Positions 1-64,000 of a DNA stretch of 64,000 bases are shown here, piece by piece. Origin of the DNA: an uncultured Acidobacteriota bacterium (GTDB lineage Bacteria; Acidobacteriota; Thermoanaerobaculia; Multivoradales; UBA5704); contig CAVYRF010000001.1 of the NCBI GenBank assembly GCA_963770895.1, positions 2,080,001-2,144,000 on the forward strand. Direction: 5' to 3'. Within the stretch, counting starts at the first letter, position 1. The number at the start of each line of letters is the position of its first letter. Position numbers and translations under genes: made by a program. A model generated the notes under the pieces. That model had not been told where the DNA came from. It did no database searches and saw nothing but the letters and a program-made list of their open reading frames with translations.

Positions 1-1212
1 CTGGGCGGTCGGCTGGTTGTGCCACGAGCTCCACGAGGCGCCGCCGTCAACCGACACCATCGCACCCTGATCGACGGCGAGGATCCGCGACGCGGGATGG
101 TCGGCGTCGATCCACAGCATGTGGTAGTCGTCGCCGGTAGCGTCGCCCTCGATCGGGGCGAAGGTGGCGCCGCCGTCGCGCGAGCGGTAGAAGTTGGTAT
201 CGGAGATCCACACCGTATCGGGGTCGGTGGGCTCGACGGTGACGCTGCCGAAGTACCAGCCGCGCTGCCAGATCCGGTGATCGCTGCTCTTCTGGGTCCA
301 GTGCTCGCCGCCGTCGTCGGAGCGGTAGAGGCCGCCGGCCTCCGCGTCGACGATGGCATAGACCCGCTGCGGCGCGGTGGCGGCGACGGCGATGCCGATC
401 CGGCCCGGGTGGGCGGGGAGGCCGTTGCCGGTGAGCTCCCGCCAGTGGTCGCCACCGTCGGTCGACTTCCAGAGGCCGCCGCCGGGCCCGTTCGAAGGCG
501 GATAGACGCTCCATGGCGGCCGCCGCGTCTGCCAGAGCGCCGCGTAGAGCACCCGCGGGTTGCCCGGCTCGAAGGCGAGGTCGATGGCGCCGGTGTCGGC
601 GTCCTTCTTGAGCACCTGCTGCCAGTGCTGGCCGCCGTCGCTGCTGCGGAAAACGCCCCGCTCGGCGTTGGGGCCGTAGGGATGGCCCAGGGCGGCAACG
701 TAGACCCGTTCGGGGTCCTGGGGATCGACGAGGATGCGGCCGATCTGCTGTGTGTCGGTCAGGCCCAGGTGGGTCCAGGTGCGCCCGCCGTCCGCGGACT
801 TGTACATGCCGTCGCCCTGCGCGATGTCGGAGCGCATGTCGGCCTCGCCGCTGCCGACGTAAAGGGTGCTGGGTCGGGAGGGCGCCACCGCGATCGCGCC
901 GATCGTCGCGATCGGCTGCCCGTCGAAGATGGGCTTCCAGGTGCGGCCGGCGTCGCGGCTCTCCCACACGCCGCCGTTGACCGCGCCGAAATAGAAGTGA
1001 TTCGGCTCGCCCGGCACGCCGGTCACCGCGAGCACCCGGCCACCGCGGAAGGGGCCGAGCAGCCGCCAGTGAAGGCCGGAGAACAGCGCCGGGTCGACGG
1101 GTCCCCCGGCCTTGGCAATCGGAGCGGCGGCGGCGGCGGTCGGCAGGGCGAGAGCGAGCCCGGCGGCGCCTGCGAGAAGGCGGCGGATGGAGCGGCGGCG
1201 GTTGTCGTTCAC
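1..1212 (-). CDS. VPS10/BNR-repeat (sortilin-like) secreted glycosyl hydrolase-like protein, runs off the left edge
   Basis: Not in the ORF track. Minus strand from GTG at 1212 reads MNDNRRRSIRRLLAGAAGLALALP...LFSGLHWRLLGPFRGGRVLAVTGVPGEPNHFYFGAVNGGVW, with repeated SxDGGxxW boxes. Paralogous to 50024..53422. Confidence 0.85.
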   Translation of the reverse strand, partial: MNDNRRRSIRRLLAGAAGLALALPTAAAAAPIAKAGGPVDPALFSGLHWRLLGPFRGGRVLAVTGVPGEPNHFYFGAVNGGVWESRDAGRTWKPIFDGQPIATIGAIAVAPSRPSTLYVGSGEADMRSDIAQGDGMYKSADGGRTWTHLGLTDTQQIGRILVDPQDPERVYVAALGHPYGPNAERGVFRSSDGGQHWQQVLKKDADTGAIDLAFEPGNPRVLYAALWQTRRPPWSVYPPSNGPGGGLWKSTDGGDHWRELTGNGLPAHPGRIGIAVAATAPQRVYAIVDAEAGGLYRSDDGGEHWTQKSSDHRIWQRGWYFGSVTVEPTDPDTVWISDTNFYRSRDGGATFAPIEGDATGDDYHMLWIDADHPASRILAVDQGAMVSVDGGASWSSWHNQPTAQ

Positions 1213-1407
1213 GGCGCCAAGCCTAACCGAGCGACCGGCAGCGTGAAAAGGCACACGCCGGCGGCAGGGCAAGCCGGCCGATGCGCGCATACGGCCATGG
1301 CCATGCGCGAGCCCGCGGAGCGCCGGCTCTCCGCGGGCCGAATGCGGGAGGGGGCGGCGCAGCCGGCCGGCTGCGCCGCCCTGCGAGAGGAAGGCTACGG
1401 CACCGGC

Positions 1408-2820
1408 CTACGGGAGGTCCCACTCCTCGTTGCTGTCGCCGATCGCGTGGCGCAGCCGCGAGAGGCCGGCGTCGGAGGCCGGGATGGTGTAGTCGTAGCG
1501 ATACCAGTGGTCGCCCTGGAGGCGCCCGTACATGTGGCCGAAGCTCCCCTGGCAGATGAGGCCGGTGTTGGTATAGCCGGGCTTGCACTCCTTGAGGCAG
1601 TGCTCCGAGGCCTGGTCGTCGCCGGCCAGGCACTCGGACTTGTAGCAGCCGTCGGGGTCCGGCTTGCCGATGGTGTAGGTCGGAGTGCCCTCGCAGGCAG
1701 CCATGTTGAGGGGAGGCGGGTTCTGGGTGGGATGCTGGCTGATGCCGTCGGGTCCCCAGTGCCAGGTGGCGAACTCGCCCTGCGGATATTGGAGGCTGGG
1801 CGAGCTGTGCTGCGACCAGTTGTCCTGGAGCATCCAGGGCTCTTCATAGCTGTCCAGGTCGGCCAGCCTGGCCGTCCAGGTGCGCAGGATGTCGGCATCC
1901 GACTTGGGGTTGCGGAAATCGGCCCAGTAGGCGCACCCACCGGCGCCGGCGGGGCCCGCCGAGTTGTCGTCGTGGAACGAGCCGTGCGAGAGCTTGCCCA
2001 CGTAGACCACGGGGTGCTCGCCGTCGCTGCGAAAGCCGGAGGAGCCGCCGCAGCGCCCGGTTCCGCCGGGGGTGCAGGGAGCGTCGTGAGACCCCGAGAT
2101 GCGCGTGTACCAGCCGCCGTGCTGGAAGTAGGTGACGGCCGCCACGGCGTTGCGGTCCTCCCGCAGGATGACGATCACGTTCTCCCAATCGCCGTTGTGC
2201 TTCCCCTCCTCCATGAAACAGGGGTGCTGGTAGCCGTAGAACCACCAGTACCGGATGCGCACCTGCTTGCCGACGGTCCGGATCTGGTAATAGGTCGGAA
2301 TGGATTTGTTTCCGAGCGTCGCCTGATTCGTGTTTTCGACCCCGACCGGCGTGTTGCCCGGCTGGTCGACCGGATTGCCGTCCTTGTCCTTGGGCAGCCT
2401 GTCGACGAACGGCTGCGGCGGCATCGGATACCCCTGCGCGGCACGGTCGAACTTCAGCTCCGGCGCGAAGCGGGCGTCGAGCGCCGGGGTGACCAGGTTG
2501 GGCGGCGACCCCTGAGCGCAGAAAACCTTGCCAAGCTTGTTCTGAGGCGGCCACTTCCTGTGGATGGCGCACTTGTACCCCGGCCCGCCCATGGCGCCGC
2601 CATCGGCGAGCCCATAGATCTCCCAGGGCTGCATAGAGTCGCAGATCTGCTGCCTGTGCTCGAAAGCCTCCTGCGTGGTGAGCACGTGCATGGCTCCGCA
2701 GTGCGCCGCGTCGTCCGCCGCGAACACCGGAAACTTCCCACCGCTCGTCTGGCCAACCGCCGGCAGGCCGCAGCAGATCAGCACCAGCCAACACGGACCG
2801 ACCCATAGAGATCTTTTCAT
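1408..2820 (-). CDS. Secreted Cys-rich protein: aerolysin APT-like N-terminal domain plus NPP1/Vps62-like domain
   Basis: ATG at 2820 with signal peptide MKRSLWVGPCWLVLICCGLPAVG. Segment 'EA...MQPWEIYGLADGGAMGGPGY' resembles the aerolysin small lobe. 'FAPELKFD...YWWFYG...HNGDWENV...HPVVYVGKLSHG' resembles NPP1/Vps62. Confidence 0.6.
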   Translation of the reverse strand: MKRSLWVGPCWLVLICCGLPAVGQTSGGKFPVFAADDAAHCGAMHVLTTQEAFEHRQQICDSMQPWEIYGLADGGAMGGPGYKCAIHRKWPPQNKLGKVFCAQGSPPNLVTPALDARFAPELKFDRAAQGYPMPPQPFVDRLPKDKDGNPVDQPGNTPVGVENTNQATLGNKSIPTYYQIRTVGKQVRIRYWWFYGYQHPCFMEEGKHNGDWENVIVILREDRNAVAAVTYFQHGGWYTRISGSHDAPCTPGGTGRCGGSSGFRSDGEHPVVYVGKLSHGSFHDDNSAGPAGAGGCAYWADFRNPKSDADILRTWTARLADLDSYEEPWMLQDNWSQHSSPSLQYPQGEFATWHWGPDGISQHPTQNPPPLNMAACEGTPTYTIGKPDPDGCYKSECLAGDDQASEHCLKECKPGYTNTGLICQGSFGHMYGRLQGDHWYRYDYTIPASDAGLSRLRHAIGDSNEEWDLP

Positions 2821-3200
2821 CTCCCGGTTCCTCCTCGTCTGAGAATGGGGTAGGGCTTTCCACCATTGTATCGGAACCGCGATCCGCGAAGTCCGCGCCG
2901 CCCGTGGCAAGGATGAACTTCGCCTTGGCCTTGGCTGCGCATTCCGCTGAAGGCGACCACCCGTTCCTGAAACCCAGGCTGTCCGCGGGCTTCTCCTCTC
3001 TTCGCGCGGTAAGGAAGTGTCGTCGGCAGCCCCGCGGGCAGGTATGATGCTCTCCAGGGCGAGGCGCACGGGTTCGGGCCGTTTCGGTCCGCCACGATCG
3101 CCGCTTCCGCTACCCCGCGGCATTTCTTTCGCGATCCGCTCTTGTACCGCCGGCCGCCGCGGGGATGTGCGAAGGCCTGTCTCGGAAGGGATGTTCCTGA

Positions 3201-5033
3201 TTGGACAGCGCGACCCACCCCTCGCCTCGTTGGCTCCGTGACCTGCGGCGCTTCCTACCCCTCAAGAGCCAGTTTGTCCTGAGCGGCAACGTCCGCGACC
3301 TCCAGATCTACGCGACTGGGGAAGCGGTCACCGCGGTGAGCCTGGAAACGGTGCTCGGTGCAACGCTCGCCCGAGCCGGCTTCGTCTCCGTGCTCGCCTA
3401 CGAGCCGGTCGCCGGCTTCCGCGTCCTCGACCGTCCCGACGGATCTCCATCCGACGCCCGGGCGGTGCTCGGCGGGCTCGGGCTCACGCCGTCGGCCAAC
3501 GGCGCCGCTCCGGCCGGCCCCGACCTGTTTGCGTCGGTGCTGCAGCGGCTCGTCCAGCGCGACGGAGCGCCGATCGCGCTGGTCGCCGACTTCGCGTCGC
3601 GTCTCCTGGTCCGCCACGACGCGCCGAGCGTCGCCGAGCACCAGCTGTTCACCACCGCGCTCGTGCTGAGCCAGAAGGCCGCAGCACGCCCTCTCGGGGT
3701 CGACCGCTCGCCGCTCTACAACGCGGTGATCTGGGTCGTCGACAAGGAGGGGGACCTGCCCGATTGGCTGACGATCGGCAACCCGCGCATTCGCCACATC
3801 CCGATTGCGAGCCCCGATCGCCAGGCGCGATGGGCCGTCGCCCCATCTCTCCTCCGCGGGCTCCCCGGCGCCCGCGAAGCGCCCCCCGAGGCGCTTCGGC
3901 GCGCCGAGGTCGAGCTGGTCGATGGCACCGAGGGGCTGCTCCTCATGGACCTGAGCTCGATCGCCCAGCTGGCGCGCTCCGAGGGCGTGGCGCTCGGCGA
4001 CATCGGCGACGCCGTCCGGCGCTACAAGGTGGGCGTCACCGAGGACGCCTGGCGGAAGATCGAGAAGGAGAGGATCCGAGGCGGCGTCGAGCAGGTGACC
4101 AAACGGGTGATCGGCCAGGACCACGCGGTCACCCACATGCTCGACATCGTCAAGCGGGCGGCAACCGGTCTCGGCACCGGCGGCACCGGCGGGCGCCCGC
4201 GCGGCATTGCGTTCCTCGCCGGCCCGACCGGCGTCGGCAAGACGGAGCTCGCGAAGAGCGTGACCGAGCTGCTGTTCGGCGACGAGAGTGCCTACATTCG
4301 CTTCGACATGTCGGAGTTCAGCGCTGAGCACGCCGACCAGCGGCTGATCGGCGCGCCGCCCGGCTACGTTGGCTACGACATGGGGGGCGAGCTGACCAAC
4401 GCGATCCGCGAGAAGCCGTTCGCGGTCGTCCTGTTCGACGAGATCGAGAAGGCGCACCCGCGCATCCTCGACAAGTTCCTGCAGGTGCTCGACGACGGGG
4501 TCCTAACCTCGGGGCGCGGCGACCGTGTCTACTTCTCGGAGGCGCTGATCGTGTTCACCTCCAACCTCGGCATCTACAGGCTCGACGCGAGCGGGGCGCG
4601 GATCCCGAACGTCGCTCCCGACCAACCGTTCGAGGAGGTGCGGGCGCGGGTGCGGGCCGAGATCGAGGCCCACTTCAAGCTCGTCCTCAACCGGCCCGAG
4701 ATCCTCAACCGCATCGGCGAGAACATCATCGTGTTCGATTTCATCCGGCGTGACGTGGCAGACCGGATCTTCGACGGCATGGTCGACGCGCTGCTGCGCG
4801 AGGCCGCGAAGTCGGGGCATCGGGTCGCGATCGCGCCCGAGGCGCGGGAGGCGCTGCGCGAGCTCTGCGTCGCCGACCTCTCGAACGGCGGCCGCGGCGT
4901 GCGCAACAAGCTCGAAGTCCATCTCACCAACCCGCTCGCCCGCGCGCTCTTCGACCGCGACGGGGAAGGGCCGGTGGTCGTCCGCCGCGTCGAGCCCGGC
5001 GCGATCACCCGTCTGCATCTCGAGAGCGAATGA
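3201..5033 (+). CDS. ClpB-like AAA+ ATPase (intact D2-type module, degenerate N-terminal module)
   Basis: Walker A GPTGVGKTELAK, FDMSEF, pore loop LIGAPPGYVGY, Walker B VVLFDEIEKAHP, sensor FTSN. No Clp N-domain and no first Walker A. Confidence 0.85.
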   Translation: MDSATHPSPRWLRDLRRFLPLKSQFVLSGNVRDLQIYATGEAVTAVSLETVLGATLARAGFVSVLAYEPVAGFRVLDRPDGSPSDARAVLGGLGLTPSANGAAPAGPDLFASVLQRLVQRDGAPIALVADFASRLLVRHDAPSVAEHQLFTTALVLSQKAAARPLGVDRSPLYNAVIWVVDKEGDLPDWLTIGNPRIRHIPIASPDRQARWAVAPSLLRGLPGAREAPPEALRRAEVELVDGTEGLLLMDLSSIAQLARSEGVALGDIGDAVRRYKVGVTEDAWRKIEKERIRGGVEQVTKRVIGQDHAVTHMLDIVKRAATGLGTGGTGGRPRGIAFLAGPTGVGKTELAKSVTELLFGDESAYIRFDMSEFSAEHADQRLIGAPPGYVGYDMGGELTNAIREKPFAVVLFDEIEKAHPRILDKFLQVLDDGVLTSGRGDRVYFSEALIVFTSNLGIYRLDASGARIPNVAPDQPFEEVRARVRAEIEAHFKLVLNRPEILNRIGENIIVFDFIRRDVADRIFDGMVDALLREAAKSGHRVAIAPEAREALRELCVADLSNGGRGVRNKLEVHLTNPLARALFDRDGEGPVVVRRVEPGAITRLHLESE

Positions 5034-5674
5034 CGCCCGCCGCGATCTCCCGCCTCCACTTCCCGGTCACCACGCTCGGCCCGGGGCGCCGCATCGGGGT
5101 CTGGTTCCAGGGGTGCTCGCTCCGCTGCCCCGGCTGCATCTCACCCGATACCTGGGAGCCCGGACGCGGGGAGACCACGGTCGAGGAGGTGCTCGCGGCG
5201 CTCGCCCCGTGGCGGGACGCGGCCGATGGGCTGACCGTCTCGGGCGGCGAGCCGTTCGAGCAGGGCAAGGCGCTCGCCGCGCTCTTGACCGGCTGGCGCG
5301 CCGGAGCGCCGAAGAGCTCGCTGGTCTTCACCGGCTTCGAGCGCGCCGCCGTCGAGCCCTGGCTTGCCGCCCACCCGGGGCTGATCGACGCGCTCGTCAC
5401 CGGTCCTTTCCGGCAGGAAGCGCCGCAGACCCTGGCGCTACGCGGCAGCGACAATCAGGAGCTGCACGTCCTGTCGCCGCTCGGCGTCGCGTTCCGAGCC
5501 CTCGACCGGCCGGCGACCGGCGACGACCGCCGCCTCGACGCCATGTTCGACGCCGACGGCACGGTCTGGTTCGCCGGCATCCCGGCGCGCGACGACTTCC
5601 GGCGCCTCCGCCGCGCCCTCGAAGCGGCGGGCCACGCCGTCACCCTCTCACCCAGGGCACGAGGAGCCGCATGA
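5030..5674 (+). CDS. Radical SAM 4Fe-4S protein, NrdG/GRE-activase-like
   Basis: GPGRRIGVWFQGCSLRCPGC (CxxxCxxC), SGGEPFEQ, LRGSDNQ. ATGA overlaps with both neighbours. Confidence 0.85.
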   Translation: MTPAAISRLHFPVTTLGPGRRIGVWFQGCSLRCPGCISPDTWEPGRGETTVEEVLAALAPWRDAADGLTVSGGEPFEQGKALAALLTGWRAGAPKSSLVFTGFERAAVEPWLAAHPGLIDALVTGPFRQEAPQTLALRGSDNQELHVLSPLGVAFRALDRPATGDDRRLDAMFDADGTVWFAGIPARDDFRRLRRALEAAGHAVTLSPRARGAA

Positions 5675-8600
5675 TCCGTTTCTGTCCGGCCTGCGCGACG
5701 GAGCGCAGCCCGTCCGAGGTGTTCTGCGAGGGGACCATCGACGGCCGGCCTTGCGATTGGAACCTGAGCGAGGTGCCGCTCCGGCCGGCCGGCTGGCGGC
5801 CGTCCCCGGAAGGGGAGCTCGAGCCCGTCCCGGCGCCGTCCGGCGTCTGCCCGAACGGCCACCCCCTCGAGCCGGGCGACCTCCTCTGCGGGCGGTGCGG
5901 GGCCGACCTGACGACCACCGAACCCTCCGCCTCCGGCACCGCGCTCCGGGAGGGGGAGCCCGCAGGCGGAGCGGCGACACCGTCGATCCCCGGCTGGAGG
6001 ATCGAGCACCGGATCGCCGCCGACAGTCAGGTCCAGGAGCGCTACGCCGCGGTGCGCGAGGCGGACGGCCACCGCGCCGTCCTCACCGTCTACAGCGAGG
6101 GGCACGAGCCGGATGCCGAGGTCTACGAGGTGCTGCGGACGCTCGATCGCGAGCACGTCCCCGACCTGCTCGAGACCGGGCGGTGGGACGGGCGCGCCTA
6201 CGAGCTGAGCGAGGACTTGCGCGGCGGCACCCTCGCCGAGGTCGGCCTCCTGCCCGATGATCTCGGCACTCTGTCGCGCATCGTCTCCGAGCTCGGCAGG
6301 GCCCTCCATGCGCTCTCCGAGCACGGGCTGCGCCACCGCGACCTGCGTCCGAGCGCGATCCTCGTCCGCACCCGCGAGCCGCTCGACCTCGTCCTCACCA
6401 GCTTCGGCTCGGCGCTCCTGTCGGACTACGACCTCGACACCGTCTCGCCGCTCGAGACGACGCGCTACACGGCGCCCGAGGCGGCCTTGGGCGCCGTCGC
6501 CGCGGCGAGCGACTGGTGGAGCTTGGGGATTCTCCTTCTGGAGCAGGTGACGCGCGGCGCCTGCTTCGCGGGGGTGAACGACCAGGCGTTCCTGATCCAC
6601 GTCCTGACCCACGGGGCGCCGATCCCGGAAGGGCTCGCTCCCGAGGTCGACCTCCTGCTGCGCGGGCTCCTGACGCGCGACCGGCGCGAGCGTTGGGGCT
6701 GGCCCGAGGCGCAGCGCTGGCTCGCCGGCGAGTCGCCTTCCGTCTCGGCCTCGGCGCGTCCCGCGGCGGAGACGCGAGGAACGCGAACCCTCCAGCTCGG
6801 TGGCACCGACTACGCCAGCCCGACCGCGTTCGCGTTCGCCGCCGCGGAGGCGGCGAACTGGGACGAGGCGCGCACGCTCCTCGCGCGCGGCGCCGTCGCG
6901 ACTTGGGCCGAGGAGGCGGGGTTCGACGGCCGGCTACAGGCGGATCTTCGGCACCTCGCCCACGTCGACGACCTGTCGGACGACCTGCGGCTGACCCTGG
7001 CCGTCAGGGCGTTGAATCCGGCGATGCCGCTCGTCTTGCGCGGTGAGATCGTGACACCGGGCTGGCTCCTCGACCACCCGGACGAGGGGTACGCGATGAT
7101 CGCCGGCTCTGCCCCCGACCGGCTCGCCCGCAACGACGCGGATGTCTGGCTGTCGCGCATGAAGGCCCGCGCCTTGCAGGTGCGCGAGCGGGCCGAGCAA
7201 CTCGGCATCGCCCTGGATGAGACGGAGCTGCGGCTCTACCTCCTCGCCACCTCGCGCAGCCGCCTCGCGGCGATCTGGCGGGAGCGCTGTCGCCTCCTTC
7301 CCGATACCGACCATCCGGGGCTCGTCGCGCTCATGGAGCGTCGGCAGACGACCGACGAGGACTACATCGTGCTGCTCGCCGCCGACGTCGGGCAGTTCCG
7401 CACCGCCGACGCGGTGGTCGTGGACGCCGCACGCGCCGCAGCAGACGTCGGGGTCGAGAGCTTCGATGCGGCAGCGGCCCGTGCCCGGCTCGAGAAGCCG
7501 CGGCGCGAGATCTACTCCGAGATCGAGCAGCGCCTCGCCGGCTTCTCGCGCTGCGATCGCGCGCGGATCGACGAGTGGGCCGACAGCTTTCGGATCGAGC
7601 GCCGCCTGCCGCTCCCGCGGGCGCTCGCCCTCCTCGCGGTGCCGGCCGATTCGTGGCGCGAGCCGCCGCGGCAAGCCTACGTGGCGACCCTGCTCGACTT
7701 CTTCGGCAAGCGAATCACCAACGCGCTGGTCCGCGGGCCGCTGACCCGCATGCTGGTCGGCAAGAACGCCGCGCGCCTCGATCTGACCGAGCTCGACGGC
7801 GAGCGCCGGTCGGCGGCCGCGCTGCTCGACCACCTGCTCCGGCGAGGGGCGCTGGCGATCGACCTCGACCCCGCCGTCTTCCGGGACGACCCGACGCTCG
7901 AGCGTCGGCTGCGCACGCTGCACTCTCACGCCATGCTCTACCGCCGCGACACCGGGATCGACGGCCTCTACCTCGGGTTCCCCTTCCTCCTCCTGCAGGA
8001 GAACCGGACGTCGGTCAAACCGCGGATCGCGCCGGTCCTCCTCTGGCCGGTGCGGCTCCGGCCGGAAACCGGCGCGCGGGCGCGGATCGACGTCGCCTTC
8101 GACGACGACCGCCAGGAGGTGCGGCTCAATCCCGCGTTCGCCCTCCTTCTGGGAGCCGATGCGGCCCGCCGCTGGGAGGAGGCCGCCCGCGACCTGCTCG
8201 GCCGTGCGAGCCTGACCGCCGGCGGGGTGCTCGACGCGTTTGCCGGCCTGGCCGCTGTCGAGGGGCGGAGCCTCGTCCCGCTCCCCGGCAAGGACGCGAA
8301 GGTCGAGCCAGGCGCCGATCGGCTGGTCTGCGCCGCGGTGCTGTTCAACCTCTCCTTCCTCGGCCAGGCGGTCTTGGAAGACCTGCGCCAGCTGAGGGCG
8401 ATCCCGCCCGCCGGCACCGGTCTCGAGAAGGCGTTCCGGGTCGGGGGCCGGGTGGAGCGGTCTTCCCTCGAGCCCGTGCGCGAGCGCGATCGGTACCTCA
8501 CCGCCGACAGCGATCCATCCCAGGAACGGGCGGTCCTGGAAGCGCGCACGGGCAGCGGGTTGGTGGTGGAAGGGCCGCCGGGCACCGGCAAGAGCCAGAC

Positions 8601-11600
8601 GATCGTCAACATGGTCGCCGACGCCATCGGCCGCCGCAGGAGCCTCCTCGTCGTCTGCCAGAAGCAGGCGGCGCTCGAGGTCGTGCACAAGCGGCTGGAA
8701 GCGGAGGGGCTGGGCGGGCGCGTCATGATGCTCAACGATGTGAACAAGGACCGCCTGCCGATCATCCGCGCGGTCCGCGAGCAGCTCGAGGCGCTCATGG
8801 CGCGCCTCGCGGGCGAGGCGGGCTGGCGGCAGCAGCGCCAGCAGCTGGCCGGCCGCATCGAGGTCCTGGAAGCCGACCTCGACCGCCATCACGAGGCGCT
8901 GCACGCGGCCGATCCCGCGACCGGCCTTAGTTATCGCCTCGTCCTCGGCGACCTGATCTCCGCCGAGACGGGAGAGCGGCCGCCGATCGACGTGCCGCGC
9001 CTGCGCCTTGTCCTGGGCTCCGTCGGCCCCTCCAACGTCGCCCATCTGCAGGAGACCTGTGGGCCGCTCGCCGGGCTTTGGCTCGCCGCGGAGTTCGAGG
9101 ACAGCCCGCTCGCCGGGCTCCGCCCTTTCGCTTCGGACGCCGGGACGGTCGCGGCCTTCGCCGACGACCTGGCGGCGTTCGCGAAACGCGATCGGGAGCG
9201 TTGCGATGTCCTCGCGCGCACCGCGGACGCGATCGAGGCCGACGATCCGGACGCCTGCCGGAGCTGGAAAGCCCTCCACGCCGAGACGTTCCGTTCTCTC
9301 GACGAGGCAGCCCGCGAGCGGCTCGCCCGCTGGCTCCCCCGGCTGACGCGAGAACGCGACGAGGAGTGGCGGCGGGAGACCGCCGAGCTTGAAGCGGTCG
9401 CGCAGGGGATCGCGGCCCTCACCGCCGGCCCCTCCGACGCGCCGTCGGCGCGGGTGGCGCGCGGCCTTTCGACGCCGGACCTCGGCACGATCGACGGGCT
9501 GACGGAGACGGCGCTCCCCGCCAGCTTCTTCGCCAGGTTTTCCCTGTCGCGCTTCCGCAAACGGCGGCAGCTCCTCACCTTTCTTCGTTCGGCCGGCCTC
9601 GCCGATCCGCTCGCGTTGCGGGCTGCCGTCCGCGACGAGATCGCCGTCCGCCCGTTCCGCGACCGGCTGGCCGCAACGCGCGCTCGCCTCGGCGAGCCGC
9701 CACTGCCGCTCGAAGAGCGACCTCCCGCGGTGCTCGCCGCGACCGCTCGCACCCTGGGCGCATGGTTGGCCGAGGCGGCGCAGCTGGCCGCTCGCCTCCT
9801 CGAGCATCCACGCCGTGCGGCGGCCTGGGCGATGGCGGGTGCCGCGGCCCGCGAGGCGTTCGACCGGTTCCTCGACCGCGTCGAGCAGGGCCTCGAGCGT
9901 CACCGGGCGCAGCAGGCGAGCCTCGCGGCGCTCGCATCGCTCGCGACCTGGTTCGAGGAGCCCTGGCTCGCCGACCGTCGCCGCGAGATCGGAAGCGGCA
10001 TGGAATGGCGCGACGGCACCACGGCGTTCATCCCGCAGCGGGTCGCCGCCTATCAGCGCTTCCGTTCGCGAGCCCGCGAGCTGTCGCCGCTCGCGCTCGA
10101 CGCGTTCCGTGCCCTCCGCACTGTCGCCCCGGCACTACGGCAGCTGCCCGACGGCGCGCTCGACGGCGAGGTACGGCGGATCTTCGCCCGTGAATCGCGC
10201 CTCGCCTGGAAGGCGCATCTCGAAGGCGAGCGGCCGGCCCTCCTGTTCGAGGCGGCGGAGCTCGAGGCCAAGCGCGAGGCGCTCGCCGCGGCGGATCGCG
10301 AGATGCGGACGCTCAACCGAAGGTGGGTGGCCGAGGGAATCGACATGGCGAAGGTGCGCCCGCTCCGCGAGTGGGAGGACATCACCCGCCTCTCCGGCCA
10401 GCGGACGCGGCGGCTGCGCGAGTTCCTCGACCGCGGAGTGGAGCTCGGCCTGATGGCCCTCCGCCCCGTCTGGCTGATGAACCCGGACGTCGCGAGCCGC
10501 GTCCTGCCGCTGCGCGGCGGACTGTTCGACGCCGTCATCTACGACGAGGCGTCGCAAATGCCGATCGAGTACGCCGTTCCGAGCCTGTATCGCAGTCGCG
10601 TCATGATCGTCAGCGGCGACGAGAAGCAGATGCCGCCGAGCGCCTTTTTCTCCAGCCGAGTGGCGAACGACGAGGGGGAGCCGTTCGCAGGGGACGGCGC
10701 GGAGGAGGGGGCGAGCGAGCAGGAGCGCGAGGAGCTTGCCGCGACCTGGGACCGGCGCGAGATCAAGGACTGCCCCGACCTGCTGCAGCTGGCGCGCTCG
10801 GTGCTTCCCATCACGACGCTGCAGATCCATTACCGCTCGGCCTACAGCGAGCTGATCCAGTTCTCGAACGCCTCGTTCTACGCGAACGGCCTGAGCGTCC
10901 CGGTGCGCCACCCCGAGGCCGAGGTGCGCCGCGTGCGGCCGATCGAGCTGCTCCAGGTCGACGGTGTCTACCAGGAGCAGACGAACCGGGCCGAGGCGGA
11001 GCGGGTCGTCGCGGTGGTGGCGGAGCAGTGGAAGGTTCCCGCCGCGGAGAGGAAGTCGATCGGCGTCGTGACGTTCAACCGCAAACAGGCCGACCTCATC
11101 GAGGAGAGGCTCGAGGCCCGCGCCCAGGAGGACCCGGCGTTCCGCGCCGCCCTCGCCGAGGAGCGCGACCGCGTCGAGAAAGGGGAGGACGTCGGCTTCT
11201 TCGTCAAGAACGTCGAGAATGTGCAAGGGGACGAGCGAGACGTCATCGTCTTCTCCTCGACGTTCGGGCGCAACGCGCAGGGCACCTTCCGCCGCTCCTT
11301 CGGCGTGCTCGGCCAGGTGGGCGGCGAGCGCCGCCTCAACGTCGCGGTGACCCGAGCGCGCGAAAAGGTGGTCCTCGTCACCTCCATGCCGATCCCGCTC
11401 ATCTCGGACTTTCTCGCGACGCTGCGCCAGGCCGAGTCGCCCCGCGACTACCTGCAGGCCTACTTCGAGTACGCCCGCGCGCTCTCGTCCGGGGAGCTCG
11501 AACGGGCGCGTTCGCTTCTCGGCCGCCTGGCGCCAGGGCGCGATGGACGCGGTCCGCGCACGCCGACCGCCGTCGATCTCGACGGCTTCCAGCAGGCGGT

Positions 11601-11907
11601 GGCGGAGGAGATCGAGCGGCTGGGCTTCCGCCCCCTGTCCGTCCAGGAGGCGGGGGTCTTTGGCTTCGACTTCGCCATCGAGGACCCGCGGACCGGCCTC
11701 TTCGGCATCGCGATCGAGTGCGACGCGCCGCGCCATCCACTGCTCGACCGGGCGCGCCCGCGCGAGGTCTGGCGGCCCGGCGTGCTGCGGCGCTCGATCC
11801 CCGCCGTCCACCGCGTCTCGTCGCGCGGCTGGTGCCAGGCGCCGGCCGAGGAGAAGGCGCGGCTGCGCGCGGCGATCGAAGCAGCCCTCTGCGGGGAGGC
11901 GGCATGA
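5671..11907 (+). CDS. Zn-ribbon + degenerate Ser/Thr kinase-like + DUF4011 + SF1 (UPF1-like) helicase + Vsr-like nuclease fusion
   Basis: ATG 5671 after GAGGAG. Zn ribbons CPAC and CPNGH..CGRC. Kinase motifs HRDLRP, APE, SDWWSLG. DUF4011-like LYLGFPFL..APVLLWPV. Helicase GPPGTGKSQT, DEASQ, GDEKQMPP, HYRS, QGDERD, RRLNVAVTRA. C-terminal DFAI..IAIECD. Confidence 0.85.
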   Translation: MIRFCPACATERSPSEVFCEGTIDGRPCDWNLSEVPLRPAGWRPSPEGELEPVPAPSGVCPNGHPLEPGDLLCGRCGADLTTTEPSASGTALREGEPAGGAATPSIPGWRIEHRIAADSQVQERYAAVREADGHRAVLTVYSEGHEPDAEVYEVLRTLDREHVPDLLETGRWDGRAYELSEDLRGGTLAEVGLLPDDLGTLSRIVSELGRALHALSEHGLRHRDLRPSAILVRTREPLDLVLTSFGSALLSDYDLDTVSPLETTRYTAPEAALGAVAAASDWWSLGILLLEQVTRGACFAGVNDQAFLIHVLTHGAPIPEGLAPEVDLLLRGLLTRDRRERWGWPEAQRWLAGESPSVSASARPAAETRGTRTLQLGGTDYASPTAFAFAAAEAANWDEARTLLARGAVATWAEEAGFDGRLQADLRHLAHVDDLSDDLRLTLAVRALNPAMPLVLRGEIVTPGWLLDHPDEGYAMIAGSAPDRLARNDADVWLSRMKARALQVRERAEQLGIALDETELRLYLLATSRSRLAAIWRERCRLLPDTDHPGLVALMERRQTTDEDYIVLLAADVGQFRTADAVVVDAARAAADVGVESFDAAAARARLEKPRREIYSEIEQRLAGFSRCDRARIDEWADSFRIERRLPLPRALALLAVPADSWREPPRQAYVATLLDFFGKRITNALVRGPLTRMLVGKNAARLDLTELDGERRSAAALLDHLLRRGALAIDLDPAVFRDDPTLERRLRTLHSHAMLYRRDTGIDGLYLGFPFLLLQENRTSVKPRIAPVLLWPVRLRPETGARARIDVAFDDDRQEVRLNPAFALLLGADAARRWEEAARDLLGRASLTAGGVLDAFAGLAAVEGRSLVPLPGKDAKVEPGADRLVCAAVLFNLSFLGQAVLEDLRQLRAIPPAGTGLEKAFRVGGRVERSSLEPVRERDRYLTADSDPSQERAVLEARTGSGLVVEGPPGTGKSQTIVNMVADAIGRRRSLLVVCQKQAALEVVHKRLEAEGLGGRVMMLNDVNKDRLPIIRAVREQLEALMARLAGEAGWRQQRQQLAGRIEVLEADLDRHHEALHAADPATGLSYRLVLGDLISAETGERPPIDVPRLRLVLGSVGPSNVAHLQETCGPLAGLWLAAEFEDSPLAGLRPFASDAGTVAAFADDLAAFAKRDRERCDVLARTADAIEADDPDACRSWKALHAETFRSLDEAARERLARWLPRLTRERDEEWRRETAELEAVAQGIAALTAGPSDAPSARVARGLSTPDLGTIDGLTETALPASFFARFSLSRFRKRRQLLTFLRSAGLADPLALRAAVRDEIAVRPFRDRLAATRARLGEPPLPLEERPPAVLAATARTLGAWLAEAAQLAARLLEHPRRAAAWAMAGAAAREAFDRFLDRVEQGLERHRAQQASLAALASLATWFEEPWLADRRREIGSGMEWRDGTTAFIPQRVAAYQRFRSRARELSPLALDAFRALRTVAPALRQLPDGALDGEVRRIFARESRLAWKAHLEGERPALLFEAAELEAKREALAAADREMRTLNRRWVAEGIDMAKVRPLREWEDITRLSGQRTRRLREFLDRGVELGLMALRPVWLMNPDVASRVLPLRGGLFDAVIYDEASQMPIEYAVPSLYRSRVMIVSGDEKQMPPSAFFSSRVANDEGEPFAGDGAEEGASEQEREELAATWDRREIKDCPDLLQLARSVLPITTLQIHYRSAYSELIQFSNASFYANGLSVPVRHPEAEVRRVRPIELLQVDGVYQEQTNRAEAERVVAVVAEQWKVPAAERKSIGVVTFNRKQADLIEERLEARAQEDPAFRAALAEERDRVEKGEDVGFFVKNVENVQGDERDVIVFSSTFGRNAQGTFRRSFGVLGQVGGERRLNVAVTRAREKVVLVTSMPIPLISDFLATLRQAESPRDYLQAYFEYARALSSGELERARSLLGRLAPGRDGRGPRTPTAVDLDGFQQAVAEEIERLGFRPLSVQEAGVFGFDFAIEDPRTGLFGIAIECDAPRHPLLDRARPREVWRPGVLRRSIPAVHRVSSRGWCQAPAEEKARLRAAIEAALCGEAA

Positions 11908-13241
11908 GCGGTCCCAAGGTCGTCCGTATCGTGAGCCGGGAGGAGATCCTCGCCTTGTGCCGCGGGTTGCTGGCGCGGGTCGACGCGGCGCTCGCGGAAT
12001 GGGCCGGCGCCGACGGGGTGGGCGAGGCCGACCTCGCGGTGGCGCGGAGGCGGCGGGAGGATCTGGGTCGCCTGCTCGACGCCGGCAGTTTCCTCGACCT
12101 CCAGAAGCAGGCGCCCCGCGAAGAGGCGTTCCTGCGCTCCGACCGCACGGCGAGGGCTGCTCGGGCCGCCGCCGCAGCCGCGCAGGAGCGGGCGGTGGAA
12201 CGGCGCCGCAGCGAGGCCGGCCGTGCGCTGCTCGCGGCGCTCCATCGCCAGGGAGCCGCGCTCGACCCGCAACTCGAACGGGCATTGGACGCGGTGGCAG
12301 GTGGTGCACTCGATCCCGTCGCGATGCGCCGCGGCTTCGCCCTTTTGACCGCCGGGAGCGGGGCGGAGGTTGGCCTGGACCGCGAGCGGGCGCGGAGCCT
12401 GAAGGAGGGAGACGATCGAGCGAGCTTCTCCGACTGGCTCGCCCGGCAGCCGAAACCGCCGTCCGACCCGGCTGTCGAGCGCCTCGAAGCGCGCCTGGCC
12501 GAGTTGGCCGGGGTCGCGGGGCGGGAAGCGGCCGCACTGCTGACGGCGCGCCTGCAACGGGCGCTGGAGGAGGTACCGCCGCGGCGAGGATTGCTGCTCG
12601 ACAGCCTGGAAATGGACCTCGGACCGGCGCTCGCCGAGGCGAGGCGGCGGGCCGACCTCGACCAGGAGATCCGCCTGGTCTTCGCGGAGCTGTCGGAGGC
12701 GGGTTCGCCGGCGCTCGTCACGCTCGCAGAGCGGCGCCGCGCGAGCGACACACCGGAAGCGCTCGACTCTCTCCTCTCCCAGGCCCGCGAGACGCTCACG
12801 CGGGAACGCGAAGCCCGAGGCGCCGCGGCGCGAAGATTGGCCGTCCTCGAAGCTCTCTCCGGTCTCGGCTACGAGGTCAGGGAGGGACTCGCGACCGCCT
12901 GGGTCGAGGAGGGGAGAGTCGTGCTTCGCAAGCCGGCGCAGCCCGGTTACGGCGTCGAGATCTCGGGCGACCCCGCCGCGGCACGTCTGCAGATGCGCGC
13001 CGTCGCGTTGACAGGCGGCACCGCCGGCCCCGATCCGGCCCGCGACCGCGACGCCGAGACCCTCTGGTGCGGCGACGTCGCGGCGCTCCAGACCCGCCTT
13101 GCGGCCGAAGGCGGCGGCCTCACGATCGAGAAGGCGCTGCCGATCGGCGCAACGCCCCTCAAACGCGTCGTCGAGCCGACCGCGTCCCGCACGGAAGCCC
13201 GGGAAGGTCCGGGCCAGCACACGTTCCCGCTGCGGCGCTGA
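11904..13241 (+). CDS. Hypothetical coiled-coil protein, last gene of the AAA/radical SAM/helicase operon
   Basis: ATG 11904 overlaps the helicase stop (ATGA); MSGPKVVRIVSREEIL. Long helical Ala/Arg/Glu-rich body and a globular C-terminus (LGYEV...YGVEI...DAETLWC). Confidence 0.75.
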   Translation: MSGPKVVRIVSREEILALCRGLLARVDAALAEWAGADGVGEADLAVARRRREDLGRLLDAGSFLDLQKQAPREEAFLRSDRTARAARAAAAAAQERAVERRRSEAGRALLAALHRQGAALDPQLERALDAVAGGALDPVAMRRGFALLTAGSGAEVGLDRERARSLKEGDDRASFSDWLARQPKPPSDPAVERLEARLAELAGVAGREAAALLTARLQRALEEVPPRRGLLLDSLEMDLGPALAEARRRADLDQEIRLVFAELSEAGSPALVTLAERRRASDTPEALDSLLSQARETLTREREARGAAARRLAVLEALSGLGYEVREGLATAWVEEGRVVLRKPAQPGYGVEISGDPAAARLQMRAVALTGGTAGPDPARDRDAETLWCGDVAALQTRLAAEGGGLTIEKALPIGATPLKRVVEPTASRTEAREGPGQHTFPLRR

Positions 13242-13326
13242 CGGTCGCGATGAACTATTTGCGGGCAAGCGGGTACAGACTTGCCAAACGGCTCCCTTCG
13301 CTCGGTCGAGCCCCGTGAGGTGGCGT

Positions 13327-15069
13327 ATGTGTGGCAGCAACTTTCTTCGCTGTGCCAAGGCTATCGTCCTCAACGTGCTGTTCGGTCTGGGCGCGGCGTC
13401 GGCGGCATCCGCCGCCAACGTGACGATCCTGGCCGTAGGTGACGGCTACTACTCCCCCGCGGCCTTCTCGCCCAGGAACGTCACCATCCATGTCGGCGAC
13501 ACGATTACCTTCACCAATGCCAGCGCCAACACCGCCTATCCGGGACCGCACAACGTGCACGCCGACGACGAATCCTTCCTCTGCTCGGATAGTTGCACGT
13601 CGCCGCACAATATGCCGAGCACTGACGCCTGGAGCTTCAGCATCACTTTCAGCTCGCCGAAGACCTTCAACTATCACTGCGACCATCACGGCAACTACAA
13701 CCTGGTGGGCATGAGCGGCACCATCACCGTGCTGGGGAACGGCGCGCCGGGGAATCTGGGCTTCAGTTCCGCCACGTACAGCTCCCTGGACAGCGCCGCC
13801 AACGCCTCGATCGCCGTCGCGCGCACCGGCGGCAGCAGCGGCGCCGTGTCTGTCCTCTATGCGACCAGCGACGGCACCGCCCACGCCGGCAGGGACTACA
13901 CCTCGGCCAGCGGCACGCTCAGCTGGGCCGACGGCGACGCGAGCGCCAAGAGCTTCGCCGTGCCGCTCCTGGCAAACGGCAGCGGCACTGTGAACCTCGC
14001 CTTGAGCGCGCCCAGCGGCGGTGCCGCCCTCGCCTCGCCGAGTACCGCCACGCTGACGATCCAGCCGGCGCAGAACGCCGGCACGATCGGCTTCGCCCAG
14101 GCGAGCCAGAGCGTGAGCGAGAGTGCCGGCACCGTGTCCGTCGTGGTCAACCGGAGCGGCGGCAGCGGCGGCGCGACGGTCCACTACGCGACGGGCGGTG
14201 GTACCGCCGTGGCCGGCACCAATTACACCAGCACCGCGGGGACGCTCAGCTGGGCCAGCGGCGACGATGCGTCGAAGAGCTTCACCGTCCAGGTCCTCGA
14301 CGACCACATCGCGGACGGGACCCACACCGTCAATCTCACGCTCAGCGATGCGACCGGCGGCGCCAAGATCAATCCCACTACCGACACCCTGTCGATCACC
14401 GACGCCGACGGCTCGGGCGCCGCTCCCAAGGTCCCCAGCAACCTGGTCGCCACAACGCTCGACACCAGCGACATCAAGCTCGCCTGGACGCTCAACTCCA
14501 CCGACCAGACCGGCCTGGTGATCCAGAGCCGCCGGCTCGACGGCACCTACGCCACGCTCGCCGGCGGTCCGCCGGCCAGCGCCACCAGCTTCACCGTCTC
14601 CGGGCTCACCGCGGCCACCGGTTACGCCTTCCACATCGCGGCGAGCAATGCCTCGGGGGTTTCTGCCTACAGCAACGAGGCCATCGCCTCGACCGATGCC
14701 ACGCCGGCCGCCTGCGTCGCCAACGCCCAGACCCTGTGCCTGGGCGCCTCCGGCCGCTTCCAGGTCCAGGTCGCCTACGTCTCTGCCACGCAGAGCGGCG
14801 AGGCCACCTCTCTGGCCCTGCCGAGCAACCCCGACTCGGGCCTCTTCTACTTCTTCGACTCCGGCAACATCGAAATGCTCATCAAGGTGCTCAACGCCTG
14901 CGCGGCCCCCTTCGATCACTACTGGGTCTTCTTCGCCGCCACCACCAACGTGCAATTCACCGTCACCGTGATCGACACCCAGACCGGAGCCGTGCAGACC
15001 TATTTCAACCCTCTCAACCAGGCGGCGCTCGCCGTCCAGGACACCGCCGCCTTCGCCACCTGCCCCTAG
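13327..15069 (+). CDS. Secreted cupredoxin + 2x Calx-beta + FN3 + conserved C-terminal domain protein
   Basis: Signal peptide. Type-1 Cu-like ligands HNVH...YHCDHHG...MSGTITV. Calx-beta repeats (V.Y.T.DGTA.AG.DY....GTLSW). FN3 ending YSNEA. C-terminus FFDSGNIEMLIKVLNAC...TAAFATCP. Confidence 0.8.
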   Translation: MCGSNFLRCAKAIVLNVLFGLGAASAASAANVTILAVGDGYYSPAAFSPRNVTIHVGDTITFTNASANTAYPGPHNVHADDESFLCSDSCTSPHNMPSTDAWSFSITFSSPKTFNYHCDHHGNYNLVGMSGTITVLGNGAPGNLGFSSATYSSLDSAANASIAVARTGGSSGAVSVLYATSDGTAHAGRDYTSASGTLSWADGDASAKSFAVPLLANGSGTVNLALSAPSGGAALASPSTATLTIQPAQNAGTIGFAQASQSVSESAGTVSVVVNRSGGSGGATVHYATGGGTAVAGTNYTSTAGTLSWASGDDASKSFTVQVLDDHIADGTHTVNLTLSDATGGAKINPTTDTLSITDADGSGAAPKVPSNLVATTLDTSDIKLAWTLNSTDQTGLVIQSRRLDGTYATLAGGPPASATSFTVSGLTAATGYAFHIAASNASGVSAYSNEAIASTDATPAACVANAQTLCLGASGRFQVQVAYVSATQSGEATSLALPSNPDSGLFYFFDSGNIEMLIKVLNACAAPFDHYWVFFAATTNVQFTVTVIDTQTGAVQTYFNPLNQAALAVQDTAAFATCP

Positions 15070-15323
15070 ATCCTGGCGACCCCGGCAGCGGCTGCATAGT
15101 CGTCCGCGAGGCCGGCTCGCGCCTGGCTGGACCTGGCGGCAGCGGCGAGCCGGCGGTGCGCGCCGCGGTGGGGGAGCGCGCTGCACCAGATCCTGGCCGT
15201 CCCACGGCACCTTCGTGCGCCACATCGACGCGGTGGATTGCGGGCGGGTGAGCCAGATCCTGACTCACCCGAGCAAGCCGGTCATCTGCTGGTCGCGCTC
15301 GTCTGGCCTCGGCGCCGCAGATC

Positions 15324-17657
15324 GTGCATACTTGCAAAAGCGATCCAGCGAGAGGTTTTGGCCACGTGCTGACTGAAGACACCGCGAGCGGAGTTCCGGC
15401 CGATGTCGACCTCGACCTGGAGCAGAGGATCCTCGACACCCGACGATTGCTCGTCGTCGGACCCGCCGGATCTGGAAAATCCTTTCGCCTGCGTTCTGCC
15501 AAGGCGCTGCTCGAGCGCCAGGGGCATCTGGCCGTCCTGATCTACCTGCGCGACATCGGCAGGCCGGAGGAGATTGCCGGCCAGGTGGTGCAGAGCTGCC
15601 TGCGCGAGGTCGCGGCCCGCCGGATCAGCCCGCCGCCGGCTCTCGCCCGCTTCACCCAGCCAGCCGCGGCCCAGGGTGTGCCGACGGTGAGCGGCGAGGT
15701 ATTCCGCTCGTTCATCGATGCGCTGCTGCCGCTCCTCAGCCGCGACCGCAGGTTGATCCTGCTGTTTGACGGCATCGACGAAGCGCGCTTTCCACCGCGC
15801 TTTGCGACCTTTCTCGAAACCGTGACGAGCGACCTGCCGCCGCTCATCCACAGCGTGGTCACGGCGCGCTCGACTTTTTTAGCCGAGCGCTTCGCGGCCT
15901 GGGACTCGCTCGCGCTAGGGCCTGCGGCAGCCTGGGCCTGGCGCGAGGCCGCGGAGCTCGATCCCGCCGCGGCAGCGGGGCCGGCATCCGCGCAGCGGCT
16001 GGTCAAGGCACTGGCGCTGTTATCTCCCTCTTCGCTCGCCCTGCTTGTCGCGGCGTCCCGGCTGCAGGAGGAGGATGTCAGGCGGCAGCTGGCCATGGCC
16101 GAAAGCATCGGGCAGGTAACCCTGTACGGCGAGCAGGCCCGCTTTGCGCGGGAGGCGGACCGAGAGCGGGTGGTGCGGGCCCTGCTGATTCCTGCACTGC
16201 GGCTTGAAAACCTGCAGTTTGGAGCGGAGGCGGCGGAGATCGACCGGCTCTTGCAGAGCTGCTTCCAGAATCGCTCCGACCTGGAACTGATCCTCGACGG
16301 CAGAAAGACCGTCATCCTTGGCGACCGCGGAGCCGGCAAGAGCGCGCTGTTCGGGCGCCTCGAGGATAGCGTCGGCGGCGGCGAGACCGGGCGGGGCCTG
16401 GTGGTGGCCAAGGCGCAGGATCCGGCGAACGTATTGCGGACGATGACCGTGGGTGCCGCAGCGGTCGCCTCGCCAGAGGAGTTCAAGGCGATGTGGCTGT
16501 TGTACCTGGCGGCGCTGGCGGCCCGGCAGCTGCAGAGCAAGGGCAGGCCAAGGGATCCGTTGGAAAAACGTCATGCCCGCGCCGCGCGTACGATCCTGCG
16601 CAGTTTTGGCTGGTCGTCCAAGATCCAATCCGAAGGTTGGCTGTCGCGCGCCTGGCACGCCGTCGCCGGAGCAACGACGGCCAAGGTCAAGATCTCGGTG
16701 GGGCCGATCGCCATCGAGCCGACCGGCGCCTTGAACGGCGCCGGCGCCGGGCGCACGCCGCGCCGGCGCTTCGAGGTGTATGACTTTCTGGAGCTCACCG
16801 ACCGGCTGTTGGTGCGGCAGGAGCGGCAGCTTCTGGTTGCCATCGATCAGGTCGATGAGGCGCACAAGTACGAGCGTCCCATCCAGGAGGCGATGATCCA
16901 GGGTCTGATGCTGGCTGAATCCTACATCGCCCAAAGGCAAGCGATGCGCCTCGCGGTCTTTCTGCGCTGCGATCTCTGGGAGACCTACGACATCCAGGAG
17001 AAGAACAAGTTCGTGCTGCGCACCATCTGGCTCAGCTGGGCCGCCCACGAGCTCGAGTCGCTGCTGCTCGACCGGCTCTGCTCGAACCCGTGCTTTGGCG
17101 AGATCGCCGCGATGGTGCGGAACTGTTCGCCGCATCGCGCCGAAGTCACCGTCCGCGCCCTGCGTTGTTTCTTCCCCCCCGAGATCGAACGCACCGCCTT
17201 CCCGGAATGGCTGTTCGCAGGCTTGCGGAACGCACGCGACCGCGTCTCGCCGCGCCAGGTGATCCTGTTTCTCAATCTCTGTCGTGACAGTGCGCTGCGC
17301 GAGGCCCAGAGCGGCAGCGGTCCACGGCAGGATGGTCCCGTCTTCGGTGACCTGCACGTGCGCGAAGCAATGACGCAGCTTTCCGAGCTCAGCTACAACG
17401 AGGTGATCAGCGACTTCCGCGTGGCGAAAGGCTTCGTCAAGAACCTGCGCGCCGCCAACCGGATGGAGTTCGACCTGCAGGAGGTCAATGAGCTGTTCGA
17501 TCCCGTCGACGGGAGCATCGCCGATCAGGTCACCATCCTGGAACGGTTGGGTTTCCTCGGCCGCAAGGTGGACGACGCAGGGGGGCTGCGCTTGCGCTTC
17601 ACCGTCCCGCCTCTCTACACCCGCTGCTGGGAACAGATGGTGGCGGCAACCGGATAG
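15324..17657 (+). CDS. Tandem P-loop NTPase (C-terminal Sll1717-like ATPase)
   Basis: Two Walker A/B pairs: GPAGSGKS...LLFDGIDE and GDRGAGKSALF...AIDQVDE. FGAEAAE motif precedes the second. Start may be GTG 15366. Confidence 0.7.
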   Translation: MHTCKSDPARGFGHVLTEDTASGVPADVDLDLEQRILDTRRLLVVGPAGSGKSFRLRSAKALLERQGHLAVLIYLRDIGRPEEIAGQVVQSCLREVAARRISPPPALARFTQPAAAQGVPTVSGEVFRSFIDALLPLLSRDRRLILLFDGIDEARFPPRFATFLETVTSDLPPLIHSVVTARSTFLAERFAAWDSLALGPAAAWAWREAAELDPAAAAGPASAQRLVKALALLSPSSLALLVAASRLQEEDVRRQLAMAESIGQVTLYGEQARFAREADRERVVRALLIPALRLENLQFGAEAAEIDRLLQSCFQNRSDLELILDGRKTVILGDRGAGKSALFGRLEDSVGGGETGRGLVVAKAQDPANVLRTMTVGAAAVASPEEFKAMWLLYLAALAARQLQSKGRPRDPLEKRHARAARTILRSFGWSSKIQSEGWLSRAWHAVAGATTAKVKISVGPIAIEPTGALNGAGAGRTPRRRFEVYDFLELTDRLLVRQERQLLVAIDQVDEAHKYERPIQEAMIQGLMLAESYIAQRQAMRLAVFLRCDLWETYDIQEKNKFVLRTIWLSWAAHELESLLLDRLCSNPCFGEIAAMVRNCSPHRAEVTVRALRCFFPPEIERTAFPEWLFAGLRNARDRVSPRQVILFLNLCRDSALREAQSGSGPRQDGPVFGDLHVREAMTQLSELSYNEVISDFRVAKGFVKNLRAANRMEFDLQEVNELFDPVDGSIADQVTILERLGFLGRKVDDAGGLRLRFTVPPLYTRCWEQMVAATG

Positions 17658-17726
17658 GCCACCGCGGGCCTCGGCCGGCGCGGCGGAGGGCGCCATACCG
17701 GCGCCCCCACACCTTTCGGTTGCGGT

Positions 17727-19145
17727 CTAGCCGGCGCTGGCGGCTGCCAGCGCTTCGGCTTCCGATGCGCTGGCTGCCTGCTCTTCGAGGTTGATCAGCG
17801 CCCCCTCGGCGTTGACGTCGGCGCGCGGCTGCGCATCCTTGGATGCGACGGCGCCGGCGGCAGGGCCCGGCGGCAGGCCGCGCTGCCCCTTGTTCCTGGC
17901 CAGGTTGTCCATGCCGGCGGCGAGCTGCCGGCGAAACTCGTTGTGCATCGCTTGCAGGGCTTCGACCTTGACCGCGGTCGTGGTGTTGACGGCGCAGTCG
18001 CCGGCCTTGCTCTGGAAGACTTTCACCGCCACCTTGTTGCCGGCGTCGACGCGCTCGTCGACACGCTGGATCATGTCGCCCGCGCTGAGCGAGCAGCTGA
18101 CTCCGGAGTCTGTCACCACATTGAGCGTCGACGCCACCACGAAGTCCTTCTGCTCCGGGTCGAGCGCCGCCGGCAACGCGGAGTCCGCGCCCTGGTCCGC
18201 GCCGGAGCCGGCCTTGCGGGTCAGCTTGCGTACGTTCTCGGCGACCGCCTGCCGCCCTTCCGGCGTGAACGCCGACGGCGATGCCGCTGGCGCTGCATCC
18301 TGCGACGGAGCGGTCGGCGCCGGGGCGCTCGCCTGGCGCAGGTCGTAGTCGGCCCGCATGGTGTTCGCCACGACATAGTCGGCCAGCCAGTAGGAGGCGT
18401 CCGGGTAGACGGCCGCGGGGGCGAAGTAAGCGCCCGCGCCCACCCCCCACGGTGCCGGCCCGAAGTTCCATGAGTACACGATCGGCGCCGGCCAGGGGGC
18501 GACCGCCCAGGCGTAGAAAGCGGGTTGATAGTAGACCGGTGTGACGTAGGCGTCGACGGTCAGTGCGCCGTATTTCGTGACGTGATAGACGCTCACCTCG
18601 CTATGTGCACCGATCACCGTGGTGCGCTGAAAGTACCCCGGCCGCAGCGGCCGATCGACGTAGCCGCGATTGGCGCCGAAGCTCACCACCCGGCCACCGT
18701 TTGGCAGGTTCGCCACGACCACCCGTCCACCGCGCGCATTGCGCGTCAGGGTAAGACCGCGACGGGTGTCGCGCACCATGGCAGGGCGACCGTTGCCGCC
18801 GAACCGCGCCTCGAAACCGTTCCGGGTGACCCTGGTCACCTGGCCATTGGCGTTGATCGTGCGGGTGGTGCCGTTGGCGCTTCTGACCGTGCGTGCCACA
18901 CCGGGGCCGGTACGTCCCCCGGAACCGGCACCGTTCGCCGGCCGCTGTCCGCCGTGGCTGTCGCCGGTCGCCGGCGCCGGCTTCGCCGTCGACGGCTTGG
19001 CGGTCGAAGTTGATGAGGAGCTTGATGAGGATGATGACGAAGATGAGGATCCCGGCTTGCCCTGCGCCAGAGAAGGCAGGAGGAAGCCGCAGACGAGGAG
19101 CATCCATCCCCATTTCGTACTCGCCGACACCGCTGGTTTGGTCAT
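17727..19145 (-). CDS. Secreted hypothetical protein with Ser-rich linker and Tyr/Trp/Pro-rich segment
   Basis: GGAG 7 nt upstream of ATG 19145. Signal peptide WGWMLLVCGFLLPSLAQG, poly-Ser tract, YYQPAFYAWAVAPWP segment. Confidence 0.7.
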   Translation of the reverse strand: MTKPAVSASTKWGWMLLVCGFLLPSLAQGKPGSSSSSSSSSSSSSTSTAKPSTAKPAPATGDSHGGQRPANGAGSGGRTGPGVARTVRSANGTTRTINANGQVTRVTRNGFEARFGGNGRPAMVRDTRRGLTLTRNARGGRVVVANLPNGGRVVSFGANRGYVDRPLRPGYFQRTTVIGAHSEVSVYHVTKYGALTVDAYVTPVYYQPAFYAWAVAPWPAPIVYSWNFGPAPWGVGAGAYFAPAAVYPDASYWLADYVVANTMRADYDLRQASAPAPTAPSQDAAPAASPSAFTPEGRQAVAENVRKLTRKAGSGADQGADSALPAALDPEQKDFVVASTLNVVTDSGVSCSLSAGDMIQRVDERVDAGNKVAVKVFQSKAGDCAVNTTTAVKVEALQAMHNEFRRQLAAGMDNLARNKGQRGLPPGPAAGAVASKDAQPRADVNAEGALINLEEQAASASEAEALAAASAG

Positions 19146-19229
19146 GATCATTCTCCTTTCCCATTGCCGCATCGCTGCATCGAAACTGTGCTTGCACGAG
19201 ACTTCACAATTGCAGCTCACAATTGCTCT

Positions 19230-21164
19230 TCAGCCGCCGCAGGTGAGCCGCGACGCGCCGGCAACCTCCACCTTCTGTCTCTGCTCCACCTGTCCCCCTG
19301 GTCCGCGCGCCGTCAGGGTATAGGTGATGCTCGACAGGATCTGCGGCGCCAAGCGATAGCCGGAGTCAGGCTCCACCTCGCCGTATCCCGGCTCGATCGA
19401 TACCGACGTCGCCCCCTTGACGGTCCAGCTCAGCTTCGTCATGCCGCACTGCTGCACGAACCGCGGGTACACATCGAAAGCCTGGATCTCCGGCGGTGGT
19501 GGCGGCGGAATCGCCGCCACCGGCCGAACGGGCGGTTCCACCCTGGACCGCGACGGCAAGCTTTCGCTCTCGGCCTGCGACGGAGCGCGCACGGACCGCG
19601 CGCTCACCGGATCGCTTTTCGCCGCGTGCGGCTCTGGCGCCAGGGGCGCACGCCGTGGCTCGCTCCGCTCGGGCGTCGCGGCCGTCGCGCCCGCCTTCGC
19701 CGGCTCTGGTGCAGCGCGCGACGGCGCTATCGCCGCGCCGATGCTCGCTGGCGCCGGCGCCGCCGGCAGCGCAGCCGGCTGCTGCAGGGGACCGCCGCGC
19801 GTCCGCTGCATGCCGAACCAGACGCCGAACCCGGCCACGGCCACGAGACCTGCGATACCCATCCAGCGCAGCAGCGCGCCCAGACCGCGACGCGCCGGGC
19901 GCAGTCCCAGCTCGGCGAGAAAAGCATCGAGCTGCGTTTCTACAACGCTGCGCGGCAGGCCGAACTCTTCGCCCAGCCGCACGTAGTGCCGCACCATCTC
20001 GATGGTGTAGGTGCCGTTCTTGCCGTCCTTTTCGGCCGCCATCCGCACCGACTTCAGCCAGGTCGTGCGGCGGGCTCGGCCATCCTTGAGACCAGCCTGG
20101 GCCAGGACCGCCGTGACCTCGCTCTCCGCCGCCTGTTCGCTCATGCCGTAGCGGCCGAGCAGCCGCTCCGCCGTGCGGCAGGCGCTGGGCCGCACGACGC
20201 GCAGCTCAGCGCCGCTTCCAGCCTCCGCTCCCGGTGCGGCGTCGCTTGCATAGGTTCCCGCCAGCAGCAGCTCTTTCACCTGCCGCCGCGCCCCCTCCAG
20301 CCGGGTCCCCGACAGCGACTGCAAAGCCACCGTGATCAGCCGGCCGGCCGGCCCGGCATCGCCCGCAGCGGGGCCGGCTTCCGCAGCCAGCCGCGCTTCG
20401 TCCTCCGGTCGCAGCACCCGATCTCCGCCGCGCCACGCGAAGAGATCGGCAAGCCGCGCCTCGATCCGCTCGAGCTGCTGCATGCCATCCGGCCGCGGCG
20501 CCCGCTCACGCCGTGCCGCGGGCAGCCGGGCCAGGAGGTCGCCGGCCCGCCGCGCCAGGTCGGCCTCGGAGCTCCCCTCGCCGCGTTCTAGAAACTGCTC
20601 GATCCAGTCGCGGCACCGCGCCACCGCCTCCTGCGCCGCGGACGGCGCCGTCCATGCGTCGGGGCCTTGCGCCAGCAGCGTGACCATGCGCAGCGCGCTG
20701 AGCAGGTCCCAGTCGCCCGCCGTCCAACCTTCGAAGATCGCCGGCGCCCAGAGCCAGATGCCGTAGTCGACGGCGCCGCGCTCCGGCTCGCCCGAGCCGA
20801 GGCGCGCTCGATTGCCCACCCAATCGAGCAACAACGGCGCACCGCCGACGTGGCACACATTGCGCGGATGCAGGGCGCCATGGGCCTTACCGCCGAGAGC
20901 GGCGATGATTTTCGGCAACAGATCAAAGGAGAACTCGATGCGGTCTCCGGCCGCCGCATCGCGAAAGATGTCCAGGTAGCTGATGCCAAGCTCCGTGCTA
21001 TCGAAGAATCGGCGAGTGACGGTCAGCACGTCCCGCTCCTGGGTGTAGCCGGCCACGACACCGGAGCGCCGCGCCGCGCGTAGCTCGGCCTCCAAGGTCA
21101 CGTCGAGCTTGATGCCGCGGAAGCTGCGCCGGCGCAGGCCGGACTGGGCGTCACTCGGGGCCAC
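19230..21164 (-). CDS. Membrane-anchored kinase-like (probable pseudokinase) protein with Pro-rich linker and C-terminal Ig-like domain
   Basis: HGALHPRNV catalytic-loop-like motif, LLDW, DLLSAL. TM segment WMGIAGLVAVAGFGVWFG. C-terminal Ig-like LSWTVKGATSVSIEPG...YTLTARGPGG. Confidence 0.6.
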   Translation of the reverse strand: MAPSDAQSGLRRRSFRGIKLDVTLEAELRAARRSGVVAGYTQERDVLTVTRRFFDSTELGISYLDIFRDAAAGDRIEFSFDLLPKIIAALGGKAHGALHPRNVCHVGGAPLLLDWVGNRARLGSGEPERGAVDYGIWLWAPAIFEGWTAGDWDLLSALRMVTLLAQGPDAWTAPSAAQEAVARCRDWIEQFLERGEGSSEADLARRAGDLLARLPAARRERAPRPDGMQQLERIEARLADLFAWRGGDRVLRPEDEARLAAEAGPAAGDAGPAGRLITVALQSLSGTRLEGARRQVKELLLAGTYASDAAPGAEAGSGAELRVVRPSACRTAERLLGRYGMSEQAAESEVTAVLAQAGLKDGRARRTTWLKSVRMAAEKDGKNGTYTIEMVRHYVRLGEEFGLPRSVVETQLDAFLAELGLRPARRGLGALLRWMGIAGLVAVAGFGVWFGMQRTRGGPLQQPAALPAAPAPASIGAAIAPSRAAPEPAKAGATAATPERSEPRRAPLAPEPHAAKSDPVSARSVRAPSQAESESLPSRSRVEPPVRPVAAIPPPPPPEIQAFDVYPRFVQQCGMTKLSWTVKGATSVSIEPGYGEVEPDSGYRLAPQILSSITYTLTARGPGGQVEQRQKVEVAGASRLTCGG

Positions 21165-21170
21165 GACGCA

Positions 21171-24100
21171 TCAGGCCAGCGGCGGCGGCTCGTCCGCCAC
21201 CAGGTCGGCGATCTCCGGCACTTCGAGAGCCCCCTTCCACTCCGCACCGAATGCCTTTTGCCACACCTTGTGATGGCGCTGCGGAGCCTGGGCGATGCGC
21301 GCCGCGATCTCTTGCGCCGTCAGCTTGCCCAGGCTCTGATCGTCGCACGCGTAGTGAAAGAGCGGCACGGCAGGCGGTTCGGCCGGAGCGGCGGCAGAAG
21401 GAGCGCTGGCAGCGGCGGCTGCCGCAGCTGGCGCCGCGATAGGCGGCGGGGGAGCGCCCAGGAGAGCTGCGATCTCAGGCACCTCGGATGCCTCGCGCCA
21501 GTTGTCCATGTCTTGGGAGAAGACCCGATGGCTGCCCAGCGGGTGGCGTGCCGCCCGCTCCGCCACCTCGGCTGCCTTGAGCCCGGACTCCTGCGTCCCG
21601 TCGGCGCCGGCATAGAACCAGGTTTTCTCGCCCGGCGGCGGCGGCGGGGCGCCCACCGTCGCCTCGGCAAGGCGGTCGAAGAAGTCCCAATCGATCCCCA
21701 GGTGCGGGAAGCTGAGCACCGTCGTCCCCAGGACATCGCGCGTCGCCGGCAGGGTACCCTTGGCAACGAACGCCTCTGTCGCCTTGCGCGCCAGGCTGAG
21801 CAGGCTCCAGTCCTCGATGCGATCGGCATCGGGCAACGCCGCCGTGCTCGGTACCGGTTGGCCGATGTCGCGGTAGATCGGCTTGCTCCATTCCGCCAAC
21901 GACTGCATCAGGCGCTCGACGTCTTGCTCGATGTCCGCCACAGCGCCCCCGCCCAGCGCCTGCTGCTCCCGCCACTCCCGGCGCAGCTCGTCGCTGACCA
22001 GGTTCTGCATCGAGCCCAGCGCGGCGATCGGGCTCTGCCCTTCGCCGGGCGGGCGGCGCACCGGGAAGACGCAGTAGAAATAGTAGTCGGCGAGGGCCGC
22101 CAGATAGGTGAAGCTCTGCCGGCTGAGCGTCCGCAAGCGCTGCCGTTCGCTTTCCGCATCGTTTTGCAGCCGCGAGCGCAGCGGCGCATCGACCATCAAG
22201 CGTTCGACGGCGCGCCCCTCGGAGCCCAGGTCCGTCCACTGCACGTTGACCCGCGTCGTGCGATGCCGCCACTGGAAGACCAGGCGTTGATCGTCGCCGG
22301 CGCGCAGGCGGAGGCTGCGTACGAGGCCGAGGATCTGCACCTCGATGAACAGCTTCCAGACCACGCGGAAGGTCGCCAGCTGCCCCAGGTTGAGCGGCAT
22401 CAGCGTCTGGAACTGATGGTAGTCCTGGTGGATATGCAGCGGCGTGATGGTCCGCGGATCGCGCAGCAGCGCATCGTAGTGGCGATTCAAGCTGGAGATC
22501 TCGCTCAGGTAGTAGGCGGGGAACGCCGTCAGCTCCGAATAGAAGATGATCTCCGAAGGATCGAGCGCTCGCACCTCGCGCGGCGCGAACTGATCGGGCG
22601 CGATCTTCTTGAGGCTGGCCATCATATTGTTGGCAACCGGCTCGAATCCGTCGGCGATAAGGCCCACGAAGACGTCGCCCTTGGGCGCCGGCGGGAAGAC
22701 GACGGCCTCGACGTTGTTTCTTTGCGCCCACGGCAGCCCTTTGCGGAACAGCTGCTCGAAGAGCTCTTGCTTTTGGCCTTCGTTGTAGCCGTCCTTGAGC
22801 AGGCGGAAGATCGAATACTGCTCGATGAAGCCCTGTTTCGTCTCACCGTCTTTGTCGCTGAAGGCGGCGGTGCTGCCGTTTTCGCCGCGCAGCGCATAGA
22901 ACGCCTGTGCCGCAAGGTTGTCGCGGAAGCTCTCATACGCGCCGAAGAGTTTGCTGCCGATCTGCTCCAGGGTGGTCAGACCCATTTCGATCAGCCCGCG
23001 GTCGAGCAGCCGCTGCAGCCGCTCGCGGCGCTCTTCGGGCTGGCGCCCGAGGTACGGTTCGAGCAGGTCGCCCAGGTCGGCCTGCGCCGCCACTTCGAGC
23101 ACGATGTACGAACGCTGCGGCGTCTCGTAGAAACGCGCCAGGTTGCCGTACTCGGTCTCCAGGGCGACCATGCGCTCGGAGATGCGCTCCAGGGCGCTCA
23201 GCTGCTCCTGCAGCGACCTGGCGATCGCCGCCAGCGCCTCGGGTGCCTGGGCGGCGATATATTCGTTCGCCCGCGCGCGCCAGGTCTCGGCCAGCGCTTC
23301 TCCGGCCAGCTGCACCGCTGCACGGTGGTTGCCGGCGCTGGCACCGAGCCCCTGCGATGCCTGGTGCGCCGTCTGCAGACGCTTCTTCCACAACGCCTCG
23401 GCGGTCTCGACCCGTTTTTGCAGCGTCGGTCGCTGCTGCCGGAACCAGTCGGCATAGCGCGCCTGCGTGGCATCGCGACCGAGCAGCTCGATGCACTCGC
23501 GCAGCAGCGCCATGACCCCCGACAGGCCGACCGCCGGCAGCCGGCGATAGTTCTCGATCACCTCCGGCAGGCGCTGGTGAACCTCGCGCGCCAGCGCCTT
23601 GCGGTTCTCGAAGATCTGCTTCGGCCAATCGCCTTCGCGACCGGCGGCATAGGGGTCGCCCCACAGGCGGACCAGCTTGCCCCACAGCTCGTTGCCCATC
23701 TCGACGGTGTTCTTCTCGCTGTACATGCTCTCCGCGAGACCGCCCAGCTCGTCCTGAAAGCGTTGGATATGCTCGTAGACCGAGCTCACACCGTTGGCCG
23801 CCTGCACCTGCCGGGCCAGCCGATCGCGCACCTGGGCGAAGTTCTGCCGTCCCTGATCGGTCAGCCGTTCGCCTTGCAAGATTCCACAATCGAACAGGAA
23901 GCGGTCACGGTGCAGGTTCAGGATGTCCGCCAGCCGCGCGATCCGCCCCGGATCCATGAGCGTCACCATTTCGGCCGCCAGCAGGTACTTGGCGCGGTTG
24001 ATCAGGCGCCACGACGGGAACACCAGCTTGCTCAGCCCGGCGCTCGAAAAGGCGCTGCGCCACTGCTCGGCGTGCGTCTCGTGGGTGCTGCCGTCGGGGC

Positions 24101-25166
24101 GCAGCAGCCGGTAGCTGTTGGTGACGGCGCTGCGCAGGTACTGTTCACGATTCACCCGCACACCCTGGATCCAGCCGGCCATCTCGCCGGCGCCAAAGTC
24201 GAGAAACAGGATCTCGCCGATCGCCAGATAGCAGTCGCTCAGCGAGTCGAGCTGCTGGCCGGTCGCATTGGTGCCCGAGAACAGCACGTAGCGGTTATAG
24301 AGGCCGCGAAACTCCGTCGGCAGCGTGGTCGGCTCCCACCGCACCGTGAAGGGGTGGCTCAGATAGTGGTTGATCTCCTTGAGCGCGGCAAAACCGTTGG
24401 CCGCGACCTTGGGGTACGCCCCAGCCTGCTCGACGGTGCTGAAGCCGCCGGGCAGCACCAGATAGGCTTCGAGGCTCGGCCGCTCGTAATGGCCGAGCTG
24501 CTGCTGCAGCAGACCCGCCAGGTCCAGGAAGATCCCCGAGCCGGTGCCGCCGGCGATGCCGGCGACCACCACCACCCGCACGCTGCCGCTGGTGTCGACC
24601 CGGTTGCTGCTGACGCGGTTCGAGGACACCTTGCGGTAGGCGCGCGCGATCCCCTCTTCGATCTCGCCGTGGTTGCCGAACAGCGCCAGCCGGGCGAGCT
24701 GGCGGATCTGACCGGCGCCGTTCTCGATATTGAACTCCTGGCTGGGCAGCGCGGCCTCGTCCCACCAGTCGCGAATCTCCGGATGATGAATGATATTGGG
24801 TCCGACCATCCCCTTGAAGTCGACCTTCAAGTTGATCCGTTCTTCGCGTGCGAAGCCGATCAGCGCCTCGAGCGGGTTCTGCTTCTGCTCCTCGGGGGAG
24901 GGCTGCTGCGAGTGGATATCCGTGTCGATCGAGAGGAAGGCGATGCCATCGAGGTGATCGAGCGCACCGTAGCGCTCGATGATCAGCCGGCGCAGGTGCA
25001 TGAGGGCTTTCGCCCCGGTGCCACCAAGGCCGATGAAGATGGTGCGCGAATAGATGCCGCCCTTGCGGCTCCGCGCCTCGGCCTCCAGGCGGCTGACATA
25101 GGACGCGTCGTCGGCCTCGCTCACCGCACCGATCACGCTCGGCGCCAGAGTGGTACTTTCAGCCAT
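21171..25166 (-). CDS. Tubulin/FtsZ-like (Tubulin_2) GTPase with long helical region and two C-terminal GYF_2-like domains
   Basis: IFIGLGGTG, SIDTD, GAGQIRQLARL, GIAGGTGSG signature. C-terminal WFYAG...VFSQDMDNWREASEVPEI and FHYA...VWQKAFGAEWKGALEVPEI. Confidence 0.85.
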   Translation of the reverse strand: MAESTTLAPSVIGAVSEADDASYVSRLEAEARSRKGGIYSRTIFIGLGGTGAKALMHLRRLIIERYGALDHLDGIAFLSIDTDIHSQQPSPEEQKQNPLEALIGFAREERINLKVDFKGMVGPNIIHHPEIRDWWDEAALPSQEFNIENGAGQIRQLARLALFGNHGEIEEGIARAYRKVSSNRVSSNRVDTSGSVRVVVVAGIAGGTGSGIFLDLAGLLQQQLGHYERPSLEAYLVLPGGFSTVEQAGAYPKVAANGFAALKEINHYLSHPFTVRWEPTTLPTEFRGLYNRYVLFSGTNATGQQLDSLSDCYLAIGEILFLDFGAGEMAGWIQGVRVNREQYLRSAVTNSYRLLRPDGSTHETHAEQWRSAFSSAGLSKLVFPSWRLINRAKYLLAAEMVTLMDPGRIARLADILNLHRDRFLFDCGILQGERLTDQGRQNFAQVRDRLARQVQAANGVSSVYEHIQRFQDELGGLAESMYSEKNTVEMGNELWGKLVRLWGDPYAAGREGDWPKQIFENRKALAREVHQRLPEVIENYRRLPAVGLSGVMALLRECIELLGRDATQARYADWFRQQRPTLQKRVETAEALWKKRLQTAHQASQGLGASAGNHRAAVQLAGEALAETWRARANEYIAAQAPEALAAIARSLQEQLSALERISERMVALETEYGNLARFYETPQRSYIVLEVAAQADLGDLLEPYLGRQPEERRERLQRLLDRGLIEMGLTTLEQIGSKLFGAYESFRDNLAAQAFYALRGENGSTAAFSDKDGETKQGFIEQYSIFRLLKDGYNEGQKQELFEQLFRKGLPWAQRNNVEAVVFPPAPKGDVFVGLIADGFEPVANNMMASLKKIAPDQFAPREVRALDPSEIIFYSELTAFPAYYLSEISSLNRHYDALLRDPRTITPLHIHQDYHQFQTLMPLNLGQLATFRVVWKLFIEVQILGLVRSLRLRAGDDQRLVFQWRHRTTRVNVQWTDLGSEGRAVERLMVDAPLRSRLQNDAESERQRLRTLSRQSFTYLAALADYYFYCVFPVRRPPGEGQSPIAALGSMQNLVSDELRREWREQQALGGGAVADIEQDVERLMQSLAEWSKPIYRDIGQPVPSTAALPDADRIEDWSLLSLARKATEAFVAKGTLPATRDVLGTTVLSFPHLGIDWDFFDRLAEATVGAPPPPPGEKTWFYAGADGTQESGLKAAEVAERAARHPLGSHRVFSQDMDNWREASEVPEIAALLGAPPPPIAAPAAAAAAASAPSAAAPAEPPAVPLFHYACDDQSLGKLTAQEIAARIAQAPQRHHKVWQKAFGAEWKGALEVPEIADLVADEPPPLA

Positions 25167-25193
25167 GGTGCTCTCCTTGCGAAAATATGGGCG

Positions 25194-25532
25194 TCAATCC
25201 CTGCTTGCGACCACCCAGGTATAGAGACCGTCCACCAACACCACCACCGCCATCGCCGCCAGCCAGATCAGGAAACGCGGGTGCAGGCAGCCGTTGGTCA
25301 GATAGCCGGTGGCCAGCATTGCCGCCAAGGCCAGCGCCAGGCTGCCGAAGATGCCGACCTGCCGTCCCAGCACGGCGCTCTTGTCACGGTTGATGTACGA
25401 GCGCTCCACCACCCGCACCAGGGTGAAGAACAGGAGCACGAACACCGCCAGTGTGATCGCCACGATCAGGATCCAGTCCTGGGTCGAAGGCGGGCGGCAG
25501 AGAGCCAGACCTCCAAAGGTCGGCAGCTGCAT
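25194..25532 (-). CDS. Small membrane protein (about 3 TM helices)
   Basis: ATG 25532 after GGAGG; MQLPTFGG...WILIVAITLAVFVLLFF, then two further hydrophobic stretches. Lies between the vWA and tubulin genes. Confidence 0.7.
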   Translation of the reverse strand: MQLPTFGGLALCRPPSTQDWILIVAITLAVFVLLFFTLVRVVERSYINRDKSAVLGRQVGIFGSLALALAAMLATGYLTNGCLHPRFLIWLAAMAVVVLVDGLYTWVVASRD

Positions 25533-25600
25533 GGGAACCTCCCTTTCTTTCCGTTCACTCGCTTCGTTGACCGTGCCAATCCGCGGCCCGGTGAGCGCTG

Positions 25601-27631
25601 CTACCAATTGTCCAGCCGGCCGCCCAGACGCGGGTCGTGAAGCGGCGCCCAGCCGCGCCGGACCTCGATCCGGCGGTCCTCGGTCTCGCCCGGCAGAGCC
25701 GCCATCCAAGCCCCGCCCTCGCGCCGCAAGCGCGTGCCGCCGCGCCCCACCAGCCGGTACCCGGCACCCCAGCCGCGGCGCAGCCGGGCGCGCACCGCAC
25801 CGGCGACTTCGACATTCTGGCCGCTGCATCGCGACAGGCTGAGGCGCGCTGTCTCCAGACCGTCGACACTGACGGTGAACTGCTTTTTCTGGAATCGCAG
25901 GACGATCAGCGTCACCAACGCGGCCAGCGTGCCGCCGCCCAGCACCGACAGCAGCGCCAGCAGCTGGCCGTCGTTTGCCACCTCGGCGGCGATGGGGAAG
26001 CTGGCCTCGGCGGAGCTCGCCTGGCGATGGAGGAAGATCTCCGGCAGCTGCGCCGCACCGTAGACGCTTTCGAAGCCGTGGATGTCGATCGCCAGCCGGG
26101 TCGCCACGTCGTGGATCGCCGCGCGGATCGTGCCCTGGAGAAGAATGCGGTTGGTGAACGCCACGGTGAAGAGCGTCGGACGTATCGTCGTATCGACATC
26201 GACCGCGGGCAGCTGGAACTCGACGTCGAGGTCGCTCTCCGCAAGAGGCGCCAGCGGTCCGACGCGGATCGGCTCGTCGCCGGGGTGCCGGCTGCCGCCG
26301 TGGATTGCCCAGCCGCTGACCGTCATGGTGTCCGGGCAGATCGGTGATGCCCAGGGCACCGTCGGACCCGCGGGCGCCGCGGCCGGCAGCAGGAGCTCGT
26401 TGCTCAGCTGCAGCGTCGCCGCCTCCACCGTCTGATGGCGCAGCACATTGCGGATGCGCAGCCGGGCGCGGCAGAGCACCGGCTTGCCGAACTCGGCACC
26501 GCTGTCGCATTCGACCGCCGGTTCGCCTTCATGGCCGGCCATGGTGATGGCCAGCACCTCGGCGTCGATCGGTTTGAGACGCAGCGGCACCCCTGCCAGG
26601 TCGGCGCGGCCGCCGGCGGCGATGCGGCCGCTGTTGCGCGCCGCCAGGTCGTGCAGGCCGCTGTTCCAGAGCCAGCCGTCCGCCGACGGTCCGCCGCCCT
26701 CGGGGGTGGTGCCGCCGAGGAGGTGGAACTCGCCGTGCGGCGGGCGTTCGAAGGGCGAGACGTAGAGGCCGTAGACGAACAGCGAGGTGCCGCACATCCA
26801 CGAGCAGGTGGCGGCCTGAAAGATCGGATAGGCCGAGATCATCTGCACCCGCGGCTCGCTGTCGAGCAGCTTGTAGAAGTCGGCGGTCAGGCGCGCGTCG
26901 CGATCGTCGAGCGGCGAGCCGCCGCTGCCCTTGTCGACGATGTTGTCGGTGACCAGCCAGAGGATCTCGTCGCCTTGCAACCCTTCGACCACCCGCCGCA
27001 GGGCGCTCGGCGTATCGGTTTCGTTGGGCGCGTCGGGATCGACCTTGTACGGGTTTTCCGGCAGCTGCCGCAGGCGCGCCGCGAGCAAGTCGACGCTGCC
27101 GCTGCCGAAGGTATGATCGAATGGCAGCCGTGCGCCGGCGGCGAACGGCTCCACGCCGGTCTCGCCGAGCCGCCAGAGCCGGCGGTTGAACAGCAGCAGC
27201 TCGAGATCGACCTGTTGCGTCGGCGGAATGGCCGCCGCCAGCCAGCGTGACAAGAACTGCTGGAATTCCGGCGACGCGACGTAGTAGGGCTGCCCGTTGC
27301 GTTGCGTGCGTCCGCCGATCGTACCGCCGGCGCAGACCTCGCACTGCTCGACTTTCGGCTTGCCGTAGCCGGGATACATGCTGCCCGAGAAATCGAGCAG
27401 CAGGACCATCTTGCGGTGCGCGCCGGGGCGCGCCGGAGCGGCTTTCCTGAGCACTCCACCGGCGCTCGGATCGACCACCGCGGCCTCGCCGGCGGCGCCG
27501 CGATCGTGCTTTGCCTCCGCCGGCCCGGCGGCACAGGTGCGCGTCATCGGATGACCGCAGCCGGCGAGGGCCAGGGCGCCGGCGACAGCCAGCCAGGCGC
27601 GCGCCGCGGTCGCTGCCGCCGGCGCGCTCAC
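25601..27631 (-). CDS. vWA-like lipoprotein with C-terminal TM helix and cytoplasmic tail
   Basis: Lipobox LAGC. MIDAS-like LLLDFSGSM...TDT...WLVTDN. TM LLALLSVLGGGTLAALVTLIVL followed by a ~90-aa beta-rich tail. Confidence 0.7.
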   Translation of the reverse strand: MSAPAAATAARAWLAVAGALALAGCGHPMTRTCAAGPAEAKHDRGAAGEAAVVDPSAGGVLRKAAPARPGAHRKMVLLLDFSGSMYPGYGKPKVEQCEVCAGGTIGGRTQRNGQPYYVASPEFQQFLSRWLAAAIPPTQQVDLELLLFNRRLWRLGETGVEPFAAGARLPFDHTFGSGSVDLLAARLRQLPENPYKVDPDAPNETDTPSALRRVVEGLQGDEILWLVTDNIVDKGSGGSPLDDRDARLTADFYKLLDSEPRVQMISAYPIFQAATCSWMCGTSLFVYGLYVSPFERPPHGEFHLLGGTTPEGGGPSADGWLWNSGLHDLAARNSGRIAAGGRADLAGVPLRLKPIDAEVLAITMAGHEGEPAVECDSGAEFGKPVLCRARLRIRNVLRHQTVEAATLQLSNELLLPAAAPAGPTVPWASPICPDTMTVSGWAIHGGSRHPGDEPIRVGPLAPLAESDLDVEFQLPAVDVDTTIRPTLFTVAFTNRILLQGTIRAAIHDVATRLAIDIHGFESVYGAAQLPEIFLHRQASSAEASFPIAAEVANDGQLLALLSVLGGGTLAALVTLIVLRFQKKQFTVSVDGLETARLSLSRCSGQNVEVAGAVRARLRRGWGAGYRLVGRGGTRLRREGGAWMAALPGETEDRRIEVRRGWAPLHDPRLGGRLDNW

Positions 27632-29247
27632 GGCGCCTCCGCCAGGTCGATGCGATAGCTCTTCACGCCGGGTCCGTAGCCGATGAAGATCTGCCGCCCG
27701 AAGACGGCCATCCCCTGGCGGCCCTGGTAGAGGCCCGGGACGGCGGCCTTCACCTGAAACGATTCGTCGTTCCAGCCGATGCCCTGCGAGTCGAGGCAGA
27801 GGCTGCCCTCGAGGCGCGAGATCACGCCGGCCGAGGTGATGATCGGCGCCTCGTGCGAGCCGGCCACTCCGCCCTCGCGCCCCATGGCGGGTGCGCGGCC
27901 GGCGGTCGCCAGATTGGCGCGGTCGAGCGACAGCACCAGACGGTCGGTCGCCAGCGCCGCCAGGCGGGCGGCCGCATTAGCGCGATGCGCCGGCCCGCGA
28001 CCGACGGCGAGCCCCACCACCTCGCCGACATTGGACAAGCCGCAGCTGTTCCACGACCAACCGCGGCCGGGAGCCGTGCGTAAGGGATCGAAGTGCACCT
28101 GATGGACATCGGCGTTGCCGCCGGCGCGGCGGTCCGCCAGCCACAGCTCGGAGCGCGTCTGCCCGCCCGCAACCACCGCCAAGGTCGGCCCCAGATCCAA
28201 CGTCAGGTGAAGAACGGGGTCAGGCAGCTGCACCGCGACCGGCAGCCGCGCGGCATCGCGGATCGCCGCGGCTTCGAGCATCGCCACGCCGCCGTGACGG
28301 TTCACCCAGACCAGCACGTCCAGGCGGCGGTCGAAGACCGGCGAGCGGGCAATGTCGGGAACCGCGCAGCTCGCCAGCTCTACCCCCAGCGGATCGAAGA
28401 AGCGCAAGCTGGCATCCGCCAGCACCCCCGGCTCGTCCGCCTCGCGCGCCTCGAGCAGGCAGAATCCCGGCCCCTCGGCCTGCTCGATGCCCAGCGGCGG
28501 CCCGAGGAACCGCGTGCCCGTGGTCGGCGCCACGCTCCGCGCGCTCCGTGCGGTGCCACCGCGCTGGGGAAAGAGGAACGGTGCAAGGTCGCGGAACTGC
28601 GCCTCGTGCGGTGCCACGACGACCATATGGGTGCCGCGGCACGCCGGCGGCTCGACCACGCTCCAATGGGGGTCCGGCGGTTCGAAGCGGCTCGCCTGCC
28701 ACTCCAAAGGGTGCGGCATCAGCGGCACGCCCTTGGCGATATCGAGCAGGGTGATCGAGCCGCGCGCGGTGACGGCGGCCAGCGCACCGCGCACCACCGA
28801 CACGGAGGTCACCTCGTCGTCTTCGTCGTTTCCCGGGCCCACCACCGCTCGTGCCTCCCAGACTTCCGTCAGGCGCAGCGTCCAGCGCGTACCCGGCATA
28901 CCGAAAACGGCCCCGCGCGAATCGCTCTGGCAGAAGCTGCGGCCCGGCTCGCCGCCGGCCTCGCACCAGTCGAGCAGCGAGTAGCCGTTCAGCTCCTGCC
29001 CGGTCTGCGCGCAAAAGGCGCTGTCCGGCCGCCGGTTGAGCTCCATCCTGGCGACGCCCGGCGCCGGCTGGAACGACACGGCCTCATAGGGACGGTTGCA
29101 GGTGGGGCACCAGGCGAGCACCGCCTCCATGGTCCAAGTCGCATCGACCGGCGCCGCGCAGTCCGGGTAGGGGCAGCGGCTGGGGGTGGAGAAGCGCTGG
29201 TTGGCGCGGTCCCATTCCGGGACAAAACCGGTGGCGATCATCGTCAA
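27628..29247 (-). CDS. Zn-ribbon + beta-propeller-like hypothetical protein
   Basis: CPYPDC...WCPTC and FCAQTG...WCEAGG Cys motifs, followed by repetitive beta-blade-like segments. ATGA coupling on both sides. Confidence 0.55.
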   Translation of the reverse strand: MTMIATGFVPEWDRANQRFSTPSRCPYPDCAAPVDATWTMEAVLAWCPTCNRPYEAVSFQPAPGVARMELNRRPDSAFCAQTGQELNGYSLLDWCEAGGEPGRSFCQSDSRGAVFGMPGTRWTLRLTEVWEARAVVGPGNDEDDEVTSVSVVRGALAAVTARGSITLLDIAKGVPLMPHPLEWQASRFEPPDPHWSVVEPPACRGTHMVVVAPHEAQFRDLAPFLFPQRGGTARSARSVAPTTGTRFLGPPLGIEQAEGPGFCLLEAREADEPGVLADASLRFFDPLGVELASCAVPDIARSPVFDRRLDVLVWVNRHGGVAMLEAAAIRDAARLPVAVQLPDPVLHLTLDLGPTLAVVAGGQTRSELWLADRRAGGNADVHQVHFDPLRTAPGRGWSWNSCGLSNVGEVVGLAVGRGPAHRANAAARLAALATDRLVLSLDRANLATAGRAPAMGREGGVAGSHEAPIITSAGVISRLEGSLCLDSQGIGWNDESFQVKAAVPGLYQGRQGMAVFGRQIFIGYGPGVKSYRIDLAEAP

Positions 29248-30185
29248 CGCCCCACGATGACTTCAGCGCGATGCTGGATGGCGCCGCCGCGCACGTCGCG
29301 CAGGCCGGCCGATTTGATCCCCACCACCAGGCCCGAGGCTCCCGCCACGTCGGCCCCGGCCACCGCCTGGTGCACCCGCGGATCGAAAGGCGTCTGATAG
29401 GGCTCGACGGGATCGATCACAAACCAGCCGGTGCGTTGGCAGGCGCCGCTCAACGACTCATAGAGCAGGGCGCGCAACCGCGCCGCGAGGGCGCGGCCGG
29501 CCGCGCTGCCGCGCTGCCCCTCGCTCGCCGCCTCGGAATAGAAGCGCGACAGGGCGTCGAGCGCGGTCACCAGGTCCTGGTTCAGCCAGTGCCGGCGCAG
29601 CTCGTCCTCGCCCTGGCCGGCGGCGATCGCAAGCCGTTCGATCTTGGCCTTGAGCGGCGCACCGAATTCGCCGCGAAAACCTTCCCGCAGCTCCCGATCC
29701 AGGAACTGGTCGGCCAGCCGAGGCGCCTCCCGGTAGAGGACTTCGAGCAGCTCGGCGACCTGCCGCCAAGGCGGATCGGCGGCCTGGTCGCGCACCGCCG
29801 GGATCGCATCGGGCTTGGCCGGCGGACCGCCTTCTGCTTCGCCGCGGCGACGACGCGGCGGCATGGCGGCAACGGCGGCCGGCGTCGCCGGCTGCGCCGC
29901 GCCGGCGGCCGGCGCCGTGTCGCTGTCGCTCTCCGGTACCGTTGCGGTCTTTGCGGCCGCAGCCTTAGGTTCGGGTTCGGGCGCGGGCGCGGGTGGCGGC
30001 GCCGGCACGGCAGGCGGCGCTGCGGCCAGGCTGTCGAGCTTGCCCTCCAGCCGCTGCACGGTCCGCCGTAGGCGCAGCACGATCAACAGGTTGGCCAGCG
30101 CGAGCCCGACCGCGAGCCCGAGCATCCCAGGGGCACTGATCTCCTGCAGCGACGAAGCCACGGCTGCGAGCATTGCGCTCCTCAT
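29244..30185 (-). CDS. Membrane-anchored GrpE-like protein
   Basis: ATG 30185 overlaps the Hsp70 stop. N-terminal TM and Pro/Ala linker. C-terminus resembles the GrpE beta domain: PFDPRVHQAV...GLRD..G....RAEVIV. Confidence 0.65.
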   Translation of the reverse strand: MRSAMLAAVASSLQEISAPGMLGLAVGLALANLLIVLRLRRTVQRLEGKLDSLAAAPPAVPAPPPAPAPEPEPKAAAAKTATVPESDSDTAPAAGAAQPATPAAVAAMPPRRRRGEAEGGPPAKPDAIPAVRDQAADPPWRQVAELLEVLYREAPRLADQFLDRELREGFRGEFGAPLKAKIERLAIAAGQGEDELRRHWLNQDLVTALDALSRFYSEAASEGQRGSAAGRALAARLRALLYESLSGACQRTGWFVIDPVEPYQTPFDPRVHQAVAGADVAGASGLVVGIKSAGLRDVRGGAIQHRAEVIVGR

Positions 30186-33100
30186 GAAGATAGCGTTCCC
30201 TGGCACCACTGCCCGTCGATCAAGACCGAGAAGTCGCTGGGGCCCGCGATCTTCAGCGTGACGGTAGCCGCCTCCCTGAGGGCGGGAAAGATGAAGCTGA
30301 CATACGCATCCTGGGCGCCGTCGCGATAGAGGTCCAGAGAATCGCTGCCGGCCTCGAGCGGCAGCGTGACCTCCAACGGCAGTTCGTCGCCCCGCCGCAG
30401 TCCCGGCAGAACACTGAAGGCACGAGGCCCGCGCTTGAGCTTGAGCTCGAACCGCAACGACTTGAGGTAGGAGTTGTCGATGCTGATCCAGGATCCTGCC
30501 CGGTTGCTCTCGGCCCAGATCGCAGCGCCGATGGCAACGCACGTCTTGGGATCCAGAGCGCCCTGATCGGGTTCGATGCACAGGAGCTTGTCCGCGCCTT
30601 TGCCACGCAGGCCGCGGAGATGGCTGACGATCTCCTTGCGGATCACCGGCAGGCGCGTCGTCTGACCCGTGAACAGCAGCGTCGTCAAGTCGCGGTTTTG
30701 CCATCCCGCGTCGGCGATCACGCTGGTGATTAATCCGAGATGCCCGCGGATCGCCGTGCTGACCTGCTTGTCGAAGGCGCCGCGCTGGAGGGCGATCTGG
30801 TAGTTGGCGGTCACCTTGGCCGCTTCGCCTGCATCGTCGCGCGGCCAGCCGCTGGCGCCCACGCCGCGGCGCACCTCGGCGCCGTCGCCCTGCGGTGGCT
30901 TGCCCTTCGCGCCGCCGGCGCGCGAGAACTCGCGCTTCACCGACTCGGCCTCGGCCAGCAGCGCCGTCGCCACCTGGTAGGCGGCCCAGGCGCCGCGCCT
31001 GCCGGCCTCGCCGTAGCGCTCCTGGAACCTCTGCTCCAGGTCGACGTAGGAGCGCGCGCGCAGCGCATCGCGCACCAGATCGCCGCGCACCGGCGCCCCC
31101 TGGTCGCGGGCCTGCTTTTCGATCTGGTCCAGCATCTCGCGGGCGAGGAGCTCATCCAGGTCGTCGCCACCGAAAATCGTGCCGGTCTTCGCCGCCAGCT
31201 TCACCGTGACCTTTGGCGCCTGACCCGCGGCGAGCGCAGCCAGATTCTCCACCTCGACCGCGGCGATGTCCGTGGTCCCGCCGCCGATGTCGAGGCACAG
31301 CACGAACTCCTTGTCGGCAGGCTTTGCCTTGGCCACGGTGCCCTTGAGTTGGGCCTCGACATAGGCGAGCACAGCGGCGGTCGCTTCGTCGACGCAGCTC
31401 GCGGCGAAGAATTTGGCGACGTCCGGAAAGTCTTCGTTGATGCCGGCGGCCTGTGCCGCATCCATGAGCGCGCGCTGCGCCGCAGGTGAGATCTCGACGG
31501 GATGGCTGAAGGCCGCCCGATCGACCAGCGGGCGGCCGTCGCGAGAGAGTCTGAGCCCGCGCATGCTGGCCTCGCTCAATCGCGGCAGGTTCGCCTCCGC
31601 GCGGCGCTTGAGCTCGGCGATGAAAAGGTTGAGGAGCTCCTGCGGGCTTTTGATCACCCGGTCTTTGCGCCAGTTGTCGGAGCTGCGATAGAAGACGTAG
31701 CGCGTCTGGCTGGCGCGGGCCACCACGGTTTTGATGCTGCGTACCAGGTTCTCGGGGCGGATCGACGCCGAATTGACCGCCAGGTCGCCGAACAAAAACT
31801 CCTCGGCGCCGCCAGGTGCGAGACTGTTGAAGCACATCAACGAACGAATGCGGTCCTGATCGGGATCGCGTTCGAGCATGAGGGGACAGCTGAAGTCCTG
31901 TCCGCCGCGGATGCAGACCACCGAGTTGGTGGTGCCGAAGTCGATGCCGATGGTCATCGGCTGCGCCTTGCCGAAGCGCGCGATGACGGTGAGGTCCAGG
32001 CAGCCGGTTGCGCCGACGCCGTCGTGCAGGATGCGCACCGTGCGCCGGCTCTCGAACTGGTTGAACTCGCCGCGCGGCTGGTTTTTGGGAACGATATGCA
32101 GGCGCAGGTCGCGCGTCTCGCCGGGCTGCAGCAGGTCGGCGGCGGCGATGCCCGAGGTGCTCAACCAATCGCGTCCGGTGATGCGGTCCTGCGGCTGCTC
32201 GCCGCCGCGCAGGATGTCGATCGCCAGCACCTTCACCGGGATCGCACCGGGATTTTCGATCGCGAACGACTGCTCGACTTGGGTGTCGGCGAGCTCCAGC
32301 TCGAGCACCGGCTGGCGGCCGAGCACTTCCAGGGTCGGTCCGCGGCCCAGGCAGCCCTGCACCCGGGAGCGGAAGACCTTGGGTTCGCGGCTTTCGCGGC
32401 TCGCGCCGGTGAACTCCACCAGCCCCGCGAACCAGGCCGGATTGGCAACCGCCGTGTCCGCCAGCCACAGCTTGAGATCCGCTTCCCATACCGCCCCGGC
32501 AGGGATCTCGACCGCGTCGGCGAGCTGCGGGTGGAGTACCGCGCCCGCTGCCAGGCGCTGCTCGCCGGCGGTGCCTAGCAGCGGATCATCGATCACCTGC
32601 ACCTCGGTCAAGTCGATCGTCTCCGCCGTTTCGTTGTGCAGCGCGATGCGATGCGGCAGGCCCTCGCCGCGCAGCCTTTCGGCCGGCAGGAAGCGGTAGA
32701 ACGACGCTGCCGGCCAGGCCCACGGCGCCCGTGCCGCCAGCAGGGTGACGCGGAAGGGGCGCGCACTCCAGGTGCTGTCACGAAGCTCGATGAGATTGGT
32801 CAGAAACGGCAGCGGCGCCTCGCGCACCGCGGCCTCCGCCTCTGCGGCATCCTGGGGGCCGAACAGACGATTGAGCGCCTCGACCCGCAGCGGGATGTCG
32901 ATCGGCGTCTCGGTCGCGTCCCCCGGCGCGATGGCGTAGAGCTGTTCTACGAGCTTTTCGCGATCGATCCAATCCGGCAGTTGGGCGATATCCTCGCCGC
33001 GCAAGACCAGCGCCGCGGCGGCCACGCCGCGGTTGCGCAGCAGCAGTCGGGCGCTGACTGCGCCTTCGCGCACCGCAAGGTAGCCGTTCTTTTCGTGCCA

Positions 33101-33223
33101 GCGATCGTCGCTCGGCGCCCGCCACCAGAGCTGGGCGAGCACGGTGCCGCAGATCCCGCAGTAGTGATCGTAAGCGCTCACCGCGGAGTTGCAGGACGGA
33201 CAGCTCGACACGCTTGGTGGCAT
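30182..33223 (-). CDS. Divergent Hsp70/DnaK-family ATPase with N-terminal Zn ribbon and Ig-like domains
   Basis: IGIDFGTTNS, DEATAA, LDIGGGTTD, GGDDLD, TGQTTRLP, DPKTCVAIGAA. N-terminal CPSC...CGICG. No canonical substrate-binding lid. ATG 33223. Confidence 0.85.
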   Translation of the reverse strand: MPPSVSSCPSCNSAVSAYDHYCGICGTVLAQLWWRAPSDDRWHEKNGYLAVREGAVSARLLLRNRGVAAAALVLRGEDIAQLPDWIDREKLVEQLYAIAPGDATETPIDIPLRVEALNRLFGPQDAAEAEAAVREAPLPFLTNLIELRDSTWSARPFRVTLLAARAPWAWPAASFYRFLPAERLRGEGLPHRIALHNETAETIDLTEVQVIDDPLLGTAGEQRLAAGAVLHPQLADAVEIPAGAVWEADLKLWLADTAVANPAWFAGLVEFTGASRESREPKVFRSRVQGCLGRGPTLEVLGRQPVLELELADTQVEQSFAIENPGAIPVKVLAIDILRGGEQPQDRITGRDWLSTSGIAAADLLQPGETRDLRLHIVPKNQPRGEFNQFESRRTVRILHDGVGATGCLDLTVIARFGKAQPMTIGIDFGTTNSVVCIRGGQDFSCPLMLERDPDQDRIRSLMCFNSLAPGGAEEFLFGDLAVNSASIRPENLVRSIKTVVARASQTRYVFYRSSDNWRKDRVIKSPQELLNLFIAELKRRAEANLPRLSEASMRGLRLSRDGRPLVDRAAFSHPVEISPAAQRALMDAAQAAGINEDFPDVAKFFAASCVDEATAAVLAYVEAQLKGTVAKAKPADKEFVLCLDIGGGTTDIAAVEVENLAALAAGQAPKVTVKLAAKTGTIFGGDDLDELLAREMLDQIEKQARDQGAPVRGDLVRDALRARSYVDLEQRFQERYGEAGRRGAWAAYQVATALLAEAESVKREFSRAGGAKGKPPQGDGAEVRRGVGASGWPRDDAGEAAKVTANYQIALQRGAFDKQVSTAIRGHLGLITSVIADAGWQNRDLTTLLFTGQTTRLPVIRKEIVSHLRGLRGKGADKLLCIEPDQGALDPKTCVAIGAAIWAESNRAGSWISIDNSYLKSLRFELKLKRGPRAFSVLPGLRRGDELPLEVTLPLEAGSDSLDLYRDGAQDAYVSFIFPALREAATVTLKIAGPSDFSVLIDGQWCQGTLSS

Positions 33224-33233
33224 GGCAGGCGTC

Positions 33234-34787
33234 CTACTCCAGGTGTGGTTCGTAATCGACACGCAGGACGGCGCCGTGCCCGACGTCGAGGCCTTGGATG
33301 GCGTAGGTGCCGCCAGGTGCGATCTGGCGAAGATGCACCGGGTCGACCGCGACGTCGTCGATCGCTACCCACATGTGGCCCGGACGGTGCACCAGCGGCA
33401 AGCTGAACTGGTGCGGCGGCAGCAGCAGCAGCCGGGCCAGCAACTCCGCCGGCGCGGCGGCGGTGGGCGCCGCGGCGGCGCCCTGCGGGAACGGGACCGG
33501 CAGTTCGGGCGCCGGGTCGGCGGCTACCGGCGTTACCGTCAGCGGCGAGGGCGGGGCCGATGATGTCACCTCGCCGATGACGCTCTCGCGCGGCGGAACG
33601 GGAGGACCCTCTGCCGCGGGCGCGGCGATCTGCTCGCCGAACGCAGCAAGGCTCGCCGCCGGCGCCTCCGGGGTGACTTCGGCTCGTGCGGCGACGGCGG
33701 CCTCGTCGGCCGCGTCGACCGGCGGCGCCGTGGGCGGCGGCAGGGCCGCGCCCAGCTCGATGGCCTCTTCCAGGCTGGAGGGGTCGAGCTGTACCAGGGA
33801 GGCGCCGCGAAAGGTCAGCAAGCCGCGCAACTGGCTGACCGTCGGCCCCTCGAGCAGCACGGTGGGACGCTGCTCCCATGTGATGCCGGCCTGGGGCCTG
33901 CCGTCGAGGTCGGAGAGAAAGCCCTGCTCGGTCACCTTCCGCCACCAGACGCTGCGCGCCGGGGGCAGATCGATCTTGAAGCGCAAGCCGGTGAGCAGAT
34001 GGTAGCGGTGCGCCGCGGTCACGCTCGAGAAACGGAACAGCTCGCCGCCCGCCGCCTCCATCTCGACCGACGGTTCGCGCGCCGCCAGGGCCGCGATGAG
34101 CCGCCTTGCCACCACCTGCAGGGTGTACCAGGAGCTGGCAGCCTCCTCCTCCTGCCGGTAGCGCGCCGCGAGCTCGTCGCCCAGCTGCTGGCGCGCGGCG
34201 GCCAGCACTTCCCGCGCCGCCATGTGGGCGCGCGCGGCGTCGTCGCCGTTGGCGAAGATGAGCTGTCGGTCCGCTTCGAAGAGGCGCAGCCAGGAGCCGG
34301 ACGCGGCGACAAACCGCGTTTCGTGGTCAAACCTGCGGCGCAGCAGGTGCTCGATCGCCACCCAGTTCCACCCCTCGAGCGCCCAGACTTCGAGCAGCTG
34401 GCGCCCGGCGGGGAGGTGCAGCCAGTGCCAGGGGGTCACCAGCACTCCCGGGCCACCCAGGTCGCGCGTGGTGCGCGTCGCCTGCCCACCGGCCAGGCTG
34501 GTCCAGGAAGGGAGGGGTGCGCCTTGCGCCGCCTCGCGGCTCGCGGCGTGCTCGACTGCGATGCGCAGCGCTGGCGCAAACGGCGTCAGCGGATGAGACG
34601 CCACCGAGCTGTCGAGCTCTTCGGCCAGGCTCACCCAGTTTTCACCGAGGCCGTCCGCGCCGCCACCCTTGGGCAGTTGCACGCGGTCGGCGAATCTGCC
34701 GCGGCTCCACTGGCGGCCGAACAGCTCGGACGCGGTCGGCCGCCCCCAGGCCAGGTCGCCGCAGCCAAGCACTACGATCCGGCTCAT
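33234..34787 (-). CDS. Hypothetical protein in the Hsp70/tubulin operon
   Basis: 517-aa ORF in the operon direction; globular N-terminus, Pro/Ala linker, small beta-rich C-terminal domain. Confidence 0.7.
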   Translation of the reverse strand: MSRIVVLGCGDLAWGRPTASELFGRQWSRGRFADRVQLPKGGGADGLGENWVSLAEELDSSVASHPLTPFAPALRIAVEHAASREAAQGAPLPSWTSLAGGQATRTTRDLGGPGVLVTPWHWLHLPAGRQLLEVWALEGWNWVAIEHLLRRRFDHETRFVAASGSWLRLFEADRQLIFANGDDAARAHMAAREVLAAARQQLGDELAARYRQEEEAASSWYTLQVVARRLIAALAAREPSVEMEAAGGELFRFSSVTAAHRYHLLTGLRFKIDLPPARSVWWRKVTEQGFLSDLDGRPQAGITWEQRPTVLLEGPTVSQLRGLLTFRGASLVQLDPSSLEEAIELGAALPPPTAPPVDAADEAAVAARAEVTPEAPAASLAAFGEQIAAPAAEGPPVPPRESVIGEVTSSAPPSPLTVTPVAADPAPELPVPFPQGAAAAPTAAAPAELLARLLLLPPHQFSLPLVHRPGHMWVAIDDVAVDPVHLRQIAPGGTYAIQGLDVGHGAVLRVDYEPHLE

Positions 34788-34830
34788 GAGCGAGCCTCAC
34801 CGGCGCGGCGGCGAGACGGCGGCCTGGCGC

Positions 34831-35424
34831 TCAACGCAGCGGCCTCGAGTGTGACCAGGCGGAAGCCGCCCCGCGCACCGCGACGCCCGCCGCGGCCAGC
34901 GCTTCGGCGAAGACCACCGGCAGCTCCCCATCCAGCAGCGCTTCGCGGGTCACGCCGCGTGATCGCAGGTCGTTGTGAATCACACGACGCAGCTCCTGCC
35001 ACTGCTCGCCGTCGAGAGCTTTGGTGCCGGCGAGGCGAGACGCAACCTCGCCGCGCAGCTGCGCCTCGGTGACCGCGCCGCTCGCGCTCAGCCACTCGCC
35101 GAGCAGAGTCTTCGCCCGTTCGCCCGGAGCCCGGCCGCCTCCCAGGAGGCGTGTCCCCTGCGCCACGAGCGCAGCGCTTTCGCCCTCGGTGAGGAAGCCG
35201 TCGCCCAGCGCCGCGGCAACGCGCCGCCCGAAGTCCTCCTCCATGAGCCGCTCGATCGCCACGCCGTGACGCGCACCTGCCAGCAGGATGCACCGCGTTG
35301 CGTCCTCGCCGGCAAGCCCGGCCTCGCCGGCGCGGCGCACCAGCTGCTCTTCTTCTTGTCGTGAGAGGATCGCCAGCCCGGAAAGACTTTGCTCGACATG
35401 CACAAAAAAATCATTGAAATTCAA
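34831..35424 (-). CDS. Helical-repeat (TerB-like?) hypothetical protein, first gene of the operon; possible C-terminal frameshift
   Basis: TTG 35424 after GAGGT. Repeated 'LS/T..EE..L...G' helices (DGFLTEGESAALVAQG). An alternative frame ends at 34784 with ATGA coupling to the next gene. Confidence 0.6.
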   Translation of the reverse strand: MNFNDFFVHVEQSLSGLAILSRQEEEQLVRRAGEAGLAGEDATRCILLAGARHGVAIERLMEEDFGRRVAAALGDGFLTEGESAALVAQGTRLLGGGRAPGERAKTLLGEWLSASGAVTEAQLRGEVASRLAGTKALDGEQWQELRRVIHNDLRSRGVTREALLDGELPVVFAEALAAAGVAVRGAASAWSHSRPLR

Positions 35425-35659
35425 GGTACACCTCACCCCTTGAGACAACTGAAATTGAAGCAACAATACCGCGGCTCAACAGACTGCCGCGCTCAGGGCA
35501 AAGACACCGTCGCCGAAAAATTGTTACAGCCACGAGCCGCAAAACACGCAACGATTTGCAGGCGGCAATGGACATGCTACAGAAGTCTGTTTAAGATATC
35601 AAGCAGGACTCACTGCTTATTTTATATATTTGCACTTAGCGATGTATCGGAGGATGTCG
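35425..35659. promoter_or_regulatory. AT-rich divergent intergenic/promoter region
   Basis: Visibly AT-rich (e.g. ttattttatatatttg, gtttaagatatc) between the divergent operon and the PstS-OmpA gene. Confidence 0.5.
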
Positions 35660-37189
35660 ATGGCTCGTGTCGGTATCTGCGTGAATGCCCCCGATTGTGA
35701 CAACGCGCTGGAACAGAAAAGGATCACGATCCCGCCGCTGGCCCCTTTCAAGTGTCCGCAGTGCCAGATGCCGCTCCGGCTCGCCCCCGACATCCCCGCG
35801 CCTCGCTGGCGTCGCGCCGGCCTCGTCGCCGTGCTCTTTGTTCTCTGCCTGGCCTGTCTCGCCGCTTCATGGTGGCTGCTCGACCGGCGGGTGCGCGGCA
35901 CAATCATTCTGCGTCTGCACGGCTCCAACACCATCGGCGAGAGACTGGCGCCGGCGTTGGCAGAGCGCTTCCTGGCGGCGCAAAATGCCACCGAGATTCA
36001 TACCTTCCCTGGCAAGGACAAGGAAGAGCAATATGTGCAGGGGACGCTGCCGCAGGCGGACCAACCCAGCCTCATCGAGATCAAGGCTCCGGGCTCCAAG
36101 GTTGCGTTCGAACACCTGCAAAAGGGACTGTGCGACATCGGCATGGCGTCGCGCCCCATCGATGCCAATGAAGCGACGATGCTGGCCGCTCTCGGCGACA
36201 TGACCTCGCCGGCCGCGGAGCATGTGATCGGCCTCGACGGGCTGGCGATCATCGTCAATCTCGGCAACCGCATCGACAGCTTGACCGTCGATCAGGTCGC
36301 CCGCATCTTCGCCGGCGAGGTCACGGATTGGAGCGAGGTGGGCGGCACGCCGGGCCGGCCCGTGGTCTATGCCCGCGACGAAAACTCCGGCACCTGCGAG
36401 ATGTTCAAGAAGATGGTGCTCGGCAAGCGCACTCTGGCGGCGGCGGCGAACCATCGCTACGCCGACAGCGAACGGCTTTCCGACGACGTGGCCGGCGACC
36501 CCAACGGCATCGGGTTCATCGGCATGCCGTTTATCCGCAGCAGTAAGGCGCTGATGGTCTCGGACGGCAGCGCGCATCCGCTCAAGCCCAACGCCCTCAC
36601 CGTGAAGACCGAGGACTACGTGCTTTCACGGCGGCTGTATCTGTACACGCCCGCTCTCAGCCGGCCCGGTGAGACGCCCAACCCCTACGTGAATCTGTTC
36701 ATCCTCTTTGCCTTGTCCGACGAAGGCCAGGCCATCGTCGAGGCGGCGCACTTCGTCGGCCAGGCGTTGTCGCCGACGTCGCAACCGCCGCCGGCATCAC
36801 CTTATCCCGGTATCTCCCTGCCGCCGGAATATGCAGCCGCCATCGCCCATGCCGAACGCCTGCCGCTCGATTTCCGTTTTCGCAGCGGCGTTCACGAGCT
36901 GGACACCAAAGCCTTGGTGGACATCGGCCGCCTTGTCCAGCTGATGACTGCGCCGCAATATCACGGCCGCGCGGTCCGTCTGCTGGGTTTCTCCGACTCG
37001 AGCGGCCAGGCCGGCGCCAACCTGTTGCTCTCTCGACAGCGCTGCCAGGCGGTCGCCGACCGGCTGCGCGGCGAAGGGCTCGACCCCTCGCTCATCAAGG
37101 GTTTCGGCGCCGAGCTGCCGGTCGCCACCAACGACACACCCGAAGGCAAGGCGCGCAATCGTCGCGTCGAGGTGTGGGTGCAGCAGTGA
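35660..37189 (+). CDS. Zn-ribbon-TM-PstS-like substrate-binding domain-OmpA fusion
   Basis: GGAGG 6 nt before ATG 35660. CVNAPDC...CPQC, TM. PstS-like LHGSNTIG, DIGMASR, RDENSGT, YVLSRRLYLY. OmpA-like GFSD...NLLLSRQR...NRRVE. Confidence 0.85.
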   Translation: MARVGICVNAPDCDNALEQKRITIPPLAPFKCPQCQMPLRLAPDIPAPRWRRAGLVAVLFVLCLACLAASWWLLDRRVRGTIILRLHGSNTIGERLAPALAERFLAAQNATEIHTFPGKDKEEQYVQGTLPQADQPSLIEIKAPGSKVAFEHLQKGLCDIGMASRPIDANEATMLAALGDMTSPAAEHVIGLDGLAIIVNLGNRIDSLTVDQVARIFAGEVTDWSEVGGTPGRPVVYARDENSGTCEMFKKMVLGKRTLAAAANHRYADSERLSDDVAGDPNGIGFIGMPFIRSSKALMVSDGSAHPLKPNALTVKTEDYVLSRRLYLYTPALSRPGETPNPYVNLFILFALSDEGQAIVEAAHFVGQALSPTSQPPPASPYPGISLPPEYAAAIAHAERLPLDFRFRSGVHELDTKALVDIGRLVQLMTAPQYHGRAVRLLGFSDSSGQAGANLLLSRQRCQAVADRLRGEGLDPSLIKGFGAELPVATNDTPEGKARNRRVEVWVQQ

Positions 37190-37405
37190 GACGACCTGCC
37201 CGCTTTGATCGATCAGGCCGCAGGCTTGAACCGCCCGAGGGCTGCCGCTTTGTCTTAGGGTAGACTCTGCGTGCGCGCTGCCGCGCCGCAACGCGCCACA
37301 ATTGCACCACCCGCATCATCAACTGCCCGTGAGCCCGTGAGCCCACCGGGCGACGAGCTTGCGCGGCGGCATAGGGCCGCTCGCGCCGATCGCGGAGACC
37401 GCTTC

Positions 37406-37684
37406 ATGCACGATTCATCAGCCCGCCCGGTTCTTTCCCGCTGCCTCAGCCTCGCCGCCGCCCTCGCCCTCGCCGGGTGGGCGCTGCTGCTCCCCGCCAA
37501 GCCGGCCCACGCGTACGCGATGCCGCCGCGCTGCCCCATCGGCGACAGCAGCTCCACCATCTACTACAACAACGCCCAGCACCAGCAAGTGGTCGGCAAC
37601 ACCGCGGTCAACTGCAACCAGATCTCCACCCACTCCGGCGAAACCTCCGGCTTTTTTACCGTGACCTGCAGCCCCTGCTCCTGA
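37406..37684 (+). CDS. Small secreted Cys-containing protein (DUF6289-like)
   Basis: GGAG upstream; signal peptide ending AHA; IYYNNAQHQQVVG...C...G.TS...C pattern. Confidence 0.65.
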   Translation: MHDSSARPVLSRCLSLAAALALAGWALLLPAKPAHAYAMPPRCPIGDSSSTIYYNNAQHQQVVGNTAVNCNQISTHSGETSGFFTVTCSPCS

Positions 37685-37846
37685 TCCCGTGACCGTTCCG
37701 TAGTCGAGCGCCAGAAGCGGCGCGGCGGCAGTCCGCCGCGCCGCTCTTCTCTCGCCAAGCGCACCCGCGCGCTGCCGAACCGGGCTGCGCCCCGCGGTCC
37801 CTTTGGAGAGGCCCTGGCGGCTGATTTCCGCCGGGCGATCCTGCTC

Positions 37847-38380
37847 TCAAGCAGCGCGGACGAAGAGCATCGGTGCGGTAGCGCCGGCCAGGATGCCGAT
37901 CGACATGGCGGCGAGGCCGGCGAGACCGGCAAACAGACAGCCGATCGCGCCAGCCAGGATCATGACGGTCGCTGCGGCGAGCCAGAAGCAGCTGTCGCCG
38001 CGAGCGCGCAGGCCGAGCCACGCCAGGAGGAGTCCAGCCGCTACGCTCGGTAGGAGACAGACGACCGACGGGCCAAGGCAAACGCGATCCGTGCAGGCAT
38101 GGACGGCACGGACCGCGGCCGGAAACAGGCACGGCGCCAAGCCAGCCAGGAAGCCGAGCCGGGCGCCGCGCGCCCACGCGCCGCCGCGCCACAGGCAAAA
38201 GGTGAGGAGGATGCCAAGCGCCGCGGCACAGGCCGCAGGCCCGCCGCGCTCCCGGCAGGCCGCCAGGGCCACGCCGGTGATGGCGACCGCCGTCAGGGCG
38301 CGCCGGACCGACCAGCCCAAGCGCCCGCGCTCGTAGGCCCGGCGCGCGCGTGCGGCGAGATCCGCTTCATCGACGATCAT
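37847..38380 (-). CDS. Membrane protein, putative anti-sigma factor
   Basis: MIVDEADLAARARRAYERGRL then several Cys-rich TM helices. Overlaps the end of the upstream ECF sigma. Confidence 0.65.
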   Translation of the reverse strand: MIVDEADLAARARRAYERGRLGWSVRRALTAVAITGVALAACRERGGPAACAAALGILLTFCLWRGGAWARGARLGFLAGLAPCLFPAAVRAVHACTDRVCLGPSVVCLLPSVAAGLLLAWLGLRARGDSCFWLAAATVMILAGAIGCLFAGLAGLAAMSIGILAGATAPMLFVRAA

Positions 38381-38904
38381 GGTGCAGCCTCCAGGCGACG
38401 CGCAAGCGGGCCAGCGCGCGCTCCACGCGCTTGCGGAAAGTGGGAGCCGGAAGATCGGGGCGCTCGCCGCGAGCGTAGGCCAGCAGGGTCTCCGTATCGC
38501 CGGGAGGGAGGACCGAGATCGCGGCGGCGAGCGTCCGCTCCAGTTCGCTCGCCATTGCCACGTCCTCTGGCGATCGTCCGCAGTCGGGTCTGTCGCCGGA
38601 CTCGTCGGCGGGACTCTCCCGCCGCCGCTGGCGCCTCCGGCGGGCGCTGCGGATCTCGTAGGCGGCGATACCGAGCACCCAAGGCAGCGCGTCGCGTCGG
38701 CGGTCGAACTCGGCGGCGCGCGCGAAGATGCGCAGCAACGCCTCCTGCGCCGCATCTTCGGCATCCTCGTGCGGCAGGCAACGAGCGGCGAAGCCGCGCA
38801 GCAGCGGCCACAGACGGACGAAGACCGGATGGAACGCCTCGCGATCCCCGTCCGCCAGTTGGACGATCTGACGCTGCAGCGACTCCCGCTCGAATACGCT
38901 CCAT
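38367..38904 (-). CDS. ECF sigma-70 factor (apparent frameshift just after the start codon)
   Basis: LADGDREAF...DAEDAAQEALLRIF...PWVLGIA (region 2); region 4 RKRVERALARLR. Nearest ATG (38904) is out of frame by 1 nt. Confidence 0.75.
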
Positions 38905-38925
38905 CCGGTTCGGCCTGCTCGCGTG

Positions 38926-39099
38926 CTATCTCGGACAGTGGTCCGGCGGACAGGGCTTGGGACAAGGCTTCGGGCAGCAGCAGCTGGGCGCGCTGTCGGC
39001 CTTGACGCTGTTTCCAGCGTTGCCATCCCCAGCCCATGCAGCTCCCATAGGTGCCGCGAGCGTCACGGCGAGTGCCAGCCAGCTCAACTTGCGCATCAT
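38926..39099 (-). CDS. Small secreted Cys/Pro-rich peptide
   Basis: AAGGAG RBS; MMRKLSWLALAVTLAAPMGAAWA signal; C-terminus SCCCPKPCPKPCPPDHCPR. Confidence 0.65.
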   Translation of the reverse strand: MMRKLSWLALAVTLAAPMGAAWAGDGNAGNSVKADSAPSCCCPKPCPKPCPPDHCPR

Positions 39100-39121
39100 C
39101 TCGATCTCCTTTGCAGGGCGT

Positions 39122-39619
39122 TCATTCGCCCCGTCTACGGAGATAGGCGCGTAACCGGCCCGGCGTGACACCGGCTGCCGGGAGCGGGCGGGGTCGGCGA
39201 AGACCGGGGCTTGATGCATCGACCTCCCGTTCTTCAATCTCGCTCCGCGCGGCGCGGTGGAGCGCGTCGGCAAGCAGAAACCGCCCGTAGCCCTTACCCT
39301 GTTGGCGGCGATCGACGGCAAGCCGGCCCAGCAGCGTCGCCGGGACCAATGGATATCGCGGGAGCTTGCGCACGGTCTGTGCCGGCAGCTCGGCGAGCTG
39401 TACCGATGTCGAGGAGAGCGTGTAGTATCCCCCGATCGCCCCATCCGGCAGCAGCAGGACAAAGAGTGCGGCCATGTTCTTCCGCGCGTCCTGGCCAGCC
39501 TGCGTCCGGAAATATCGATCGAGCGGTTCTACACCGCTCTCGAATTCCGACCGGTCATGGCTGGACGTCAGCGGTTCGACGCGAAGTTTCGCTTCTTTTT
39601 CTTCGGACACGCGCGTCAA
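39122..39619 (-). pseudogene. GNAT acetyltransferase toxin (TacT/AtaT-like), C-terminally degenerate
   Basis: HDRSEFESGVEPLDRYF...GYYTLS...LLGRLAVDRRQQGKGYG. Family resemblance is lost after RSEI (~39236); no A..FY...GF motif. Confidence 0.7.
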
Positions 39620-39836
39620 ACGCCGGTTCGCTCGCGATAGCGGCGCACCGTGTCGCGCAGACGGTCATTGACCGGCTGCGGTTTCAGCAGCGCGTTGACG
39701 AAAGCCTCGCTGTCGTGGACAGAGAGGGCGAGCTGGCTGTGTTCCTCGATCGCACGCCGCGCGGCGTCTTGCACGCTCGTCAGCACAAAGTCGGTCACGC
39801 TCCGTCCCTGCAGGGTGGCTGCCCGCTCGATCAGGC
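39616..39836 (-). pseudogene. DUF1778 (TacA-like) antitoxin, C-terminal fragment
   Basis: LIERAATLQGRSVTDFVLTSVQDAARRAIEEH..LS..DSEAFVNALLKP. N-terminus missing here; stop overlaps the toxin start. Confidence 0.75.
39753..39836 (+). repeat. 84-bp direct repeat, copy 1 (copy 2 at 49071..49154)
   Basis: cacgccgcgcggcgtcttgcacgctcgtcagcacaaagtcggtcacgctc[c/t]gtccctgcagggtggctgcccgctcgatcaggc; 1 mismatch. Confidence 0.95.
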
Positions 39837-39838
39837 GC

Positions 39839-39895
39839 CCGGTGCTGTACTACGGGATCGAAGACGCCACCCGCGGACCGCTCGTCCCTCCCGGC
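39839..39895 (+). repeat. 57-bp exact copy of an internal VPS10 gene segment (52733..52789)
   Basis: ccggtgctgtactacgggatcgaagacgccacccgcggaccgctcgtccctcccggc occurs at both sites. Confidence 0.95.
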
Positions 39896-40101
39896 CGACG
39901 GCGTTCACGGCTGAGGTGATGCAACTGGTCACCTTTGTGCTAGGCTTCCCGGCGTCGCCTGCAATTTAGAGATTTTGACCCGCCGGCAGCGGCGGGCCTT
40001 GGGTTCGCAAGCCTGTGGCTGCGCCGAGGGCGTTGTCGCGCTTCCTGGCCGCCGGGGGCTTTCGTGCGCGAGCTTCACCACTTGAGGGAAAGCTGAACCC
40101 T

Positions 40102-43100
40102 ATGCGCTCATCCCAACTCCTCCCCTGTAAAGCGCTCTCCTACCTCCTGCTTGCCCTGGTGGCACTGCCAACCGCGCTCGCCGCTCAGGGCCGCGTCACC
40201 GCGCAACCGGTGCCGCGGGTCAAGGCGGCGGTCGACGACCGCGACCGGGTGGTGATCGCCGGCCACGTGCTGCCGGTCGTGCGGCACGCCGCCGACGCCG
40301 GGCGGCTGCCGCAGACGACGGCGATGAACCACCTGATCATGGTGCTTCAGCCGAGCGTCGAGCAGGATCACGCGCTGGCCACGCTGCTTGACCAGCAGCT
40401 CGACCGCACCTCGGCCGTTTTCCACAAGTGGCTCACGCCGGAGCAGTTCGGAGCGCGGTTCGGGGTCCATGACGCCGACGTCGCCAAGGTCACCGGCTGG
40501 CTCGCGCAGCAGGGCTTCACGGTGGAGAAGGTGGCGAAGAGCAAGCGCTTCATCCAGTTCAGCGGCACGGTGAGGCAGGTCGAGACGGCCTTCCGCACCG
40601 AGATGCACTCCTTCGAGATCAACGGCCACCAGCGGGTGTCGAACAACGCCGACATCTCGGTGCCGGCGGCGCTGCGGCCGGTGATCGCCGGGGTGCCGAC
40701 GCTCAACAGCTTCTTCAAGCATGCCGACTTCATCGACGCGGGCACGGTGGAGGGCGCGCGGGTGCAGGCCGCGGTGGTGGAGGGGGCGGCGCCGCCCCCT
40801 CCGCCCGCGCTGGGCAAGCTCTACTTCGCAGACCCTTATCGCGGCGCCTTCAGCTCTCCCGACTACACCAACGGCACGACCCACTTCGTCGGCGCCGGCG
40901 ACTTCGCCACCATCTACAACACGACGCCGCTTTTGACCGCCGGCTTCGATGGCACCGGCATCTCGATCGGCATCATTGCCCGCACCGACATCAACCTGTC
41001 GGACGTGCAGATCTACCGCACGATGTTTGGCCTCAAACCGAACGACCCGACGTTCACCGTCGTCGGCGAGGACCCCGGTGTGGTTGCCGGCGACGACGGC
41101 GAGTCTTACCTCGACGCCGAGGTCTCGGGCGGCGCCGCGCCGGGCGCCCACATCAACTTCATCACCTCGCGCGCCACGCTGACCACCGACGGCGTCGACC
41201 TCTCGGCGCTGTATGCGGTCGACAACAACCTGACCGACATCATCAGCGAGAGCTACGGCCAGTGCGAAAACAACTTCTCGGCCACCGCCGAGTCGTTCTA
41301 CACCAACCTCTGGGGGCAGGCCGCCGCCCAGGGCATCACAGTGTTCCTTTCCTCCGGCGACAACGGGCCGGCGTCGTGCGACAACTCGAACAGCACCTTC
41401 GAATCCTTCGGCTACGCGGTCACCGGGCTCGGCTCGACGCCTTTCAACGTCGCGGTGGGCGGCACGCTCTTCGCCGACACCGCGGCCAACTGGAACGCGA
41501 CCGCCACCACCGCGCCGCCTTTCGCCTCGGCGCTCGGCTACATTCCCGAGGTGCCGTGGAACGAGGCCAAGAACAGCGGCGCCACCGGTGCCGCGGGGCT
41601 CTGGTCGGGCAGCGGCGGCATCAGCGCCTACTTCCCGCGCCCCTCGTGGCAGCACGGCTTCGGCGTACCGGCAAGCGACCCCGCCTATGCCGGCACCGGG
41701 GCATTCAGCTCGCCGGCCTCGCCTTTCGTGCCGGGCCCGCATCGCTACCTACCGGACGTGGCGATGGCGGCCGCGGCGCAGCACGACGGTACGCTCTACT
41801 GCGGTGAGGGCATCTGCCAGCTGACCACGACCGGCGCGCTGGGCAACGCCGGCATCGTCGGCGGCACGTCGGTTGCGGCCCCCAGCATGGCGGGCGTGCA
41901 GGCGCTCATCGACCAGGTCAACGGCGGGCGCCAGGGCATGGCCAACTACGTCTACTACACGCTGGCCGACAACCAGCACACGGCCGGCCTCAATTGCGCG
42001 TCGAACTCGGTGTCGCTCGATCCGACCTGCGCCTTCCGCGACATCACGACCGGCAACACCCTGATTTGCGCCAACTCCGCCTGCACCACGGCCAACAAGA
42101 TCGGCTGGACGGCGGGCGCCGGATACGACCTCGCAACCGGCCTGGGCTCGCCCAACGCGGCGCAGCTCGCCAACCTGTGGAGCACGGTCACCTTCCGCAG
42201 CTCGACCACGACGCTCGGCGCGACGCCGACGACCGGTCTCACCCACGGCCAGAGCGTGCTCATGACCGGCACCGTGGCGCCGGGCTCCGGCACCGGCGTC
42301 CCCACCGGCCAGGTGACCTTCATCCCGAGCACCGGCGCGCTCGGCGACCCGCCCGATCCCAACACCGGCGGCATGCTCAACCCGCCGCCGCTCGCGACGC
42401 TCGATGGCAGCGGCAACTATTCGATCTCGGTCACCAACCTGCCGGCGGGCACCTACAGCCTGGTGGCGCGCTATGGCGGCGATGCCACCTTCGCGGCCAG
42501 CACGTCGGCGCCGGTGACGGTGACAGTGGCTCCCGAGGCGGCGAACGTCACCATCGCGCCGAACGCCTTCAACGGCACGACGTGTGTCGAAACGGCGCAG
42601 ACCACCTTCACCTACGGCAGCTACATCTGGACGGACTTCACGGTTGCCGGCGCCTCGCTCCAGGGAGTGCCGACGGGCACGCTGGCCATCACCGACAACG
42701 GCAATCCGCTGACCACCGCCACGCTCAATGCTTCCGGGGTGGCGCACGTGCTGTCGGGTGCCATCCCCACGACGTCGTGCGTCAGCGGCTACACCTTCCA
42801 GGACGCGGCGCCGCTCGCCGTCGGCACGCACGCCCTGGGCGCCAGCTACTCGGGCGACGGCAGCTTCAACGCCGCGACCGCGTCGCCGGTCACGGTCACC
42901 ATCACCTTGGCGTCGGTGACCGGCGCGCTCACCACGAGCGCCACCACCATCGCCTCCGGCAGCTCGGTGCAGCTCACCCTGACCACCACTGCCATCTCCG
43001 GCGCCGGGCCGGGAACGCTGAGCCCGAGCGGCACGGCGACCTTCACCGACACCACCACCTCGACCGTGCTCGGCACCGCCGCGCTCACCGCCACCACCAC

Positions 43101-46100
43101 CGGCGCGGCGCGGGCCATCCTCACCACCACGGCGATCACCGCCGCCGGCGCCAACTCGGTCACCGCCAGCTGGTCCGCCGACACCAATTACAACGCCGGC
43201 ACCGCGACGTCGGCGGTGACTGTGACGGTGGCGACGGTCACCGCGACCAGCGTCGCGGTGACCTCCAACACCAATCCTTCGGTCATCGGCGGCCGGCCCA
43301 CCTTCACCGCGACGATGACCCCGACCACGGTGACCAGCGGCACGGTCAACTTCTTCGACGGCGGCGTCCTCTTGGGCAGCGGTACCGTCGGTGCGGCCCA
43401 CACCGCGACGTTCCGGCCTGCGGCGACGGTCAACCTGCCGGCCGGGGTCCACTCGATCACCGCGGTCTATGCCGGCAACGCGACGTTCGCGAGCAGCGTT
43501 TCGCCGGTCTTCTCGCAAACCTTCACGCAGTCGGCGACGACGATCGCGCTCACCGTCAAGACCAACGGCACCTGGCATCAGACGTTCGCGTTCAGCGGCG
43601 TCCTGGGGACAACCCTGGCCGCCACGCCGCCGTCGGGGACGATCCAGTTCCTGGACGGAGGAACTCCCCTCGGCTCGCCGCAGCCCATGGCCACGGTGGC
43701 CACGGCGAGCGGCGGCTTCGGGCTCTTCCAGGCGTCGTTCTATACCCCGCTGACCGCCGGCACGCATACCATCACCGCGACGCTCGCCGATTCCAACTAC
43801 ACGGCGGCGACGTCGAACTCCCAGACCATCACGGTCGCCAAGGCCAACCCGACGTTCTCCGCCGTGACCGGCGGCGGCACGTTCACCTACAACGGCAGCC
43901 CGCATGCGCTCGCCGGCACGGCCACCGGCGCCAACAGCGAGAGCCTGCCGGTGACGGTCAGCTACTCGGGCACCGGCGCGACGACGTACGGGCCGACCGC
44001 CGCGGCGCCTTCCGGCGCCGGCACCTACGCCGGGACGCTGTCGACGGCCGGCGACGCCAACAACAACTCGGGCAACGCAAGCCCGGCCGCGATCACCATC
44101 AACAAGGCGACGCCGGCGTTCTCCGCCGTGACCGGCGGCGGCACCTTCACCTACAACGGCAGCCCGCATGCGCTCGCCGCCACGGCGACGGGCGGCGGCG
44201 GCGAAAGCCTCGCCGTGACGTTCAGCTACACCGGCACCGGCGCGACGACGTACGGGCCGACTTCCACGGCGCCTGTGGCCGCCGGCACCTATTCGGGGAC
44301 GGCTTCGACGGCCGGCGACGCCAACAACAACTCGGGCAACGCAAGCCCGGCCGCGATCACCATCAACAAGGCGACGCCGGCGTTCTCCGCCGTGACCGGC
44401 GGCGGCACCTTCACCTACAACGGGACCGCCCGCCCAATCACCGCCACGGCGACGGGCGGCGGCGGCGAAAGCCTCGCCGTGACGTTCAGCTACAGCGGCA
44501 CCGGCGCGACCACCTACGGGCCGACCGCCACGGCGCCTTCCGGCGCCGGCACCTATGCAGGGACGGCCTCGACGGCCGGCAACACCAACAACACCTCGGC
44601 CAACGCCACGCCGGCCGCGATCACCATCAACAAAGCCACCCCGACCCTCTCCGCCACGGGCGGCTCGTTCGGCTTCGACGGCAACCCGCATGGGGGCTCC
44701 GGCACGGCCACCGGCGGCGCCGGCGAGACGCTGCCCGTGACGCTCAGCTACAGCGGCACCGGTTCGACCACGTACGGGCCGACCGCCACCGCGCCGTCGG
44801 GCGCCGGCACCTACGCTGTGACGGCCTCGACGGTGGGGGATGCCAACAACACCAGCGGCAGCTCGACGCCGGCAAGCCTCTCGATCGGCAAGGCCACCTC
44901 GTCGATCAGCGCCACCGGCGGCACCTTCACCTACGACGGCAACCCGCACGGCGGCACCGGTTCGGCCACCGGCGGCATCGGTGAGACCGAGACGGTGACG
45001 TACAGCTACAGCGGCACCGGCGCCACCACCTACGGGCCGACGGCCACGGCACCGACCAACGCCGGCACCTACCAGGTCGTCGCACACACCGACGGCGACA
45101 CCAACAGCGCCGCCGCCGACTCGACTGCGGCCGCGATCACCATCAACAAGGCCAACTCGATGGTTACCGCCACGGGCGGCTCCTTCGCCTTCGACGGCAA
45201 TCCGCACGGCGGCAGCGGCACTGCGACCGGCGGCGCCGGCGAGGCGCTGCCCGTGACGCTCAGCTACAGCGGCACCGGCTCGACGACGTACGGGCCGACC
45301 TCGGCGGCACCCTCGGCCGCCGGCTCCTATGCGGTGACCGCCTCGACGGTGGGCAACGCCAACAACAACGCCGGCAGCTCGACGCCGGCGGCCCTCGCGA
45401 TCGGCAAGGCCACCTCGTCGATCAGCGCCACCGGCGGCACCTTCACCTACGACGGCAGCCAGCACGGCGGCGGCGGCTCGGCCACCGGCGGCACCGGCGA
45501 GACCGAGACGGTGACGTTCAGCTACACCGGCACGGGCGCCACCATCTACGGGCCCACGGCCACGGCGCCGACCAACGCCGGCACCTACCAGGTCGTCGCG
45601 CACACCGCCGGCGACGCCAACAGCGCCGCCGCCGACTCGACTGCGGCCGCGATCACCATCAACCAGGCGGCGGCCACGGTTTCGGTGACCGGCTTCTGCA
45701 CGGCGTTCGACGGCACGGCGCACACGGCGCTGGGCACGGCGACGGGCGTGCTGAGCGCAAGCCTTACCGGGCTCGACCTTTCCGCGACGACGCACACCGC
45801 GCCGGGGACCTACAACGGCGACGCGTGGGCTTTCAGCAACACCAACTACGTCAGCCAGAACGGCGCGGTCGACGACGCCATCGTCGGCTCGGTGATCGCC
45901 GCCGCCAGCCACGTCGACCCGGGATCTCCTGACAACGTCGCCACGGTGCCTGATTCCGGCACCGGCGCGACCTACGCCTGGACGATCACCGGCGGCGCAA
46001 TCACCGGTGGCAGCGGCACGCCCAGCGTCACCTTCACCGCCGGCGACAGCGCCTCGGTGCAGCTCTCCGTGACCGTGACCACGACCACCGGGTGCGCCAA

Positions 46101-46233
46101 GACCGGCAACCTCACCATCCCCGTGGGGGCGGCGATCGCGCAGGTCCCGACGCTCGGCTCACTGGGTCTCCTGCTGCTGGGGATCCTGCTGGCCGCGGCC
46201 GCCCTGGTGGCGCTGCGGCCGCGGCGGGCCTAG
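40102..46233 (+). CDS. S53 (sedolisin/kumamolisin) serine protease with prodomain, Ig-like and MBG-like repeats, IPTL-CTERM tail
   Basis: Signal peptide; prodomain WLTPEQFGARFG; catalytic ESYLD, SSGDNG, GGTSVAAP; GYDLATGLGSP; C-terminus VPTLGSLGLLLLGILL...RPRRA. Confidence 0.9.
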   Translation: MRSSQLLPCKALSYLLLALVALPTALAAQGRVTAQPVPRVKAAVDDRDRVVIAGHVLPVVRHAADAGRLPQTTAMNHLIMVLQPSVEQDHALATLLDQQLDRTSAVFHKWLTPEQFGARFGVHDADVAKVTGWLAQQGFTVEKVAKSKRFIQFSGTVRQVETAFRTEMHSFEINGHQRVSNNADISVPAALRPVIAGVPTLNSFFKHADFIDAGTVEGARVQAAVVEGAAPPPPPALGKLYFADPYRGAFSSPDYTNGTTHFVGAGDFATIYNTTPLLTAGFDGTGISIGIIARTDINLSDVQIYRTMFGLKPNDPTFTVVGEDPGVVAGDDGESYLDAEVSGGAAPGAHINFITSRATLTTDGVDLSALYAVDNNLTDIISESYGQCENNFSATAESFYTNLWGQAAAQGITVFLSSGDNGPASCDNSNSTFESFGYAVTGLGSTPFNVAVGGTLFADTAANWNATATTAPPFASALGYIPEVPWNEAKNSGATGAAGLWSGSGGISAYFPRPSWQHGFGVPASDPAYAGTGAFSSPASPFVPGPHRYLPDVAMAAAAQHDGTLYCGEGICQLTTTGALGNAGIVGGTSVAAPSMAGVQALIDQVNGGRQGMANYVYYTLADNQHTAGLNCASNSVSLDPTCAFRDITTGNTLICANSACTTANKIGWTAGAGYDLATGLGSPNAAQLANLWSTVTFRSSTTTLGATPTTGLTHGQSVLMTGTVAPGSGTGVPTGQVTFIPSTGALGDPPDPNTGGMLNPPPLATLDGSGNYSISVTNLPAGTYSLVARYGGDATFAASTSAPVTVTVAPEAANVTIAPNAFNGTTCVETAQTTFTYGSYIWTDFTVAGASLQGVPTGTLAITDNGNPLTTATLNASGVAHVLSGAIPTTSCVSGYTFQDAAPLAVGTHALGASYSGDGSFNAATASPVTVTITLASVTGALTTSATTIASGSSVQLTLTTTAISGAGPGTLSPSGTATFTDTTTSTVLGTAALTATTTGAARAILTTTAITAAGANSVTASWSADTNYNAGTATSAVTVTVATVTATSVAVTSNTNPSVIGGRPTFTATMTPTTVTSGTVNFFDGGVLLGSGTVGAAHTATFRPAATVNLPAGVHSITAVYAGNATFASSVSPVFSQTFTQSATTIALTVKTNGTWHQTFAFSGVLGTTLAATPPSGTIQFLDGGTPLGSPQPMATVATASGGFGLFQASFYTPLTAGTHTITATLADSNYTAATSNSQTITVAKANPTFSAVTGGGTFTYNGSPHALAGTATGANSESLPVTVSYSGTGATTYGPTAAAPSGAGTYAGTLSTAGDANNNSGNASPAAITINKATPAFSAVTGGGTFTYNGSPHALAATATGGGGESLAVTFSYTGTGATTYGPTSTAPVAAGTYSGTASTAGDANNNSGNASPAAITINKATPAFSAVTGGGTFTYNGTARPITATATGGGGESLAVTFSYSGTGATTYGPTATAPSGAGTYAGTASTAGNTNNTSANATPAAITINKATPTLSATGGSFGFDGNPHGGSGTATGGAGETLPVTLSYSGTGSTTYGPTATAPSGAGTYAVTASTVGDANNTSGSSTPASLSIGKATSSISATGGTFTYDGNPHGGTGSATGGIGETETVTYSYSGTGATTYGPTATAPTNAGTYQVVAHTDGDTNSAAADSTAAAITINKANSMVTATGGSFAFDGNPHGGSGTATGGAGEALPVTLSYSGTGSTTYGPTSAAPSAAGSYAVTASTVGNANNNAGSSTPAALAIGKATSSISATGGTFTYDGSQHGGGGSATGGTGETETVTFSYTGTGATIYGPTATAPTNAGTYQVVAHTAGDANSAAADSTAAAITINQAAATVSVTGFCTAFDGTAHTALGTATGVLSASLTGLDLSATTHTAPGTYNGDAWAFSNTNYVSQNGAVDDAIVGSVIAAASHVDPGSPDNVATVPDSGTGATYAWTITGGAITGGSGTPSVTFTAGDSASVQLSVTVTTTTGCAKTGNLTIPVGAAIAQVPTLGSLGLLLLGILLAAAALVALRPRRA
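43840..45663 (+). repeat. Intragenic tandem repeats: 3 x 264 bp plus 4 x 258 bp (MBG-like domains)
   Basis: Unit starts at 43840, 44104, 44368, 44632, 44890, 45148, 45406. Each encodes ...TFTY/FDG..H...TATGG...YSGTG.TTYGPT..AP..AGTY. Confidence 0.9.
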
Positions 46234-46260
46234 AGGGCCGCAGCTGCAGGCAGGTAGCGC

Positions 46261-46293
46261 AAAAGCCCGCCCTTTGGGGCGGGCTTCGTTTTT
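46261..46293 (+). terminator. Rho-independent terminator (likely bidirectional)
   Basis: aaAAGCCCGCCC-tttg-GGGCGGGCTTcgttttt just after the S53 gene stop. Confidence 0.85.
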
Positions 46294-46455
46294 CTGCGCC
46301 GAAGGTACCTGGCCGACAGCTCGTCGGCGTATACTGAAACCAAGGGGGTCGCTCGCCGTTCGGGCGGACCTGGGATAAAGGCCCTCGGAGAAGTACGCGA
46401 CTCATTGCGGAGATGGGCTCCGCGGTCGTTCGGGCCGTCAGGGAGAGGGAACCGA

Positions 46456-46629
46456 ATGCGTAAGAACGTCAGGCCGCTCGCGCTTCACCGAGAGACCCTG
46501 CGCTGCTTGATCGAAAACGACCTCGCTCGCGTCCAGGGAGCTGCCTCGAACACTAACTGCAACAACACCGGGGCCCTCTGCTGCAGCATCCGGGTCCCCT
46601 GCCCGACGACGCCGCCTCCCACTGAGTAA
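46456..46629 (+). CDS. Putative RiPP (lanthipeptide-like) precursor peptide
   Basis: GGAGAGGG RBS; leader MRKNVRPLALHRETLRCL...LARVQGA; Cys/Ser/Thr-rich core ASNTNCNNTGALCCSIRVPCPTT. Confidence 0.6.
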   Translation: MRKNVRPLALHRETLRCLIENDLARVQGAASNTNCNNTGALCCSIRVPCPTTPPPTE

Positions 46630-46952
46630 GCCCGACCGCGTCCTCTCCGTGGATCCGGTTGGAATGGTGGCCGGCGCAGGCGTATGAAGCTTCCGATGTG
46701 ACAGGGCAGCGGCATGCTGCGGCCCTGGCGCGCGGCTGAGGGGCTGGGTTCCGCGGCGGCGAGCGCCCGCAAGGCGATCTGATTGGTGAAGCCGTGGGTG
46801 ATCCCATGTTCCGACTGCAGGTACTTGACGATCTCGCCGTGCTTGGCGAGTCCGGTCGAGGCCACGATCCTGAGCCACTCGTCAAGAGGTTTGCCTGTCT
46901 TTTCGGGAAGATTCGCCATCATGGCCGCCAAGGTTTCTTCCGGTGTCGGCAT
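46485..46952 (-). CDS. DUF4287 domain protein (domain in ~46750..46952; tail probably non-native or truncated)
   Basis: NLPEKTGKPLDEW...KHGEIVKYLQSEHGITHGFTNQI; AAGGAG RBS. The tail runs antisense through the peptide gene. Confidence 0.65.
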   Translation of the reverse strand: MPTPEETLAAMMANLPEKTGKPLDEWLRIVASTGLAKHGEIVKYLQSEHGITHGFTNQIALRALAAAEPSPSAARQGRSMPLPCHIGSFIRLRRPPFQPDPRRGRGRAYSVGGGVVGQGTRMLQQRAPVLLQLVFEAAPWTRARSFSIKQRRVSR

Positions 46953-46986
46953 AGGCTCCTTTCATCAGCGAGGTCGGCTGCGAGCA

Positions 46987-47574
46987 TCAATCGGCAGGGT
47001 GCTCCTGCATGTTCTTTTCGATCCGGCGGTCGGGGAGGAACCACATGATAGGGACGATCACGTAGCAGGCGATGGCGGCCCAGGGGTAGGTGAAGGCGAA
47101 GGCCAGCGCAATCAGGTAGACGAAAAGCGACAGGGAACCTTTCTGATCGCTGCCGATAGCGTTGGCGAGGAGGGATTCGCGGCCGTGGAGGCCGATCAGG
47201 GCGCGGGTCAGGATTGTGTAAGCGATGGCGGCGCAGAACATGTCGGCGCCGTAGAGGGCAAGCGGCCAGGGAGCCAGCGGGTGGGCTCCCGCCCAGGCGG
47301 TCGCGAAAGGGATGAGCGACAGCCAGAACAGCAGGTTCAGGTTGGCCCACAGGATGGTGCCCGACACGTGCTGCGCGGCCTGCAGCAGGTGATGGTGATT
47401 GTTCCAATAGATGCCCAGGTAGACGAAGCTCAGCAGGTAGGCGCAGAAGACCGGCACCAGGGGCTTGAGCGCCGCGGGGCCGGCACCGGCCGGTGTCGGC
47501 AGCTGCAGGACCATGATGGTGATGATGATGGCGAGCACGCCATCGCTGAAAGCTTCCAACCGCCCCTTGCTCAT
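46987..47574 (-). CDS. TMEM175 family (DUF1211) potassium channel
   Basis: RLEAFSDGVLAIIITIMVL, YLLSF..LGIYWNNHH, NL.LLFWLSLIPF. Confidence 0.9.
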   Translation of the reverse strand: MSKGRLEAFSDGVLAIIITIMVLQLPTPAGAGPAALKPLVPVFCAYLLSFVYLGIYWNNHHHLLQAAQHVSGTILWANLNLLFWLSLIPFATAWAGAHPLAPWPLALYGADMFCAAIAYTILTRALIGLHGRESLLANAIGSDQKGSLSLFVYLIALAFAFTYPWAAIACYVIVPIMWFLPDRRIEKNMQEHPAD

Positions 47575-47851
47575 TGTCCTCGAGTCCTTTCGCGCGCGGT
47601 GTGAGGATGGTCGAGCGAGTCTAAGGCATCCGGCAGCCTCCGCGGCCGGGAGGACGCGGCCGCGCCTACGTCGCGCCGCGCGCGCTGGGAGTCGTGGCCA
47701 CGGCCGCGGCGGGCGGCCGCCGTCACCTCGACCTGCGCATCAGCCAGGCGGGTACGCTGCTACCAGACGGCAGAGCGAGAGCCGGCGCCCACTCTATACT
47801 GGAGACACTGAACAGCGCCTTGAATGGCAAGCGGCAGGGGAGGAAGCGACC

Positions 47852-49054
47852 ATGCGCGTACGTCGAAGCCAGCTGGGAATCTACTGTGGGATCTTGCTCT
47901 GCCTGGCGCCCGGGGCGGCCAGGGCACAGCTGTTTGCGGTGACGACACTCGCCAGCCCGACGCCCACCGCGTCGATCTCCGCGGCGCTGCTGCTGAGCGA
48001 CGGCAACCAGGCGCTGACGGCGCCGACCTTCGTCACCGGCTTGGCGGGTACCGAGATCCTGCGCAGCCTGGCGAGCAATCCGCTGACCGCCGACGTGGTA
48101 TCGATCGCCACTTCCGTAGGTGGCTCGCAGCTGGTGCATGTCGATCTGCAGCACGGCACGATCACGCCATTCGGGCCGCCGCTGACGATCAACCTGGTCA
48201 GCTTGGCCTTCAACAGCAAGGGGCAGCTGTTCGGCTTTGCGCTGTGCGACAAGACCTATACCAACCAGCTGTTCCAGATCGATCCGGCGAGCGGCGACAT
48301 CACCGGGGCGCTAGGCAGCCTTGACGCCGCCCAGGTCGGATCGTGCGGCATGCTGACGCTGGGGGCGGCGATCGCCATCGACCCGGCGACCGACGTGCTG
48401 TACCTCGCCTCGGTCGATGCGTACGGCATCCTGTTCGTCGACAGCTTCAACCCACTGCTCACGCCCACCACGCAGTACACGGACCCCTTCCTGATTGCTC
48501 CTGTACCGACCGCCGCGACCATCATCAACGGCCAGATTTGGATAGCGACGACCCTCACCCAATTCGGGCCAGGCGCCGGCTTTCTGACCTTCAGCACCAC
48601 GGGGTCCGGGTCCGGCACCCAGCTGGCCTCGGGCGGAGCGGCCTATCGGGCGCTGTCGTTCGACAACAACGCACCGGTCTACGGCCTGCTGGCCATCCAA
48701 TCGGCGTGCGTGCCCTCGGCCAACGTCGCTTGCCTGTACAACCGCTTCAAGGTCGAGGCCACCTACGACGCCACCCCCAATAGCGGCAAGGGGCCGGCCA
48801 CCGTGCTGCTGGAAAGCCAGCAGAGCGTCAAGTTCAGCTTCTTTGACCCCGGCAACGTCGAGATGATCCTGAAGATCCTCAACGCCTGCGTCGCCCCCTA
48901 CAACAAGTGGTGGGTGTCGGGCGCCGGCCTGACCAACGTCGGCGTCTCGATCACCGTCACAGACACCCAGACCGGCAAGGTAAAGACCTATTCCAACCCC
49001 AAGAACCAACTGTTCCAGACCTTCTTCGACACCGCCGCCTTCGACTGCCCGTGA
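47852..49054 (+). CDS. Secreted beta-propeller-like protein with conserved C-terminal domain
   Basis: GGAGG RBS, signal peptide, blade-like repeats (LAFNSKGQLF, AIDPATDVLY); C-terminus FFDPGNVEMILKILNAC...TAAFDCP. Confidence 0.75.
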   Translation: MRVRRSQLGIYCGILLCLAPGAARAQLFAVTTLASPTPTASISAALLLSDGNQALTAPTFVTGLAGTEILRSLASNPLTADVVSIATSVGGSQLVHVDLQHGTITPFGPPLTINLVSLAFNSKGQLFGFALCDKTYTNQLFQIDPASGDITGALGSLDAAQVGSCGMLTLGAAIAIDPATDVLYLASVDAYGILFVDSFNPLLTPTTQYTDPFLIAPVPTAATIINGQIWIATTLTQFGPGAGFLTFSTTGSGSGTQLASGGAAYRALSFDNNAPVYGLLAIQSACVPSANVACLYNRFKVEATYDATPNSGKGPATVLLESQQSVKFSFFDPGNVEMILKILNACVAPYNKWWVSGAGLTNVGVSITVTDTQTGKVKTYSNPKNQLFQTFFDTAAFDCP

Positions 49055-49070
49055 GGCCGCGCCCTCTGGC

Positions 49071-49242
49071 CACGCCGCGCGGCGTCTTGCACGCTCGTCA
49101 GCACAAAGTCGGTCACGCTCTGTCCCTGCAGGGTGGCTGCCCGCTCGATCAGGCTCTTCCGCTCTGCGGTGACGCGCGCCTCCAGGCGCTCTGCGCGTAT
49201 GCTCTGAGCTCCGCCTCGCCGGTCGCCTGATGCATCCGGCAC
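49071..49242 (-). pseudogene. DUF1778 antitoxin, N-terminal fragment (contains 84-bp repeat copy 2)
   Basis: (V)PDASGDRRGGAQSIRAERLEARVTAERKSLIERAATLQGQSVTDFVLTSVQDAARR, then homology stops. Confidence 0.75.
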
Positions 49243-49269
49243 GACGGGGAGTGCCGAGCGCGGCAAAGG

Positions 49270-49632
49270 TTACGGCAGCGGCCCGTACCAGCACACGCAG
49301 CCCTGCTGGCCGGTCGGGCAAAGGTTGTATTCCGGGGCCTCGCAGTAGCCGTACACACCCTCGATGTCGCCGCAGTACGTGCCGTACGGTTGACCTTGAC
49401 AGTAGGAAACGCTGCACGCCCCGCAGAGTCTTCCGGCCAGGGGCGTGGGGGCCGGTGCGTGGTCGGCGACGCTGAAGCTGGTGCGGTTGGCATGGCAGAC
49501 CGCCGGTGCATCCAGCGCGGCAGCGAACGGTACCACCGCCGGGGTCGAGGTTGCGGGCGCCGTCGCCGCACCGGCGACGACTGCCGGCAGCAATAGCGAA
49601 ATCAGGACCAGCATGGCAGATCGCAGTTTCAT
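49270..49632 (-). CDS. Small secreted Cys-rich protein
   Basis: AGGAGG RBS; signal peptide; C-terminal domain with 8 Cys (CGACSVSYC...C...C...C...CVC). Confidence 0.7.
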   Translation of the reverse strand: MKLRSAMLVLISLLLPAVVAGAATAPATSTPAVVPFAAALDAPAVCHANRTSFSVADHAPAPTPLAGRLCGACSVSYCQGQPYGTYCGDIEGVYGYCEAPEYNLCPTGQQGCVCWYGPLP

Positions 49633-50023
49633 ATCGCCTCCTTGGCAGGTGGATGAGGATTTCGCAATTCTCCCGAAGCTCCTATTCGGTAGCAACATAG
49701 TATGCACTTACCAGTCACCGTGCCATACCCTTTCGAGCCTGTGGGGCCGAGCAGCTCAGGATCAAGAGCTCACCGCCCGCAGGAGACGCTGCGTGAGCTG
49801 CCAGCCTCACGCAGCTTTTCGCGTTTCACGCCGATCTCAAGGGCTGGCTTGTGCTAGCCTTGCGGCCTAGAAACAAGGTCCGGGCGCTGCGTCTAAGTGG
49901 CTGAAACAAAGTAGGTTTACAGCGGTTAAGCGGCGATCTGCGGCGGCCGCTTGGTCGGCGCGGGTCGGGCGGCCGCACGGCTTGGCGGCATGGCGCTCCC
50001 ACGGCCACGCAAGGGGTGAACGA

Positions 50024-53000
50024 ATGCGGCGAATGGCGGCGTTGCTTTGGCTTTCGGCGAGTGCGGCGATGGCAGTGGGGGCGGCTGCGACGGCATCGGC
50101 GAGTGCGGCCTTCGAACAGGCGCAACCCTCGCCTCGCACCGGCGTGGGTGACGTGACGAAACCGGAAGCGCCGGTGCCGGAGCAGGCGGGCGAGGAGAAG
50201 GACAAGGGGCCGTTCGACGGCCTGAAATTCCGCTTCATCGGGCCGCCCGGCAACCGCGTCTCGGCGGTGGTCGGCATGCCGGGCGATCCCAACGTGTACT
50301 ACGCGGGCGCGGCGTCGGGTGGAGTCTGGAAGTCGATCGACGGCGGTACCGAGTGGAAGCCGGTCTTCGACAAGATGCCCGCCCAGTCGATCGGCGCGAT
50401 CGCGATCGCGCCGTCGGACCATGCGATCGTCTGGGTCGGCACGGGCGAGACCTTCATCCGCAGCAACGTGTCGATCGGCAACGGTGTGTACCGATCGACC
50501 GATGGCGGCAAGAGCTGGCTGCACATGGGCCTCGACAAGACCGGGCGCATCGGCCGCGTGATCATCGACCCCCGCGACCCCAACGTGGTGTACGTCGCGG
50601 CTCTCGGCACCTGCTACGGGCCGCAGCCGGAGCGCGGTGTCTTCCGCACCAGGGACGGCGGCAAAACCTGGGAGAGGGTGCTTTTCGTCGACCAGAACAC
50701 GGGAGCTTCCGACCTGGCGATGGACCCCGCCGACTCGCGCACGCTCTTCGCCGGCACCTGGCAGATCGACATCAAGACCTGGGGCAGGAACAGCGGCGGC
50801 CCCGGCAGCGGCGTCTGGGTCACGCACGATGGCGGCAACCGGTGGAAGCGATTGACCAAGGACGACGGCCTGCCCGCAGCGCCGCTGGGCAAGATCGCGG
50901 TCGCGGTGGCGCCCAACGACTCGCAGCGCGTCTACGCCCTGATCGAGACGGGCGACAAGGGGTCGCTGTGGCGCTCCGACAACGGCGGTGCGAAGTGGAA
51001 GCTGGTGAACCACAGCCGGCTGTTGAACGAACGTCCGCACTACTACACGCGCATGCTGGTCATGCCGGACAATGCCAACGAAGTCTACTTCCCGTCGAAC
51101 TCGATCGGTGTGTCCTACGACGGCGGCGAGACGACCGACCAGGTGGATTGGGGCGGCGACAATCACGACATGTGGGCCGACCCGATGAATCCGAGCCGCA
51201 TGATGATCGGCTCCGACGGCGGCGTCTTCATCTCGACCACGCGGGGCCGAAAATGGACATGGGAACGCCTGCCGATCGCCCAGATCTACCACGTCGCGAC
51301 CGACACGCGGATTCCGTACGGCGTGCACGGGCAGATGCAGGATGGCGGATCGATGCGCGGTCCGAGCCGTAACCCGGGCGCCGACACGATCCCTCCGGCG
51401 CTTTGGACGACGACGGCAGGATGCGAGACCGGTTGGGCCACGCCCGACCCCGTCGACCCCAACATCGTCTGGGGCGGCTGCTACGCGGGGGTCGTCGAGC
51501 GCTACGACGATCGCACGCGCATGTCGCGCTCGGTGTCGGTCTGGCCGGAGCGGACGATGGGAGCCAACGCCGGGCAGGTCAAGCACCGGATGAATTGGAC
51601 GTTCCCGATCGCCATCTCGCCGCACGACCACAACACCGTCTACGTCGGCAGCCAATACGTGATGCAGACCACCGACGGCGGCGATCACTGGACGGCGATC
51701 AGCCCCGACCTGACATTGCACGACCCGTCGATGATGGGGGATTCGGGCGGCCTCACGATCGACAACCTTTCTGTCGAATATGCAGGCGTCGTCTACTCGC
51801 TCGCCGAGTCGCCGCTCGCCAGGGGGGAGATCTGGGCCGGCACCAACGACGGCCTGGTTCAGGTGACGCGCGACGGCGGCGCTCACTGGGCCAACGTGAC
51901 GCCCGGCAAGGACCTGCTGCCGCCGAAGGGCACCGTCGACTCCGTCGAGCCGTCCCCGCACGAGGCCGGGACCTGCTATGTCGCCGTCGACCTGCACCAG
52001 GTCGACAATCGCGACCCATTCATCTTCAAGACGAACGACTACGGAAGGACCTGGAAGTCGATCTCCTCGAGCATTCCCAAGAGCCCGTTTTCGTACGTCC
52101 ACGTCGTGCGCGAGGACCCGTTCCGCCGGGGCATGCTGTACGCCGGCACCGAAAACGGCCTGTACGTGTCGTTTGACGACGGCGCGCATTGGCGTCCGCT
52201 GCAGTCGAAGCTGCCGCATGCGCCGGTCTACTGGCTGACCGTCGAGCCGCGATTTCACGATCTCGTGGTCGCCACGTACGGACGGGGTTTCTACATTCTC
52301 GACGACGTCACCTCGCTCGAAGCGTGGAGCGAAGCGCTGCAGGACTCACCGGCGCACCTCTTTGCGCCCGTTCCCGCCTATCGTTTCCGCGCCGTATCGC
52401 AGCCGGCCTACGCGCCGACCGGAACCGCGGAAGGCAAGAACGGGCCGGAAGGTGCGCTGCTGACCTATTGGCTGAAGAAAGCGGTTCCCAAGCCGAAAGA
52501 AACCGCCAGCGACGATGACGCGGCGAAAGAGAAGCCCCCCCTTGTCCAGATCAGGATCTTCGACGCGGCCGGCGTGAAGATCCGCTCGTTGCGCGGGACC
52601 GATGAGGCCGGCATGAACCGCGTCGTCTGGGACCTGCGCTACGACTCGATCCCGGAGGTGCGCCTGCGCGCCACCCCGCAGGCCAATCCGCACGTGTGGG
52701 CGGAGAAGCGCTTCGCCGGGAAGGATCGGCGTCCGGTGCTGTACTACGGGATCGAAGACGCCACCCGCGGACCGCTCGTCCCTCCCGGCAGCTATACGGT
52801 GAAGCTCAGGATCGGGGACCAGGAATTCACCGCGCCGGTCGAGGTCCGCAAGGACCCGAGCTCCGCCGGGACGCCGGCGGACGTCGAGGCCGCGTCGAAA
52901 CTGTCGCTCGCGATCTACCATGACGCGGCATCGGCGTCCGGGATGATCGGCGAGCTCGAATGGACGCGCTTGCAACTCGAACAGCTCGATCGCCGCCTGG

Positions 53001-53422
53001 TCGCCGCCAAGGCGGAGACTTCGCTGGCCGATGCCGTCGCGGGTCTGCGCAAGAGCGCCGAGGAGATCGAGGCGATCCTCCTCCAGCCGACGATTGCGGA
53101 CGAGGACCAGAAATCGTTCCGCGGACCGCTCGGTATCTTCCTCAAGCTGGTCTGGCTCAACGCCGAGGTATCGACCGGCGCCGGCGACGTTTCGGGCAAC
53201 GCCGACTTTGCGCCCACGCAACCCGAAGGTGAGGTCTTCGAGCTGCTCGACCACCAGCTCGGCGAGGTGCACCAGCGGTTCCAGTCCCTGTATGACCAGG
53301 GCGTCCCCGCCTTCAATCGCGCGCTGGCCGCCAAGGGGATGACCGGGATCGCCCCAGTCCATGAAGTCCCGCCGGAGTTCGCCAAGGAGAAGGAAAAGAA
53401 GCCGGACGAGGACGACAATTGA
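50024..53422 (+). CDS. VPS10/BNR-repeat secreted glycosyl hydrolase-like protein
   Basis: LKFRFIGPPGNRVSAV...GGVWKSIDGG; many SxDGGxxW boxes; C-terminal GPLVPPGSYTVKL and helical tail. Confidence 0.9.
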   Translation: MRRMAALLWLSASAAMAVGAAATASASAAFEQAQPSPRTGVGDVTKPEAPVPEQAGEEKDKGPFDGLKFRFIGPPGNRVSAVVGMPGDPNVYYAGAASGGVWKSIDGGTEWKPVFDKMPAQSIGAIAIAPSDHAIVWVGTGETFIRSNVSIGNGVYRSTDGGKSWLHMGLDKTGRIGRVIIDPRDPNVVYVAALGTCYGPQPERGVFRTRDGGKTWERVLFVDQNTGASDLAMDPADSRTLFAGTWQIDIKTWGRNSGGPGSGVWVTHDGGNRWKRLTKDDGLPAAPLGKIAVAVAPNDSQRVYALIETGDKGSLWRSDNGGAKWKLVNHSRLLNERPHYYTRMLVMPDNANEVYFPSNSIGVSYDGGETTDQVDWGGDNHDMWADPMNPSRMMIGSDGGVFISTTRGRKWTWERLPIAQIYHVATDTRIPYGVHGQMQDGGSMRGPSRNPGADTIPPALWTTTAGCETGWATPDPVDPNIVWGGCYAGVVERYDDRTRMSRSVSVWPERTMGANAGQVKHRMNWTFPIAISPHDHNTVYVGSQYVMQTTDGGDHWTAISPDLTLHDPSMMGDSGGLTIDNLSVEYAGVVYSLAESPLARGEIWAGTNDGLVQVTRDGGAHWANVTPGKDLLPPKGTVDSVEPSPHEAGTCYVAVDLHQVDNRDPFIFKTNDYGRTWKSISSSIPKSPFSYVHVVREDPFRRGMLYAGTENGLYVSFDDGAHWRPLQSKLPHAPVYWLTVEPRFHDLVVATYGRGFYILDDVTSLEAWSEALQDSPAHLFAPVPAYRFRAVSQPAYAPTGTAEGKNGPEGALLTYWLKKAVPKPKETASDDDAAKEKPPLVQIRIFDAAGVKIRSLRGTDEAGMNRVVWDLRYDSIPEVRLRATPQANPHVWAEKRFAGKDRRPVLYYGIEDATRGPLVPPGSYTVKLRIGDQEFTAPVEVRKDPSSAGTPADVEAASKLSLAIYHDAASASGMIGELEWTRLQLEQLDRRLVAAKAETSLADAVAGLRKSAEEIEAILLQPTIADEDQKSFRGPLGIFLKLVWLNAEVSTGAGDVSGNADFAPTQPEGEVFELLDHQLGEVHQRFQSLYDQGVPAFNRALAAKGMTGIAPVHEVPPEFAKEKEKKPDEDDN

Positions 53423-53626
53423 GCGCCCGATGCGGCGAGCCGGCTGATCTGGCGGGCGCAGCTGGCGCTGGACAGGGTGCTCTCTCGCGGCCAGGATTTG
53501 GGGTTCGGCGCAGCGGGGGTGCGGCAGCGGGTCGAGGAGAAGTGGCCACGGTACGGCGTCGTTGCAGCGAACGGAGGTATCATCACCGGCATCGGATTTT
53601 CCGTCTTGAATCCCGCCCCTGAGAGC

Positions 53627-55633
53627 ATGATCATGCCTGACCACAACTACTTCTCGAACCTGATCTGGCAGATCGCCGACCTGCTGCGCGGGCCGTACCG
53701 GCCGCCGCAATACGAGCGCGTCATGCTGCCCATGACCGTGCTGCGTCGATTCGACTGCGTGCTTGCCCCTACCAAGGCCAAGGTGCTGGCCGAGCAGGCG
53801 CGGTCAAAGGTCAAGTTCAAGGGCGAGGCGCTCGACGCCCGACTCAACAGGGCGGCGGGCCAGCGCTTCCACAACCACTCGCCGCTCGACTTCGAGAAGC
53901 TCAAGGGCGACCCCGACCACATCGCTCAGCACCTCGTCAGCTACATCAAGGGGTTCTCGGCCAACGTCCGCCACATCTTCGACTTCTTCGAGCTCGAGAC
54001 CGAGATCGAGAAGATGCGCGAGTCGAACATCCTCTTTCTTGTCGTCTCGAAGTTCTGCGATGTGGACTTGACGCCGAGTGACGACCCTCGCACCGGGGTG
54101 CCGAATTTCCAGATGGGGCTCATCTTCGAGAACCTCATCCGCCGCTTCAACGAGCTGGCCAACGAGACCGCGGGCGACCACTTCACGCCGCGCGAGGTCA
54201 TCCGGCTGATGGTGAGCCTCCTGTTCATCCGGGATAACAAGCTGCTCGCCACGCCCGGCACCGTGCGCAAGCTCCTAGACCCCGCTTGCGGCACGGGTGG
54301 CATGCTGGCGGAAGCGCAGAACTACCTGCGCGACCACCATCGAGAAGCGAAGCTCTACGTCTACGGGCAGGACTACAACAAGCGCGCCTTCGCCACTGCG
54401 GCGTCAGACATGCTGATGAAGCAGGTCGATCATAACGGCAGCGGCGGCAACATCCGCTTCGGCGACAGCTTCACCGAAGACCAGTTCGCCGGCGAAACCT
54501 TCGATTACTTCCTAACTAATCCGCCCTTCGGTGTGGACTGGAAAAAGCAGCAGAAGGAGATCCAGCGCGAGCAGGAGAGGCAAGGTTTCGCGGGCCGTTT
54601 CGGCGCGGGGCTACCGCGCGTGAACGACGGCTCGCTGCTCTTCTTGCAGCACATGCTCGCCAAGTTCGAGCCGGTGGGGCCGGCCGAGCACAAGCACGGC
54701 TCGCGCCTCGCCATCGTCTTCTCCGGCTCGCCGCTCTTCACCGGCGGCGCCGGTTCCGGCGAGAGCGAGATCCGCAGGTGGATCATCGAGAACGACTGGC
54801 TCGAGGCCATCGTCGCCCTGCCTGAGCAGATGTTCTACAACACCGGCATCGGTACTTACGTCTGGATCGTCACCAACCGCAAGGAGAAGCGGCGCAAAGG
54901 CAAGATTCAGCTCCTTGACGCACGCGACTACTGGGCCGCCGGTGGTAGCGAGGAGAGCAAGCGCAGCCTCGGAGACAAACGCCGCCACATTACAATAGGG
55001 CAGATCGACGAGATTGTCAGCCTGTACGGCCGCTTCGAAGATGGTGAGCGCTCAAAGGTCTTCGACAACGCCGACTTTGGCTACACTCGCGTCACCGTCG
55101 AGCGCCCGCTGCGGCTCACCTACCAGATGACGAACGAGGACAAGGCGCGTTTCCTGGATTCCTGCCCCGAACTGTTCGACGACGTGCAGGCCATTGATGA
55201 GGCGCTGGGGCGGGAACCTTTGCGCGACTGGAATGCGATCGGAGAGCGTATTCAGGATCTTCTACGCGAGCGCCGATCAAAATGGAAGAAGCCGGAACAG
55301 AAGCGCTTCCGCGAGGTCTTCATCCGCAAGGAGCCCGAGGCCGAGCCGGTCTTGAGCGACGGGGCGAGCGGGGGCTATGAATGCGATCCCGACCTGCGGG
55401 ACTTCGAGAACGTGCCGCTCAAGGACAACATCGAAGCTTACTTCGAGCGCGAGGTGCTCCCCCACGTGCCCGATGCCTGGATGGACCGGAGCAAGGACAA
55501 GGTCGGCTACGAGATCAACTTCAACCGCCATTTCTACAAGTACACCCCACCCCGGCCGCTGGAGGAGATCGACGCGGATCTTAAGAAGGCGGAGGAAGAG
55601 ATCCTGCGGCTGCTGCGGGAGGTGACGGAGTGA
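53627..55633 (+). CDS. hsdM: Type I restriction-modification methyltransferase subunit
   Basis: IWQIADLLRG, GDHFTPREVI, DPACGTGGML, NPPFG (N6-adenine MTase motif), MFYNTGI. Confidence 0.95.
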   Translation: MIMPDHNYFSNLIWQIADLLRGPYRPPQYERVMLPMTVLRRFDCVLAPTKAKVLAEQARSKVKFKGEALDARLNRAAGQRFHNHSPLDFEKLKGDPDHIAQHLVSYIKGFSANVRHIFDFFELETEIEKMRESNILFLVVSKFCDVDLTPSDDPRTGVPNFQMGLIFENLIRRFNELANETAGDHFTPREVIRLMVSLLFIRDNKLLATPGTVRKLLDPACGTGGMLAEAQNYLRDHHREAKLYVYGQDYNKRAFATAASDMLMKQVDHNGSGGNIRFGDSFTEDQFAGETFDYFLTNPPFGVDWKKQQKEIQREQERQGFAGRFGAGLPRVNDGSLLFLQHMLAKFEPVGPAEHKHGSRLAIVFSGSPLFTGGAGSGESEIRRWIIENDWLEAIVALPEQMFYNTGIGTYVWIVTNRKEKRRKGKIQLLDARDYWAAGGSEESKRSLGDKRRHITIGQIDEIVSLYGRFEDGERSKVFDNADFGYTRVTVERPLRLTYQMTNEDKARFLDSCPELFDDVQAIDEALGREPLRDWNAIGERIQDLLRERRSKWKKPEQKRFREVFIRKEPEAEPVLSDGASGGYECDPDLRDFENVPLKDNIEAYFEREVLPHVPDAWMDRSKDKVGYEINFNRHFYKYTPPRPLEEIDADLKKAEEEILRLLREVTE

Positions 55634-56904
55634 GAGCCGTCTCCTGGGGCGCTTCCTTTCCGGTTGAATGGCCTCGAACAAGAATCAAGCACGTCTGTAC
55701 CTTCGTAGGAGGAGGCACCCCTGATAAGGGAAGTCCGGAGTATTGGAACGGTGACATTCCCTGGTTGTCGCCGAAGGATATGAAGAGCGGCGTTATTGAG
55801 GACACTGAAGATCACATCACTGCGGATGGCCTAGAGGCTAGCGCCACCAAGCTCGTCAATTCTGGAGCGGTCCTGATCGTGATGCGTTCGGGAATCCTGC
55901 GTCACTCAATTCCGGTCGCTGTCAATCACGTCTCGTTGACTCTGAATCAAGATATGCGCGCGCTGATCCCGAATCATCAGGTTGAGGCACGATACCTCGC
56001 CCGGCTTGTCGAGGGCCATCAGCGGCAGCTACTGAATGCCTGGAGTAAAGTCGGCAGTACCGTTGAGAGCCTCGAATCTGACCTTGTAGGCGAGACCGAA
56101 TTCGCTGCACCGCCGTTACCGCGCCAACGCGCCATCGCCGACTACCTCGACTGCGAAACAGTGAAGATCGATGCGTTGATCGCGGCGAAGGAGCGGGTGC
56201 TCGCGCTGCTGGCCGAGAAGCGTCGGGCGCTCATCACGCGCGCAGTCACGCGGGGCCTCGATCCTCACGCCCCGCTCCGGGACTCGGGTATCCCGTGGCT
56301 CGGCGAGATTCCGGTGCATTGGGAAATAGAGCGAGGAAGATGGCTCTTCCGGGAGCGCGATGTTCGCTCCGAGAAGGGCGAAGAAGGGTTGCTCACGGTC
56401 TCTCACCTCACCGGTGTTACTCCTCGCTCGGAGAAGGACGTGAATATGTTCGAGGCGGAAACCAATGAGGGTTACAAGATCTGTCAACCCGGCGATCTGG
56501 TTATCAACACGCTTTGGGCTTGGATGGGAGCAATGGGGGTCGCTCCGGTCAAGGGAATAGTTAGCCCCGCATACAACGTCTATCAGCCTGAGGCGCGGCT
56601 TGCCCCAGCTTACGTCGATGCTCTTGTCCGACTTCTCGTCTTTGCCCAAGAGGTCACTCGGTATTCTAAAGGTGTATGGTCGTCGAGGCTGCGGCTCTAT
56701 CCGGAAGGCTTCTTCGAGGTTTACTTCCCTGTACCCCCCTATGAAGAACAACGTGCCATCGTCGGGCACATTGGTAAAGAATCCGCCAGCCTCGCAGCTA
56801 TGCAGAGTACTACCGAGCGTACCATCTCACTTCTCAGAGAACGCCGCGCAGCCCTCATCGCTGCGGTTGTGACAGGTAGAATATCTGTAGAGGCAGCTAC
56901 ATGA
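55630..56904 (+). CDS. hsdS: Type I restriction-modification specificity subunit
   Basis: Two TRDs with conserved linkers PPLPRQRAIADYLD, DSGIPWLGEIP.HW, PPYEEQRAI..., ALIAAVVTG. Visibly lower GC. Confidence 0.95.
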   Translation: MRAVSWGASFPVEWPRTRIKHVCTFVGGGTPDKGSPEYWNGDIPWLSPKDMKSGVIEDTEDHITADGLEASATKLVNSGAVLIVMRSGILRHSIPVAVNHVSLTLNQDMRALIPNHQVEARYLARLVEGHQRQLLNAWSKVGSTVESLESDLVGETEFAAPPLPRQRAIADYLDCETVKIDALIAAKERVLALLAEKRRALITRAVTRGLDPHAPLRDSGIPWLGEIPVHWEIERGRWLFRERDVRSEKGEEGLLTVSHLTGVTPRSEKDVNMFEAETNEGYKICQPGDLVINTLWAWMGAMGVAPVKGIVSPAYNVYQPEARLAPAYVDALVRLLVFAQEVTRYSKGVWSSRLRLYPEGFFEVYFPVPPYEEQRAIVGHIGKESASLAAMQSTTERTISLLRERRAALIAAVVTGRISVEAAT

Positions 56905-58052
56905 CTCGCGTATCCGTCCATCCCGAGATGCTCCGTTGGGCCTGCGAGCGCGCGGGTTACGATGTGCACGACTTGGCGCCGCGCTTCCCCCACCTTCCAG
57001 AGTGGGAGCGCGGCGAGAAGCTGCCGACGTTCAAGCAGCTTGAGGCCTTCGCCAGGGCCACTCACACGCCATTCGGGTTTCTCTTCCTTCCCGAGCCGCC
57101 CCAGGAGCCCTTGCCGATCCCTGACTTTCGGACCCTGAAGGGTCGGCCGGCACGCCCGAGCCCCGATCTCCTCGACACGATCTATGCGATGCAGCGTCGG
57201 CAGGATTGGTTGCGCGAGGAGCGCATCGAAGGCGAGGCGGATCCGCTGGAACTCGTCGGCAATGCTCGATTGAAAGACGATCCAGCGGCTGTGGGCCAGG
57301 AGATGCGGCGAATTGTCGGCCTGGATGACGGGTGGGCAGCCGAGGTGCCGAATTGGCACGCGGCAGTCAGCGAGCTGCGCCGCCGCATCGAGGGCCTGGG
57401 AATCATGGCCGTCATCAACGGTATCGTCGGAAACAACACGCATCGCAAGCTCAACATAGAGGAGTTCCGCGGCTTCGCGCTGACCGATCGCTACGCTCCT
57501 TTACTCTTCGTCAACGGCGCCGACGCGAAATCGGCCCAGATGTTCACTATCGCGCACGAGCTCGCCCACGTCTGGCTGGGAGCGGAAGGACAAGGAATCT
57601 CCGGCTTCGAGGGCCTCTTTCCCGGAGACCATCGGATCGAAAAGTTCTGCGATCAGGCGGCAGCCGAATTCCTCGTGCCGGCTCGAGAGCTGCGCGAGTT
57701 CCGGAGAGACGTGCAGAACGCGCCGGATGCCTTTGAACGGGTCGCCCGCCACTTCAAAGTGAGTCCGATCGTGGCGGGACGCCGCGCAATGGACCTGCGC
57801 CTCGTGAATCGCGCCACATTCTTCGCCTTCTACGAGGCCTATACGAATCGCGAACGGCGGCAGGCGCAGGATTCTAGCGGCGGCGACTTCTATAACAACC
57901 AAAACGCCAGGGTCGGAGCTGCGTTCGCGACTCGCATCATTCGTGCAGCCATGGGAGGGCGGCTCACATTCAAGGAGGCTTACGATCTCACCGGGCTTCA
58001 CGGCGGGGCCTTTCAGGAGTATGCCAGGCGGCTCGGGATGGCACTGCCATGA
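56901..58052 (+). CDS. XRE-HTH + ImmA/IrrE family metallopeptidase
   Basis: LRWACERAG..WERGEKLPT.KQL (HTH); FRGFAL...FVN..D.K.AQMFT.AHELAH (HExxH). Confidence 0.9.
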   Translation: MTRVSVHPEMLRWACERAGYDVHDLAPRFPHLPEWERGEKLPTFKQLEAFARATHTPFGFLFLPEPPQEPLPIPDFRTLKGRPARPSPDLLDTIYAMQRRQDWLREERIEGEADPLELVGNARLKDDPAAVGQEMRRIVGLDDGWAAEVPNWHAAVSELRRRIEGLGIMAVINGIVGNNTHRKLNIEEFRGFALTDRYAPLLFVNGADAKSAQMFTIAHELAHVWLGAEGQGISGFEGLFPGDHRIEKFCDQAAAEFLVPARELREFRRDVQNAPDAFERVARHFKVSPIVAGRRAMDLRLVNRATFFAFYEAYTNRERRQAQDSSGGDFYNNQNARVGAAFATRIIRAAMGGRLTFKEAYDLTGLHGGAFQEYARRLGMALP

Positions 58053-58570
58053 GTGCGCCGCCACCGTACCTCCTGGATTCGGACGTTTTCATCGCCGCCA
58101 AGAACGCCTACTATGCCTTCGACATCTGCCCGGGGTTTTGGGCAGGCCTCATTCGTGCCCACGCAGAAGGCCGCGCGCGGAGCCTGGACCGCATCCGCAA
58201 CGAGTTGCTCTCTGGGAGGGAAGAAGAGGACTTGGTGCAGTGGGTGAAAAACGACTTGCCTGCGGCCTTCTTCCATAGCTCCAATTCGGCGGAAATCAGC
58301 GCCGGCTACGCCGAGGTGATGCTGTGGGTCCAGCGGAACGCGCAGTATTTCGATCGAGCGAAGGCCAAATTCGCGACTGAGGCGGACGGTTGGCTCGTCG
58401 CCTACTCGATGGTGAACGCAACGGTGATTGTGACCAACGAACAGCCGCGACCGGAATCGAGGAATCGTGTCCTCCTCCCGGATGTCTGCGCGCAATTCGA
58501 GGTGACCTACAAGGACACCTTCGTCATGTTGCGGGAATTTGGGGTTCGGCTCGACTTGAAAGGCCCTTGA
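58049..58570 (+). CDS. DUF4411 family (PIN-like) protein
   Basis: YLLDSDVFIAAKNAYYAFDICPGFW, ADGWLVAY, VTNE, LPDVC. ATGA-coupled to the ImmA gene. Confidence 0.85.
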   Translation: MSAPPPYLLDSDVFIAAKNAYYAFDICPGFWAGLIRAHAEGRARSLDRIRNELLSGREEEDLVQWVKNDLPAAFFHSSNSAEISAGYAEVMLWVQRNAQYFDRAKAKFATEADGWLVAYSMVNATVIVTNEQPRPESRNRVLLPDVCAQFEVTYKDTFVMLREFGVRLDLKGP

Positions 58571-58573
58571 TTC

Positions 58574-61500
58574 GTGACGAACAGACATTACGAAGCGGCC
58601 TTCGAAACAGTGATCGAGGCGCATCTCCTCGCGCACGGCTACGTCCCCGTCAAAGCCGAAGGCTTCGACCGCGCACGCGCGATCTTCTCCGAGACCGTGC
58701 TCGCCTTCATCCGAGAGACACAGCCCAGCGAATGGGCCAAGCTTGAGGTTCTCCACGGCGAGGCGACAGGCGAGCAGGTTCTCGCCGACCTCTGCAAGTG
58801 GATGGACATGAACGGCTCGCTCGCCACGTTGCGCCACGGCTTCAAGTGCTACGGCCGGACGCTCCGCGTGGCCTACTTCAAGGCGGCCCATGAGCTGAAC
58901 CCTGAGCTCGAGGCCCGCTACGCGGCCAACCGGCTAGGGTTCACACGTCAGCTCCGTTTCTCGCCTCGTTCGGAGAAGTCGCTCGATGTGACCCTGAGCC
59001 TCAATGGCATTCCGGTGGCGACCATCGAGCTTAAGAACCCGCTCACCGGGCAGGCCGTGGATCATGCGCTGTACCAGTACCGGCATGACCGCGACCCGCA
59101 GGAGCCCATCTTCGAGTTTAAGAGGCGCACCCTGGTCCACTTCGCTGCCGATACCGAGAGCGTACGCATGACCACGCGGCTCGCCGGAAGCGCGACGCAC
59201 TTCCTGCCTTTCGACCAGGGCTGGGAAGGTGGCGCCGGGAACCCACCCGATCTGACCGGGCGCACCTACCGCACCGCCTACCTGTGGGAAGAAGTGCTGG
59301 CGCGCGACAGCCTGCTCGACATCCTCGGGCGCTTCCTGCATCTACAGAGCGACGAGAGACGTGACGAGCGGGGCCACAAGGTAAAGGTCGAGTCGATGGT
59401 GTTCCCGCGCTATCACCAGCTCGACGCGGTGCGGCGGCTGGTGGAGGCTGCGCGCGTCGAAGGCATAGGGCACAACTATCTTATAGAGCACTCCGCCGGC
59501 AGCGGCAAGAGCAACACTATCGGCTGGCTCGCGCACCGCCTGGCCTCCCTCCACGACGCAGGCAATGCGCGGGTGTTCGACAGCGTGATCGTGGTCACCG
59601 ACCGCGTCGTGCTCGATCAGCAGCTCCAGGACACGATCTACCAGTTCGAGCATAAGCGCGGCGTGGTGCAGCAGATCGACGAGCGCTCGCGGCAGCTCGC
59701 GGAGGCGCTTGAGAATGCGGTTCCGATCATCATCACGACGCTCCAGAAATTCCCTTTCGTCTCGCGTCAGTTGTTGAAGCTGGCCGACGAGCGCGGCGTG
59801 CAAGGCACGGGAATGCTGCCAACACGGCGTTGCGCCGTGATCATCGACGAGGCGCATAGCTCACAGGGCGGCGAGACGGTGACCGACCTGAAGGAAGTTC
59901 TGGGCGGCGAGAACCTGCTCGAGCAAGCGCGGCAACGTGCGGTCGAAGAAGGGCGCGCGGACTTCGAGGAGCTCTTCCGCAGCATGGCCAAGCGCGGCCG
60001 ACAGGCAAATTTGAGCTTCTTCGCCTTCACGGCCACGCCCAAGCACAAGACCTTCAAGGTTTTCGGGCGCGACGGCGAGCCGAGCCACCGGTATACCATG
60101 CGCCAGGCGATCGAAGAGGGCTTCATCCTCGACGTGCTGAAGAACTACACGACCTACGCCACCTACTACAAGCTGCTCAAGGCCTGCGAGGATGATCCCA
60201 ACGTCGAACGCAAGCAGGCGGCGCGGGCGTTGGCGCGCTTTCTGCGCCTGCATCCACACAACATCGCGCAGAAGACCGAGGTGATGGTCGAGCACTTCCA
60301 GGCGGTTACGCGGCACAAGATCGGCGGACGGGCCAAGGCGATGGTGGTCACCGGGTCGCGGCTGGAGGCGGTCCGCTACAAGCAGCGCTTCGACGACTAC
60401 ATCAAGAAGAAGGGCTATGCCATCAAGACTCTGGTGGCCTTCTCCGGGACGGTGCCGGACGACGAGCTCCCTGGCGTCGAGTACACGGAAGTGCAAATGA
60501 ACGGCGGCATCCGCGAGAAGGAGCTGCCCGAGAAGTTCGCCACGCAGGAGTACCAGGTCCTGCTGGTCGCGGAGAAGTACCAAACCGGCTTCGACCAGCC
60601 GCTGTTGCACACGATGTACGTGGACAAGCGTCTCGCCGGCATCCAGGCGGTGCAGACCCTGTCGCGGCTCAACCGCACGCATCCTTTCAAGGACGATACC
60701 TTCATCCTCGACTTCGTCAACGATCGAGAGGAGATCCGCGAGGCCTTCAAGATGTACTACGAAGGCGCCCAGATGGGCGAAGAGGTCGATCCGGCCCGAA
60801 TGTATGCAGTCAGGGGCGAGCTCGACGCCTCAGGCATTTTCCTCGACGAGGAAGTCGAGCGATTCAGCGCGGTGTACTTCAAGCCGAAGCAGCGCCAAAG
60901 CGCACAGGACCATCAATCCATGAACGCCGCACTCGATCCGGCCGTCTCACGGTTCACCGTGTTGCAGCGGGACGAAGAGGATGAGGCCGAGCTCTGGCGT
61001 GGCAAGGTCCAGGCGTTCCGCAACTTGTATGCCTTCCTTAGCCAGGTCATCCCGTATCAGGACTCCGATCTTGAACGGCTCTATGTCTTCCTGCGCTATC
61101 TCGCGGCAAAATTGCCCCGCCGCCGCGGAGGGCCCACCTACCAGTTCGATGACGAGGTGCAGCTCGAGTACTACCGCCTGCAGAAGATCAGCGAGGGCTC
61201 GATCTCGCTCCAGGAGGGCCAAGCCCGGTCCCTCGATGGTCCGAAAGAGGTCGGTTCGGGGCTTGTGCGAGCTGAGGAAGTTCCGCTGTCGCAGCTCGTC
61301 GACCTGCTCAACGAGCGCTTCGGCACCGATTTCAACCAGGCGGACCAGCTCTTCTTCGATCAGATCGTCGAGGCCGCGGTGACCGACGATGGACTGCGCC
61401 AAGCGGCTGCCGTGAACCCGATGGACAAGTTCGAGCTGGTGTTCAGAAATCTCCTCGAGCGCCTCTTCGTCGAGCGCATGGACCAGAATGAAGAAATCTT

Positions 61501-62122
61501 CGTCCGTTACATGAACGAAGCGCCCTTCCGGAACTTCGTCGGCCCGAGGATGGCGTCGCAGGTGTACCAGCGTCTGAGGTCGGATGAGAGTGGCTCGGCG
61601 ATCGACGCGACCGAGCGAGGCCTGCCATCGAACCTGCGGCGGGTCGAGGGCTCCGCGAAGGAGCGTTACGTCAGTTGCGTGCCATTCATTCCGCTCAAGG
61701 CAGCCGCGGGCGCCTTTAGCGATCCGCAGCACGTTGCGGATGACGGCTACGAGTGGGTCGCGGTCAGCTCACGCCACCGACTGCACCCAGGGATGTTCGT
61801 TGCACAGGTCGTGGGAAAGTCCATGGAGCCCATCATTCCTGACGGGTCCTGGTGCCTCTTTCGCGCACCGGTCGAAGGCTCTCGGCAGGGGAGGACCGTC
61901 CTCGTCCAACTGCACGACCTCACCGACCCAGAGACCGGCCAGCGGTACACGGTCAAGCAATACGAGAGCGAGAAGGCCGCAAAAGGCAATTCGTGGCGCC
62001 ACGAGAGGATCACGCTCAAGGCCATGAATCCCGACTTCAGTCCGATTGTGCTCAACCCTGAAGGTGAGGATGTGGTCGAAGTGGTAGCGGAGTTGGTCGA
62101 GGTTCTCGGTTCGGGCCTATAA
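58574..62122 (+). CDS. hsdR: Type I restriction endonuclease subunit R with C-terminal S24 (LexA-like) peptidase domain
   Basis: D..L.LNGIPV.TIELKN nuclease; [35 protein letters not shown]. Tail AAAG...[12 protein letters not shown]...YTVKQY...NPDFSPI. Confidence 0.92.
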
Positions 62123-62225
62123 GGCGGCAGGAAAGGCCCTTGATCTCAGGGCTCACCAGGTCACCGCAGGGCTTGCTACCCGGTGCCATGGCCGGCCGCG
62201 GCCAGTTCGGCTCTCCGGTATCCGC

Positions 62226-64000
62226 TCAGCGGGCCGCCGCGAGGTCGCGCTCGAGCTGGTCCAGGAGGAGTTCCTCGGCGGCCAGGGCGAGCGCCGCGGC
62301 GGTGGTCCGTTCGAGGAGAGTTGCGAGTGACAGGCGGACGCCGAGCTCCTGCTCCAGGCGATGGCGGACACGGGGGAGGAGGAGCGAGCGGCCGCCCAGG
62401 GCGAAGAAGTCGTCCTGGCGGCCGACGCGCGGGACTCCCAGGAGGTCGCGCCAGACGTATGCCACCGCCTCCTCGGCCGGCGTCGCCGGCGCCTCGTAGC
62501 CGCCGGCCGCGGTCGCCTCGAGCTTGGGGACCGGAAGAGCGCGGCGGTCGAGCTTGCCGCTGGCGTTGCGCGGCAAGGCGGGAAGCAGGGCGAAGAGCGA
62601 CGGCACCATGGGCTCGGGGAGGCGCTCTTTCAAGAAGCCGCGAAGCTCGGCCGCGGTGGCGCCTTCCCCCGGCCGCGCCGCCCACCAGGCGACCAGCGCG
62701 CGCTCGCCGGCGCGCCGCTCGTCGACCCCCACGGCCGCCTCGGCGACCGCCGGGTGCTGCGCCAGCGCCCCCTCGATCTCCGCCAGCTCGATGCGGACGC
62801 CGCGCACCTTGACCTGGCGGTCGATGCGGCCGAGGTACTCGAGCGCGCCGTCCTCCCCTCCATCCAGACGATGGCGCGCCAGGTCGCCGGTGGTGTACAT
62901 CCGCGCGCCGGAGCGGCCGGCGAAGGGGTCGGGAAGGAAGGCGCGGGCGGTGAGGTCCGGGCGCCCGAGGTAGCCGCGGGCCAAGCTCTCGCCGCCGACC
63001 GAGAGCTCGCCGGGGATCCCCGGCGGGCAGAGCTCGCGCGCGCCGTCCAGGACGTAGGCGCGGGCGCCCGGCAGCGGCCGGCCGATGGGGAGCTCGCGGA
63101 GCGGGCGTGGCGGGGCGTCCGGCTCGCCATGGAGGGAGTGCGAGGTGGCGGCGACGGTGACCTCCGTCGGCCCGTAGGAGTTGATCACCCGCACCGCGGG
63201 GCCGAGCTGACGGCGGAGGCGTGCGACGCGTTCCGGGAGCGGCCGCTCGCCGCCGGTGACCAGGAGGCGGATGGATGACGGCCAGGCGGCCTCGCCGGCG
63301 TCGACCCGGTCGACCAGCTCCTGCCAGAAGACGGTGGGGAGGTCGCAGACGGTCACCCCCCAGCTCGCGCAGGCGCCCAGGAAGGCCGCCGCCCCGGCGA
63401 GCATCGCGTCGTTGCGGAGGATCAGCGCCGCGCCGCTCGCCAGGCAGGAGAAGATCTCCCCGGCGCTGGCGTCGAAGGAGAGGGAGGCGAACTGCAGCAT
63501 GCGATCGGAGGGGGTGAGCGCGAGGTCCCGCCGCGCCGCGAGGACGTAGCTCGCGAGCCCGCCGTGGCGGATCATCACCCCCTTGGGCGCGCCGGTCGAG
63601 CCCGAGGTGTAGATGACGTAGGCGAGGCCCTCGCGGCCGGCCCCTGGCGTCGGGTCGCTCGGTGGTCCGCTCGGCGGCTCGACCGCGAGGGCCGGCCAGA
63701 TCTCGTCGAGGTCGACGACGGGCAGGCCGGCGAGCTGGGCCGCCGCGCGCGCCGCCGCGCGCCCGCCGCCGGTCAAGAGCGCCGCGGTGACGGCGCCGCG
63801 CCCGGCGTCCTGACCGGTGTCCCGCCCGATGTCCCTGAGGATGACGGCCAGGCGCTCGACCGGGCTGGCCGGGTCGAGCGGCACGTAGGCTCCCCCCGCG
63901 GCGAGCACGGCGAGAACGGCGGCGATCCGGCGCGGCGAGTGCTCGAGGGCGATCGCCACCCGGCTCTCGGGGCCGATCCCCTGGGCGACGAGCCGGCGCG
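62226..64000 (-). CDS. Nonribosomal peptide synthetase, terminal adenylation + carrier (PCP) domains; 5' part outside the window
   Basis: YVIYTSGSTGAPKG, FDAS, NSYGPTE, GELSVGG, YTTGDL, QVKVRGVRIEL, NASGKLDR; PCP DDFFALGGRSL. No thioesterase. Confidence 0.92.
   Translation of the reverse strand, partial: RRLVAQGIGPESRVAIALEHSPRRIAAVLAVLAAGGAYVPLDPASPVERLAVILRDIGRDTGQDAGRGAVTAALLTGGGRAAARAAAQLAGLPVVDLDEIWPALAVEPPSGPPSDPTPGAGREGLAYVIYTSGSTGAPKGVMIRHGGLASYVLAARRDLALTPSDRMLQFASLSFDASAGEIFSCLASGAALILRNDAMLAGAAAFLGACASWGVTVCDLPTVFWQELVDRVDAGEAAWPSSIRLLVTGGERPLPERVARLRRQLGPAVRVINSYGPTEVTVAATSHSLHGEPDAPPRPLRELPIGRPLPGARAYVLDGARELCPPGIPGELSVGGESLARGYLGRPDLTARAFLPDPFAGRSGARMYTTGDLARHRLDGGEDGALEYLGRIDRQVKVRGVRIELAEIEGALAQHPAVAEAAVGVDERRAGERALVAWWAARPGEGATAAELRGFLKERLPEPMVPSLFALLPALPRNASGKLDRRALPVPKLEATAAGGYEAPATPAEEAVAYVWRDLLGVPRVGRQDDFFALGGRSLLLPRVRHRLEQELGVRLSLATLLERTTAAALALAAEELLLDQLERDLAAAR

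Follow-up and report, generated by a model that had tools for sequence, protein, structure and literature searches.

A mobile four-gene cassette encoding an Hsp100-like ATPase, an orphan radical SAM enzyme, and a giant DUF4011 helicase-nuclease, a candidate nucleic-acid conflict system

The window, a 64,000-nucleotide stretch of DNA from an uncultured Acidobacteriota bacterium, contains four intact genes on the forward strand, linked by ATGA overlaps at 5030, 5671, and 11904 as the original prediction had described. Its domain calls were likewise borne out (AAA_2/ClpB D2-like in gene 1; Fer4_12/radical SAM in gene 2; Pkinase, DUF4011, AAA_11, AAA_12, and MTES_1575 in gene 3). The start of gene 3 was taken as the ATG at 5671, within a longer ORF spanning 4750 to 11907. 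In alignments of family members, the catalytic motifs were intact in the AAA+ D2 domain, the radical SAM enzyme, the helicase, and the nuclease. The features are as follows.

3201..5033, + strand: gene 1, Hsp100/ClpB-like AAA+ unfoldase, 610 aa, TTG start
3216..3980, + strand: gene 1 residues 6-260, degenerate first AAA+ tier (D1-like) without the Walker A lysine, from structural alignment to ClpB/ClpC NBD1
4203..4961, + strand: gene 1 residues 335-587, active-looking D2 ATPase and D2-small, motifs invariant in 27/27 sequences
5030..5674, + strand: gene 2, NrdG/PFL-activase-like radical SAM enzyme, orphan, 214 aa
5114..5137, + strand: gene 2 CxxxCxxC [4Fe-4S] codons (C29, C33, C36), unvarying in 18/18 aligned family members
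5671..11907, + strand: gene 3, zinc ribbons, pseudokinase, DUF4011, Upf1-like SF1 helicase, and MTES_1575 nuclease, 2078 aa
5671..5910, + strand: gene 3 residues 1-80, two zinc-ribbon-like motifs (C5, C8, C19, C28; C60, H64, C73, C76), unvarying in 24/24
5983..6720, + strand: gene 3 residues ~105-350, pseudokinase (Pkinase PF00069, 59 bits against a cut-off of 31.7)
7888..8139, + strand: gene 3 residues 740-823, DUF4011 (PF13195, E 7.4e-11)
8512..11385, + strand: gene 3 residues 948-1905, Upf1-like SF1 helicase core (AAA_11 948-1046, AAA_12 1713-1905)
11587..11877, + strand: gene 3 residues 1973-2069, MTES_1575 (Vsr/DUF559-like) endonuclease (PF18741, 52.9 bits against a cut-off of 38.2)
11904..13241, + strand: gene 4, 445 aa, no known family

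Gene 1 matched AAA_2 (E 3.4e-44) and ClpB_D2-small in Pfam, and scored 249.5 bits against the NCBIfam ClpB model TIGR03346, under its cut-off of 1232. In the AlphaFold model (pLDDT 79), residues 6 to 610 superposed on NBD1 plus NBD2 of ClpB, ClpC, and Hsp104 with a Z score of ~20 over ~490 residues. The two-tier fold is alike, but D1 is catalytically dead: in an alignment of 27 sequences, LSGNVRD stands at the P-loop position and VDFAS at the Walker B position. The conserved G72-F73 lies at the expected pore-loop location of this tier and may form a pore loop. The second ring is intact, with GPTGVGKTE, FDEIEKAH, APPGYVGY, TSNLG, and GGRG-R unvarying in 27/27 sequences; the first three presumably represent Walker A, Walker B, and the pore loop, following the established naming of Hsp100 motifs. 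Neither an N-domain nor a middle domain was detected. A D2-type AAA_2 module with pore loop is common to gene 1 and to the ClpB-like ATPases of the defence candidates Dodola (DolB) and PDC-M37B, and the PADLOC matches covered only part of the protein (PDC-M37B, E 1.1e-27, residues 338 to 456 only; DolB, E 3.4e-16, residues 279 to 456 only).

For gene 2, a Fer4_12 match was obtained in Pfam (E 8.6e-23) and none in PADLOC. The closest families by score were NrdG (TIGR02491, 71.3 bits, cut-off 126.1) and PFLA (TIGR02493, 54.2 bits, cut-off 231.75), both of which act on protein glycines, not small molecules, and every curated cut-off was missed. QueE reached only 19.9 bits (TIGR04349, E 4.8e-4), with a weak match to the QueE structure 5tgs (E 0.0038), and the nearest solved structure was PFL-AE 3c8f (E 1.8e-11, residues 14 to 92 only). 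The N-terminal GPGxR...GCxxxCxxC...DTW region and the GGE motif are shared with NrdG and PFL-AE, G72-G73-E74 being unvarying in 18/18 aligned family members. In contrast, Leu replaces the Asp of DGxGxR, which we take to be the substrate-contact motif in PFL-AE, and the C-terminal 65 residues carry invariant motifs of their own (DRR-D, FD, and GIP). It had been noted from the window that no glycyl radical enzyme accompanies this activase-like protein. That absence extends to the whole 8.16-Mb source genome (95% complete), where PF13597 (NRDD) and PF01228 (Gly_radical) gave no matches, and neither model had a match in any of the six cassette genomes checked. The canonical substrate of such an enzyme is absent from these genomes.

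Gene 3 encodes a giant protein with 702 relatives matching its residues 100 to 740 at E <= 1e-10; among the 120 listed, most were ~2030 to 2130 aa long with an identical Pfam set, and a few were shorter and lacked the C-terminal domains. The spacing of the N-terminal Cys and His residues suggests two zinc ribbons. The following kinase domain, whose nearest solved kinases are RSK, ULK1, MELK, and BRSK2, was correctly predicted to be a pseudokinase, as the beta3 Lys and the DFG Asp were each present in 0/24 family members; the HRD Asp was replaced by Asn in 4/24, while the APE and DWWSLG motifs were unvarying in this alignment. In DUF4011, T761, G762, Y767, G769, P771, W792, and P793 were unvarying. 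The helicase, nearest to IGHMBP2 among solved structures, contains an insertion of ~570 residues separating motifs Ia and II, and GPPGTGKSQT, DEASQ, SGDxKQxPP, HYRS, QGDERD, and GGERRLNVAxTRA were unvarying in 24/24. In the nuclease, D2000, C2017, and H2022 were unvarying, and E2016 and D2018 were kept in at least 90% of the 24 sequences.

Gene 4 had no match in Pfam, NCBIfam, or PADLOC, and its relatives formed 1096 representative clusters at E <= 1e-10. The structure model (pLDDT 85) has a tail and a strand at its N-terminus, a long bundle of helices, and a small C-terminal domain of alpha/beta type. No Foldseek match was found in the PDB or BFVD at E <= 1e-3; weak KA1-like matches were to Chk1 KA1 (5wi2, Z 8.0, 89 residues aligned) and AMPK (3t4n, Z 7.7). 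The MSGPK sequence, G322-Y323, G350, C389, and G415 were 95 to 100% conserved in 149 representatives.

For synteny, the top 80 of 519 or more species genomes were examined. All four genes occurred in identical order, across phyla, at 70 of the 71 loci where the available sequence allowed a test, an arrangement far beyond chance that decisively removes the possibility, allowed for by the original prediction, of genes that do not occur together elsewhere. Overlaps of 4 bp were found at 46/73 gene 1/2, 28/65 gene 2/3, and 49/62 gene 3/4 junctions, counts that depend on the start codons chosen by script. There was no fifth conserved gene, the biggest flank family spanning 9 loci. Carriers were Pseudomonadota, Acidobacteriota, Chlamydiota, Melainabacteria, and megaplasmids. 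In the source lineage the cassette is a rare acquisition: gene 4 was present in 1/401 genomes of the phylum, and a full-length radical SAM ortholog in 1/61 relatives. The gene tree is incongruent with taxonomy. In the AAA+ tree (74 rows), the window was sister to a sphingomonad clade, Legionella fell inside the Chlamydiota clade, and Acidobacteriota grouped with gammaproteobacterial bins. A radical SAM homologue with 54 to 59% identity was found on 8 Rhizobium or Caballeronia megaplasmid records, and the only one of these opened (L086) held the full cassette. Integrase, transposase, or resolvase genes flanked the cassette at 6/20 loci, and at one locus an IS66 insertion lay inside it. Many loci had no mobile-element gene within 8 kb.

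The proposed kinship of gene 3 with anti-phage DUF4011 helicase-nucleases proved real but partial: ProA, Hhe, and PDC-S37 were all matched, with the curated cut-offs missed and PDC-S37 covering the C-terminal half only. In Hhe (NF042953), DUF4011, the SF1 helicase (AAA_11/AAA_12), and a C-terminal Vsr/MTES_1575-type nuclease occur in the identical order, but the match (316.3 bits, cut-off 2000) covered only residues 1528 to 2061, and gene 3 has ~740 additional N-terminal residues with the zinc ribbons, pseudokinase, and a conserved middle region. Furthermore, Hhe is a single-gene system, whereas gene 3 is regularly accompanied by three further genes (70/71 testable loci). The top NCBIfam match was Prometheus ProA (NF058533; 507.7 bits, residues 935 to 2073, cut-off of 1500 missed), which also combines DUF4011, a helicase, and a DNA2/MTES-type nuclease. 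ProA carries a C-terminal DUF3320, whereas gene 3 has no DUF3320 match and ends 9 residues past the nuclease domain; ProA also acts alone, in contrast to the four-gene cassette, and its single-protein defence is reported to have been validated in P. aeruginosa (PMC13700489). The strongest PADLOC match was PDC-S37 (E 5.9e-144), aligning residues 939 to 2072 with positions 286 to 1341 of the 1550-position profile, so that 285 positions at the start of the profile and ~200 at its end, as well as residues 1 to 938 of gene 3, are unmatched; no paper was found on this PADLOC candidate. The kinase-like part matched mad6 and PD-T4-6 in PADLOC. We read a control module of unfoldase and radical SAM enzyme as new for the DUF4011 helicase-nuclease class.

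The suggested co-occurrence with defence islands was supported only to the level of suggestion. At least one PADLOC match (E <= 1e-10) was present in the flanks of 16/30 cassette loci and in 4/18 arbitrary 10-kb control regions, a small effect (Fisher two-sided p = 0.04) from mutually related loci and controls from only four genomes; in one flank scan, 35 of the 130 ORFs, which clearly matched housekeeping families in Pfam, were skipped. Within the window, the cassette is followed at 2 kb by a NACHT STAND NTPase, with a type I R-M system ~40 kb off, and none of the 9 large ORFs scanned outside the cassette had a PADLOC match at E <= 1e-10. About half of the loci lie amid ordinary metabolic genes (e.g., L058 and L063). 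The complete cassette was found in P. paraeruginosa (L082), the sister species of P. aeruginosa, and the genes at the right flank of the P. aeruginosa core defence hotspot cDHS1, which resemble it, are very probably the same cassette, as judged via P. paraeruginosa. The sole literature mention found was of this conserved flank, used as a marker; Johnson et al. 2023 (PMC10250203) describe these genes as core flanks of the hotspot in all P. aeruginosa isolates, not variable cargo, and the radical SAM node is tied to many immune systems in their network. Core status, which differs from the rare acquisition in the source lineage, is unusual for a defence system and counts against a defence reading, as does the finding that the cassette proteins are as conserved as housekeeping proteins (AAA+ identity across phyla, 57 to 73%).

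On balance, and with confidence and doubt in about equal measure, the cassette is interpreted as a nucleic-acid conflict system of four proteins that spreads horizontally and is most likely directed against phages or plasmids, with a helicase-nuclease effector and a three-protein control module. We infer its role in defence, the target of each protein, and the sequence of steps as follows. Gene 3 is probably the effector and would unwind and cut invading DNA, or any DNA once triggered, a role suggested by the retention of all its catalytic motifs and its kinship with Hhe, ProA, and PDC-S37. Its zinc ribbons and dead kinase domain may serve as a sensor or regulatory module. Genes 1, 2, and 4 would control this effector; the original prediction had the unfoldase and the radical SAM enzyme possibly activating it through the kinase-like module. 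Gene 1, as a hexameric Hsp100-like unfoldase with a dead D1 and an intact D2 and pore loop, could thread or open a protein partner. Gene 2 may use radical chemistry to modify a protein of the cassette itself, a target suggested by the lack of a glycyl radical enzyme. Gene 4 might be a regulatory subunit and is the best candidate substrate, given its SGPK tail at the N-terminus and its G322-Y323 loop, both invariant.

A role in genome maintenance rather than immunity is a considerably less probable alternative. Here, the helicase-nuclease would resolve R-loops, stalled forks, or damaged DNA, the unfoldase would strip blocked protein-DNA complexes, and the radical SAM/[4Fe-4S] protein would be a repair enzyme or a redox/SAM sensor. 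Radical SAM enzymes acting on DNA do exist, spore photoproduct lyase being an example. The very high conservation across phyla, the core status in P. aeruginosa, and the many loci amid housekeeping genes, among them L067 adjoining mutS, are consistent with such a role, as is the description of Prometheus relatives as akin to eukaryotic R-loop-acting enzymes (PMC13700489). A general repair system would, however, be expected to be vertically inherited and more widespread, and the extremely patchy distribution, the incongruent gene tree, the cassette on a megaplasmid, and the adjoining integrases and transposases argue against it.

The favoured reading of a conflict system with a protein-directed radical SAM enzyme was also weighed against two variants. 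That the cassette is a defence system in which gene 2 makes a small molecule, a modified nucleotide or signal by analogy with viperin or QueE, with the AAA+ protein and gene 4 in other roles, appears improbable. Prokaryotic viperins demonstrate that antiviral activity can arise from radical SAM chemistry on nucleotides, and the weak QueE matches and the Leu at the DGxGxR Asp would fit; the best matches are nevertheless protein-glycine activases, the cassette includes no companion biosynthetic gene (QueC/QueD/FolE-like), and the strict linkage is to an unfoldase, a protein handler. Least plausible is that the cassette serves mobile elements as an addiction or stabilisation module, in which the helicase-nuclease would be a toxin restrained by gene 4, an antidote turned over by the unfoldase. 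With 10 kb and four components, the cassette is far larger than known toxin-antitoxin modules, this reading leaves the radical SAM enzyme without a role, and many loci lack a nearby mobile-element gene, against which stand the megaplasmid homologues, the IS or integrase genes adjoining the cassette at 6/20 loci, and the gene 3/gene 4 overlap kept at 49/62.

Four intact open reading frames (ORFs) were found to fill positions 3201-13241 of the window, with an ATGA start/stop overlap at every junction, as the original prediction had stated. The base composition of the window is ~70% G+C.

3201-5033, + strand: gene 1, predicted Hsp100-type AAA+ unfoldase, 610 aa, TTG start, intact ORF
5030-5674, + strand: gene 2, activase-like radical SAM protein, 214 aa, intact ORF
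5671-11907, + strand: gene 3, giant helicase-nuclease, 2078 aa, intact ORF
11904-13241, + strand: gene 4, protein without a known family, 445 aa, intact ORF

No Rfam match was obtained within the window, and a scan of 2600-13800 returned no promoters and no terminators, a result that is uninformative because the genome is 72% G+C.

The 10-kb cassette is common and strongly conserved. In a one-genome-per-species data set (~185,600 species genomes), relatives of the radical SAM protein were encoded in at least 519 genomic stretches, and the gene 4 family comprised 1096 clusters at E <= 1e-10. The best 80 of the at least 519 stretches were compared by tblastn with the window's proteins as queries, and the order and strand of the four genes were common to essentially all of them. 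By a strict count, all four genes occurred in the same order at 70 of the 71 loci with room for four, and the junctions overlapped or were <=30 bases apart in nearly all loci. Chance adjacency was thereby ruled out, and the linkage on which the predicted system depended does recur in other genomes. The sole exception lacked gene 1 and carried an IS66-family transposase between genes 2 and 3 (locus L053, 10587-13473); no AAA+ gene lay upstream, and the neighborhood included a UvrD-ankyrin protein and a PAS protein. When flanking families were compared across loci, no fifth conserved gene was found beside the cassette. A RiPP or other natural-product reading was ruled out, since there was neither a fifth gene nor a conserved small ORF resembling a precursor peptide.

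The effector half of the cassette is clearly of the Hhe/Prometheus kind. Gene 3 matched the following Pfam domains:

residues 199-347: Pkinase (PF00069)
residues 740-823: DUF4011 (PF13195)
residues 948-1046: AAA_11 (PF13086)
residues 1713-1905: AAA_12 (PF13087)
residues 1973-2069: MTES_1575 (PF18741)

The last four all scored above their Pfam cut-offs, so the predicted set of DUF4011, SF1 helicase and Vsr-like nuclease stood. Membership in Hhe itself did not hold: against the Hhe model (NF042953), gene 3 scored 316.3 bits versus an equivalog cut-off of 2000, over residues 1528-2061 only. Hhe is, moreover, a stand-alone single gene, whereas gene 3 is accompanied by its three partners at all but one of the 71 testable loci. 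The score against Prometheus ProA (NF058533) was likewise low (507.7 bits versus a cut-off of 1500, residues 935-2073). PMC13700489 describes Prometheus as a single four-domain protein and gives ProA a C-terminal DUF3320; gene 3 had no DUF3320 match at E <= 0.01 and ends at residue 2078, 9 residues past the nuclease domain. Relative to the named families, it carries ~740 extra N-terminal residues. The PADLOC candidate PDC-S37 matched at E 5.9e-144 (only residues 939-2072, to profile positions 286-1341 of 1550; this profile has no curated cut-off), followed by Hhe, MkoA, mad6 and PD-T4-6. Judged from these profiles, gene 3 is a relative rather than a member of the named families ProA and Hhe.

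Among 24 aligned members of the gene 3 family, all SF1 helicase motifs were invariant, as were two N-terminal Cys/His clusters and the nuclease residues D2000 and H2022; E2016 and D2018 were kept in >=90%. The kinase domain scored 59 bits (gathering score, 31.7), and its C-lobe scaffold motifs APE and DWWSLG were invariant. The beta3 Lys and the DFG Asp, both catalytic, were lost in 24/24 members, and the HRD Asp was present in 20 (Asn in the other 4). The residue pattern thus bears out the prediction of a pseudokinase, with CAMK/AGC kinases as its closest relatives. At E <= 1e-10, the N-terminal module matched 702 proteins. Those listed (120) were mostly ~2030 to 2130 aa with the same domain set, except for a few shorter entries. 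Most source names of the homologues were unspecific, for example "AAA domain-containing protein" or "DUF4011 domain-containing protein."

Gene 1 matched AAA_2 (E 3.4e-44) and ClpB_D2-small. When 27 family members drawn from many phyla were aligned, the motifs of the second ATPase tier (D2) proved invariant in all 27, namely GPTGVGKTE (Walker A), FDEIEKAH (Walker B), APPGYVGY, TSNLG and GGRG-R; their naming, including that of the pore loop, follows established Hsp100 knowledge. The Walker A lysine was missing from the first 260 residues, where the D1 position reads LSGNVRD and none of the 27 members has a Lys. In an AlphaFold model (pLDDT 79), residues 6-610 aligned to the two ATPase tiers found in ClpB, ClpC and Hsp104 (Z ~20, ~490 residues), with the 610-aa protein spanning ClpB 181-858 over the ~490 aligned residues. 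D2 alone aligned to NBD2 of Thermus thermophilus ClpB with a Z of 19.4 and an rmsd of 3.8 over 285 residues. Given the invariant D2 motifs, the missing D1 lysine and the two-tier alignment, gene 1 is a short protein of the Hsp100 type, in which the first tier is dead while the second, predicted to work, retains the pore loop for substrate threading. ClpB and Hsp104 share with it the D2 Walker A/B, pore-loop Tyr and sensor motifs (27/27), but they have two active tiers, an N-domain and a middle domain, a set that gene 1 does not have in full; the middle domain is presumably absent, judging from protein length. The original designation as a ClpB-like unfoldase held; against the ClpB family model itself (TIGR03346), gene 1 scored 249.5 bits, far under the cut-off of 1232.1.

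Gene 2 contains a Fer4_12 domain, and the cluster motif C29-x3-C33-x2-C36 and the GGE motif (G72, G73, E74) were invariant in 18/18 sequences. The CxxxCxxC cluster and the SAM-binding GGE motif are shared with NrdG and PflA, but all 18 NCBIfam matches fell under their curated cut-offs, the best being NrdG (71.3 bits; cut-off, 126.1) and PflA (54.2; cut-off, 231.75), with only 19.9 bits for QueE. The nearest solved structure was pyruvate formate-lyase (PFL)-activating enzyme (E 1.8e-11, residues 14-92 only), and the C-terminal 65 residues carry invariant motifs of their own. A further difference from NrdG and PflA is that no cognate glycyl radical enzyme is encoded in the genome: PF01228 (Gly_radical) and PF13597 (NRDD) had no match in the whole assembly (8.16 Mb, 95% complete) and were also absent from 5/5 other cassette-bearing genomes, whereas the control genomes did match. 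The absence claimed for the original stretch thus extends to whole carrier genomes, which leaves gene 2 as an activase-like radical SAM protein lacking the usual substrate. The family has more than 2500 members, of which the 120 best listed are 59 to 79% identical to the window's protein. A search for fused forms yielded only four longer proteins; two carry AAA_2, and these were set aside as evidence of fusion, since each occurs once and may be an artifact of gene calling or a frameshift. A radical SAM relative with 35% identity lies in a different cluster on Paenibacillus polymyxa M1 plasmid pPPM1a (locus L085, 9676-12543), in the order classic AAA ATPase (PF00004), DUF1257, DUF2997 and Fer4_12 radical SAM. 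Here, too, an AAA ATPase is paired with an NrdG-like radical SAM protein, in an unrelated combination, which hints at a recurring module.

Searches of Pfam, NCBIfam and PADLOC assigned gene 4 to no family. Its model (pLDDT 85) contains a long bundle of helices and a small alpha/beta domain, which the N-terminal strand joins. Foldseek returned nothing at E <= 1e-3 among PDB or viral BFVD models, a PDB sequence profile search nothing under E 0.1, and a protein atlas search only "hypothetical" clusters. A full structural scan gave middling KA1-like matches (Z 7.3-8.0; Chk1 KA1, 8.0; AMPK regulatory fragment, 7.7). A possible KA1-like fold beside a CAMK-like pseudokinase is a curious lead, no more, because chance arrangements are common in this Z range. 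Across 149 representatives, the N-terminal MSGPK was 95 to 99% conserved, G322-Y323 and G415 100%, and G350 and C389 99%. Complex prediction of the gene 2 and gene 4 proteins with 4Fe-4S and SAM gave scores of 0.24 and 0.22, below the mark of 0.32, and counts neither for nor against a contact.

That the four proteins are strictly linked, and that their active sites are intact apart from those of the deliberately dead kinase and of D1, points to a single machine. Its control half, formed by the unfoldase, the activase-like radical SAM protein and the new gene 4 protein with its invariant flexible N-terminus and invariant Gly-Tyr loop, has no described counterpart. To our knowledge, the three things that the cassette links are not known to cooperate: an unfoldase of the Hsp100 class, a radical SAM protein of activase type in aerobes that have no glycyl radical enzyme, and a helicase-nuclease that resembles Hhe and Prometheus and whose kinase is dead. 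In the most economical model, the radical SAM enzyme would act on some cassette protein, which the unfoldase would open or extract, and this action would then switch the helicase-nuclease. A far more specific version, which we regard as a long shot, is a radical-triggered immune switch in which gene 2 would place its radical or modification on the gene 4 protein once the unfoldase had exposed it. Either a glycyl-type radical on the backbone or some other modification derived from a radical would form, in the invariant G322-Y323 loop or the SGPK tail. In these aerobic hosts the radical would cut or irreversibly alter the gene 4 protein, which would thus serve as a single-use fuse that sets the giant helicase-nuclease free. 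If true, this would be the first immune system under protein-radical control and the first glycyl-radical-activase chemistry outside anaerobic metabolism.

The main rival to a defense role is genome maintenance. The genes very probably corresponding to the cassette flank a hotspot in every Pseudomonas aeruginosa isolate, according to the sole relevant paper found (Johnson et al. 2023, PMC10250203), and this core status, together with high sequence conservation, favors maintenance. The patchy, horizontally transferred distribution speaks against it. Carriers included Alpha-, Beta- and Gammaproteobacteria, Acidobacteriota, Chlamydiota, one bin of Melainabacteria and a small number of actinobacterial ones. 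A full-length radical SAM ortholog occurred in 1 of 61 relatives from the window's own lineage and gene 4 in 1 of 401 genomes of its phylum. In a FastTree phylogeny of the AAA+ protein (74 rows), a sphingomonad clade was sister to the window's gene (support 99), two Acidobacteriota lay beside gammaproteobacterial bins, and Legionella quateirensis was nested in a Chlamydiota clade (five loci: L037, L040, L057, L065 and L070). This nesting fits a transfer between bacteria that live with amoebae. A radical SAM homologue (54 to 59% identity) was present on eight Rhizobium or Caballeronia megaplasmid records, and the one record examined (L086) carried the full cassette. No phage record did: 1737 phage records matched gene 2, but all were under 60% identity and none covered 80% of the query; the 15 phage matches listed were 29 to 36% identical, and the annotated ones were nrdG genes. 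Should the cassette be a defense system, protein radical chemistry and ATP-driven unfolding would join the known controls of immune nucleases; if not, it would be a widespread DNA-maintenance machine. Either way, the orphan NrdG-like radical SAM family gains a defined set of candidate substrates.

Genomic context was examined for defense-island co-occurrence, which the original prediction had proposed as a check. Pfam searches of 130 flank ORFs at 20 loci identified integrase, transposase or resolvase genes at 6 loci, and many defense-type domains, among them Schlafen/AlbA_2, SIR2, Cas4-like, RloB, HNH, PIN, WYL and MkoA-like helicases. Plain housekeeping neighbors surrounded several of the other loci. 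At least one flank ORF matched PADLOC (E <= 1e-10) at 11 of these 20 loci (95 of the 130 ORFs scanned, 35 with clear housekeeping matches being left out) and at 5 of 10 further loci, versus 4 of 18 control regions of 10 kb chosen arbitrarily in four carrier genomes. The enrichment reached p = 0.04 by locus (odds ratio, 4.0) but p = 0.08 by ORF (20/197 versus 5/120), and the association is suggestive only, given the small control and loci that are related to one another. Full-text literature searches (domain combination, PADLOC candidates, Hhe with radical SAM, P. aeruginosa tags) returned no study of the cassette and no experiment on phage protection by it, in agreement with the view that the arrangement was uncharacterized. 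The PAO1 tags were presumably PA2725-PA2728; in the papers found, PA2727 appeared only as "similar DNA helicase" or "histidine kinase," with one table listing it as "PA2727 + PA2728."

Further features were observed around individual cassettes. A staphylococcal-nuclease-like (thermonuclease) gene adjoined the cassette at nine loci, mostly in sphingomonads (for example, L005, 18221-18835), and another lay nearby on the Rhizobium plasmid of L086 (6803-7648). Separate MkoA-like (AAA_11/AAA_12) helicase genes directly adjoined it at four loci (L015, 2905-3630; L045; L047, 18437-19999; L048, 4401-7808), one being fused to RNase_H_2. The giant gene of the L. quateirensis locus (L078) encodes 2347 aa, ~260 aa more than the others. 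In the pair L029 and L030, a contig binned as Iamiaceae (Actinomycetota) carried a cassette for which tblastn coordinates and identities of genes 2-4 matched those of an uncultured Bradyrhizobium bin, and this copy is probably a binning error rather than a transfer.

Nine large ORFs of the window outside the cassette were scanned with PADLOC, and none matched at E <= 1e-10. The window also holds the following features:

15324-17657: NACHT/AAA_16 STAND NTPase, 777 aa, 2 kb downstream of the cassette, no PADLOC match at E <= 1e-10
17727-34787, - strand: run of large ORFs
21171-25166, within this run: Tubulin_2 and GYF_2 protein, 1331 aa
30182-33262, within this run: Hsp70-like protein, 1026 aa
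40015-46233: protein with a pro-kumamolisin activation domain and five Big_3_5 repeats, 2072 aa
53477-62122: type I restriction-modification system (53477-55633 and 58574-62122)

The minus-strand run, which also holds several 500- to 680-aa ORFs without a Pfam family, may be another multi-gene conflict system. The 2072-aa protein has the top GC3 of the window (0.93) and is probably a secreted protease. The HsdR-like protein (1182 aa) of the type I system carries a C-terminal Peptidase_S24 (LexA-like) domain, an unusual fusion.
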